Source: Macrostomum lignano (lineage: Eukaryota). From it: DNA of 64,000 nt. How positions within the stretch are numbered: the first letter of the stretch is position 1; the number at the start of each line of letters is the position of its first letter. The translations under genes were made by a program, and so were the position numbers. The stretch covers positions 248,001-312,000 of the forward strand of contig NIVC01000946.1 in the NCBI GenBank assembly GCA_002269645.1, read 5' to 3'. Under the pieces are notes generated by a model. That model was not told the origin of the DNA and did no database searches. It worked only from the letters and a program-made list of their open reading frames with translations. Of this stretch, positions 1 through 64,000 are shown one piece after another.

Positions 1-3000
1 GATCTGTTAGTAAAATTAGAGCTGGAGTTGAATTGCACAAAGACAGACGTTATCTCAGGTATCTGGTGGATTGACACCTATCCGGAGCTGAGGCCCCTCG
101 GACTGGCCCTGCCAGATTCTGTGGAGATGCGCCTGCAAAAGCGCAGTCTGCCTTATGGCCTGTACAGAGTCAGTCTCAACCTGAGCATGGTCGCTGTGCA
201 ACCCGCCGTATCCGTGCAGCGTCAATTCTTTCTACGCATCGTTCCAACGCCAGTTCAGGTGGAACAGATTGGCGCACCAGCTCAAGTTGAATACGACCAG
301 TTGGTGACGCTGACAGCGTCGCAGTATACCCACGATTACGACGTTGAGCCTGGCAACCTGACCGGCTTTCATTTTGTTTGGATGTGCCTGCAGCTGAGCG
401 AGAACTCCAGCGCACCGTTTAATTTGACTAACTTTGTGTCGCCTCCTGCTAGCCAGGGTGTCAATAATTATAGAGGCTGCTATGGCAACGGATACGGTAT
501 AGTGCTACAAGGTGACAGTGAGACAGCTGGAAATCTCACACTGAGTACCTACCACACCATGCCAAATGCAACATACCTGTTTAGACTGTTTGTTTATAAA
601 GGATCGCGTTGGGACCTCAAAGAGATGGTTCTGTACGTTCGAACTCAGAAGGCTCCCGTGTTTGATATTAGGTAAAGGCATTTTTCGTTCTTTTCAAGCA
701 TTTTTTAAATTGCATTTGACATTAAACTAACCATAAACCATGCCAAATGGCTCTCTCTAGTTGCGTTTCCAACTGCAACAGAAAGATCAGCTCAGAAGTT
801 GATCTAGTCTACCAAGTTGATTGTCGACAATATTGCGGGCAAAAGTTCCAACCGCTGCAGTACTTGTGGCAGATGTACCAAGCAAATGTATCGGTACTTC
901 GCATGGATGATCTGTCAGTCGTCAGCGGGAGCGGTAAGCTGGAGCACTTTCCCGGCACCTATCTGACTTTTTTCTGATTCTAAACACTCAAACGTAAGCC
1001 CAGATGCCCATAATATCCACCACTTTAGAAGGCTTCAGATCCGCCAGCTTCACTCGCAGAGCCAATACTCTGCCAAAGGCGAGCTACTATATTCTGAAGG
1101 TGACGTGCAGCAACTTCAGGCAGGAGGGTCCGGTTACACGTGAGCAAAGACTAATCGTGAACAGCCCGCCCTACGGAGGCAAGTGCGATGTAGCGCCACG
1201 CAACGGCACTGCCATGTCAACGAAGTTCCAAATAAGCTGCTGGGACTGGAAGGAGTTCGACATCGAGCTGGGCGGGATTCGCTACGAGTTTAAAATCCGC
1301 GAGCCTGGCAGCCGGCGAAAAATCCCGCTATTCTTTGGCAAAGTCTCCACTTCGCCGCGCATATTTTTCCCGCTAGGCAGCCCCAGCGCCAACTTACCGC
1401 TCTTGTGTCTGCGCTACTCATTGACTCGCTGGGTGACTCACAGAAATACGAGTTTCCTGTCACGGTACGTCTTAGAAGAATTTCAGAGAGTTTCAGTTTC
1501 CTTGCCACCCGCTGTACACAGACTGTTGCACCCTTTCTAGGTTTTACCCCCGCCAGTTTCTGTGGAAGTTCTCTCTGACAACATCTCTGACATTCTGACT
1601 GGCAGAAGCGAAGAGCTCACGAAATATTTCCAACTTAACGACCAACAAGGAGCCGCGTCGACAATGCTGTGCCTGGTGTCGCTAATGAACGTTGATTCCA
1701 AATACTTTCTAGGCGAGAATGCCACGGCCGAGGATGCCCAGTCAGCGATCAAGCGTATGACAGAAGTAAGACATACGAGTAGAAAGTATTGATCCTTTAA
1801 CAGGTTTTTCCCTAGCTGAATCTGTGCGCCAGTCTGTCCCTAGTCTGTGCCCTAGACGGCTGGCAGAGCGTCTTGCATGCTGCATGCAGATTAGCACAAA
1901 AAATAACTCAGCAATGTCAAAGTTCGGGCGAGAACGGCATGTACTTAGGAAGATACTCTAGGCATCTTAGCTTTCATAGGATGCGCGCACATTTGTAACA
2001 AATTTTCAATACTCAGTGACCTAAAACGTGGTGGATAATTCAACGGCATCAAGTAAGGCATCAACGAAGATGGACTAGTCTTGATCGAGGGAAAAATGAA
2101 AATTCGGGACCAGAAACACGATGAAGAAAGATTTCTATTTTTTTAAATTTAGCTTCAAAGGTGTGGGATGCAAAGTCAGCCAGTGCCACTGACCGGGTCG
2201 GCCTTCATAGGTCAGCTATTAGTCGAAATATTCGAGCGTAGAAAATAAATTTACTGAACGAATTCTATAGGTCATGACAGTTCCGTGGAATATTTCAATG
2301 AAAAAAGAAAAAAATTGTTTTAGTTGCGGTCCACTTTCGTCAGCATATTGTCGAATTTCACAGTTGAAAACGATACAAACAGCTTGGAGCAGACAACTGA
2401 GCTAATGAGGACTTCAGTGCTGAGACCGGATCAGCTGGAGTTAAATGCTCAGGTGAGTTGATTGTTAAAAGATTGAGCTGACTATTAAAAGTGGCACTGT
2501 AATGTCAAAAGTCTAATATATTTTCAGGAAACTGCTGGTGACAATTACGTATACATGACAGAGAACCTTGTGATGTTGAAAAATCAACTGTCAGACAATG
2601 ATCTTTCCTTGCTTGGACAAGGTAAAATCGATGCATTTATTATATTTATTCGCTCACCTTTCATACAGTCATATTGCTGCACAATTTCAGATTTTGTCTA
2701 CACTGGGTCAAATATTTGGAAGGCGGCAAACTTAACAGCCCAAGAAGAGAATTCTAGGCTGCCCTGCCAATCAGAAAATGGGTCGCTGAGTAGCGAGTGC
2801 TCAATAAATTCTGCTCTGAATGGTTCCTATCAACTGTCTGCGGCTCAACAGACTCTTAAGAAGCTGATGGACAAGGTTTTGAACAATATCAATGAAACTA
2901 CGGACCTACTGCTTGAGCGCATGGGAAACTACAGCATAGCTGACAGCGAAGTGCACGCCGTAGGCACCCAGAAACCCCTAACAGGTGGAGAGGTCCTACA

Positions 3001-6000
3001 GTCGAGCTTCGGTTCAATCACGCTAGACGCCAACACCACCATCCGTTGGTGCCGAACAAAGACTGTCTTCAGCCGCATGAACCCGTACGCCTGGTCGGCA
3101 ACAGCCGGCCAAGTGAAATCCAGCGTCCTACAGTTGCACGCCAGTGAGTGCAAGTCGACGGCGCGACGTAGAAGGCGTGCCGCTCCTGAGCAGCAGTACT
3201 TCACCGTGCAGCTGGACGCCGCTGCACCTCAGTATGTGTCGGTGAATGCTACGCCAGTTAACCGCTGGTTAATATTCTCGCACAGCTTCAATGTAACAAG
3301 TGCTGAAGTTTTGATTCAAATTGTAATTGAGCCAGTCATTCCTGATCACAAGTTCGACGTCTATCTGCAGTCTGGAGTCGAAGCGACGCCGGAAGGCTTT
3401 TTACTGCATTTTGTTCTGTCTGGCAATGACTCGGTATTCACGTTGCCAAGAGGCTTTCTGAATGATACGGAAACAAACTATGTGTCTGTGCGCAGATTCA
3501 ACTGCCTCCGAGGATCCTGCGCTGAGCCTGAATTGGCATATCGCTACGCCATTGTTCAGCACGCCTGTCAGCTGTGGGACGCCTCTGCTAGCGCCTGGCG
3601 GGCACCAACGACCGAAGCCAGCTGTCTGGCAAGTTCCGAAGGCAGCCAGCCGGACCAGCCAGTCTTCCGCACCAATCTGCTTGGTGGCATCGGAGCCGGC
3701 ATCCAGCTGACGCCGAACCTCATTGACTTTGGCCGACTGTTTGAGAATTGGCAGGGCAAACTAGCAGATAGTGCGGCTGTGGTAGCTACCGTGGCAGTGC
3801 TCTGGTGCCTGTTCATCCCTCTGGCTGCGATTCTTCGTCACGTCGACGGTAGAGACAAAGCAACTGTAAGTACTTTGTAATTTATTGTGAAGTTTATCAT
3901 TTACTGACTGTCTTTTTACAGTGGTGGGCTAATAAATAACAAAGTGCCTATGATTTCTAGATCCGTGTTCTGTTAAAATCTAATTATGACAGCAGCTTTT
4001 CTACTAAGGCTATTCAATTCCTTTTTAGTTCGCATATCTGCCGCTGGCTGATGACAAGCAGAAGACATTCGAGTACAAACTTGACGTGTACACCGGAGCT
4101 GATAAAGACAGCGGTACGGATGCGGCAATTCATTTCTCACTGACGGGAACAAATGGAATGGTTGCTAACAGGATCTTGCATGACAACTGCCGCGTTGTAA
4201 GTCGCCTTTTCAATAAATTCTTATTAAGTCTGGTAGAAGCACTATTTCTAAAATCGAGACATTGCATCTTAAACAAAACACTTCAGAACTTTCGACCCAA
4301 AGCTATCGATCACTTTACCATGACAACGGAGGTTAATTTGGGCGACTTGAGGCAGCTAACAATTTGGATCAGCAGCACCAGCCAGTTGGACTCTTGGCTC
4401 ATGTCAAGAATAGTTATCACTGACTGTCAGAAAAATACTCGGTAAGAAAAACCTAGTTGATAAGTTTTAGTATATGGGATAGGTTGAGTTTAATGCCCTA
4501 TGATGCTCATTTTCCCTACCAACACAGGTATTTTTTCATTCTAAACGACTGGGTGAAGCCACACAGCGACCAACTGGTTCATCTCGCCACCAGGGAGAAT
4601 TTGTCGTATTGCCCTGGCCTGTTGCGCAACAATCTGAGCCGAAAGCTGACCGACGATCACATCTGGATGTCGGTGCTGCGCCGCAAGACTGACACCAATT
4701 TCTCGAGAATTGAACGTCTGGGCGTCTGTTTCAGCGTGCTGTTCCTCACAATGATCGCCAACGCGATGTGGTACGGCGTTGGGGACGGCGGCTCAAACGC
4801 CCAACAGATGGTCCACATCGGGCCAGTGAAGTTCTCCGTGAACGCTCTGCTAACATCCATACTTGGTGCCTTGTGCGTTGTTCCAGTCTCCGCTCTGATC
4901 GCCTTACTCTTCATGAAGTCCGCGCCTTGGCGTCGGAAAGAGGTCGCGAAAGTCTCAGCCAGTGATTTTTCTTCAAGAACGATCCATCGATACTCCACTG
5001 TATCAGCAAAGACCACACAGCAGTCGGTCAGCAACAAATCGAAGCAAATTGTCCTACCGTTCTGGTGCAACATAGTTGCCTGGTTCCTAGTGCTGGCCAG
5101 TGTACTAGTTTCTGGCCTATTCTTAGTGTTCTACGCCATGGACTGGGGCCGAGACAAGTCTCAAGAGTGGCTGGCGGCTTTCTTTCTGTCAACGTTTCAG
5201 TCTGTACTTATCATTCAACCACTAAAGGTAGGCATGCGATTGACATACTCGTATTTGTCTATGTTTAGGCATGACTCATGTCCACTCACCGATGCCTCGT
5301 GTCCACTCAGCGATGCCTTGTGTCCACTCACGATGCCTCGTGTCCACTCAGCGATGCCTTGTGTCCACTCACCGATGCCTCCTGTTCACTCACCGATGCC
5401 TCGTGTCAACTCAACGATCCCTCGGGTCCGCTCACCGATGCCTCCTGTCCACTGTCTGACGTCTTACTATCCACCTACCGATGCAAAAAACAAAGGGAAT
5501 ACTTAATATTTCGATTGCTACACAGTATCTAAACATGTTTGTAGTCAAAACTGAATATGTTTGCTTCCTAGTCCTACGACAAGCAGGTGTTGATTTAAAA
5601 GTGTTATCATCTGTTATAGTTTTTCGATTCGTATCATTAACTAGTGCTGCATACTCACACGAGAAACCTAATATAGTTTATTAAAGTATTCCAAAAGCAT
5701 GTGCCCTTCTTATTTACATTATCCAGGTACTCGCTATTGGGCTGGTGATTTCAGTAATAATGCGCAAGGACTACGACGCGATGAAGATGGACTTGGTGCG
5801 AGTAAGGTACCATAGCAACGCTAGAAAGAGAGGTATTGCCTTCAGTGATTCGCTTGATTTCTGGTTATTGTAAAGATTTTAACACAGTTCACTTTGCTTA
5901 ACTGTTTCAGAGGTCTTCAAATACCTGCATGAACTCGAGGAAGAAGAAAAGAACGACGAACTGCTGAAAAAAGCCAGGAAGACTACGGTGGACCTGATAT

Positions 6001-7613
6001 TGAGCCTTATCCTGCTGGTCCTCCTGTACTGCATCTGCTACGGAAACTTGGATCCTGTCACCTACAATCTGCATAAAAGCATTAAAATACATCTCGGAGT
6101 GGACAAACTGAGCATGGTCAGCACGTTTGATAAGTACTACGAGTACCTGCGGACAACACTCATAACGGCACTGTACTCCAGCGACCTACCCCAGTTGGTA
6201 AATAATCTTAGTCAGTCGCAAGAATCGAGTTTCATCAGTGACCTCGCCGGTTATCGCTTAAGTCGCGTCACTGTGCGCCAGCTGCGCATCCGGCCAGTGG
6301 ACGTGCACCGTCTGGCACCCCCTGGCGGTGTCCATTTCAGCGAGGAAGTTCGCGACACCGGCTGTTACAGGCCCGGATGGCGAGAGCTGCGAGTCTGCAA
6401 CTACTCAGAGACTCAGTCAGCTTTGGAGCTGGCATTCGTGGACTTGCCAGCAAAGCTTACCGACAGTATCGACTATTGGGGCCGCTTGAAGTTATACAGC
6501 GGCGGCGGATTCACCGCTGTGCTACCGAACGGAGCCAATCGAACAATGGAGCTTCTGACTGAGTTGCAGCGATTTAATTGGCTGGATAACTACACCAGAC
6601 TGGCGATTGTTGAGATGGACCTGTTCTATCCCAGTGTAAATTTGTTCACCAGCGTACTTCTCAGTCTGGAACTGCAACCTTTCGGCGGCAGCTTAAGCAA
6701 CAGTGAGCTGTACAGTACCCGCTTGTACCGTTACATTGGAGCCGCTGGACTGTTCGCCCTGGTCTCGGAGATCCTCACCGCCCTGCTGTGTCTGATTATG
6801 ATTTCTCGCGTTGTGCTGAGCATCAAGGAGCAAGGCCGTGCGTACTTCAGCAGCGCCTGGGCCTGGCTTGGCCTAGCCATGCACGCCTGTCTCGTATCGT
6901 GCGCCGTTTGCTACGGTTTGCGAACGGGCGCCACAATTGCCTCGCTAAACCAGCTGCGCAACGCTAAACTTCTGTCTACTAATCTGCGATATGTCATGTT
7001 GGTCAATCAGCAGTTTTTCTACTTCCTAGGTGCAGCCACCTTCCTACTGCAGGTGTCATTTATTAATATTGTTAGGTTCAGTCGAGGGCTACACCATTTG
7101 CAAGGCACAGTAAAGAAGTCGCTCGCCGAGCTGACGTCATTCATTCCGGTCTTTTTGATTGTGTTTTTTGCATTCACTCTGCTGCATCATCTGCTGCTTG
7201 GATGCCTTGAAGAGCCCTATAGGTCTGTGCTGGACTCGATTATAACAAACTTCTCAGCCATGCTGGGAAAATTTGACATGCAGTACGTGAGTCGCAACGG
7301 CCTGCTAGCAAAGTTGGCATTCCTGCTCTATGTCTCCTTCATCATGTACATCGTGTTGAATGCCTTCATTGCTATTATCAACGAATCATACGAGACGGTG
7401 CGCGAAGAGGCCGAGACAAGCCCCAGCGAGGAGGACTTCCAGTTGCTGGACCAGATTCTGGCCAACTTGCGCAGCCTGATGACCTGGAAAAGGAGTAGAG
7501 GAGAGGAGTACCTGGAAAAGGAGGAGTACGAAGGTGAGAAAGTTGCCTGGGCTATAAAAATATCGGTCAAATTTAGTGCTCATATGCATGCAGGATGGGA
7601 TATCGAACATTAA
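1..7613 (+). CDS. Polycystin-1-like (PKD1L/REJ-type) multi-exon gene, 5' part outside window: REJ - GAIN/GPS - TM1 - PLAT/LH2 - TMs - polycystin cation-channel domain
   Basis: Consecutive ORFs join through GT-AG introns read by eye (672-760, 934-1028, ~1464-1540, 2622-2690, and introns starting ~3867 and ~5228). Motifs: REJ-type 'ISCVSNC', 'VNSPPYGGKCDVAPRNGTAMSTKFQISCWDW'; 'PNLIDF' before TM1; PLAT 'YKLDVYTGADKDSGTDAAIHFSLTG'; 'DDHIWMSV...FSRIERLGVCFSVLFLTMIANAMWY'; TOP/channel 'YSGGGF', 'WLDNYTRLAIVE', 'YIVLNAFIAIINESY'. One apparent 1-nt deletion near 1395. Exons between ~1770 and ~2320 were not resolved. Confidence 0.92.
5279..5480. repeat. Intronic 21-bp minisatellite (TGTCCACTCACCGATGCCTCG), ~9 copies
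   Basis: TCCACTCA recurs at 5281, 5302, 5323...; the array lies inside the PKD1L intron that starts ~5228. Confidence 0.9.
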
Positions 7614-9817
7614 GTCAATACAGATCGAATCATCGTTAATACGGGGGCTGAGCAGCTCAGCGGTGAAGGCGTCTGACACCTCGAGCCACGAACCCTGGTT
7701 CGACTCTGTGCGACATTCATTTGAGACTTGTGCACCAAACAGTGGCCGGGGGGTCTCGTGCGATTCACAACCATGAGGTCCAGCCCCCGAGGCACATAGA
7801 GTGTATATATATAGGAAAATTTTAATCACACAAACAGAAAAAACCTTCTGAAACCATGTACATGTACGCATGGCTTTGACTATATTTATTGCCAAAACTG
7901 AGTGCTTTCAAAAAATGCTCGTTTCTGCATGCATCTGGTTTAAAGATACTCTGGATTGACCATCGGGATCCTCGGCACGACGGGAAAAGTTACTTTAGTT
8001 TAAACAGTTGCCGAGGGAAAGTTAGGCCATTCTTTTGTTGTTGATTATAAGAGTCTGAATACTGATTCACTGATCATCTGCTCGTTTCAGAGTGGCTTCG
8101 CGCTGCGGAAAACATGGAGGTTCGACTGCAAAGGCTCGTTCGGGAGTGCTGCGACAATAGTTGAAGCAGATTGACGGACTCGAACCAGTTGACTGGGCTG
8201 GGACAATGTTTTCTTGATCTTTATCCATGTTCTTGGTTGCGGGCCGTCACCCTGCTCGCCTGAGGCCGTTTCATATAGCTAGAGTCGCTACCTTCATCTT
8301 CCAAGCTCATATTGTTGCTGATTTGTAGGTTAGAGAGCGCTGGTAAGCCTTTAGGAGACATGAGAGGAACTAAGTTAATGCTACTGGTACAAAGATTATG
8401 TCTTTTCTTACCAGTCAAACTTTTGGACTAAAGACTAGGGGCAGCAGTTGTCTTGAATGTAGGGTTCTGCCACTATGGATTAAGTCAACTGCTCCCAAGC
8501 TTAAACTGACTGCAAAAAGCAGCAGTATTGGTGTGCTTTAATGGTTTAAATAGTAATGCACTGGTTAGATTTTACCCACAAAATCACTATCCACAGATAG
8601 CACGCCACGCGTACCATGTAGTTTCAATCTCTTTCCCAATACCGCAGAGCAGTGTATCAACTAGCTTGTAACAGGTCAAGAGATTCCCATAGACTACTGA
8701 CTGCATAGCTTACTTGACTATTGAGTTCCAACAATTCATTCTGAACTTGTCTATGGTAAAACCAGGATAACAAAAACTAGCGGTCCAATTTTAATGTACA
8801 ATTTTATCCAACTGATGCGAGACTCATCGTGACTAACAAAATTGACGAGAGGCCGCGATTGCAGTTATGGACTGTGTTCCCAGCTGTTTTGACCAGACAG
8901 CGACTTCGACAGCGAATATGTGAGCTTCAATGAAGAATTACTAGATGAGGAAGATAGAGAAATGCCGAAGTACCTGTAGCTGAGTATGGAGTCGAGTTCG
9001 CCAACAAGAATGAATGGACAGAGCTGCTGTCAAGATGGTGCAGGCGTAGCCACCAACAGTGATTGTACAAGTGCGTAAAGTTGCGAATCCAGAATTGGCA
9101 GAATGGGTCCGGTTTACTCTAATTAATGAGCCCTATTTATGAGTATAATTTGTCAAAGCCGCAAAAGCCATGCACTTGCACTCATTGAAAATAACACTGT
9201 TCAATTGCCTGAAAGCAAAAATTGTAAGCATAAATTAAGATTTTTGAGAACATTCCAAAACAAAATAACACACACAAGAAATATCCTGGATTCGGAATTA
9301 TTATCGAAAATATATACGTAGTTTACATGTTATCTAGTTTGTATCTTGCCTCCAAAAATGCACAATATACTAAAACTATATGGTCTATCTTTCTGTACCG
9401 GTAGACTTTTTCAAAATGTTAATTGCATTGAAACTGTAGCAGATATTTTCCGTTTTCCTGGGTATAATCAATTGTAAAACAATTGTTAGAGTTGCGTTGG
9501 TCGACTAAATACTTCAATATCTATTCGATTTTTTTCGATTCTGTTTGAAATAAGTTTAAATTTAGATGATTAGAATTTTTCCTGCGAATTTTTTCTTTTA
9601 TATCTTTTACGTAACGAAGCTTTCTGCCTTGTGCGCTATTTTATGCACTTCTAACAGTATGATCAAGAATCTTTTATTATTGATGATAAAATAAAGCTGT
9701 GTTCTTTTGAAAAGCAAATCGGCCTAACTTCTAATTTATTTAACTATTATACACTATCCGTCACATTTTAAACAATTGCGTGTACTGCATGCAATCGTTA
9801 CTCTCTGAATAAGGTGT

Positions 9818-11005
9818 GTTAGACACGCCGGGGGTGCCGCTGTACATATCGCTGTACTTTGGCGGGGGGTTGAGGTGTGGGGATGTTGGCCGCGCCGGCC
9901 AGCTTAAAGCCTCCGCACCCGGCCCGGCTTGTCTCCGCCGCCATTTCTTAATTTCTCAAGGCGCAGCCGCAGTCATCTGGGATGCCGAGAGTTTCTGGAG
10001 TGTCATCGACTGGGAGCTGGACTGCGGTGGTGTGTTCAAGGATGTTCATATCAACTTCAAGGAGGCTCTGGCACCTTTGCTGATCATCCTGCACCGTCGC
10101 TCTCAGCTGAAAAATTGTAAAATTGTCATCTACACCGACAGCACCGCAGCAGCTGGCATGATCAATCGGCTGAGCTGTCGTGACCCGCGGTTCCTGCAGG
10201 TGTACCAGACTGTGGCTCTGCTGTGCATCAGGAACAGCATCAGTTTGGAGGCCTTTCACCTTCCTGGTCGCACGCAGATTTTTTCTGATGCCGCCTCCCG
10301 CATGTTTGCCTCGCAGTCTGAGCTCATTAACTTTTGCTGCCGCTACTACCGTACGCTCGTGATCTGCCCGCTTGAGTTCGCGTCGCACGCGCTCTCTGCC
10401 GCTTCCCAATCTCGCCTCCTTTTGCAGGTCGCCCTCGCCCTCCGGAGACGCCGCCCGCCCCCCGCGCTGTGTCCGCCGGACACCTGTGCCGCCTCGGCCT
10501 GGCGGAGAACTCCTGGCGATCCTACCTCAGCCAGCTGCGCTCCTGGGAAGCCTTCTGTGTTAGCGCAGGCCGCCCCTCATCTCCAGCTGACGGTGACCTG
10601 CTCTGCCGCTACATCGCGCACCTGGTGAGCACCCGGCTCCGGTCCTTCTCCAGCCTCCGATCCTACGTCCACGCCGTCTCTTTTCTGCACCAAGCCACCG
10701 GCGCCCCCGACCCAGCGAAAGACTTCACCGTGTAGCTGGCCCTCCGCGGCGCCAAACGTCATCTGGGCCTGCGATGCAAACAGGCGAAGCTGCTGACCAT
10801 CGAGCACCTCAAGAGCATCCATCAGCAGCTCCCGCGCTCCATCTCAAGCGCAGATCTCCGGGCCACCTTCTGGGCGGCTCTTCTGGTGGGCTGGTGGGGC
10901 ATGTTGCGCCTTGGCGACTTCCTATCGACCCGCGGCAGCCGCTCTGTCTCACGGGCCGACACGGGACGACACGTTGCCTACGTACACGAGGCCAGCAAAA
11001 CGACA
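9818..11005 (+). mobile_element. Degenerate DIRS/Ngaro-type tyrosine-recombinase retrotransposon fragment (RNase H + overlapping YR ORF)
   Basis: RNase H-like 'VIYTDSTAAAGMINRLSCRDPRFLQ...LEAFHLPGRTQIFSDAASR'. The overlapping frame gives a YR N-terminal domain 'LAENSWRSYLSQLRSWEAFC...LRSYVHAVSFLHQ', an in-frame TAG (10733-10735), then 'WAALLVGWWGMLRLGD' and 'EASKT'. Truncated before the catalytic HxxR/Y motifs. Confidence 0.85.
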
Positions 11006-11158
11006 GCACATGCACGTACTTGCATGCACACGTTACTGGAGCTGTGGAGCAACGTTAGCCACCATGTTTGCCACGAGATTGAATACATACTTTTGATAAA
11101 AATAGTATAAAAACACTGCTCCGGCCGCTGGCGCGTCCGCTGATTCGGTGGAGTAACG

Positions 11159-11449
11159 GGTAATGGCTATACTAGAGTTCCGGCACCGGAACCTGTTTTC
11201 TAATGGCTATGGATCCGGCAGTCTTCTGCAGGCAGTTATCTACTGAAGTCTTTGAACATTAGAAGTATCTTGTTTTGAATCTCATCGTTTCGTTTTGATC
11301 TTATCTTGAACTAATCTCAATATCAACCACCCGTTAAAAAGTAAAATGTTTCTGCTATATTATACCCATAAATTGCACTACTGGAATACCACTGCCGGAT
11401 CCATTGCCGTTAGAAAATGGGTTCCGGTGCCGGAACTCTAGCCATTGCC
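11159..11449. mobile_element. Merlin-like MITE (291 bp) with GG...CC termini and 9-bp TSD
   Basis: Direct repeat GGAGTAACG at 11150-11158 and 11450-11458. ~60-bp imperfect TIRs: GGTAATGGCTA..CTAGAGTTCCGGCACCGGAACC versus GGTTCCGGTGCCGGAACTCTAGCCATTGCC. GG termini with an 8-9 bp TSD fit Merlin; MULE is not excluded. Confidence 0.8.
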
Positions 11450-14400
11450 GGAGTAACGCGAAGTAGACCGCGCTAAGACTGAGATTTCCTCCTCAACTAG
11501 GGCTTGCATGTGCTATTTCGATCAAGTATGAGCAATCAAGACTCCAATCGAAGTGATGCACGCGGCTATCTCTGAGTTATTTGAACTCATCTTTATTGGT
11601 CTATTGATAGTGAAATGATCCATGATGTAGTCAATTTAATAATAGGAATGTTGCGCAAAGTGGCACCTATAGGTTGGGATAATGACCTAAAAGCATCCGA
11701 CAATTAAATGATTACAAATTTTAACCAAAGAACAGTCGATAGGTGACTTTCGATGCTGCAGGTTGCGTAGGCACTGCATGCGTCGCTGTTGTAACTGGGG
11801 AGTCGAAATGATGCTGTCGGGGGCGATGATTCTTGCCGGAGTTCAGTATCGGGATAGGCCATGCAGCTAGGGGTTATCAGCAGGGATTGGAACAATTGAC
11901 GGAATTAGCAATTAAATGACAGCCCAACAGTGGTCCTGAGCCAAGTCCAAGTCAGAGTCCAAGTGTACGACCCAGAGAGTGAGAAAGCGAGTGTTAAAGA
12001 GTTACTCAAATTGCGGGAAAACGAGCTGCTTATTTAGAGCTGAAATCAAAAAAGCCCCATGCGCGTGACTGCAGGTCGATGCACATGCAGGAACTCCGTG
12101 AACTCCCCTTGAACGAGTGAAGCAACCGAGTGGCATCACCTAGCTGCCTAGCCGTTACCGTGACTGGCTAAAAAATGGGTGGGTACGCTGCTTAAGGGTG
12201 GGGGATTGCGACATCACATTACATGGGAGAAATGACTTGCGGGAGGGGGAGTTCATTTGATGCTTTCTAGCTAGTTCGGTGATTCCGGAGCGGAGGTTGA
12301 GGTGCAGGGAAAGAGAAGTTGGGGAGCAGGGCATAGGGATGAGTACCTGTCATCGAGCGAAGGGGCTTGGGTTGAGCTCTGACGGACTAATATACATGAA
12401 TTTTTTATGGAAGGCTGACCGTGGTGACATCAAAACCATCATGGGAATAGTATTTAAAAATCGGTTAAAAATAAGTTAAATCTTCTTTGATAGGGCATCT
12501 TGTTCACGCAGCAACTTTTTATAATAAAGTTAAGCTAAAATTAGCTAAAACCTGTACCAGTAAATTTGAACTAACTAGAGTGATACGAGCGAGTTAACAA
12601 TTTTTTTGCACGAAATTAAACTGCGTTTTTTCGTCTGCGCCGCGCCGCGCCGCCTTGATTGGAGCATCATCGCTCGCAACGTGCAAGCATCTTCTCTTGT
12701 TGCGCGCACGTAGAGGGTAGAGATGCAGACTTTGCCTTGGTTCATCGCTGCCCGATCCCATTAAAAACTTTTTACTGAATCAACAACGAGAGTATCATCT
12801 TTTCTGTCGGCTTTTCATTCTATTAGGGCATTTGTATTTGCTATAGCATTAGTAGGCCTATTATAAGTAGCCTATTATAGATTCGTATATTGTCACTTAT
12901 ACAAGTTATAGTCAGACATAGTAATAGGAGTAATAGTACCTTAGACTATAACTAAGATAACACAGCCACAACTAGCTAATGCCTAGTTTATTGGGCTGGG
13001 TAGTAGGTCTAGCTAGCCAAGTGTCAGTAGGCCTATACTAAGTTTTCAATAATTTCTAATCATATTCAATATTCATACTCATAGCCTAGGCCTATAACAT
13101 AAAGGCAAGTCATTTATATAACAAAATTACTACATTAGATGGTTCATAATCCTATTTATACCATAGCAAAACTAATTTAGGGCCTATTCCATGACAACAC
13201 ACTAGACTTTTTTCGGAGGATAAGCACCCTGTGCTGACCATAGGCTAGGCATAGTTAATATTGTCTGCCATCTGCATGAAAAAACTTTTATTAGCCTATT
13301 TAGAAGAGACTGGAGTGTCTGCACCAAATAATTACTCACCTAGGGCCTAATTTAAAAAATAAAATCTTACTCTACATTAAGCTTGCTGTTTGCTACCTGT
13401 ACCAAAAATTGCAATCAAACCAATTTGCATTTCTCAAATCTTGAATTAATCTCAAATTAGTTCTAAAATTCTATAGAAAATAGTATCATCTCAAGGCTCT
13501 ATAGCTAAGGTAAAATCTATCCCAAAAACAAAGAACAATTCTGTATAGAAAGTAGGCCTATAAAAAATACATATGTACAATCAAAACTTCATTGTTTTTT
13601 TGGCCATGACATGGCATAAAAAAGCCTTAGGCCCTAGTAAATTAATATTGGTGCTCTAGTATTAGGCCTATCATTGCTACATTCAAATCCAACAATATGT
13701 GCAATCTTCTAGCAAAAAAATCTATTGGGCCTATTCTATGCACTTTTAAAAGTAAATTTTTGTGTTCTTTATGCTTGTTATATAGATGTACACCCCTTGA
13801 AATGGACCCTTTTTAACTTGTTCTTCAGTTTGAAGTTTTGTTTTGGCTAAATTTGACTTGGCTTTGCTTTGTTTATTTTTAGAAATAGGCCTTATAGGCC
13901 TTAGCATATGTAGTTACCCACATTAAATTATTTTTTTGTTTAACTTGTCTTTGTTGTGCTCATTTTAGCTATAATATAATGGCTAGGCATCTTGCACTAA
14001 CAATTATTTCCAATTGGTGCTTTTCAACAGCTGGCTAAGCAGTAAGCTATGTTGATCTAAATGTATATTAATATTATATATATAGTACCCCCTTAATATA
14101 CATTATAATGCCCCCATATTCTAGAAATAAAAAATTTTAAATATGAAATAAATCTATTAATTAAAATGAAACATAATTTCAAAGAACTATATAAATCATC
14201 ATTTAAAAATTATACAAAAGCAGTGCATCTTTTTTGTTTGCTCTTCTATCATAAACACTTTGACAAATTTTATGGCAATAAACAAACTCTACTTTGTCAT
14301 CTTTGTTATGGTCTTATTTACCTACAAGTACTATGGTGTCTTTCCTTTGTTACAACACTACTCAAGCTAAAACTCATTGTTTTGAAAACAATTACTGTTA

Positions 14401-14501
14401 ATCACTGTAAGGCCTACAGTTAAGCAGCAAGTTGAATTTGGCTTTCTGAGTATTAGCTATACTCAGCAGAGTATTGGAGTTGCCAAATACATTAAGCTAC
14501 A

Positions 14502-16365
14502 ATGGTAGGCTACTCATGCTCAGTCTGCCGGGACGCTGTCCCCTGCTCAGCCAGCAGCTGCTGTGCATTGCCATGCGGCCACGTGTTCCACCAGGCCTGC
14601 GCAGACACCTGGCTGGCCACATCGCGCTGTTGTCCGCTGTGCCGGGTGCGGGTGCCGCCAAAACCCGGCCCGCTCAAGCTGTTCTTCTCCAGCGAGGACT
14701 CCACTATGGACTGCAGCGTTGTTGACGCCGGCGGCGACTCGGCGTCCACGGCTGCTGACCTTCGAGTCCGAGTTGACGAGCTGTCCAGCTTGCTTCGCGG
14801 CGAGCAGGAGGCGCGCGAGTCTGCCGAGCTGCGATTGGCTGCGGCAGAAGCCGACCTTGCGGAGGCTGGCCGGCAGAAACTGCGCATGCAGAAGAGTCTG
14901 GATGTGGCCAGCCTGCAGGTGTCCCAGCTGCAGTCCTGCGCCAGTCAGCTGGAGGACGCATCCAGGTGGGTAGCGAGAGCTCATTCTGTAGATAGTTGAG
15001 TCGGAGCACACTCAGTGCAGTCAGCACATACTCAGCACACACTCAGTACACTCAGCACACACTCAGTACACTCAGCACACTCAGTACAGTCAGCACACAC
15101 TCAGTGTAGTCAGCACACTCAGTACAGTCAGCACACTCAGTGTACAGTCAGCACACTCAGTGTAGTCAGCACACTCAGTACAGTCAGCACACACTCAGTG
15201 CAGTCAGCACACTCAGTGCAGTCAGCACACTCAGTGCAGTCAGCACACACTCAGTACAGTCGAAACGGATTGAATTGGTAAAATCTCACTGAGAAGACCT
15301 TGAACTCATCGCCATATATAAAAATTCTTTAGAGAGGCCGACCGTTGGCGCAAGGAGGCCCGCGAGTACCGGGAGTCGCTCACCCTGTACGAGCACCTAC
15401 GCGCAGTTGTCGAAGGCGACGCGGCCGAGGCGGAGCGCCAGCTGGCGGAGTGCGGCAGCGCGGGAGCTACTCAAGCCTCGGTGCGCGAGCTCATGACTAT
15501 CGGTATGCAGCTTCGCCGGCATCTGGACAGGGCTAGGCGAGAGAAGCGGGACCTGCTGACTAGGGCCAACCACGCCGAGGTCAGGCTTCGGCGGGCCAAG
15601 GAGCGCCTGACGGCCATGCAGCAGCAGCAGCAGCTTGGAGCGACTGGCACGCCTTCCAATCAACGACGCGGACCCTCCGCCAGCGTCGGCTGCCAGACTG
15701 ACGGTGGCTCCGTTGTTGAATGCCTTCAGGAGTCACCGGCCGCCGCCTGTCCTCGCTCCCCGGTGTTCCGCGGCAGCTCGGCTCGGCAGCAGCGACGACA
15801 ACCGCAGCCGGTGAACGACTCAATGGCTGTGGTTGTCTTGGACGACGACGAGGACGAAGAGATCGATGGAAATGACGACGGCGTGTCGCCTCTGACCGGC
15901 CTCGCCTCCTGGCGCCCGACGCCGTCGTCTGTTGAATCGCCGATGCTTCGGACGCCGTTAAATCCATTTCGACGTGCGCACAGCGCCACCTCTGTTGTGG
16001 TGCTGTCTCAGCAGCGGCCTCAACAGCAGCAATCGCAGCCGCAGTTCTTGCCGCCGCAGCCTCCGTCACGTCCACCGCCTCCGAAGGCGGTCATCGGGCC
16101 GACCAATGCAGACCGGGTGGCCATCCGTCAGCCGCTCTCCTGGCCAGCCGGTCATCCTCCGCTGCGCCTCAGTCGCCGATACGACCGAAAATTCGCTCGG
16201 TTCTGTCTAGGAGAAATCCTGCCGGAGGCGGGTCAGTTCGACTGCCAAAGAAGATTGCGTCCAGTCGAGGAGTGGGGAGTCGCGGTGCAGCCAGCGGCGG
16301 CGGAATCGCGAAGTACTTTTATTCTAAGCCGAGTGACTGCGGAGGCGGTAGTGCCCAGTAGCTAA
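14502..16365 (+). CDS. TRAIP: TRAIP-like RING-H2 E3 ubiquitin ligase (exon 1 14502-14965; exon 2 15333-16365)
   Basis: N-terminal RING 'CSVC...CGHVFHQAC...W....RCCPLCR' followed by 'KLFF', as in TRAIP, then coiled coil and a low-complexity tail. The donor CAG|GTGGGT at 14965 and acceptor CTTTAG|AG at 15332 join in frame (R-E-A-D-R-W-R-K). Orthology is inferred from architecture and not confirmed by search. Confidence 0.7.
15005..15260. repeat. Intronic ~18-20-bp minisatellite (CACACTCAGTACAGTCAG)
   Basis: Repeated ACTCAGT(A/G)CAGTCAGCAC units fill most of the TRAIP-like intron. Confidence 0.9.
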
Positions 16366-16434
16366 TAGCTTGGTAGTTATTGATTGTGACTTGAGTAGAG
16401 CTGCGGGTTTGGTGATTTATTGTAGAATATCGAT

Positions 16435-17538
16435 AGAGAGGCCGACCGTTGGCGCAAGGAGGCCCGCGAGTGCCGGGAGTCGCTCACCCTGTACGAGCAC
16501 CTACGCGCAGTTGTCGAAGGCGACGCGGCCGAGGCGGAGCGCCAGCTGGCGGAGTGCGGCAGCGCGGGAGCTACTCAAGCCTCGGTGCGCGAGCTCATGA
16601 CTATCGGTATGCAGCTTCGCCGGCATCTGGACAGGGCTAGGCGAGAGAAGCGGGACCTGCTGACTAGGGCCAACCACGCCGAGGTCAGGCTTCGGCGGGC
16701 CAAGGAGCGCCTGACGGCCATGCAGCAGCAGCAGCAGCTTGGAGCGACTGGCACGCCTTCCAATCAACGACGCGGACCCTCCGCCAGCGTCGGCTGCCAG
16801 ACTGACGGTGGCTCCGTTGTTGAATGCCTTCAGGAGTCACCGGCCGCCGCCTGTCCTCGCTCCCCGGTGTTCCGCGGCAGCTCGGCTCGGCAGCAGCGAC
16901 GACAACCGCAGCCGGTGAACGACTCAATGGCTGTGGTTGTCTTGGACGACGACGAGGACGAAGAGATCGATGGAAATGACGACGGCGTGTCGCCTCTGAC
17001 CGGCCTCGCCTCCTGGCGCCCGACGCCGTCGTCTGTTGAATCGCCGATGCTTCGGACGCCGTTAAATCCATTTCGACGTGCGCACAGCGCCACCTCTGTT
17101 GTGGTGCTGTCTCAGCAGCGGCCTCAACAGCAGCAATCGCAGCCGCAGTTCTTGCCGCCGCAGCCTCCGTCACGTCCACCGCCTCCGAAGGCGGTCATCG
17201 GGCCGACCAATGCAGACCGGGTGGCCATCCCGTCAGCCGCTCTCCTGGCCAGCCGGTCATCCTCCGCTGCGCCTCAGTCGCCGATACGACCGAAAATTCG
17301 CTCGGTTCTGTCTAGGAGAAATCCTGCCGGAGGCGGGTCAGTTCGACTGCCAAAGAAGATTGCGTCCAGTCGAGGAGTGGGGAGTCGCGGTGCAGCCAGC
17401 GGCGGCGGAATCGCGAAGTACTTTTATTCTAAGCGAGTGACTGCGGAGGCGGTAGTGCCCAGTAGCTAATAGCTTGGTAGTTATTGATTGTGACTTGAGT
17501 AGAGCTGCGGGTTTGGTGACTTATTGGTAGAATATCGA
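16435..17538 (+). repeat. Second copy of a 1104-bp tandem duplication of the TRAIP-like terminal exon (ORF to 17469)
   Basis: Identical ORFs offset by 1104 nt (15345 vs 16449; 15481 vs 16585). The junction ATCGAT|AGAGAGGCC falls at the splice-acceptor AG. Confidence 0.9.
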
Positions 17539-17770
17539 TTTTGTGTCAAAATTATTGAATCGTATCTTGCGCTTTCTAGTCAGCTAATTAAACTGAGTTT
17601 ATAGGTAGGGGTATAGCTAGCAGGATATAGTGTAATAAATATGATATATCACCGTGGGTCTAGATTCCAGTATCTGCCATTAGTCGGGTTACTTAGTTTC
17701 AATAGATCTGGTATTTATTTAATAGTATCGAAGTATCTATCAACAGTTACGAATGTAATATCTAGCTCGT

Positions 17771-18776
17771 AGTTACTAGTATCGATGGGTCTAGTTACTA
17801 GTATCGATTGATCTAGTTACTAGTATCGATGGGTCTAGTTACTAGTATCGATTGATCTAGTTACTAGTATCGATAGGTCTAGTTACTAGTATCGATTGAT
17901 CTAGTTACTAGTATCGATGGGTCTAGTTACTAGTATCGATTGATCTAGTTACTAGTATCGATGGGTCTAGTTACTAGTATCGATTGATCTAGTTACTAGT
18001 ATCGATAGGTCTAGTTACTAGTATCGATTGATCTAGTTACTAGTATCGATGGGTCTAGTTACTAGTATCGATTGATCTAGTTACTAGTATCGATAGGTCT
18101 AGTTACTAGTATCGATTGATCTAGTTACTAGTATCGATGGGTCTAGTTACTAGTATCGATTGATCTAGTTACTAGTATCGATTGATCTAGTTACTAGTAT
18201 CGATGGGTCTAGTTACTAGTATCGATTGATCTAGTTACTAGTATCGATAGGTCTAGTTACTAGTATCGATTGATCTAGTTACTAGTATCGATGGGTCTAG
18301 TTACTAGTATCGATTGATCTAGTTACTAGTATCGATAGGTCTAGTTACTAGTATCGATTGATCTAGTTACTAGTATCGATGGATCTAGTTACTAGTATCT
18401 ATGAGGTCTAGTTACTAGTATCGATGGTCCAGTTACTAGTATCTATGATATCTAGTTACTAGTATCAATGGATCTAGTTACTATTATCTATGAGATCTAG
18501 TTACTAGTATCTATGAGATCTAGTTACTAGTATCTATGAGATCTAGTTACCTAGTATCGATGGGTCTAGTTGCTAGTGTCGGTTGGTCTAGTTGCTAGTG
18601 TCGGTTGGTCTAGTTACTAGTTTCGGTTGGTCTAGTTACTAGTTTCGGTTGGTCTAGTTACCTAGTTTCGGTTGGTCTAGTTACTAGTTTCGGTTGGTCT
18701 AGTTACTAGTTTCGGTTGGTCTAGTTACCTAGTTTCGGTTGGTCTAGTTACCTAGTTTCAGTTGGTCTAGTTACTA
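17771..18776. repeat. 22-bp quasi-palindromic minisatellite (CTAGTTACTAGTATCGATNNNN), ~45 copies
   Basis: CTAGTTACTAG at 17791, 17813, 17835...; TTGA and GGGT/AGGT spacer variants alternate. Confidence 0.95.
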
Positions 18777-19254
18777 GCACATGTTAGCTTATTAAATGAT
18801 TTAAAACGTTCACCACATCTAATTAACTGCAGCAGTATTTTAGACAAAGCTTAGTTGTTAATAGCGGCTCAAAATCTTTTATCAATCCGCAAATGAAAAA
18901 CTGCATTATATATTTTTTATTTATTCTTTGGCTGTGTGCCAATGATACTTTTCGATGACCATGCTAGGACTTAAGCTCTTTATATAAACATTTTATAGTC
19001 TCTATTATTATTAAATTAACGATTTTCATTGTAATTGCTCAGCATTTGTAGCTAAGTGTTGGAGGGCGTTTTCATGCTTTATTTTTCTGTATTCGCTCTT
19101 GTCCTGCATTTTTTAATCAAATACACCCCACTGAGGTGCTGCAATTTCTATTCCCTACACAATTTTCACCGAACTGTCTAAAACCGAAGGAAATATGAGC
19201 GGTCTCATTTTTTATGATCTGCACACGCGTCTCTTGAACCGCCCTCTCAGATTC

Positions 19255-20306
19255 CCTCTAGCTGGGTCACCGCCACCCTCCCAGATCCTCTGACTGGGTC
19301 ACCGCCACTCTCCCAGATCCTCAGACTGGGTCACCGCCACTCTCCCAGATCCTCAGACTGGGTCACCGCCACTCTCCCAGATCCTCAGACTGGGTCACCG
19401 CCACTCTCCCAGATCCTCAGACTAGGTCACTGCCACTCTCCCAGATCCTCAGGCTGGTCACCGCCACCCTCCCACATCCTCAGGCTGGGTCACCGTCACC
19501 TTTCAAGATCCTCAGACTGGGTCACCGCCACCCTCCCACATCCTCTGACTGGGTCACCGCCACTCTCCCAGATCCTCAGACTGGGTCACCGTCACCTTTC
19601 AAGATCCTCAGACTGGGTCACCGCCACCCTCCCACATCCTCAGGCTGGGTCACCGCCACCCTCCCAGATCCTCAGGCTGGGTCACCGTCACCTTTCAAGA
19701 TCCTCAGACTGGGTCACCGCCACCCTCCCACATCCTCAGGCTGGGTCACCGTCACCTTTCAAGATCCTCGGGCTGGGTCACCGCCACCTTCCCAGATCCT
19801 CAGGCTGGGTCACCGCCACCCTCCCACATCCTCAGGCTGGGTCACCGCCACCCTCCCAGATCCTCAGACTGGGTCACCGTCACCTTTCAAGATCCTCAGA
19901 CTGGGTCACCGCCACCCTCCCACATCCTCTGACTGGGTCACCGCCACTCTCCCAGATCCTCAGACTGGGTCACCGTCACCTTTCAAGATCCTCAGACTGG
20001 GTCACCGCCACCCTCCCACATCCTCAGGCTGGGTCACCGCCACCCTCCCAGATCCTCAGGCTGGGTCACCGTCACCTTTCAAGATCCTCGGGCTGGGTCA
20101 CCGCCACCTTCCCAGATCCTCAGGCTGGGTCACCGCCACCCTCCCACATCCTCAGGCTGGGTCACCGCCACCCTCCCACATCCTCAGGCTGGGTCACCGT
20201 CACCTTTCAAGATCCTCAGACTGGGTCACCGCCACCCTCCACATCCTCAGGCTGGGTCACCGTCACCTTTCAAGATCCTCAGGGCTGGGTCACCGCCACC
20301 CTCCCC
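19255..20306. repeat. 32-bp minisatellite (GACTGGGTCACCGCCACCCTCCCAGATCCTCA), ~33 copies
   Basis: GGGTCACCG recurs every ~32 nt. Confidence 0.95.
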
Positions 20307-20631
20307 AAGATATTAATTGATGCACCAAAAGTCAATAAATTTACTTCAATGCTTCGCTAAGTGAGCATGGCATGTTGCTGCCCTTCCTAGAGTGCGCATT
20401 AATAATAGCGTTTTCACAGATACAACTCAGCTTGCGAAAGTGCTGCTATAAGGATCCTCTTTGTAACTCTACAGGCCACACAAGTAAACATATACAAAAA
20501 AGTTTCTACAATCAAATGAAAGATGAGATCTTCTGCTTTCCAATGACTCGAAAATTGTTGAAGTTCAAGCATGCATTAATAATCCATAGGCAAAAGTATC
20601 ACTATAATTTTTGGACACCCCCTCGCAATTA

Positions 20632-20943
20632 CTAGCTTAAGATTGAGCCTAATCCATACAAAACCCCACAGTTTGCACTCGCAGTAGTGCTTCTGCACTT
20701 GCCGTGCTTGATGACCCGGCCGACCTTGACTTTGCAGCACTTGATGCAGATGAATGTCATGCTGACGACACTGAAGGTGCGCTTGCAGCAGCCGGCCGCG
20801 CCGCAGCTCTTCGAGACGCCGCGGTCCTCAATGGCGGTGCTCTCGTCGGCGGAGTTCTCAACCGGGCTGGCCGCGGCCGGCCCGCTTGAGAACAGCAGGC
20901 AGAGGCTGAAGGCCGCCATTATGAGTAGCAGATTAACACGCAT
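20632..20943 (-). CDS. Small secreted cysteine-rich peptide precursor (103 aa; signal + acidic propeptide + 8-Cys mature domain)
   Basis: Hydrophobic N-terminus MRVNLLLIMAAFSLCLLFSSGPAAA, acidic segment SPVENSADESTAIEDR, then C-x4-CC-x12-C-x2-CC-x12-C-x8-C. GC-rich island in AT-rich flanks; single coding exon. Confidence 0.8.
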   Translation of the reverse strand: MRVNLLLIMAAFSLCLLFSSGPAAASPVENSADESTAIEDRGVSKSCGAAGCCKRTFSVVSMTFICIKCCKVKVGRVIKHGKCRSTTASANCGVLYGLGSILS

Positions 20944-21854
20944 CTTCTCTTCAGACTAATAAATGGCCTCGTATGGCTATTGATGAGATGAGTTCGAATT
21001 TGCAGGTCGCTTCTTTGGATGCCCCCCAGTTGTAGGGTTCGGTTGTTGCTTTTATTCGTATGGCAATTTCGCGCTTGGCTCCAGCCCCCACCCCTTTAGG
21101 CAGCTAGTTTTAATTGGATTGAGCTGCAGCTTGGGTAGCTCCGAGCGATACTATAGCTAGGATAGGGATAGGAATCTTGAGCTGGCCTGCTCGTGCACGT
21201 GTCCGCTGTTCTCGTGTGCGCCGCTGGGGGTCGGTGCGACTGTAAGATCTCTCTCTACCTCTCTCTGTATTCACTGGTCTCTATTGTCTTCCTTAAGTGT
21301 CGTCTAAGGGGGTTGCATTAGCTTTATAAAACTGCCTCATAAACAGTCACTGCAAAACTACCGTGGCTTATGCTTGAGAAAAGCTAGTTGGAGAGAATGG
21401 AGATCGAGGAGCTAGGGGGCAGCTCGCACGTGTTCCAGCTATACACAGTGGCAATAGACCAGTATCAACTCTCGTAGCTATAATAGAGCAGCTCGACTGC
21501 CGATCGCGACTATATAGTTCACAGTACGTGAGCTCGCGCGAGCAAAACACACAGTCAGTATAGTAATTTCTGTCGGGTGGCCTGACAGCACAGCGCTTGC
21601 TGTACATGTACAGTGTACACTATCACAGCATGAAATCAACTATCGATTAAAAGCTTGCATTGATCCAATAACTTAAACTGGAGCATGAGCAGCGGGTATT
21701 ATATTGAGTACAGCAGTGAGCTGATCGATAAATAGCTGCATGTATATACACTCAGCATGACTAGGTACCCCGCGAGCCACACACTCATGCTGTCACGCGG
21801 CACAGGCACAAAGCATGTTAAATTGCTGACTCCATCAGGGCAACGCAACGCAAC

Positions 21855-22537
21855 GCAATTTTAGCAACGCATTGACTCATTTTAGCGACGCATTGACTCA
21901 TTTTAGCAACGCATTGACTCATTTTAGCAACGCATTGACTCATTTTAGCGACGCACTGACTCATTTTAGCAACGCATTGACTCATTTTAGCAACGCATTG
22001 ACTCATTTTAGCGACGAATTGACTCATTTTTGCGACGCATTGACTCATTTTAGCGACGCATTGACTCATTTAAGCGATGCATTGACTCATTTTAGCGATG
22101 CATTGACTCATTTTAGCGATGCATTGACTCATTTTAGCGATGCATTGACTCATTTTAGCGATGCATTGACTCATTTTAGCGACGCATTGACTCATTTTAG
22201 CGATGCATTGACTCATTTTAGCGATGCATTGACTCATTTTAGCGATGCATTGACTCATTTTAGCGACGCATTGACTCATTTTAGCGATGCATTGACTCAT
22301 TTAAGCGATGCATTGACTCATTTTAGCGATGCATTGACTCATTTTAGCGATGCATTGACTCATTTTAGCGATGCATTGACTCATTTTAGCGATGCATTGA
22401 CTCATTTTAGCGATGCATTGACTCATTTTAGCGATGCATTGACTCATTTTAGCGATGCATTGACTCATTTTAGCGATGCATTGACTCATTTTAGCGATGC
22501 ATTGACTCATTTTAGCGATGCATTGACTCCTTTTAGC
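21855..22537. repeat. 21-bp minisatellite (GCATTGACTCATTTTAGCGAT), 31 TGACTCA-containing units plus one variant
   Basis: ATTGACTCA at 21871, 21892...; the translated ORF shows 31 seven-codon units before a degenerate last unit. Confidence 0.95.
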
Positions 22538-22645
22538 GCCACAGGCACTTACGAGCGTATTATGGCGCCGATATGCGAATTTTAGCGCCAGAAAAAAATT
22601 TTGATTTCCATAACGGGCCACAAGGTGCGGAGGGGGACAAACCTT

Positions 22646-22953
22646 GGCGACGCCCCTGAGTGCAGATTAGTCAAGAGCATATAGTTAAGCATTTTATTTG
22701 CTCGCTTAGGCAACTGGAGCACACGGACGCTACACTCGATTTTCTAAGAAGCATGGGGGGACATGCCAATGTTGTCTCCCCCATCCCATCTTGTGGCCCG
22801 TTGTGGAAATCAATAATTTTGCTTTAGGGCGCTAAAAGTGTCTGCGGCGCCAAAATAAGTGCTAACAACACTGATTCCCAAAATAATGTAGGAATTTAGT
22901 CTTGTAGAATTCTTGGCGTCCCCCCCACCATAAAATTTATGGCGACGCCCCTG
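22646..22953. mobile_element. Two copies of a possible hAT-MITE-like right end (GGCGACGCCCCTG)
   Basis: Identical 13-mer at 22646-22658 and 22941-22953, whose reverse complement is CAGGGGCGTCGCC. No matching left end or TSD was found. Confidence 0.3.
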
Positions 22954-23817
22954 TATGTGGTGAGCTAAAAACGCAACTGCTCCAGTCTGTGATGGCACCT
23001 GGCATGCTCCGATAGCAAGCTGAACGTACTACTGACCAACTTCAAAAGTAGCAAGTCGGCTCAACCGTTGTCAAGCGAGTATTTCTGTACAAATCTTGGT
23101 AAAAAAACTAGATATTGTCAGACGTGGACTCTATTAAATTAGTTGAAATCAAATGTACAACAGAGTTGAATGCGGTTTCACACTGACAGTGCAAAACGTT
23201 AATTTTGAAATAACACCCACTCCTTCAATCCCAGTGTATATTTTAGTTGCAGCAAACTTCCAGTAATCCATTGACAAGTTATGACTAAAATATATTAGCC
23301 GAACTGCTTACTTAAACAGTAGTTTGTCAGGACAAAGCAGTTATTTTCTGAGCAATCACAAATTACAAAATATTAACAAAACATGCACAACAAATTACAA
23401 AATACGTGTTAAGAAAAACAAAAGACAAGCAAAGAAGCACTGGTCTTTTATTCTCTAAGACAATATGTCTTAGGCAATATGTATTTTACAAAATTGTCCT
23501 GAATGAAATAGCCATAATAACAAACCTATAGCCTATAAACAATTACGCTACTTTACATCAAGGATGAGTAATCATTCGTACAAACAATAGCATATTAAAA
23601 TTCAATTTAATATAAAACAATATTAAGCAAAAAGGAAGGCTTCGGAACTGAGAGATAAATCAGAGAGGAAATATTAACACTAGAATTTTACGTTAACTAA
23701 TAATAGTAATAATAATAATGAGACAAGAGAAAGAGCGAGAGACAGTCGGGTCTGGACAGAACGAATGTCTAAAACTTATTTTTAATGGCTGACAGTCTTG
23801 TCAGACTTGGCGCTCGC

Positions 23818-26800
23818 CTAAGCCTGCGCCTGCGCTACCTGCTTGTCAGCTTTGGACTGCACCGGCAGGTACAGCTTGAACTCTGCGGGCAGCTCGTCTT
23901 CGGTGTACAGCCGGTCGGAGAAGTACACCCGGCGGATGCGGCAGTTGGCATGGATCTGCGGGAGTTGAATCATTGCTAATCCAATTATTTGTTCTTTGAT
24001 GTTTACCGCTCTCACACACTTCTGATCTATCTGTGATCTTTGATGTTTACCGCTCTCACACACTTCTGATCTATCTGTGGTCTTTGATGTTTACCGCTCC
24101 CGCACACTTTTTATCTATATGTGGTCTTTGATGTTTACCGCTCCCGCACACTTCTTATCTATCTGTGGTCTTTGATGTTTACCGCTCTCACAACATACTT
24201 CTTATCTATCTGTGGTCTTTGATCTTCACCGCTCCCGCACACTCCTTATCTATCTGTGGTCTTTGATGTTCACCGCACCCGCACACTCCTTATCTATCTG
24301 TGGCCTTTGATGTTCACCGCTCCCGCACACTTCTTATCTACGAGTATCTGTGATCTTTGATGTTCACCGCTCCCGCACACTCCTTATCTATCAGTGGTCG
24401 TTGATGTTCACCGCTCCCGCACACTCCTTATCTATCTGTAGTCTTTGATGTTCACCGCTCCCGCACACTCCTTATCTATCTGTGGTCTTTGATGTTCACC
24501 GCTCCCGCACACTTCTGATCTATCTGTGGTCTTTGATGTTCACCGCTCCCGCACACTTCTGATCTATCTGTGGTCTTTGATGTTTACCGCTCCCGCACAC
24601 TTCTGATCTATCTGCCTGGTCTTTGATGTTCACCGCTCTCACACCTCTTATCTATCTGCCGTATCTGCTCTTTTTTAATTTGACTTGCCAATCCTAACAA
24701 AAATTGCCTTATCCTCCTGATTGCACCAACCTGAACGCGCAGAGTCTCAATGTAGTTAGTGCCATAGGCTCGCCTAGTGAAGTCGGACAAGTTGAACTGG
24801 ATCTGGTTCCAGCCCTCGTCCAGGCGCATCGGCATGGTGCAGATAAACGGTTTCACCCGGGTGGTGCTCTGATAGTTGGAGGCGCGGAATCTGCGCCGAA
24901 CATGCTTGTCGTCCAAAATCTAAAGATTTTGAAGTTTTGTTTAAATTTTTAAATTTCTTGGAAAACTAATATATTGGAGTTGCTAGAAAAAATTAACAAT
25001 GAATTTATTTTTACCTGAATTTCAAAAGTAAAGTACTTTTTCAAGTTTTTGATGATCATGACCAAGAAAGGCAATTTGATGCCAAGGTCCTTATCTTTAT
25101 CTTTTGGACAGGTGATAAAAGTTGTACTGACATTGGTGCCAACAATTTCTAGGACAAGTGATTGGATGTCATTGTCAGTGATGCGTTTTATGTGACCATT
25201 GCGTACCTACAATTAAGAAAGTATTTTATTATTGTTTCTATGTAAATTAACAGTAAATTTTTGGGTACAGGGCTGATAGAATGTTTAAATAAGCATAAAA
25301 ATAAAACAAGAAAATAATGAAATAACTTTTGATATATAAAGTATAATATTAAATTGCTTAGGATGAATTATACTTAAGGCTGGCTATTGTTTAAAGATAC
25401 AACAAAAATTAATAATAATAGAACTTCTGTTAAGATAAAATAAGCTTAATATTTCAAATAAGTTTTTATTAGACCTACTCAAGTATTTATACACACTAAC
25501 AATGGCAAATTTAATCAACAATCTATAATACATGATTAGATAAATCCAAAAATACATTTTAAAATACATTTCGAAAAATAAAACAGCTAAACTTATATTA
25601 TTTTAAATAAAGCAATAAGTATTTTGCTTGGGGGGCATCACAAACCCAAAAAAGCACAACTCCAAAAGTGTTTTTTATCATAAACCCAAAATATTATAAA
25701 CTTGAAATTAATAGCAAAGCCTATCATAAACACAGAAAATCATAAACCCAAAATTTCATAACTCCAAAAACAAAAAACCATTGCCTATCATAAACCCAAA
25801 ATAAATCAAACCTAAAATTTTAAATATCATAACTCAGAAAGTTCTAGCAAAAGCTATCCAATAATATTTTTTTTGGAGTTATGATATGATATAGCCTAAA
25901 TTTTTGTTCTCTAATATTAGAAGTATTAGACTTATTAAAAATTAATTCCTACTACACCATTTTACCCTCAATTTTGAACAAGGAGAACTTCAAAACTGAC
26001 AAACTCCTCTTCAATATTGACACTCTATGGTCGGGCACTCAAAATCTACAATCAATATTGACAGATCAAGCTTCAATTTTGACAAACTCTGGTTAAATTT
26101 TGACAATGCATGTTTAGTCAATTTCTCCTGGGAGAATTCAGTAACAAATTAATCCAATGAAAGCCTGAATGGGGCTGAAGTGAGCTGTGCAAAATCAGCT
26201 TGCTTTTTGGATCTACAAGTATTGATAAAATTTATTTTTCTCCATCCTTTAGACATACAGACTAAAATAGCCTGACTGGTTGGGCTGCAAAGTCCGATTC
26301 TATTTTGACAGAGTTGCTTCAAAACTGACACTCTATGGTTTGTGTACCCAAAAAGTCCGCTTCATTTTTGACAACTCCGAATCAATATTGAACAGTTTAC
26401 AATCAATTTTGGCTAAGACATTTTTAAAAATAGATTTTGACCATTTTTACTAAGATTTCTCTCTTGAGGGGGGTACTTGCTATTTGGGAGAGGGGGTACT
26501 GGCTGCATGTATCTATGAGTACATGTATGGGAATCTTTCTATCCAGGGATGCTTTGCTATCTGGGGGATGCTTGGTATCTACAGGATGCTTGCTATCTGG
26601 GTGGATGCTTGCTATCTGCAGGATACTTGCTATCTGGGTGGATGCTTGCTATCTGGGTATATGCTGGCTATCTGGGTGGATGCTTGCTATCTGGGTGGAT
26701 GCTTGCTATCTGGGTGGATGCTTGCTATCTGGGTGTATGCTGGCTATCTGGGTGTATGGTGGCTATCTGGGTGTATGCTTGCTGTCTTGGGATGTTAAAT

Positions 26801-29800
26801 GACCGGCCTTTTGCTAGAGTCCCTTGAGAGAGCATCCCTAGATAGAAAGATTCCCATACATATACTCGTAGATACATGCAGCCAGTACCCCCTCTCCCAA
26901 ATAGCAAGTAACCCCCTCAAGAGAGAAATCTTAGTAAAAATGGTCAAAATCTATTTTTAAAAATGTCAGCCAAAATTGATTGTAAACTGTTCAATATTGA
27001 TTCGGAGTTGTCAAAAATGAAGCGGACTTTTTGGGTACACAAACCATAGAGTGTCAGTTTTGAAGCAACTCTGTCAAAATAGAATCGGACTTTGCAGCCC
27101 AACCAGTTAGGCTATTTTAGTCTGTGTGTCTAAAGGATGGAGAAAAATAAATTTTATCAATACTTGTAGATCCAAAAAGCAAGCTGATTTTGCATAGCTC
27201 ACTTCAGCCCTGTTCAGGCTTTCATTGGATTAATTTGTTACTGAATTCTCCCAGGAGAAGTTGACTAAACGTGCATTGTCAAAATTTAACCAGAGTTTGT
27301 CAAAATTGAAGCTTGATCTGTCAATATTGATTGTAGATTTTGAGTGCCCGACCATAGAGTGTCAATATTGAAGAGGAGTTTGTCAGTTTTGAAGTTCTCC
27401 TTTTTCAAAATCAAGGGTAAAATAGTGTACCTAAGTCTGGTATTCAAAAAAGAACAATAAAAAATGCCACTTTACAAAAGTTACTTTTGTATTAAAAGAG
27501 CTGGAAATACTAGAACTTTGCCCAAAAATATATTTAGTGTACAAAAGATTATAAAAGATATTGGTCTATCTTTTGTTAAGTATACATCTATAAATTTATG
27601 ATTTATTAATTTATACATTTTAATATAATGTAAACCTTTTTACTTTGTATCTTTAATAATCTAAAAGATTTAGTTAGGACTAGCAATAGCATACTAATGC
27701 ATTTTGCCAAGCATATCTAATGTTGGCAATTGTCAAGTTCCATTTGTTAAATTATTTTGACTCCAGAAAAGTAATCTACAAACTATTTTAAGAACAAAAA
27801 ACTATTTCTAAGAGACCCAAGCCTGATTAAGCAATAATTATACGCTTCTAAACTTGTTGTAATGGGACTAATGCTGGTAAGCTGCAAATAGTCTATGGCC
27901 AAAATGTTTAAACATTTTGGAACTTGGAAAATGTCTATGGACTAGTCCAAATGTCTATGGTCTTTAACAAGTTAACAAATAACAAATAAATAGAAAAAAG
28001 TCTTAAATTTATCAGCTACAGCAAAGTTAACTCTTCAATGTCATGGCTAGATGCCTTCCTGCATCATTTTTCATTATTTTTCCTGAACAAGTACAGCCAG
28101 CATTGGCTTCGTGTGATATGGAAATAACCATCATACATGCGCAACAGTCGGCCGAGTCGGCCGATCCGGCTGACCGATTTGGCAGCCAACCAAGGAAGTC
28201 GCAAAAACACCCACCCAAAAAACACCCAAGTAGTAGTACTAAGTAGCTGACGAGGCATTATTGCTTCGTCAGCTACAGTCATAGTTACTCCTGCTGTTTA
28301 CCCAAAGTTGCGTTAATTTTGCTTTAGGGTTTTTTACATGTAAGTTGCATTTTTGTTAAAACTAAGTCACACGGCCAACCAAATTTTGGAGGTTGCGCAT
28401 GTATGATAACCATGCAAGACATTGCTATGATGACAGCTATAACACGTGACCTAATTAACTAGCTAGCAACCTGCCAACTTATTGCCAACCAGTGTGCCTA
28501 TAACTGCCCTGGTATACCTCTTTGACTGCAATATCGTCAAGGTGATTAGTTCATTGATGGGTATACTTGGGCCTATCCTGGTTGCGATGCCCAAGTCTTA
28601 ATCCAGAAGATTCTTTTTTGAAGGGAGCCACTTAGAGCTGCACCAACTTATTGATATAATCTACTAGTGGTCAGTGGATGCTAGGCAGCAAGAATGTATG
28701 CACTAGTGTGACATTAGCTATTAGTCAATAATTGACTGGCAGAACTTCATCTATAAAATTTGTGCCTAGTACCTACTGGACCATCCAATGTAGCTTGGTA
28801 GTGTTAGGTGAGAAGTGGAAATTGATGAGTCATATTTCTTCTATTGCAAGTACTACCAAGGTGCCTATCAGCATGGTCAGTAGGTATTAAGCATAGTTGA
28901 ATGTGGAACATGCAAGTGCATTCTAGTTGCTGTGCCTAACTATATTACCATAACAATGCTACCAATTATTCAACAGCATGTGCTCCCAGGGATGTGCATA
29001 ATTACTGATGGCTGGCAAGCCTTTGGCCAACTGCAAAATCATACAGTTGTTAATCATCAATTGGCCTTTGTATATCTGCAGGACCCAACCATCTATACAA
29101 ATCTGGTCAAAGGCACATGGATAGATTGCAAGGCTAAGCTATGCACAATGCATGGGACCTCACAAGCCCTATTTGAAACATACTTAGAGAAATGTATGTG
29201 GCATCATCTACACCTAGTAAAACTATTTGGGAATATCCTTTATTGGATTTTCTATTATTATAGTGTGTAAAGCTTTTACTGTTTATTGACAATCTGACCA
29301 TTGACAATAATAAGACTTGTTATTTGTTTCTATTAAGAATTGTTGATTTGTTAACATTTTGGCCATAGACTATTTGTAGCTTTCCAGCGTCAGTCCCATT
29401 ACAACAAGTTTAAAAGCATAGAATTAGTGTTTAATCAGGCGTAGGTCTCTTAAAAATTTTTTTTTTACTTAAAATAGTTTGTAGATTACTTTTCTGGAAT
29501 CAAAATAATTTAATGAACAAAACTTGACAATTACCCTAATGTTTATGTATTTAAAAAAAACTATAGGATAGGATAGGCCTAGTAGCAATCCTATACTTTT
29601 GTTCAATAAGTTATTTTGATATCAAATTTGTATATAAGCAAAGTTTGTATGTTAGAATTTGATTAACCTTTGATATAGCATTTGATATATAATTGATTAT
29701 CATTTATGGTGTAGGACCAAGACTGCCACACTTAGGAGCTTGGAGAGGAATTTGGCTCAATGTGTTATTAAATGGTACAAGAGAGAAGATAAGCAGGTAG

Positions 29801-32198
29801 GAGAGCCAGCAGGACAAGCCTGCAAGAGAAGAACCTATGACTAGGCCTATGAGAGGAATAGCAATGATAAAAGATTGGTAGTTCCCCCTTTAATACCAAT
29901 AGCCAATAATAGCTGTGGTGGTCTTGGTGTGTGGCAGTCTTAGTCATGCACCTCATTTATTAGCTAGTAGTTGTTTCATTGGGAATTCTTAGAATTAGCT
30001 AGGCCTACTGAGCAAAAATTTGATGTCAAAATAATTTAATATAGGATGACGCATGACTAAGACTGCCACACACCAAGACTGCCATAGCTATTACTGACTA
30101 CTAGTATTAAAGGGGAGCTACCAATCTTTTATCATTGCTATTCCTCTTATAGGCCTAGTCATAGGTTCTTTCTTGTAGGCTTGTCCTGCTAGCTTTCCTA
30201 CCTACTCATCTTCTTTCTAGGGTTTCCAGTTTATTTGTCTGCCAACAATTTGTCTGCTGAGTAGACAAAATGCCCTTTTCTTCTAAAACTGTTCGTCTGG
30301 GGAAATGGGGTGGGGATAAGGAGTAGGGGTGGGGAGCTAGGGAGCTGAGGGACTGGAGGAGCTGCCTCTGTCTGTTAACATTGTTATAAAGCACTGCATA
30401 TAGCCTAGTCTTTCATTATTTTAACAAACTATTTACAATCACCTCAAATAAGAAAGCTTAACTTAAAACAATAGGAAACTGCTAAAAATTTGATAAAGAT
30501 AAAATATCGGCAAATAGTTATTCAAAATTATTCAAATTGACAAAATTTCCAGTAGGCACTATAATGCACAGATGACATATTTTGAAGATATTCATTTTGA
30601 AGAGACCAACCATCCCTACAGCAGTTTAACAATAACAATGTTAAGCCCTAATGAATGAAGAAGTTGCGGGTTGGGCAGCTCCCCACCCCACTCCATATCC
30701 CCTGGCCCCACCCCCCAATTTCCCGGCAGACAAACAGTTTTAGAAAGAGAAAACTTTTTGTCTGCTCAGCAGATGAACTATCAGTAGATGAAATGACTGG
30801 CACCCCTTTCTAGCACCATTCAATAACACATTGGGCCAAATTCCTCTCCTGGCTCATTCCATATAAGCATGGTCGTAACATGACAGGTTATTTTTACTTA
30901 TAAAATGAAATCTAATAATAGAATATACTAAACCAATATTTTAAATGAAAGATTATTTTGTCTAGAATATATTTATAGAGTTTCATATAGATATCATCAT
31001 TAGTATAGACGCTATTAAACCTTAAATGACACTTATGGTCGTAACGACAGGATTTTTGACATATAGAAACTAAAAGGTAAAAGTCTTATAACATTTTTCA
31101 TTTTTGATATTTTGCAAAACATTTTTAAAATTTGACTACAAGAACATCTTTAGAAATCATACTCTTTTATTAGAATATATAAACTCAAAAGGCAACAAAG
31201 ATACAAAAGAAAAGGCAGCCTTATGGTCGTAACATTATGGTCGTAACATATTTTTTTCTGTCAATTCAGTAACTTTGAGGTACTAATACATTAAAAATAT
31301 AATAGATTATTTGGTCACCAATGCTTTTATCTGATGATGCAAGTACTATACTTTTATCTATAGTTTGTTTCAACCTTCAAAAGCTTTCTATTTGTTTTTA
31401 AAAGGTACAAAATCTTAATGATGTCTTTTGCTTCGAAAAATGTCCAAATTTTTACAAAAATGACTTTTTGCCAATTGATAACATACTAATCCAACATTTT
31501 ACCATTCCTTTATTCTTAGATTGTATATATTGCACAATATAAACATTTGGTAAAAAAATAGGCTAATTAGGCAATGGCAAGCAAAAATATTGACTTTTTT
31601 CTATTTTCCAAATATGTCCATCTTATATGGAATGAGCCTCCTAGCTCCTAAGTGTGGCAGTCTTGGTCCTACACCTATGGCTATAGGATTGCTGCTGGCC
31701 TAGCTTCTAGTGTAGCAATTAGAATTAGTATCAATTTAAAATATGATATAATAATACTTAATAGGCCTATCTAGAATATTCTAATTTAGATAGGGGCCTA
31801 GATAGCTAAGAGATTATTGAATGAACTTTAATAAATCTACCTAATACCATTTTACTAAGTCCAAAGCAATGCTTTATCTGTTCCTTGCAAATAGATACAT
31901 TAGAATGTAAGAATGTACTTAACATACTAAACAGTAAACTAGGCAGTCTAAACAATAGAATATAGGTAATGTATGCAGTTGTGTAAGTAAGAAAACAGAA
32001 CGCTTAGGCCTAGTTTGAATTAATTTCTAAATTATAATCGACTGTACCTGTACGTGTTGAAACTATGTTTCATCGAGAAAAAATATGACAAACTGCAAGG
32101 AGAATGCAAATTACCGTTTGGCTCCAAATCATCAACGGCTTGCTGCCGATGCTGTACAATATTGAAAGGAATCCACTTTGAAATGTATTCTTAAACAT
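23818..32198 (-). CDS. CFAP20: Cilia- and flagella-associated protein 20 (BUG22/C16orf80), 4 exons: 32198-32115, 25206-25015, 24919-24731, 23955-23818; 200 aa
   Basis: [22 protein letters not shown] / [21 protein letters not shown]...[24 protein letters not shown] / [63 protein letters not shown] / [31 protein letters not shown]. All three introns are GT-AG and phase 0. Confidence 0.98.
23990..24662. repeat. 44-bp minisatellite filling CFAP20 intron 3, ~15 copies
   Basis: GTGGTCTTTGATGTTCACCGCTCCCGCACACTT... at 24482, 24526, etc. Confidence 0.93.
25955..27427. mobile_element. Non-autonomous foldback element: ~600-bp inverted arms, CAC...GTG termini, TA flanks (CMC/EnSpm-like), 19-bp tandem-repeat spacer
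   Basis: Left arm CACCATTTTACCCTCAATTTTGAA...CAGGGATGCT (25955-~26553) is the reverse complement of right arm AGCATCCCTAG...TCAAGGGTAAAATAGTG (26831-27427). TA lies on both sides. Spacer units are GATGCTTGCTATCTGGGTG. The superfamily call rests on the termini only. Confidence 0.85.
27725..29535 (+). mobile_element. Merlin (IS1595/ISXO2-like) DNA transposon relic, ~190-bp TIRs, 8-bp TSD
   Basis: TSD CTAATGTT at 27717-27724 and 29536-29543; termini GGCAATTGTCAAG / CTTGACAATTACC. Decayed transposase: 'VEIDESYF' (~28815) and '[22 protein letters not shown]...VNHQLAFV...TNLVKGTW' (28932-29270). Confidence 0.9.
29708..31675. mobile_element. Composite inverted-repeat element (GGTGTAGG...CCTACACC, possible TAT TSD) with two internal hairpin modules
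   Basis: GGTGTAGGACCAAGACTGCCACACTTAGGAGC (29708) is the reverse complement of GCTCCTAAGTGTGGCAGTCTTGGTCCTACACC (ends 31675). Internal inverted pairs lie at ~29790-29950/~30050-30215 and ~30225-30345/~30675-30800. Confidence 0.7.
30851..31638. mobile_element. MITE nested in the right arm of the previous element, 4-bp TSD TCCT
   Basis: TIR GGCTCATTCCATATAAG / CTTATATGGAATGAGCC. TCCT at 30847-30850 and 31639-31642. Removing the insert restores the host arm. Confidence 0.8.
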
Positions 32199-34299
32199 GG
32201 CTGAAGGATCACACAGCTCACTTTAAAACACTTAATTTGGAGGCCTAGCGCCAGCCAGTTGGCCACCCACAAGAAGGGGAATGATAAAAACGGAAAAAAA
32301 GTTTTTAATATTTTGAAACGGCGCAAATGTAGTCAATGGTTTCTGCCAAAAAGTGCAGCAAGAATACTCGTTGCCCCCCAAAAGTAGATCTAAACCAGAA
32401 TAATGAATTTTTAAATGTGCAGAAATTATTTATAACTTTTTAGCACCTGAAACAACTATCTAGTAGTTTTGTGCGATTTCAAAATCGCTTTTATAACTTA
32501 ATGTCTTTTATGTTGTTTAGCTAACGCAAATATTTGATGCTTTAGAACCGGAAAGAATATAGGAATTCGCACTGCTTTCTCTCCAGCTGATGCACAAACT
32601 TTTTGCTGGTGAACCGGAATTAATGGATGCTGATCGTATGTAATAAAATTAAGATATATATAAACATATATTGATACATAACCGTTTGGATTATGCATAG
32701 GGGTAGATGTATACATGATCGACGTATAACACTCTAGCTACTAAAAGACTTTTCTATATATTTAACGCTATTAACAGCACAAAAATTTGCAAAAAAGACT
32801 CAAGGACGAGACTTGAGTCGTCCTTGACAAGAAATTGACAACAGCAATTAATCGTGAATCGGAGGGGCCAGCCAGAAAAAGGAAGCCAGAGGATCGATGG
32901 GCCAGCGTGAATCAGCTAGGAAACAGTCATATTAACCAATTAATTTTGTTGTGCTCACACTTGATCATAAAGCATATGCAGTATTTGTATTTGGATTGTA
33001 CTTATTCGATTCTTTTGTACGACCACGTGATACTCTTAATTAAGCCTTTTCTGTGTGTGTTGTTATGACACTGAATTTTACATGTACTTATGTTGGCCGT
33101 CACAGTCCACTTGTTTTACCAATTAATTAACATACATGTACATGTACGTAAAGCTAGCTGTGTAGCTGTGCACAACGCAATGGACAGATACATGTACATG
33201 TAGTCTCGCTGGTTTTTTATTAATGTTTTGCATCAATGTAAGTCAGAATCAACGAATACAAAGAGAATATCCAAGCTGTGGCGAGCTCTATTTTTGCACA
33301 TTACACAAATTAATGTACATGTACATGTTCTCGTTTTACATGTATATCAAGGCTCTGTAGGAACCTTTCTACTAATGCACGAAGGTCTCTGCGATTTAGA
33401 AGGAAGGCTCCAAGGGAAGGGAATCCAAGGGAATCTAAAGTGCTCACCGTATTATGATGTATACCAGCTCAGTAAAGGGAATAACAAGATTTTAATTGTC
33501 CAATCCGACCAAGTTTATACGAGTGTAGTCAACTCATTGGTCCATCTTTTTGGATAACCTAATTCGTACATGACTTGTAGTAAAGGTAGCCAATGAAAAA
33601 TTTGTATGGTGAGATGCAACTGCACATGTACATTGTATAAAAGCCATGGAGACATGTGAATTATGCAAGGCTAGTACTGCACGCCTAGGCGTCAGTAGCA
33701 CAAATTCCAACATTGGCCAGTCTAGTGTGAAGGACCATATTAACCCAATCCCAATTTCCAAACAGCTGCAAAATCGCAGTGAAAAGGAGGCGAGAGCTGT
33801 ATAGCTTGGAACCGACTGCATGCATGTTTTTAACGCACGCAATCTAAATTCACTTTCGGCTGCAGCTTACACTGTATACGCAGTGTTAAGTGTATTATTA
33901 ACGCGTTTTAGCGACCGGTTTTGTAGCTTTTGAATTGGACTGTGCTGCTGCATAAGCAGTGTTTAAATGGGAATCAGCAGCGACTTCAATCCTGGGTGAT
34001 GGCTATCTCTCAGCGTTTTCCCTCTCGCGGTTACATAAGCAGCAGCAAACAGGAAGTAGCCTTGGTTAAAAACTCTCTTCCCAATTTGTTATTCACTCTC
34101 TCTCTCTCTCTTTCAGGGACTCCTGGAAACAAGCCTGGACTAGCGTTTTTCCTATTGCAATGAAGAGATGGTCTTCTTTTTAATGTCGAAATTTGACATC
34201 GCCGAACTTACCCATCATCATTCAGGTATTAATGAACCCTCTGTAGAGGCTTCAACATGAGCCTTTGGTAACCATAAATGTAAATAAAAAACAACCTGC

Positions 34300-34685
34300 A
34301 TTGAGATCCAGTTATCCTGGTATTAATCCCTATTTAGAGATCCGATCATCCAGGTGTTAATCCCTAATTAGAGATCCCATTATCCTGGTATTAATACCTA
34401 ATTAGTGATCCCACTATCCGGCTATTAATTCCTAATTAGAGATCCCACTATCCGGGTATAAATCTCTAATTAGAGATCCCACCATCCGGGTATAAATCTC
34501 TAATTAGAGATCCCACTACCTGGCGGTTAGTCCCTAATTAGAGATCCCACTACCTGGCGGTTAATCCCTAATTAGAGATCCCACCATCCGGGTATAAATC
34601 TCTAATTAGAGATCCCACTACCCGGGTATTAATTCCTAATTAGAGATCCCACTATCCGGGTATAAATCTCCAATTAGAGATCCAC
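34300..34685. repeat. 34-bp minisatellite (CTAATTAGAGATCCCACTATCCGGGTATAAATCT), ~10 copies
   Basis: GATCCC at 34441, 34475... Confidence 0.9.
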
Positions 34686-35656
34686 AAAGACATTATAAAG
34701 CGACTTAAACCATAGTATCCTTAATCAGTTCAAATTAGTATTAGTAAATTAGTATTAGTATTGTGGACTAAGAACTACAAAGTTCTGCCAGACTATATCT
34801 GAGTTGCTGGAGTCTTGACAGCGAAGAGCATGATTTTGAATTTGTGTCTGTCGAAAACGACAGTTATATAAGGATAAGGATTGTCTTAGACGTCCCTGGC
34901 CTCTTCCCATGCAGTTGCAGAGTCACAGTCAGCCTGGCCCAACCAGTCCAGCCAATGTCCTTATCTAAGAAGTCAATCGATACCTCATCAACAGCTACCA
35001 AATTTGTTCGCTGTAATCCGAGAATACACGCGGCTGTTTGGCTGAGTTTTGAGTTTTCCAGATTGTCGGCAGGGAATCTCAAGAAAAATAAGCCTCAAGT
35101 TTGCTGGTCCGTCTCTGGTCCCTTCCATTTTGCTGCTGATGCAGTCAGTCTGCTTTCGTTTGCGTCAAACTTCTGAGAGATAAGAATCTGATGGGTTGAT
35201 CGCGGAACTGACAGTTCCTAGTAAATTAGACTCCGTCAGCCAAGGACATCTAAATCCAGGGTCTGGATTGGCTTTCTTGAAGTTTCTGTAATGTTCACAA
35301 GCCTATTCACCAGGTGGAACGTTGGTTTTCACCAGTCTATATCGACTTTGGCTTTGGAAAAATACAAGCTGGAGACATGGAAGCCCTTGCGTTGTTTTTT
35401 TCTCTAAGCGGATTTTTCTCTCGTCCGATACATAAAAAATACTTTTTTATGACCCCGAGGACAGATACTTGATGACATGTTTAGTAGGCAAGTTCATGAT
35501 CAGCTATGAAAAGCATTTAAGACACGGAAGCAGCAAAAACTCATTATTGGCTACAAATTTTGTGTTGAAAATCTCGTGTATTCTATCTGTTCAAATGTAT
35601 TATGGGCTAAGAAAATCAGCATTAAAAAACGCGAAGATAATTAAATTCGTCCTTGC

Positions 35657-36118
35657 ATGACCCTCCTAGGCTACGCCACTGCTCAAGGATGACCTCCCTA
35701 GGCTACGAAACTGCTCAAGGATGACCTCCCTAGGCCACACCACTGCTCAAGGATGACCTCCCTAGGCCACACCACTGCTCAAGGATGACCTCCCTAGGCT
35801 ACGCCACTGCTCAAGGATGACCCCCTAGGCTACGCCACTGCTCAAGGATGACCTCCCTAGGCTACGCCACTGCTCATAGATTACCCTCCTGGGCTACGCC
35901 ACTGCTCAAGGATGACCTCCCTAGGCTACGCCACTGCTCAAGGATGACCTCCCTAGGCTACGCAACTGCTCAAGGATGACCCATTTAAACTACGTCACTG
36001 CTCAAGGATGACCCATTTAAACTAAGCCACTGCTCAAGGATGACCCATTTAAACTAAGCCACTGCTCAAGAATGACCCCCTAGACTACGCCACTGCTCAA
36101 GGATGACCCATTTAAACT
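35657..36118. repeat. 32-bp minisatellite (CTAGGCTACGCCACTGCTCAAGGATGACCTCC), ~14 copies
   Basis: CTAGG at 35666, 35698... Confidence 0.93.
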
Positions 36119-38944
36119 GAGCTCTCCTTTATTTATAAAAATGAGCATCATTAAATCCGATGGCATTCCAGATTCTAGGCCTCGTACTCCTGGCAGGCAG
36201 TCCGCTATCTTGCTTTGAATTTTGTTGTCATCAAAGCTCAATCCTGGAGGCTTTGCAGTGACTTACTTTGTTATCTATATCTGTTGCCAAGTCTTACTGG
36301 ATAATATTCTCACTCGAGGCCTAGGGGCTAGAGAGGCCTAGATGATCCCAACTGCCCGTTTTCAAATCCCTTGCTCGAATCCCTTTGATCCTAGGGATAG
36401 TTTCAAGGCTTCGAGACGCCTCGGCTAATATCTATAAGCGAAGTAGCCATTGTTACGTAATCGGTGGTAGCCGGCCAGCAAATTCCTCAGCAGCAGCAGC
36501 AGCAGCAGCTGTTTCTCGCGCCCACTGCAGTCAGGGCTGGCCCCTCCCCGCCAAATCCTTGGGAAATAATCCCAATCCCTAAACGACTGGCTCGCCTGAT
36601 ACTGATGAAAAAAATTAGTCCAGTTCCCTGTCCCTCTTTCACAGATATCTGTGCGAATTTGAAAGCATCGGCTATCCAGCCGAGCCCCTAACAGCTTACG
36701 TCAGTCCAGATGAATAGCGAAGGGGTTTTTTACACTCTAAAATCACTCCCTCACCCCCACTTCAACCTTGCTGGCTGGCTCCGCCTGTCTGTGACGGCAC
36801 CGAGGCTCAGATATATTTAGGCTGTTTTAAACTGTCTTATTTCTCGAAATGGCTTAGCAACTGTTAGGATTAATTCTACCCCCCACTTATTTCTAGGAAA
36901 GCTGCGAGGATGTAAAGGCACTGACTTTGACACCCAACACGGGGAGCTGCTGGCTTCCAGCTTCAAATGCGTTGTGTTGATGTCTCTCTTCTGCTAGTAG
37001 GGAAGTGGCAGAAAGGTTGATAGAACTCCTCCGAGTGGCGAAAGGGTCTGTCTTTCATCTGTGCCTGAAATTGGAGTCATTTAAATGCATAGATCAATTG
37101 GAATCTACAGGTAATCTATTAATCTTCTGAATGACTATCTACTCTACAGGTATCTTCTGGATGAGTATCTACAGGTAATCTTGTAATCTTCTGGATGAGT
37201 ACCTACAGGTAATATTGTAATCTTCTGAATGAGTACCTACAGGTAATCTTGCAATCTTCTGGATGAGTATCTACAGGCGATGTGCCAGTCTTCTACGAAC
37301 GCAAGTGAGCATCTAAAGGTAATCTGACGTCTTTTGAATGAGAATTACTCGATTAAATCTAGAAGGAGGTTAAGGACCAGCTGATCAATTGAAGACAGCT
37401 CATTAATAAGCATTATGGACAGCAGCAATAAAGACAAATAGCCTCTTCAATTTAATCCCCGATTGCAACTGCAACTGACTGACTGCCCAAGCTCAGCCTG
37501 CACTGTCTGGGTGGAAATCCTGCCGATACAAAAGGCGTCAAATCCGACCTCCCTGCTGAGTCAATCGGCCTTCTAAATCCTTTTCCCGGGATTTTGTAAC
37601 CCGATATCCCCCGTAACTAATCCCGCAACCTGCACCGGTCTGTCTGACCCCCGTGACCCCCCCATGCGGATTGAGTTTTGATCCCCAATTGGGAAGCGGG
37701 CTGCAGGCTGTACAGATTTCAATCCCTCCCTTATTAAGCATATCTCCCCCTGTCCCTTCCAGCAATGCCACACGATATATTGCGTTACCCCAATCGAGGT
37801 AATGAATCGGACGGGCGGAGGTGCGGGCGGAAGTTCGAACTCGCAAGGGCTTAGCAGTGGAGCTTTAAATGCAAAATCTGGAATTTGTTGGATGAATTGA
37901 TTTGTGGCTGCCGTGTAAGGAACTCAAGATTGTGATGCAAAGGACACTAAAGCTTAAGTAATGTCTCTTGGTGTTCACACCCTTGACTTACTTTTGAGTC
38001 AGTCAATCTTGAGTCAGTCAATCTTGTGTTCACACCCATTTGAGTTAAAAATTGATGATGAAGAGATGAAGGAGGAGAGAAGAGACAAACCTTGATTTAA
38101 AATAAAATTTACTTAACACTTCATACTATCCATTGAAGCTTACCAACTTCCAGTGCTTTTTAAAGAAAATAACAAACCTTCTAGAAATTCTCCTCCAGAT
38201 CCTATATTCAGATCTCCATGCCTGAACTCGATATCCGGGCTGATCAAGCAGCTCATGGATAGCGGATACATTCTGGCCGAAGCCAGGCTAGAATATGAGC
38301 CTCGATTCTCTTCTCAATTAATGGGATCGGGGAGCGCACAGGCACAGACAAAAAATATAATATCTCTGCCGCTACTGCCCCTGCGGACACTGTGTATCAA
38401 ATCAGACTCAATGACCGGGACTGGATGACAGACATCATACGGAGAGGGGGAGGGGCGGATGGCTCGATGGCGACCCTCCGGTGTTGCGTCATCCGTGATA
38501 GGAAACTGGGAAATGGGATAATTTTCGCACTCCGGGGAAGGAGTCCGGCGCGAGAAATCCCAGTCCCTTATACTCGGGAGTTTTTCCCCAACAGGCTGAC
38601 CCCGGTGGGGTGAAGTCTCCCAGCGATGTGAGAAATTGCCTGGCATGCTGTATTGGGATGCTGAGTGGAGAGTTGATGAAGCTTCACTGGGATTTTGATC
38701 TCATGAATTAATGATGCTTGCTGCTCCGGCCAAAAACTGGAAAATGTGCGTCAGGCGACCCCGCAGAGTTGATGCATTTTGACAGATTTGTTATTCCAAG
38801 AGTTTGCTGTTGCTGGGTCAACTTCGAAGCAAGCTTGTTTTGAGTTTCAAAAGTGAATGCCATATTTATAGCGCCATCTAAATGACAATTCCCTTCTAAT
38901 GACAGCCGCCACTTTCCATGACAACCTCACTTTTCATGAGTGCA

Positions 38945-40017
38945 ATTGATAATGACAGCGCCATTTGTTAATGACAGCGTCGTTGATAATGACAGCGCCA
39001 TTTGTTAATGACAGCGTCGTTGATAATGACAGCGCCATTTGTTAATGACAGCACAATTGATAATGACAGCACCATTTGTTAATGACAGCACAATTGATAA
39101 TGACAGCACAATTGATAATGACAGCGCCATTGATAATGACAGCGTCATTTGTTAATGACAGCACAATTGATAATGACAGCATCATTGATAATGACAGCAT
39201 TATTGATAATGACAGCACCATTGATAATGACAGCGTCATTTGTTAATGACAGCACAATTGATAATGACAGCATCATTGATAATGACAGCATCATTGATAA
39301 TGACAGCATCATTGATAATGACAGCATCATTGATAATGACAGCATCATTGATAATGACAGCATCATTGATAATGACAGCGTCATTTGTTAATGACAGCGC
39401 CACTGATAATGACAGCGCCACTGATAATGACAGCATCATTGATAATGACAGCATCATTGATAATGACAGCATCATTTGTTAATGACAGCACAATTGATAA
39501 TGACAGCATCATTGATAATGACAGCATTATTGATAATGACAGCATCATTGATAATGACAGCATCATTGATAATGACAGCATCATTGATAATGACAGCATC
39601 ATTGATAATGACAGCATCATTGATAATGACAGCATCATTGATAATGACAGCATCATTGATAATGACAGCATCATTGATAATGACAGCGTCATTTGTTAAT
39701 GACAGCGCCACTGATAATGACAGCATCATTGATAATGACAGCATCATTGATAATGACAGCATCATTGATAATGACAGCGCCACTGATAATGACAGCATCA
39801 TTGATAATGACAGCATCATTGATAATGACAGCATCATTGATAATGACAGCATCATTGATAATGACAGCATCATTGATAATGACAGCATCATTGATAATGA
39901 CAGCATCATTGATAATGACAGCATCATTGATAATGACAGCATCATTGATAATGGCAGCATCATTGATAATGACAGCATCATTGATAATGACAGCATCATT
40001 GATAATGGCAGAACAAT
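38945..40017. repeat. 18-bp minisatellite (GATAATGACAGCATCATT), ~1.07 kb
   Basis: A regular 18-nt unit produces the DNDSII/MTASLI/MMLSLS repeat ORFs on both strands. Confidence 0.95.
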
Positions 40018-41661
40018 TGATTAAGTTTATTAACTAGACTTCCTGGGTCAAGTTGCATTCCGAAATGATCATTTTCTCCCAGTCAGTCCTCTCGGAGCGA
40101 GTTTGTGCGGAAGAGCTCGAGAAAACACAGGTCAGGTATAAAAGGAAATTAGTTCGAAATGAGTGAGTCTGAAGCGTGCAGTGGGGTAAGGCAGCTTCAG
40201 GTACGAACATCCAGTTTCTCAACCTTCTCTCCTTTACCTACTCAAACTATATGGCTTGACTTACAAGCTTTCACTCGCGTCCGGGATGCGAAAGTTGAGA
40301 TGGATTGCGTTGAGCATTCAGAGACAGCAAGACAAACTCAGTGAGTGAGTGTGCTATGACGTGGCACAGTGCCCTACAGGCGAGTGTGTGAGTGTGTGTG
40401 TGTGTGTGCTTTCCCCAACCGGCAAGAGTCGCTTGCATGGGAGCGTATATATGCATACAGACATGTATAAGGAAAAGGAAGAAAAATGAATTACAAAGAG
40501 GAAAGAGAGACGCGAAAGAGAGTGAGAGTGAGAGAGAGAGAAAGTGGGCGGAGACCCGGAGACCTCCATGCAGTTCGAGCACCGAGAGAGTGAGTGAGTG
40601 GGACTCAGACCCGCTCCTCTGGCAAACACTTCAGCTCACTTGAGCTATTCACTCTCCCGTTCTGTCTGCCTGATGGAATATTCTATGGCTGCGAGTCCCG
40701 TTCGTTTACAGACTCGAGAGACTCATTGGAGGCTACAGAATTGTGTAATTAACTATTGGCTACCTTCTCAGTAATTAATCTTATTTGCTGGCAACTGTGT
40801 ATGTGCTGTTTTTGCTTTCAATTACCAAAGACAGCGCATAGTAGGGAATGCTAATATGCAGCTAATATGATCTGAGTGTCTATATACAAGATTCAGTGGT
40901 AGATTAAGTGACTGGGATAATCCAATTTCTCTTTGGCAAAGAAGCAAGACAAGCAGAAGTTTCTCCCTGTGTGTGTTTGTTTGTGTTTTTTATTTTGAAA
41001 AGAAGCAAGAAGTCGCAGGAGCACGTAGACACAGAGTTCGAGTTCTCCCAGCCGAAGACAGGAAAAAGACGAATGGCATTCCGAGCGGAAATGTTTTGTA
41101 ATTAACGGGCCCGTCACGGTGGATGAAGGCCTGTCAGCGCGGAATCCCCAGCAGGATGCTGGGATTTACTGCCGTGTCTTTTTGGGGTTTGCAATGGGCC
41201 TGTTCCCCCCTCTCCTCTGTGGCCTTTCTTAGCTCCTTTATTCGCTAACAGAATTCTCTTCCCAAACCCTCCGATCCCCGAGTCTGTGCTCCCAGATCGT
41301 TAGCCGTCAGCGAGGCCGTCAGCGAGGCTCATATCAATATGCAAGTCTGGAAGCCTCATCGCGCCCCGCCCCCCGCATGATGCCCTCGCGAGGGGGGAGT
41401 TATTTTGAGTCCGTTCCGAGTTCCGGGCTGCTGGGAGACGGGGACAGCACGTTGGCTGGCGTGGGAGTTTCTGATGGCCCAGTTTATTCCCACCCTGCCC
41501 CCTTCCCTCCCGTCATCGTCCAGTCTGTTGAGCACGATGTGAACTGCGAGCTCATCGATTGAGCATTGATAGCTGCTTGGGATCCTCAAATGCAACTGGG
41601 GACACTTCTGTGATGTAAGCGGATTAGCAAAATGGAGGATGAAATGAGGGTGCAATCGTGA

Positions 41662-42021
<360 letters not shown>

Positions 42022-42295
42022 TAGCAGCTGGCATTTGTTTATCTCCGAGACAGACCGACTAAAAAATGCTTTTCAAAATCGAATATATTGAAACAGAAAG
42101 ATAATTAATAGCGCCGCAGATTGCTTAATCTCCCACGGGAATCGCTTTACACCAACAGGGAACTCCCCAAGTTCAAGAGACCTGCCATGACGGGGGCGCT
42201 AACCCGGATGTGGGAGATTCTCTCGCCACGTCTCCCGCTTTGCTCTCCCCTCGCTCTTCATTCAGCATTCGGTGGCACGCAAAGGCGTCACAATG

Positions 42296-42297
<2 letters not shown>

Positions 42298-42337
<40 letters not shown>
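42298..42337. repeat. (GA)n microsatellite
   Basis: Direct read. Confidence 0.95.
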
Positions 42338-42339
<2 letters not shown>

Positions 42340-42746
42340 CTTCGTTTGGGTTTTCGGTTTCAAGTTTTCGCCAGCCTCGCCTCGCCGCCCCAGCCCTCCC
42401 ACACACAGCACAGCACAACACAAGGTTCTTATCAAATTTCTCCAGAGCCGATCGTCAAAGATCTCGAAATGAAAGGCGGGCGAGAGGCCCCTTCGCACCT
42501 TATGGTTTGAATTGTAGGGGAACCGCCTCCCCCCAGTTCCAGGTGTCTGCGCCCCGCCCACCCGGCCTCGTGCTCGGGTGCAGAAGAGGCTCGCAATCCA
42601 AGCTCTCCAGGTGCGTTTGCTAGGCCTGCAAAGTTTTGCTCCATAATTTATGACCGCCAGGTTATTGCTCCTGGCGACGGCGAGGGCGGTAGTGGCCCTA
42701 AATCATATTTCTCAATGCTTTTCATTGCTTGTTTTTTGGGATGCCT

Positions 42747-42773
42747 GTGTGTGTGTGTGTGTGTGTGTGTGTG
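42747..42773. repeat. (GT)n microsatellite
   Basis: Direct read. Confidence 0.95.
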
Positions 42774-44227
42774 AGCTCCTTCAGGCTGCTCTTCGCTGTG
42801 ATGACTGACTGCTCACAGCTATAATAAATGCATTCTATACCACAACTGTCAATCAATCTATGCAAAGTCAATATTTTATTTAAAATGCTTTTGCCCGTCA
42901 AAAATCAATATTGGCCCCTGAGCCCATGACTGAGGGCTTATACCGGTAGGCTTATACCTCTATTAAAAAACATAGAGATTCATTTTATCAAAAAATGACG
43001 CAATCTAGTTCCCTGTACCAAAACCAGCGGAACCGGAAGTGTGACGCAACCGTGCTCTTAATTAACCTGGCTTATGCGGTCGGACTGCTCATTATTTTGC
43101 CCCAGATGAGGGTAAATATTCAGACAGTCAGGTGCGCCGCTTTTAATTAATTGCTCTCGAATTGCTCCTGGAAAAGACGATGACTTCCGGGTTTTTAACT
43201 GCATAGAAGGCAGGCGGCAGCTGAGTCGGTAACAATAACTTCAGGAGGGCTGCGGCCCGAATCGTCAGGGTATGCATCAAGAGTCGTTTCACCTTCTGCT
43301 AGCTGGGCAAACATCCTGCGGTTTCCGGTAATTCAAAAACTGTTTGCTCAAAGCAAACTGTTGATGATTAAAAATGGTTATTTGAATAGTAGTTGCCAGA
43401 CACATTAATAAGTATTAGCATAGATTAACAACTGACACAGTATACAGTATTCTGTTAAAGCTTATAACTGTTCCACTGCCTCGCCTGTTTGTCTTTAATC
43501 GCAGAAATGGTCATGCCACATTTTCCTACGCTGCATTGCTCTGCTCTTTCCCCTCCAATTCAAGAGGCTGTGTTTATTTAACTCTCGTGTTTCTGGTGGA
43601 CACAGCATCCAGATGCAGCTGAGAGGCTGGCCAATTAGCAAAACTACTAAAACGCGACAGGAGAGGCTGCCCACTGCAATTCCCTCACACTGAGACAAGT
43701 GTGTGCGGGCCAGCGCCACTTCACCCCGCGCCCCCTTGTTTCCAGGAAACGGCCTGTCCTCCGGGAATTCCCAGCGGACCCAAGCCGGGCAGCGTCTTCG
43801 AAGGTTTCTTCGAAATCTTTCTGCTCCACCGACCGCTTGCTGTTGTTGTAAATTGAGAGCAGAATTGACGGAGGGACATGAGGGGTGAGAACTGTGGGTG
43901 GAGTGCTTCCTTCCCGCCACTCTAATTGGCAAAAGGGTCCCGTATTGACGCTGCCATCATCAGAGGCAGAGCCAACTATTACCAATTCGAGTAGTATAGG
44001 ATAGATAAGAGAATATCCTCTCGCTAAGCTTCCTGCTGTGAATGGACAGACGGAGCAGGAGTGGAACTGGGGACAGAGGGGCAGTCCTGAGGGGATTTCA
44101 AAACAGCGCCTGAAGCGATGCATGCAGATACTTGTTATCAACAGATTCAGACTTTGGTGTGGCCGGGACAGGTTCCGGTACAGCTGCAGTACCGCGTGGC
44201 CATTCAGAAGCAGCTGAGCACAAAATC

Positions 44228-44556
44228 AGCACTCTCAAACCGGCACTCTCAAATTGGCACTCTCAAATTGGCACTCTCAAATCGGCACTCTCAGATCGGC
44301 ACTCTCAGATCGGCACTCTCAGATCGGCACTCTAAAATTGGCACTCTCAGATTGGCACTCTCAAATCGGCACTCTCAAATTGGCACTCTCAAATCGGCAC
44401 TCTCAGATCGGCACTCTCAGATCGGCACTCTCAGATCGGCACTCTCAGATCGGCACTCTCAGATCGGCACTCTCAGATCGGCACTCTCAGATCGGCACTC
44501 TAAAATCGGCACTCTCAGATTGGCACTCTCAGATTGGCACTCTCAAATCGGCACCT
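44228..44556. repeat. 14-bp minisatellite (ATCGGCACTCTCAG), ~23 copies
   Basis: ATCGGC at 44281, 44295... Confidence 0.95.
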
Positions 44557-44747
44557 TCCAGAGTCACAAACACAAAAAATAAAACATGCCAGACAGCTTA
44601 GTCTTACTTGTTCGATTTCTAAAGGCATTTGCCACTCAATAGTTAGTTGGCCATTCTCAGTTATAATTGTTATTTCATTATTATTTGCATTTCTTGTTCA
44701 AGTACACCTTCGCTACTCCATCGTAGGGATTTGAAGTTATCTAATTG

Positions 44748-44749
<2 letters not shown>

Positions 44750-44815
<66 letters not shown>
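44750..44815. repeat. (CT)n microsatellite
   Basis: Direct read. Confidence 0.95.
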
Positions 44816-44819
<4 letters not shown>

Positions 44820-45061
44820 GTGTTACGGTCACACAGTGAATGAAGTCTAAATAAGTCTAAACACGACAGGGCGCAAAGAGTGAGTTCACGGGTGTTGACC
44901 TACTTTCAATTACAATAACTCGCCTCCGAACTCATAATTTCACACTATATGATAGAAAATCATTATTTTAAACTTACGTACGAGCGTATATCAAAGCTGT
45001 ATCTTCAGTAACAACCTCGCTAAACAAGCTCCCTAATACAGCGAACAGCGACTCGATTCTA

Positions 45062-45084
45062 ATTGGCTGCACTGCCCAGCCAAT
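45062..45084. promoter_or_regulatory. Possible paired CCAAT boxes (ATTGG...CCAAT) ~150 bp upstream of the neprilysin-like ATG
   Basis: ATTGG at 45062-45066 and CCAAT at 45080-45084; motif match only. Confidence 0.25.
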
Positions 45085-45229
45085 GAGAGAGGCCGTAGCG
45101 CCCTTGGCCATCAACAATCCGCAATTGTTGAAGTAAAGAAGACGCGAAGCGGCCACTCGGCAGCCGGGCCCAAGTTCTCATCATCTGTCAATCGCACTCG
45201 ATAGGAACCCCATTAGCAATCGCTCAGAT

Positions 45230-47626
45230 ATGCCATCCCTGCACCAGATAGACTCCGGAAACGGCGCCAACGGTTCGAAGCATCGGGTGCACGACGACGG
45301 CGGCGCGGCAGCGACTTCCGCGTCCGGCAGCGGCAGCACTGAGGAGCCATCCGGCGACTCCGAGGCCTGCCTGCCGCGGATGAAGCTCGCCACCAACGGC
45401 GCTGGAGTTGGCAACGGCAACGACGACGGTGTAACAACCCGGAGAAGCCGGTGCAGCGCCCGGACCTGCATCCTGACGGCGGCGGTGATCATTCTGGCGG
45501 GTGGCCTGGCCGCCCTCTGCGTCCTGTACTTCGTGGTTGGACCTGCGCGCGGCTTCAGCTTCGGCTTTGGCGGCGCTGGCGATGGCGGCGCCAAGGGAGG
45601 CGCCGCGGCCAGCAGCCAAATCGGAGCCGAGGGCTGCGCCGTGGTTGTCGCCGCTGCCGGCGCGATGTCGGGCCCGGAGATGGCGGCCGTCACGGCCTTC
45701 ATGCGGCCCGGCGAGTCACCCTGCCGCAGCTTCTACCGGCACGCCTGCGGCGGATTTGCCGACGGTGCCGCCGGCGGTGTCGCCCTGCCCTGGACTGGAG
45801 ACCGGGTCCGGCGCCAGGTTGGCTTCATCGACTTGGCCGGCCGGCGCATCCGGGAATCGCTGCTGGAGTCGCTGCTGCTACCAAAAGAGCTGCTGACCGG
45901 TCCCGGCGCCGCCAGCTGGAAGTCCGCGGTCGGCAATCTGACTTTGGCCTGCTCGCGCCAGCTGGCGCCGCTGACAGCCGAGGAGCTGCGCGCCGTTTTC
46001 GCTGACCGGCGCCGATTCGCCCAGACCGCCCTGCTGGCCAGCCGCTCCGCCGCCTGGGGTGTCGCCGACTCGCCGGAGAAGGTGCTCGCCCAGTTCGCCT
46101 CGCACGGCCTGCCCGTAGCCTTCGAAGTCTCTCCGCAGGTGGCGCAGCCGGCGCCCGTGACGGCCGGCCACCTGCCGCTGTGCTTGCGGCCGGTTCGCCC
46201 CGCCCTGCCGCCGATGCCGCGCGACCGGATGCACCGCCTGATCGCCGCCGCTTTCGAAGCGATGGGCCGCGGCGTGCCGTTTCTCATCGCCGGGAAGATC
46301 CTGGCGCTGCACAACGGCCTGCAAGAGATCCTTCGAAGCGCTGATGTGGCCGACGCCAGCTCAGCGCAGTTCGAGATGCGGCCAATTGCAGCTCTGCACG
46401 CCCTGTTTCCTAATGGCCGTTTCGGCTGGGAGGCCTTCCTGGCCGAGCTGCTGGCCGGCGGCGCCGAAGGCGGCCCGACAGCTTCGAATGTGGCCGGCTA
46501 CTCCTCGGCCTGTCTCAGCGGGGAGCGGACAGTGACGGAGGCGGTCAGGCTGGCGGCCAGCCAGGACCCGGACACCCTCATTGGCTACGCGCTGATCAAC
46601 GCTCTGGCCGGGCTGCGGCCCCACCTCGGACACCTGCTGCCGCCGAAGCTGCTGCAACTTCTGACCGTCGCCACCACATCCGAAGACGTCGCACTCGACA
46701 AGCTGTCGAAACCATCGCAAGTTCCCGACGTCTGCTTGGACACCGCGCTAGCGCTGTTTCCACGAGTTGTGCACCGCGTCCTGGCCGACAAGCACCCGCT
46801 GGGCTCGGCCGAGGGCCTCACGCGCCGAGTGCGGGCCGCCTTGGTTGGCCTCGGGGTCAAGAGCGACGTTGAGGACCTGGCGCTGGACCCATACCTGACC
46901 GGTGGCGGTGCCAGCGCCTACAGTGACGCCGCACTGTCGGCTCTGCACAGCGACCTGAGCCTGCCGGAACCGGAAGAGGGCTACCCAGCCGCTCTGCTGT
47001 CGGCCATGCGCCACGCCTTTCTGGCGCCGCTGCGGGCCGCCCTGCGCGGTCACTCGATAGCGCCGCTTCCATCGTCCAGCGAGCCACTGCTCCTGGCGCG
47101 CGACCTGTCGCCGACGGCTTCCAAGACGCCGGTTTTCGACAGCCGCCTGCCGCTGCATTTCTATCTGGCCGCGCTGGACGGCGCCCAGTTCTCCCTGCTG
47201 CTGGCGCGTCAGCTGATGCCGCCGAGGCCGCGCCCGCCGAAGCCGGAGCTGCTAGCTCTGCACGGCTGCCCGGGCGTCGACTCTGCGATTGCTGCCCGTC
47301 TGGCGACGCTGCGGGTCAGCTTCAAGGCGGCTCTGACCGCTGCGACGGCGTCGTCTGCGTCATCGGAGTCGAGTGCGGCTGACTGGCGCAGAGGATTCTA
47401 CCTGCGCGCCGGGCAGCTGCTCTGCCAGCGGTTCGCTTCGCCCGCCGACGCCGACGGAGCTGCTGCCGCGGTCGACTGGGCCATCGGTGGCCTGCCGGAT
47501 TTCCGGCGCGTCTTCCAGTGCGGCCTGGAGGCTGAGCCGGCGGCCGGAGAGGCGGTGGACCGTCGGAGGGGCTGCCCGAGAGTCCCTGATGGCGGCTCTT
47601 GGGCCGTTGGTGCAACTGCCGCCTGA
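45230..47626 (+). CDS. Intronless neprilysin/ECE (peptidase M13)-like type II membrane protein, 798 aa, predicted catalytically inactive
   Basis: Single TM 'CILTAAVIILAGGLAALCVLYFVVG'. M13 N-terminal signature 'ESPCRSFYRHACGGF' (cf. PCxDFYxxACGxW). C-terminal 'FYLRAGQLLC...VDWAIGGLPDFRRVFQC' (cf. FFxxxAQxWC...RVxxxxxNxxxFxxAFxC). No HExxH was found. Confidence 0.8.
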   Translation: MPSLHQIDSGNGANGSKHRVHDDGGAAATSASGSGSTEEPSGDSEACLPRMKLATNGAGVGNGNDDGVTTRRSRCSARTCILTAAVIILAGGLAALCVLYFVVGPARGFSFGFGGAGDGGAKGGAAASSQIGAEGCAVVVAAAGAMSGPEMAAVTAFMRPGESPCRSFYRHACGGFADGAAGGVALPWTGDRVRRQVGFIDLAGRRIRESLLESLLLPKELLTGPGAASWKSAVGNLTLACSRQLAPLTAEELRAVFADRRRFAQTALLASRSAAWGVADSPEKVLAQFASHGLPVAFEVSPQVAQPAPVTAGHLPLCLRPVRPALPPMPRDRMHRLIAAAFEAMGRGVPFLIAGKILALHNGLQEILRSADVADASSAQFEMRPIAALHALFPNGRFGWEAFLAELLAGGAEGGPTASNVAGYSSACLSGERTVTEAVRLAASQDPDTLIGYALINALAGLRPHLGHLLPPKLLQLLTVATTSEDVALDKLSKPSQVPDVCLDTALALFPRVVHRVLADKHPLGSAEGLTRRVRAALVGLGVKSDVEDLALDPYLTGGGASAYSDAALSALHSDLSLPEPEEGYPAALLSAMRHAFLAPLRAALRGHSIAPLPSSSEPLLLARDLSPTASKTPVFDSRLPLHFYLAALDGAQFSLLLARQLMPPRPRPPKPELLALHGCPGVDSAIAARLATLRVSFKAALTAATASSASSESSAADWRRGFYLRAGQLLCQRFASPADADGAAAAVDWAIGGLPDFRRVFQCGLEAEPAAGEAVDRRRGCPRVPDGGSWAVGATAA

Positions 47627-47699
47627 ATTTGAGAACTTTTATTGATTGAAGCTTTGAGTAACAGCTGCGGAATCCCAAGTATCTGAATTGTTTCTGAAG

Positions 47700-50245
47700 T
47701 GTGTCTGCAAGCGTCAGTGAGATTTGTCTGTGAGTGTCTCTGAGGTGTCTGTGAATGACTCTGAGATGTGTCTGTGAGTGTCACTGAGATGTGTCTGTGG
47801 GTGTCACTGAGATGTCTCTGTGAATATCACTGAGATGTGTCTGTGAGTGTCACTGAGATGTGTCTGTGAGTGTCACTGAGATGTGTCTGTGAGTGTCACT
47901 GAGATGTGTCTGTGAGTGTCACTGAGATGTGTCTGTGAATATCACTGAGATGTGTCTGTGAATATCACTGAGATGTGTCTATCAATATCACTGAGATGTG
48001 TCTGTGAGTGTCACTGAGTGTGTCGGTGAATATCACTGAGATGTATCTGTGAGTGTCACTGAGATGTGTCTGTGAGTGTCACTGAGTGTGTCTGTGGATG
48101 TCACTGAGGTGTGTCTGTGGATGTCACTGAGATGTGTCTGTGAGTGTCACTGAGATGTGTCTGTGAGTGTCACCGAGATGTGTCTGTGAATATCACTGAG
48201 ATGTGTCTGTGAATGACTCTGAGATGTGTCTGTGAGTGTCACTGAGATGTGTCTGTGGGTGTCACTGAGATGTCTCTGTGAATATCACTGAGATGTGTCT
48301 GTTAGTGTCACTGAGATGTGTCTGTGAGTGTCACTGAGATGTGTCTGTGAGTGTCACTGAGATGTGTCTGTGAGTGTCACTGAGATGTGTCTGTGAGTGT
48401 CACTGAGATGTGTCTGTGAATATCACTGAGATGTGTCTATCAATATCACTGAGATGTGTCTGTGAGTGTCACTGAGTGTGTCGGTGAATATCACTGAGAT
48501 GTATCTGTGAGTGTCACTGAGATGTGTCTGTGAGTGTCACTGAGTGTGTCTGTGGATGTCACTGAGGTGTGTCTGTGGATGTCACTGAGATGTGTCTGTG
48601 AAGATCATTGAGATGTGTCTGTGAGTGTCACTGAGATGTGTCTTTGAGTGTCACTGAGATGTGTCTGTGAATATCACTGAGATGTGTCTGTGAGTGTCAC
48701 TGAGATGTGTCTGTGAGTGTCTCTGAGGTGTCTGTGAATGACTCTGAGATGTGTCTGTGAGTGTCACTGAGATGTGTCTGTGAGTGTCACTGAGATGTGT
48801 CTGTGAGTGTCACTGAGATGTGTCTGTGAATATCACTGAGATGTGTCTATGAATATCACTGAGATGTGTCTGTGAGTGTCACTGAGTGTGTCGGTGAATA
48901 TCACTGAGATGTATCTGTGAAGATCACTGAGATGTGTCTGTGAGTGTCACTGAGATGTGTCTGTGAGTGTCACTGAGATGTGTCTGTGAGTGTCACTGAG
49001 ATGTGTCTGTGAGTGTCACTGAGATGTGTCTGTGAGTGTAACTGAGATGTGTCTGTGAGTGTCACTGAGATGTGTCTGTGAATATCACTGAGATGTGTCT
49101 GTGAATTTCACTGAGATGTGTCTGTGATTGTCACTGAGGTGTCTGTGAATATCACTGAGATTTATCTGTGAATATCACTGAGATGTGTCTGTGAGTGTCA
49201 CTGAGGTGTGTCTGTGAGTGTCACTGAGGTGTGTCTGTGAGTGTCACTGAGGTGTGTCTGTGAATATCACTGAGATGTGTCTGTGAATGTCACTGAGATG
49301 TGTCTGTGAATATCACTGAGATGTGTCTGTGAGTGTCACTGAGATGTGTCTGTGAGTGTCACTGAGATGTGTCTGTGAATGACTCTGAGATGTGTCTGTG
49401 AGTGTCACTGAGTGTGTCTGTGGGTGTCACTGAGGTGTGTCTGTGAGTGTCACTGAGGTGTGTCTGTGGGTGTCACTGAGGTGTCTGTGAGTGTCACTGA
49501 GGTGTGTCTGTGAATATCACTGAGATGTGTCTGTGAATGTCACTGAGATGTGTCTGTGAATATCACTGAGATGTGTCTGTGAGTGTCACTGAGATGTGTC
49601 TGTGAGTGTCACTGAGATGTGTCTGTGAATATCACTGAGATGTGTCTGTGAGTGTCACTGAGTGTGTCTGTGGGTGTCACTGAGGTGTGTCTGTGAGTGT
49701 CACTGAGGTGCGTCTGTGGGTGTCACTGAGGTGTCTGTGAGTGTCACTGAGATGTGTCTGTGAATATCACTGAGATGTGTCTGGGAGTGTCACTGAGGTG
49801 TGTCTGTGGGTGTCACTGAGGTGTCTGTGAGTGTCACTGAGGTGTGTCTGTGGGTGTCACTGAGGTGTCTGTGAGTGTCACCGAGATGTGTCTGTGAATA
49901 TCACTGAGATGTGTCTGGGAGTGTCACTGAGGTGTGTCTGTGGGTGTCACTGAGGTGTGTCTGTGAGTGTCACTGAGGTGTGTCTGTGGGTGTCACTGAG
50001 GTGTCTGTGGGTGTCACTGAGGTGTGTCTGTGGGTGTCACTGAGGTGTCTGTGAGTGTCTCTGAGGTGTGTCTGTGGGTGTCACTGAGGTGTGTCTGTGG
50101 GTGTCACTGAGATGTGTCTGTGAGTGTCACTGAGGTGTGTCTGTGGGTGTCATTGAGGTGTCTGTGAGTGTCACTGAGGTGTGTCTGTGGGTGTCACTGA
50201 GGTGTGTCTGTGGGTGTCACTGAGGTGTCTGTGAGTGTCACCAAG
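47700..50245. repeat. 23-bp GT-rich minisatellite (CTGAGATGTGTCTGTGAGTGTCA), ~110 copies, 2.5 kb
   Basis: CTGAGAT at 47761, 47784...; variants drift toward GAGGTGTGTCTGTGGGT at the distal end. Confidence 0.97.
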
Positions 50246-50834
50246 ATGATCGGTTCTGCACTGCTTATGTTAGTGAAATATTTTATTAGCTAAAATTAAT
50301 GTCGTATTTCTATTAAGATACTCAAGTACAGACAATTCTATGTTGATGATTTCATCTTGTCGTTTTATTACTTGAATGGCATTGATTTTTTGGAAACAGT
50401 TTTAGCTTCTAAAAAGCACCGCTTGCGAGTACGATTGATTAAAAGACGATAGTTTTGTAGACTTTGAAAGTGTCGATAATTTTACCATTTCTTTTTGTCT
50501 TTTACCTTACTAAGTTTTCCCTGCAAATGTGAAATATTGTTAGTTCTTGCAGCCGTTTATTAATATTTACATTTATAGTTCAATTTTACAAATCAAAATT
50601 GACTGCAGGGAAATTTCTGAAAGCTATTCGCTCTTATATAAGCCGTTGTCCTCATCAACCCCATGAAATTCACCTGTAACATTATGCATACGTTAATGTG
50701 TTGTTATTGAATAATAAAAATTGAAAAACGAACAATTGACTTTCGAATCGCTTTTGATTTTATTTCGAATCGAAAACTGAAATGCTGGTTTGTGTCAAAG
50801 GGACCAATGTTTGCAGGAAAAGTTATTGGTTAGT

Positions 50835-51258
50835 TGTAGAGAGTCATAGGGATGTGTCAGTAGAGAGTTATAGAGGTGTGTCAGTAGAGAGTTATAGAGG
50901 TGTGTCAGTAGAGAGTTATAGAGGTGTGTCAGTAGACAGTCATAGAGGTGTGTCAGTAGATTCCTAGAGATCTATCAGTGCAGAGTCATAGAGATGTGTC
51001 AGTAGAGAGTCATAGACATGAGAGGGTAGACAGTCTTAGAGATTAGGTGGTAGACAGCCTTAGAGATTAGGCGGTAGACAGCCTTAGAGATTAGGCGGTA
51101 GACAGCCTTAGAAATTAGGCGGTAGACAGCCTTAGAGATTAGGCGGTAGACAGCCTTAGAGATGAGGCGGTAGACAGTCTTAGAGATGAGGCGGTAGACA
51201 GCCTTAGGGATGAGGCGGTAGACAGCCTTAGGGATGAGGCGGTAGACAGCCTCAGAGA
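50835..51258. repeat. Two adjacent 24-bp minisatellites (GTGTCAGTAGAGAGTTATAGAGGT; GGCGGTAGACAGCCTTAGAGATTA)
   Basis: Direct read. Both share a GTAGA(G/C)AG core. Confidence 0.88.
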
Positions 51259-52104
51259 TTTGACAATGCAATGCATACCATTGGTCTTGTAAATTATCCA
51301 GCAGATGAACCCGCTGATGAGCCAAGGGTTGGCAGCATATCATTTCAAGCAATTCCATGGTGGCTGATATATTCCCAACGGGATATTTCTCCTCAAAGCT
51401 ACTCTTCAATATATCATTCCCTGACTCAATCAGCTTCCTACTCGTTCAGAACCTGTTCTCAACAGTCTCGCTAATGCGGAGTAAGGTAAACAACTGCCAC
51501 CATGCAACTTGGAAGACTCAAAAACGACACATCGCGACCGACTCCAAGTCTCAATGCGACTCTGCCACGAGATGCGGGCGAGTTTCCACTGGGAAAAGAA
51601 TGAAGTCATAGAACAGTCTGATTGATGAAGCTTTAGTAAGCTGGGAGTCTCTGTCTAACTAAGCTAGATATTTTTCTTTCCCGGCTTCGCTTGGATAATG
51701 ACGGGGTCAAAGGGCGAAGTTCATATATCTATATAAAACTTTAAATCAAAGTCGTGAGCCTTTCTCTTCTTCAAAGCCTTCCCGTATATTTCATGCATAA
51801 ATTCCGCAATGGTCCCATATGCATTGGCTTGCCCGAGTTGACTAATTGGGTGGCTTACCCCCCCCCCCCACTCTTTCTATTCGAGCCGAGCCTATATATC
51901 TCAATTAAAGCCTAAGATTTGTGCATATTTTATCATTTTCTGGCGCAAAAAATGCTCAGGCTGCTAGCAATAGCTTTGAGCTGCAAAAGTTTTTTAGCTG
52001 ACTCATTATGCTTGATTGATTTGAAAGTTTTTAAACTCCCCAGCTTTCTCCATCCTTGAGACTGCGACTATTCTAGTCTAGTTTGATCTAGTCTCTACTC
52101 TAGA

Positions 52105-52310
52105 GGGGGGTTCTAGCATAGTGGTTACAGCTTCGGACTTACGACGGAAAGGTCGGGGGTTCGATTCTCGAATCACACGGAACAAGTTGTGACCTTGAGC
52201 AAGGACACATTTTCTCTCTTTCCCAGCTCTCTCCAGTCCCCTCCGAGCCCAACCATCCTCGACCACTGCTTTTCCAACACCAGCGCCAAGTTGCGAATAA
52301 ATAAAGTACA
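52105..52310 (+). mobile_element. tRNA-derived SINE
   Basis: A-box TAGCATAGTGG and B-box GGTTCGATTC at tRNA spacing, with no acceptor stem. Followed by GTGACCTTGAGCAAGGACAC, which resembles conserved SINE core segments, and an A-rich AATAAATAAA end. Confidence 0.7.
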
Positions 52311-52505
52311 CGACCAGTGTGGGTGTGGCTTTCCATCACATTGCTTGGCTTTTGCAGTCCATGGCCCATAGACTACGGCAAGACGCAGGCAAGGCCCCTC
52401 GCAGGCAGCGTATGGAGGATACTCAGTTTGGCTGGCTTTATTCTCAATCAGGCTGTCAAAAGCTATACTAAAATACGGTAATATATGCTACATAAACAAG
52501 TTTAG

Positions 52506-55155
52506 CAAACTTCTCGGAGCGATGTTAAAAGTGGAAGCTCACGAGGCTATTGTGGTGGACTGTATCGCGGCCCTGGAGTGGCAGGAGCCGAAGCCTTGTG
52601 AGCTGCGCAAGAACCTGCGCACCAACATGTGCGAGCTGCTGAAGTATGGGATGTTCGATGGCCAAGGGATCAAGATGATTATGAATCGATGCGAGCTTCT
52701 CGAACTGCACGACGATGCCACTGTTGAGCTGGACTTTCGAGTAAACGGAGTCTCCTACACAGAGGAGAGATACCCATTCGTGATGATTGTTGAGACCAAT
52801 CAAAGGTAGGATGCTTTTATTAGTAGCTGCTTTGCGTACTCGTACATGCACAGGCCACAAGGCTAAGATAGGAAGACCATGCGAACACCGATCCTGTATA
52901 AATAATGAAGGCGAATCATACTACTTAACAAGTAGTTGGAGAGACATAAACACTTCGCTTTTTGTTCACTTCAACTCTGACACCAACAATTCGATTGGCA
53001 TCCACACAGGGCGCAGGAGTCGGACGAAAATAAACTATACAGGGCCTCACCCTGCTACGATCACATGGTCACCAACCTGATCACCAATTTGGATCACCAG
53101 CACAAGTTTGTGCAGATGATGCGCATCTACACAATATCGGAGAAAAATAAGCAGGACTACAAAAATCTTCTTCGTTTCGTTGCCTCGTGCTGTTTAAAAG
53201 CGCGATCGCTGACGCAATTCGTGCTGCCGCTGCTTCGCGCCTATGAGGATGACAAAAATATCTGGCATCTCTACTCCAAGTGAGCGAGCGACCTTGGCTT
53301 ATTCAGTCTGGCTATCTAATTTCACTTTTTAGTCTCGTGTCCTTGACATGGACAACTCTAAAACCGTGACCTCACATCATTAGCATTGAACTATAGCAAT
53401 CTAGTGCCATCGCATTTAAAAACACATTCCTAGACAATAAAATCCTGGACATCAATTAAATGACATTCAGTTGATAGCTATGACATTTAGTTCTGGATAA
53501 CACCACACTATTGACTCAATCTCCCTGACATGTCAACATCTAGTTGATTCAGTAACACATTTCTCAAATCCTTGAGCCAATATACAATACAGGTATCGTA
53601 GTCCCAAACGTCGAAATTATTTCAACACACCACGAGCACCATCACCCTTACACCACATTATCCAACATTATCTGCAACGTCACCTCTCAGGCCTTACTTC
53701 GGCACCATAGCGTCTATTATGCAATCGCTGGCCCAGCTGCAGACCAACAGCAATGCTCAACAGCAGCAGTTCAGCGACCGCGAGCCCGATCGAGAAGACG
53801 CAATCGGCAGTCCCTTGCCGCAACAGTACGTTTTGTACTTCTCAGCCTGCATCCTACAGGCGCTTCAAAAGTTGGCCTCGCATGGAATCTCGTTGAACCG
53901 CATGACTACGGAGAGCGTGATGGTCACGCACCAGCAAATCCCCGTGCTCACTGACTTTCTGTACGCCAACAAGTGCCCCATCCGCTCGAAGCATGCTTTA
54001 AAACGCAGACTGTTGGAACTTCCCGTGCAGCCAGACGACGTCGAGAATGACGCCAGCGGCAGTGTCGGAATTCTCTGGCCGCCGCCAGAGCTGCTGAATG
54101 GAGCTGTCAGTGAAGGCGACTTTGGCCGAGTTGACGTCTGGAACTTTGGCGCCTTTGTGCTTTTGGTGCGACTCCAGGGTCTTATTTGAATCGACTTTTA
54201 AGTTAAGATGCATGATTTAAGTTCACGAATCCAGCTTGCGGGATCACCGCTAGGCAAGATCGCAGTGTTCGCTTGTGGGGGAGGTCTCGAACTCAATATG
54301 CGTTCTAGCAATTTTCAATTTAAGGGACAATCCTGGAATCTTAGGTAAAAAGTCCCTTGGAATCCTGGGTAAACAATCCTGGGATCCTGGAATCCTTGGG
54401 GTAACAGTGTTGGAAGCTTGGGTCCGGTTGTTTATTGACATACACCTCTAGGGGCCAACCCTTAAAGCTTAGTGTTAAAGAGTACAGCTCTGCTGATAAC
54501 CAATTCTCTTCACTTATAGCTATCCGACGATGTCCCTGCAAGCTCACAGACCCCCGGATATGAGAAACTGAATTTTAGCTCACTATCCAAGTTCACCTAT
54601 TCTCACGCATCACAGATGTCGGTTGGCACAGAGACTTTCAAGCACCTGCGCAGCTTGGAGCACAGGGCCGCCGTGAGTCAGACAGGCAAAGTGATCGCTC
54701 TTCAGCCGTGCAATCAGATGACTGCCAACAACAGGCCATGCGGCCTGACAGCCTGCGGTCCGGACCTGCTGCATCTGGTCTCCATCGCTATGGCCGAGTC
54801 GCCGAGCCGCCGGCCAACCATGCGGATACTGCAGTCGGCCAGCTACTACGTCAAGGTGAACTTTTTGAATTTGTGCGAACAAGTAGACGCGTTCGGCATC
54901 GATTTGAACGAGCTGCTTGGATTGCAACCAGTTTTGGTTGAGCAGCCGCAGCAGCTACAACAGCAGCAGCCGCCGCCGCTACAGGCTCAACTACAACAAC
55001 AGCAACAACCAAACCAACAACAGCAGCAGCAACAGCAGCAATTGACAACACTGAAACCTCCGCTGCAAATGCTGGACCAGATGAGCGACGTTGACGAACT
55101 TCTAAATCGAATTGGCGCTCAAGGGGCCATGGCGAGCGAGGGTGGCGCTCCTTGA
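52506..55155 (+). CDS. PKG/AGC-like pseudokinase with polyQ tail (exons 52506-52805, 53043-53279, 53691-54165, 54616-55155; upstream exons unresolved)
   Basis: The four exons join in phase through GT-AG introns. Kinase subdomains: 'FVLPLLRAYEDDKNIW', 'YFSACILQALQKLASHGISLNRMTTESVMV', 'LTDFLYA', 'WPPPELL', 'DVWNFG', 'RRPT'. HRD and DFG are altered. Confidence 0.8.
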
Positions 55156-55518
55156 CCGCGGAAACAGCGGACAATACTCAACAGGCAAAACTGAAAAAAA
55201 ACTTTTTTAATCAAAAATATTTGCTTCAACAAATTATAAACAATTTGATACTCAAATTCCTTGGTTGAATAATTCATAGAATCGTTCTCAGTCTGATTGC
55301 TACTAAAATACAGCTGTCTTAATCCACAATGCACAACAAATTCACCTCGTCAAAGACATCGTACGAAGTGATAGAATTGTTAAGCACGGAGTTAATTAGT
55401 CACTGAAACAATTTTTCCACATGTTGCTTTCAGTGTAACGCTTTCGCGATTCCGTTTGTATTGGTACAGTTAAACATCGAACTTCAGTGTTTAAAAGTTC
55501 AGGTAAGTCTTCGTTTGT

Positions 55519-58500
55519 TTATCGCCTTACTACAGATATCGATCGTTTGCGCTTGATCACAAAGTCACTTATCGCCATCGCATTCGCCCTCGTTGTTGTT
55601 GCACTTGACAGCGTCGCCGTTGGCGGAGCTGGCCTCGCTGAGCCCTATCTGCTCGGCGTTGCAGCCAGTCAATGAGTTGCTGCGAAATCTGTATCGATTG
55701 AATATTTTTAGGGTTTTGAGATTTTCTGCGCAAATTCGCAGTAATTTTCTAATTAGTCCGAAAGTCCGTCCTCGTATCTCTGCCGTAATTAACGACTATG
55801 TACATTAAGCCATTCCTTATCTCTCTGCCCCATTTATTTAAAATGTACATTAACCCAATCTTTATCTCTCTGCCACATTAATTTACAGTGTACATTAATC
55901 TAGTCTTTATCTCTCTGCCCTATTCATTTACAGTGTACATTAACCCAATCTTTATCTCTCTGCCCTATTCATTTACAGTGTACATTAACCCAATCTTTAT
56001 CTCTCTGTCCTATTCATTTACAGTGTACATTAATCTAGTCTTTATCTCTCTGCCCTATTCATTTACAGTGTACATGAACCCAATCTTTATCTCTCTGCCC
56101 TATTCATTTACAGTGTACATTAACCCAATCTTTATCTCTCTGCCCTATTCATTTACAGTGTACATTAACCCAATCTTTATCTCTCTGCCCTATTCATTTA
56201 CAGTGTACATTAACCCAATCTTTATCTCTCTGCCCTATTCATTTACAGTGTACATTAACCCAATCTTTATCTCTCTGTCCTATTCATTTACAGTGTACAT
56301 TAATCTAGTCTTTATCTCTCTGCCCTATTCATTTACAGTGTACATTAACCCAATCTTTATCTCTCTGCCCTATTCATTTACAGTGTACATTAACCCAATC
56401 TTTATCTCTCTGCCCTATTCATTTACAGTGTACATTAGCCCAGTCTTTATCTATCTGCCCCATTTATTAACAATGTACATTAAACCAATGCTATCTGAAG
56501 AATATTTAAATTAATACATAATTTATTTGCGACTCACCCAGGATTCAAGGCACCGTTGGCGAATACCGCAGAGGAATCGGGCTCCAAGCCAGCCGCCTTG
56601 TCCTTGTCGATTGTGGATGCGGCAGCGGCGGCAACAGCGGCAGCGGCGGCAGCAGCAGCGACAGTATCAGTGGTCAGGCCAGCAATGGAGTGACCGTTGA
56701 TTAGCGATTGTTTTTTGTGGCTGCAGGTGAAAGTTAATCGTACTACTTATAAACGTCGAACTTGATTATCGTGCGTTAATTTTTGCGGCAAGAAATTGTG
56801 GCTATTTACCTTTTTTTAATTAGCTTCTTAGGATCTTCCGGGCTAAAAAAAGTTATGAGTTGGGTAATTGTTGTGACTAGCTGCACGTTTTTTCATTTAA
56901 ATTTCAACTAAATTTTGATTCAAATCAAACTAACATTTGATCAAGGACCGATATAAAGGGGCAATTTGTTTTTCTACGGCAAAATTTCAATGGTTCTTTG
57001 AATTGCAAATTTAATACAATAGAAATGGAAAACAACAAATTGCATTGAGGTACCGGTGATTTATCGGCAGAAATGAATCTAAACTATACTGCATCAAGCG
57101 AGCCTTCAAATATTTCTACAATACGCTCGCGATCGTAGTAGGTGTTACGTCCTGATAACACCGTTTCTTCTAGTAGTCCTTGATTGGCACTTTCTCATCT
57201 TCTGCACTTTTAAAGCTAGCACACATATGCGTTTGGTTTGAGTAGGTCTCAAGTTTACCGGCTTGGATTTAGTAGGGGATGTCAAGTTAAGCACCGAAAT
57301 AAAGCTCGAAGATCCGGGCCAAACCTACGGATCGACAGTTTGCCACCCCAGTCAAAATGAACAACGATATACCCCTTTCCAGGTCCCTTCCAGGTCCTGA
57401 ATTAATGAGATATTTCATGTAACATGTAACATGGTCTGAATGCCAATCAAAATCTTTAGAATCGGACAGAATAGCAAGGATTGCGGTTATTGAGAAGAAG
57501 CCTAAATTATTCCTGCATAATACCTGTATGGCTTCAACAGCGACAGTGATTAAAGTCGATAGAACGACGTCGACTGACATCACTAAAATGACGCCGATTG
57601 ACGTCGCTAAAACGACGTCGATGAGGCTGTATCATTTCGATGTGATTTTTACCAGCGGGGGAATTGGGATACGGAAACCAAAAAAATCTGCATGCAGTTG
57701 AGTGCTACATCCTACAACTAGTGCTACATCCTACAACTAGTGCTACATCCTACAACTAGTGCTACATCCTTGACGACAGATTCGGCACTCGCTTACGCGC
57801 ACTTCCTCATGGTTAGAGCGACGACGGTGAGCAGCAGAGTGAACCCAACTGCGGCCGACACCACCACTAGATTGACGAAGTGCGGCGGTGGGATGCTATA
57901 AAACTGGGCATCGATGTACACAATGTAGTGGCCGATGGCATCGTACAGCTTCATGCGGTTGTTCTCAATGATGGCTGCAAAGATTCAGAGAGCAACACTA
58001 TTCACAATCGTTTCAATGATTTTACTGGTAAGAATATATCCGGGATACTGCGAGCTTCCAAATGTGTCCAAAAGATTCGAAGTTTTTGAGTCTTTACGCA
58101 CTCGGACGGGAGCCTGTCCTGAATGCGGACACAGGAGTCCCGACTATTCAAGACAAGTTGGGGCAAAAATTTCTAACCTGGATTTTCTAAAAATGATTTC
58201 TTAGTCTATACGATCATTCAAAATTTCCCTGCTGGTTGACAGGAATGAAAAATAGATCTCGCTATAGAGTTGTAAAGTACAAGATCTTTTTTAAGTAGCT
58301 GGAAACCATCCCGTCCTGTTCTGAAAAAAGTTTGTCCCATTCGCGGATACCAGCCCAAGCAACAGGTACGCGCGTAAAACGCGCATATTTGGATCGGGCA
58401 GGCCCAATCTAGCCCAGCCAATGAGAGAGCTGTAAGGAGAGAGGTCAAAGTTAGACGGACGAACCTCAGTCTAGGGGGGGGCAGGCCCAATCTAGCCCAG

Positions 58501-60595
58501 CCAATGAGAGAGCAGTAAGGAGAGAGGTCAAAGTTAGACGGACGAACCTCAGTCTAGGGGGGGGCAGGCCCAATCTAGCCCAGCCAATGAGAGAGCAGTA
58601 AGGAGAGAGGTCAAAGTTAGACGGACGAACCTCAGTCTAAGGGGGCAGGTCCAATCTAGCCCAGCCAATGAGAGAGAGCAGTATAGCTAGCCGATCGATC
58701 TTGCATTCTTCTGAGATAATGAGATGTAAAATCTTATTTACGCTCGTAACCAAATACGACTATGAACTCATTCTTCTAATTAATTTCGGAACAGGTAAAA
58801 CGATCTGCTATCTTTTATTAGTTACTTACTAGTAGTATCAGCAACTGGCAAGATAAAATTGATTTCATTCTCGCCCGGCTGCTGCAAGCTGTAAGCGATG
58901 GACAGGCGCAGGTTGAGGTAGTGCGAGTCCACATTGGCCGGATAGCCCGGGCTGAAACGTACGCTAGCAGCGGTGAAGTTCCTGCGGAGTGGAATTTTGC
59001 GTGCCTTTGTTAAAAAATATTGCAGTTCGTTTGTTTTACTAGCATCATTGTAACCAATTGAAATTTATTTGAAGGTCTGATTTTGTTCAAAAAACTTTTT
59101 TTTCAGTTCTATTACACTGATCATTTGTATTGATCATTTGCCACGTTTCAAACTTCTAATGTGCATGCATATAGTGTTAGTTACTCTCTGGATACTCACT
59201 GGATAGTAGATTGAGGTGCCGGGCGTGTTTTGATGTACTGCACTGCACCTGACTCACCTGAGTCCAATTATGAGTAACTCTAACTAGCCAGCCAGCCTAA
59301 CTAACCAAACCGGCCTACTCCGGTGTACGCTGCTCTGCGTACTTTTTCTCTCTCTCCCCCTTGACATGATAATATTCAGTAGTGATCGATTCTGAGTTTT
59401 AAGCCCACTTACTTGTTTGTCTTTTAAGCCTATATATTGGTCTCGCCACCTACCACCTCGTATCTCACAATCATTGCAATAATTCGCTCATCTCAAATAC
59501 ACAACTTCGTACTTGACTCAAACCAAGCCCACGGGCGGCCTTGTCATCGTTTACTGGGCGCGACTTGACATAGATACTCACTAGTTACTCTCTGGATACT
59601 TACTGGATAGTGGATACTCACTATAGTTACTCTCTGGATACTCACTGGATAGTGGATGCTCATTAGTTACTCTCTGGATACTCACTGGATAGTGGATGCT
59701 CACTATAGTTACTCTCTGGATACTCACTGGATAGTGGATGCTCACTATAGTTACTCTCTGGATACTCACTGGATAGTGGATGCTCATTAGTTATCGATGG
59801 GTACTCACTGACTACTGAAGTAATTAGACCTGTTCCGCCCCCTGTAACTGGAGGATTTCAATAAACCTAAAGCAGCTTGGATTAGCATTCACTTACTCAA
59901 AACTGCTCGAATTGAAGCCGCAGATGGTGAAATTCCCCATGCAGTAGCCGGTCAGTGCTTGGGCCAGAGTGGCTTTGAATTTCGCTTCCAGACCGGCGCT
60001 GGTCCACTGAAACAATGCGATTGCGAAAAAAATTACATAGATATCATACTTAATACATTTCTAGCGCCAAAAACTCGATCTACACCTTTCATTTGCCCCT
60101 GAGAACATCAGCCTAGTCAAGTGTTATCACCCCACTGGATGCCTTAACACTAACCCAGTTCATCACCAACTCAGATCCCTTAGCGCTTCATCAGGTACCT
60201 TAAAACCTTCTCAGATTCCCAGTACCTACTCAGATACCTCAACAACACTTTCTCTGGTGCATAAACAGATTTTTTATCACCATGCAGAGCTTCATATTGA
60301 TCTTAAGTAGTCCTTGTTGCGTTAGATATTCAATCAATCGCCTTAGGTACATGCGTTTAAAGGGGGGTCAGATCGATCACTACATCAATCTGATGTGGGT
60401 AATCCGAATAATCAGTACATTGCTAACTTCATTCGACATTCGACTCACCTGATCCAGCTGCAGCATGTAGAACTGCACCCTCACATCTTCCCGCTCGTTA
60501 AGAGCTCCGTTAACGACAGCATCTGTTAATGCTGAGCGAGTCAAAGTCAGCTGCAGTATCAGTATTCGTACGAATAACTCAATGTTGAATCGCAT
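55519..60595 (-). CDS. Single-pass type I membrane protein, family unassigned (possible SEA-like ectodomain)
   Basis: Exons read by eye: 60595-60449 (signal-like MRFNIELFVRILILQLTLTRSA), 60006-59897, 58981-~58826, 57974-57797 (ends in TM 'LVVVSAAVGFTLLLTVVALTM' + RKC), ~56720-56540 (poly-Ala), ~55680-55519. Exons between 57797 and 56720 were not resolved. Confidence 0.6.
55800..56490. repeat. Intronic 45-bp minisatellite (TATTCATTTACAGTGTACATTAACCCAATCTTTATCTCTCTGCCC), ~15 copies
   Basis: TATTCA at 55921, 55966... Confidence 0.95.
57701..57770. repeat. 19-bp tandem repeat (AGTGCTACATCCTACAACT) x~4
   Basis: Direct read. Confidence 0.9.
58401..58677. repeat. ~83-bp tandem repeat x~3.3
   Basis: GGCCCAATCTAGCCCAGCCAATGAGAG at 58401, 58484, 58567 and ~58648. 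Confidence 0.9.
59575..59795. repeat. 42-bp tandem repeat x~5 (with one dispersed partial copy at ~59180)
   Basis: TAGTTACTCTCTGGATACTCACTGGATAGTGG at 59582, 59624... Confidence 0.9.
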
Positions 60596-61503
60596 TTTGG
60601 GTTGTATAGGTGATGCTATGAGTCGAGTAAATAAAACTGATGCAGGATGGAATGGGCGGGGTTCGGCAGTGAATATGTATCACAACAGCCGTGGCTTTAG
60701 CTGTACACTGGACGCAAGATTCAATCCAAAGGGGTATGAGATGTGCGCAAAAGATGCAAGCCGATAGACAGGAAATTATCCGTGAGCAGCAGCCTCGTGC
60801 ATCTGAGATCATGGGAGGACGAGAAGGGAAAGAAAATGGGAAAGAACCTTTTGCTCGGGGCCTCCAGCTAAACAAATCGAGTTCTGCAGGCCCCACCCTA
60901 TTTTGGGCGTTGCCTAAGATTCGGCTGCCGAGTCTAGTATGGTGCGCGAGATGTAAAATATTAGTACTGTATGACAGTTTACCCTATGCTTTACCCTATG
61001 CAGCTAATGAGCTGAGTAGGATCCAAGTAATTCGACTGAAACTATTTGTGCATTAGTACGAAAAAGTATTTTAGACAAGCTACAATTTAACCGCCAGCAG
61101 TCTGATGGTAAGCAGTCCTTACCACGCTGACACTCCAATCCAAGCCTAAATTTTAACGAAGTAAAACAAAAGTAAGCAGATCGTACAAATCGTACTGATC
61201 GTACACTTAGATGCAAAAGTACTCCAAAACGTGTTTAGATTTAGATATGTGTTTAGACAACTTTAAACTACAAATAAACATAATAACTCAGTAAACATAC
61301 AAACTACATGTACATTAATTTGCATGTAACAGTAAAAGCTGACCATTGAGTTTGGAAATATTCTGGTCGGAGAATATTTAGCTACATAATATTTGCTTAT
61401 AGAAAATATACCGACTTACATTATATTTTGACTAAGTTCGAGTGAACAGGTTGCCTTCAAATAGATTCATTAAGGCAGACTTAGTCCAAATCGCAGTCGA
61501 AGA

Positions 61504-62510
61504 TCAGGCATGCCACTGCTGAAAGCAGGCTTCCAAGCAGAGCCCCGGTTCCCCTGGACACTCTGGGCAGCAGTAGATCGTGCGCTTGCTGCTTCCAGCT
61601 CTGTAGCAGACACGACAGCGCTTTGTTGGTATAGGCTGACTGTCCCGCGCCACGATCTTCGTTGGAAAGTGCGGACTGACTGGGCCACCTGGAGCGGCCT
61701 GGATGGCAGCGGCCGGGCGCTTCCTGCTCCTTCCGATACGCTCCACCAGCTCCCGAATGCTGGCCTCAAGAAACTTGGCGAACGTCTTCTCTCCACCGCA
61801 CCGGCTGTACACAATCCAAGCGTTGCGAATCATTTGAAGAAAAAGATGCAAGCCGAGCTTCAGAAACCACTTTGTAGTTTTCCTCCCTGGCAGATGAGGC
61901 TGTAGATGACTGTCCATTCTGTCAACACCACCCATGCACCGATTGTAGGTGAGAACTGACCTGCTCTTCTGCACCACTGTTTCTGCTCCTCCACGAACCA
62001 CGCGTCTGGTTTGAACCCTCTCAGCCGCCTCTTTCGTGTCCAGCAAATCAGAGTCTTCAGGCCACTCTCCTTTCGTGCAACGATCTCACCCCGTCTTTGC
62101 GCATGAAGGCGACGTCGTTAGGTGGAACATGCAGCTGTCTGAGCTCAATCGGCACCCTCGGTCGGCCCGGACGGTACAAGTCAGGTGCGTTCCTTGAGTC
62201 AGAAGGTACTCTGACAGCCGATAGGAACCGAACCATTTGTCGACAAAGATGCGATAGCCTTGGTGCAGCAAATGGTAGCAGAGCTCAACAACAATCTTCT
62301 CGTTGAAGGACAGATTGTCTCCCTGCAACTGTTCATCTAACCAGCGGTTCTCCTCTGGGGTCGAGTGAACGCGGAAGTTGTATAGGTAGCCTGAGTCAGG
62401 GACTTCTGCGATATTAAAGCCGAGTTTCCAGTCCCTTAATTCTATGGTAAACTTATATCGCAGAAGTCCCTGGTCCAGTACAAACCTGATGGGGACCAGT
62501 ATTGAATATT
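61504..62510 (-). mobile_element. Degenerate piggyBac (PGBD4-like) transposase, 5'-truncated and frameshifted
   Basis: 'GYLYNFRV', 'GYRIFVDKWFGSYRLSEYLLTQGTHLTCTVRADRG', 'YNRCMGGVDRMD...RKTTKW', C-terminal Cys-rich 'KRCRVC...YCCPECPGEPGLCLEACFQQWH'. TTAA-bounded TIRs were not confidently located. Confidence 0.9.
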
Positions 62511-63627
62511 TGTTGAATGAAAGCTAAAGAACTTGAAGCATAACATGTTCTTTTTGCTCATGCATGTTTATGTGAAACGTAGAAAACTAAATTTGTTTCC
62601 AAGAAAGTGATATCTCTGATCAGATTGTAATCTTCAAGTTCTTCGTTTATAAAATGAACTGACCGCGAGGCATGTAACAATATAAAATAAGATTACAATG
62701 TGATCAAATATTTTACTGAAAGCAGCTGATGACGATAGGAATTCTTTCTTTGTCATCAGCGAATCAGTGAAATGGAGCATGAATTACAAATGATTAGTGA
62801 ATGACAATTCGATTTAAACTACTCGATTTACGGAGCCCGGCCTTCCTGCTGATTGAGAGGGATGTAAAATACGAAGTGAACAGAATCGAGGTACATGTAG
62901 CGTGAGCTAGACACCCAGCAGATGGCCATCTAGGGGGCGCAGATGACGAAATGATAAGAAACTGAAATTGAGCTGCCAAACTAACAGGAGCTATCAAAAG
63001 GTGTCAAAAAATTCTGTGATAATCTGCACTACGAGCGTAACTATCTGTTAAAAATGACTAAGTCTGCAAACCATGCGAACCGGGCAACTACTCGTACTTC
63101 TTTTTGCTACGATTTACTAGTATTGAAAATCTACACTGAAAAGATAATTTTCTGAAATTTGCATTTTATCTATTAAAAGACAGTAGATTAAATTAAAAAA
63201 TAGCCTTTCAAAACATAAAAAATGCTTAAAAATTATGAATTTGTTTAAAATAGAGTATTTTAATTTAAAAGACAAAAGGAATTAATTAAGGTTCCGTTCC
63301 CGATAAGAAAAAAATAACAAAAAGATCGATTTGGCAAAAAACATTTGAATGTAAAACGATTTTTGACTCGAAACTAAAATTTACCATCTGAAATCTGTGT
63401 ATATGTAAAAAATCAGCTTCACAGACCTTACTGTTGCTTCAGTGCACGTCTCCAATCTTGCATAGCGTGATGTTGAAACGTCAGAAAATGTACGATTTCG
63501 TAGCTACAAGGGTTTGTAACTTTGAATTTATAAAATAACCAGCTTATACTCGTAGGTTACAGTGTAATTATACAACAACAGCAACACAAAAAAATACGCA
63601 GTCCCCCAGTAGTCAGTGGAGGGAGCG

Positions 63628-64000
63628 TCAGATGGCATGTCGAAGCGCTAGCAGGCGAAGAATCAATTGCCCGGCCCATTGATCGACGGTGTCGGGCGCC
63701 ACAACGTTGCTCAGGATGCTGTCCATGTATCTCCGTGTCCTCGATTGCTTGAGCCCGCTGAACGGTTCCCGCAAAGTGAGCGGCAGGATGTCCTGGACAG
63801 GCTTTGGCAATAGCCCGGATCTGCACGTAGCGCCTGTCAGTAGTTGGAGTCGCCGTCTCGGTGCAGGATGGTACATGTGTTTTTTTGTCTTGCAGCTGTG
63901 CGTCCCTCTCGCACAGGTCCTTGGACGGGACGATTTTGTCAGCCTGAACGCATAGAGCAGCCCCGCGGGCCGAGTGCTCCAATTGTCTAGCTGTTGCTCC
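63628..64000 (-). CDS. Possible terminal coding exon of a gene continuing beyond the window, product unknown
   Basis: GC-richer open frame from the window edge (EQQLDNWSTRPAGLLYAF...QLILRLLALRHAI*). No recognisable motif; an overlapping frame is also open. Confidence 0.3.
   Translation of the reverse strand, partial: EQQLDNWSTRPAGLLYAFRLTKSSRPRTCARGTHSCKTKKHMYHPAPRRRLQLLTGATCRSGLLPKPVQDILPLTLREPFSGLKQSRTRRYMDSILSNVVAPDTVDQWAGQLILRLLALRHAI

Follow-up and report, generated by a model that had tools for sequence, protein, structure and literature searches.

Does the short open reading frame (ORF) on the reverse strand of this DNA encode a functional secreted peptide with a new eight-cysteine framework, as the first-pass annotation had proposed, or does it have another origin? 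[quoted passage not shown] GenBank carries a partial coding sequence (P0001) at the same place, at L001 10001-10243, which corresponds to window 20943..20701. GC content by codon position was 0.49/0.51/0.87 over codons 1-83 of the ORF and 0.30/0.65/0.40 over codons 84-103, GC3 thus falling from 0.87 to 0.40 across the final 20 codons (RSTTASANCGVLYGLGSILS), and the lone Cys codon in this tail is TGT. When all 249-nt windows were scored in six frames, codons 1-83 ranked in the top 0.14% for GC3 excess; other peaks of GC3 periodicity in the window included a Pfam-supported polycystin exon and a 12-bp repeat. The collapse of GC3 after codon 83 indicates that the coding signal stops approximately 20 codons short of the end of the ORF.

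The reason for this early stop was found in a second copy of the gene. P0001 shares its 90% cluster with a single further protein, P0002, which is PAA71327.1 (hypothetical protein BOX15_Mlig004404g1, UniRef A0A267FDT6), a protein of 111 aa encoded on contig NIVC01001171.1 by a single exon with its own stop codon. This intact-copy locus is referred to as L002 and has its own coordinate numbering; the gene bears the cluster name Mlig004404. A search for paralogues by tBLASTn, which had been suggested as a check, gave none in the window and L002 beyond the locus itself, and it was the cluster look-up that returned the syntenic PAA71327.1. Both copies are flanked by a CFA20-domain gene and a RING zinc-finger gene, and the window locus and L002 are collinear at 93-99.8% identity by blastn. 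Duplicates of this kind are expected, the genome of M. lignano being described as neopolyploid (PMC10733133). In the 281 nt of coding sequence common to the two copies 279 are identical, and the two substitutions (M9I and G21R) both fall in the signal peptide. High GC3 (0.86) in the intact copy runs exactly from ATG to TAA, and its codon choice is strongly biased (TGC for 13 of 13 Cys, GGC for six of six Gly, CAC for four of four His), a bias that would be compatible with high expression of the Mlig004404 gene. An AATAAA overlaps the TAA stop of the intact copy (L002 10332-10337); if this is the poly(A) signal in use, the 3' UTR is very short.

Identity between the window and L002 shifts sharply at the peptide gene. 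Comparison of window 20944-21243 and 16434-20664, each against L002, gave approximately 84-94% identity upstream and 99.4-99.8% downstream, with 99.3% in the CDS itself, and the sharp change suggests that a tract of gene conversion, or of more recent duplication, has its boundary near the gene. The two loci also differ in the neighbouring RING zinc-finger gene (window 14502-17469 (+)), which contains two 294-aa ORFs situated 1104 bp apart (15481-16365 and 16585-17469). Window 17540-16434 and window 16434-15330 each align to L002 15335-16440, indicating a tandem duplication of about 1.1 kb in the window RING gene relative to the other copy; the RING gene models are nevertheless 498 aa in both loci.

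Alignment to the intact paralogue revealed two lesions in the window copy, a one-base deletion that shifts the frame and, ten codons further on, a 352-bp deletion (Table 1). Up to the frameshift the copies agree closely: codons 42-84 of the window copy are identical to those of P0002, with a GC3 of about 0.9, and native coding sequence in the window copy is limited to codons 1-84. A second tblastn HSP of the intact protein lies at window 20701..20657, within an ORF at 20576..20740 (-). The larger deletion was defined by two blastn blocks, window 22538-20664 matching L002 8435-10281 and window 20664-20305 matching L002 10634-10994. Absent from the window is L002 10282-10633, which comprises native codons 95-111, the TAA, the AATAAA that overlaps this stop and approximately 300 bp of 3' flank. 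The absent segment continues the high-GC3, Cys-rich frame to its stop, which shows that the difference is a loss of 352 bp in the window and not a gain in L002. As a result of the two lesions translation runs into the former 3' flank, giving the 103-aa ORF and a spurious eighth Cys; the tail sequence is homologous to the L002 3' flank from 10634 onwards, and the string GKCRSTTASANCGV within it would be a peptide marker of the truncated form. No canonical poly(A) signal was found within about 290 nt of the stop of the window ORF, the nearest variant, AGTAAA, being situated approximately 290 nt downstream of the ORF.

Table 1. Positions in the window of the peptide gene copy, its lesions and its surroundings
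Feature	Position	Strand	Remarks
TATA-like element AATAAAAG	21049..21056	-	approximately 106-113 nt upstream of ATG; conserved between the copies; speculative as a promoter element
Predicted cleavable signal peptide MRVNLLLIMAAFSLCLLFSSGPAAA/S, codons 1-25	20869..20943	-	hydropathy, -3/-1 rule, AF2 helix
Acidic spacer or possible propiece SPVENSADESTAIEDR, codons 26-41	20821..20868	-	16 aa, net charge -4
Retained in-frame part of the cationic Cys-rich domain, codons 42-84	20692..20820	-	7 of 12 native Cys
GenBank partial CDS of the window copy (P0001)	20701..20943	-	81 aa, 243 nt, without stop, ends ...VIKHG
One-base deletion (frameshift) relative to the intact paralogue	20691..20693	-	paralogue alignment; directly after codon 84
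Out-of-frame remnant, native codons 85-94 (KHYCECKLWG)	20664..20691	-	readable in the +1 frame only
Junction of the 352-bp deletion	20663..20664	-	ten codons past the frameshift; blastn blocks
Read-through tail STTASANCGVLYGLGSILS (then stop) of the 103-aa ORF	20632..20691	-	frameshifted remnant plus former 3'-flanking DNA
Minisatellite arrays	17770-18777, 19261-20305, 21858-22538, 23993-24658, 38945-40011, 47700-50248, others		

The two copies are thus the same gene, sharing the signal peptide, the acidic spacer and the first seven Cys, but PAA71327.1 has 12 Cys in its secreted part and has kept its stop and AATAAA, whereas the window copy is frameshifted and truncated. Measured against the intact paralogue, the frameshift and the 352-bp deletion are disabling lesions of the kind that define a pseudogene. 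The locus that had been taken for a functional gene is a broken copy that has lost its stop and poly(A) signal, and because the eighth Cys is an artefact of read-through, the proposed 8-Cys framework is one as well, the native framework having 12 Cys. We place at about 0.8 the probability that the window ORF is a decayed member of a two-copy, syntenic, lineage-restricted gene encoding a secreted, Cys-rich cationic protein, and most likely the window copy gives no functional product. A GC-AG or GT-AG intron after codon 81-83 was also considered as the cause of the drop in GC3, and was rejected since the frameshift and deletion seen in the paralogue alignment explain the drop and the intact gene is a single exon.

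Three other readings of the window copy were weighed against that of a decayed duplicate. If the frameshift and the 352-bp gap were long-read assembly errors, or the product of a mis-join of two nearly identical duplicates, the window copy would be intact and the locus would encode 111 aa. We take the assembly to be based on PacBio reads, and the one-base difference is located in a short homopolymer run, so that this deletion could be an assembly error; minisatellites flank the region, and the 99.4-99.8% identity of its downstream part to the other locus adds to a problem-prone setting. However, a clean 352-bp deletion flanked on either side by unique sequence is atypical for long reads, the depositors annotated only an 81-aa partial CDS at the window locus, and the authors report improved base accuracy and more intact ORFs for the assembly (PMC5730564), making errors on both counts unlikely. 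Alternatively, the truncated 103-aa product may itself be a functional new 8-Cys secreted peptide, since the ORF is open with its start and signal peptide intact, the number of Cys after the signal peptide is even (8) and a gene model is present at the locus. This is very unlikely given a tail with a GC3 of 0.40 and a TGT Cys codon, where the intact copy uses TGC for 13 of 13, together with the loss of the stop-overlapping poly(A) signal, an annotated CDS that ends before the frameshift, and lesions which, with 279 of 281 nt of CDS identical, are very recent.

That the window ORF arose by chance in GC-rich sequence, with no gene behind it, is harder still to sustain. The window has many ORFs of at least 100 aa, 27 of them reaching 150 aa or more, and the antisense frame is open for 90 aa and has its wobble positions in common with the sense ORF. 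Against this, the three-base periodicity ranks within the top 0.14% of the 249-nt windows, the codon bias is extreme, the periodic signal in the intact copy is bounded exactly by ATG and TAA, the N-terminus has signal-peptide features and the gene models are transcript-derived, so that a chance frame seems extremely unlikely. The antisense ORF (20687..20959 (+)) was rejected as a real gene, as in the intact copy it has no ATG and ends within the CDS.

The GenBank gene models of this assembly rest on ORFs that TransDecoder called in a genome-guided RNA-seq transcriptome (PMC5730564). Transcription, on which the original proposal depended, is therefore in evidence for the sequence family. As the two copies are near-identical, a transcript of one can map to the other, and this evidence holds at the level of the family rather than for the window copy specifically. 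With its annotation derived from transcripts, Mlig004404 is supported as a genuine gene family.

The anatomy of the precursor was read from the intact copy. A rule-based test for a signal peptide, requiring a basic n-region, an h-region of 7-15 residues and small residues at -3/-1, found all three: R2, a 14-residue hydrophobic core from L5 to F18 (mean hydropathy 2.0-2.9), and a cleavage region with G/P at -5/-4 and A-A-A/S at 23-25/26. An AF2 model of the full precursor had a pLDDT of 51, and a helix at residues 4-19 was the sole part with pLDDT above 70. The signal-like N-terminus noted at the outset is upheld by these features, which support the prediction that the intact Mlig004404 product is secreted. 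Residues 42-111 form a 70-aa domain containing 12 Cys, 17 Lys and Arg, four His and a single acidic residue, for a net charge of about +16 and a pI of 9.67. Its Cys spacing is C-x4-CC-x12-C-x2-CC-x12-C-x4-C-x-C-x7-C-x2-C-x7-C. The domain is rich in beta-branched residues, and basic and hydrophobic residues alternate from about 70 to 100, with an amphipathic beta-like alternation around 82-100. The layout that had been described, a signal peptide followed by an acidic stretch and a strongly cationic Cys-rich domain, is thus present in the intact copy.

Two further elements of that description fared less well. The basic cleavage site proposed at the end of the acidic stretch amounts to the single R41 (...TAIEDR/G), the spacer being otherwise devoid of basic residues; no convertase site (KR/RR or RxxR) was found at the spacer junction, and positions -2, -4 and -6 hold no basic residue. 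A lone R41 fits neither the dibasic nor the furin-type RxxR rule, so that removal of a propeptide, with cleavage after R41, would be conjecture. The internal CC-x12-C repeat stands as a spacing, which does occur twice and, in a test made post hoc, did so in 1.7% of shuffles that preserved composition, but not as a sequence repeat: the two units lack significant similarity, the best internal 16-mer match being equalled by 20% of shuffles. Internal duplication of the CC-x12-C units is accordingly not supported.

Searches for homologues returned only the gene itself. A word-indexed search with the 103-aa ORF against 5.8 billion proteins found its own annotated protein only, and an exhaustive phmmer search with the intact 111-aa protein against 1.84 billion cluster representatives (E <= 0.001) found its own cluster only. 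Hmmscan of the window ORF, P0002 and the 70-aa domain against Pfam-A at E <= 10 gave 0 families, and a PDB sequence search at E <= 10 gave no match. The earlier remark that the framework was not a recognised one agrees with the Pfam, PDB and protein searches, in which no family was matched. For a 70-aa Cys-rich peptide, null searches of this kind show that close relatives are absent, while remote ones may exist, and to that extent they support the orphan status of Mlig004404. When the 70-aa domain was modelled with AF2 without an alignment, a low-confidence all-beta structure with long beta-hairpins was obtained (pLDDT 61, pTM 0.39), and Foldseek of the AF2 model against the PDB gave nothing with E <= 0.001, the best hit (E = 1.4) being noise. 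The AF2 confidence is low, and the beta-rich fold and any disulfide pairing consequently stand at the level of a model.

A classical invertebrate defensin was considered, in which the Cys-rich domain would have a CSab defensin or macin-type fold with extra disulfides. CSab defensins and macins (theromacin, neuromacin, hydramacin) are likewise small, secreted, cationic and multi-disulfide, and Mlig004404 contains a CxxxC-x10-GxC-x4-CxC string in residues 66-90 (C66IKCC70 ... G81KC83 ... C88EC90) that arose in only 1.4% of composition-preserving shuffles, in a test made post hoc. On the other hand, Mlig004404 has 12 Cys and a pair of CC doublets, unlike these proteins. Pfam, with its defensin and macin models, contains no family that it matches at E <= 10, and neither the PDB sequence search nor Foldseek gave a match, the latter none of defensin-like type. 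The low-confidence AF2 model predicts no helix in the mature domain, and the segment that would have to form one, TFSVVSMTFICIKCC, consists mostly of beta-branched and aromatic residues. A CSab fold is therefore quite unlikely.

Other secreted mini-proteins with 12 Cys include the plant snakin/GASA peptides, granulin modules and mussel mytimycin, of approximately 55-70 aa, those of the antimicrobial type being cationic. Granulin is a stack of disulfide-linked beta-hairpins, which loosely resembles the low-confidence AF2 model of the Mlig004404 domain. Mlig004404 differs from snakin/GASA, granulin and mytimycin in its Cys spacing, with two CC doublets and one C-x-C, and has no taxonomic link to them. 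Its spacing is presumably also unequal to those of the snakin/GASA, granulin, WAP, knottin and conotoxin frameworks, a comparison that serves as a lead only; for frameworks of these types no Pfam or PDB match was obtained at E <= 10.

It is possible to outline how the intact protein might act. After entry into the ER the signal peptide would be removed at AAA/S, and the 12 Cys could pair in as many as six disulfides, giving a compact mini-protein that is probably rich in beta structure, the acidic spacer perhaps neutralising the basic domain in transit. A gland or epidermal cell would then export the protein, and outside the cell the disulfide-cross-linked polycation would bind anionic surfaces. 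Taken as a whole, the explanation of a decayed duplicate together with an intact secreted polycation having an extracellular role is one that we favour, at somewhat better than even odds. As to what that role may be, we would tentatively rank antimicrobial or host defence activity first, ahead of a reproductive one, with a weight well short of even odds. The resemblance to antimicrobial peptides would be physicochemical, lying in the net charge of about +16, the 12 Cys and the amphipathic beta-like alternation. A mucus, adhesive, structural or other secreted role takes what remains after the shares of defence and reproduction. M. lignano grazes on diatoms, and a prey-capture toxin seems the least likely role.

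In the reproductive reading, which is doubtful, the intact protein would be a prostate seminal-fluid, egg or shell-gland secretion acting on the partner, sperm or egg surface. In a targeted screen in M. lignano, 76 transcripts were limited to the prostate and secretion signals were predicted for most of them (PMC5977470). Fast evolution of reproduction-related genes in the genus is reported as well (PMC7336406), and would fit the lack of homologues. The seminal-fluid candidates Mlig-pro1-76 come from the same species, and many are secreted proteins identified by expression alone. The Mlig004404 strings are absent from three supplementary files of that study, which are short and may exclude sequences. 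The absence of the protein and nucleotide strings from the PMC5977470 supplementary text, and that of Mlig004404 from the positional RNA-seq supplements, speak weakly against a reproductive role, as in both cases the text is possibly incomplete. The identifier Mlig004404 was not found in the main texts of the literature searched, nor in the supplements of PMC5816591, PMC5946080, PMC12732829, PMC7336406, PMC5730564 and PMC12896417. A literature search for an expression site, peptide or activity of Mlig004404 found none, and nothing relevant came of searching for antimicrobial peptides in Macrostomum or for disulfide-rich peptides in flatworms. A more far-reaching proposal, possible but distinctly less than probable, is that Mlig004404 founds a so far undescribed, Macrostomum-restricted family of 12-Cys, highly cationic secreted mini-proteins with a new disulfide fold and a direct antimicrobial or a partner-manipulating seminal activity; the window locus would then show birth-and-death of the family after a recent genome duplication.

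Several other features were observed in the window. Polycystin-like gene fragments are located at 28-675 (+), with a REJ domain match (E = 7e-16), and at 5988-7613 (+), with Polycystin_dom and PKD_channel matches (E about 1e-26). A 798-aa ORF at 45230-47626 (+), in a stretch of 65% GC, has a type-II-membrane-like N-terminus, the motif CRSFYRHACGGF and a sub-threshold Peptidase_M13_N match (E = 0.0012, 18.8 bits versus a cut-off of 32); Pfam gave no catalytic-domain match in this ORF, which may encode a neprilysin-like protein that is divergent or lacks catalytic activity. A possible exon is marked by strong GC3 periodicity (score 0.43) at 54845-55186, in an ORF at 54616-55155 (+). Fourteen minisatellite arrays scored highly, their periods ranging from 12 to 124 bp, including one of 2.5 kb with 112 copies of 23 bp and extreme GC and AT skew. 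Arrays lie on both sides of the peptide gene, and the length of a 32-bp array is not the same in the window as in L002.

The locus carries a caution for the reading of raw sequence, in that an ORF can pass through a frameshift into non-coding DNA and so imply a false cysteine framework. The window copy itself illustrates how duplicated genes begin to decay in a neopolyploid genome, and the object worth testing is the intact paralogue rather than this copy. Mlig004404, already deposited as a 'hypothetical protein', falls within the broad class of secreted, cationic peptides rich in disulfides, as a variant for which no match was found, and the availability of transgenesis and RNAi in M. lignano makes it directly testable. 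Should the intact paralogue prove to be an active peptide of defence or reproduction, its disulfide framework would be a new one, and would come from a phylum in which very few host-defence peptides have been characterised.
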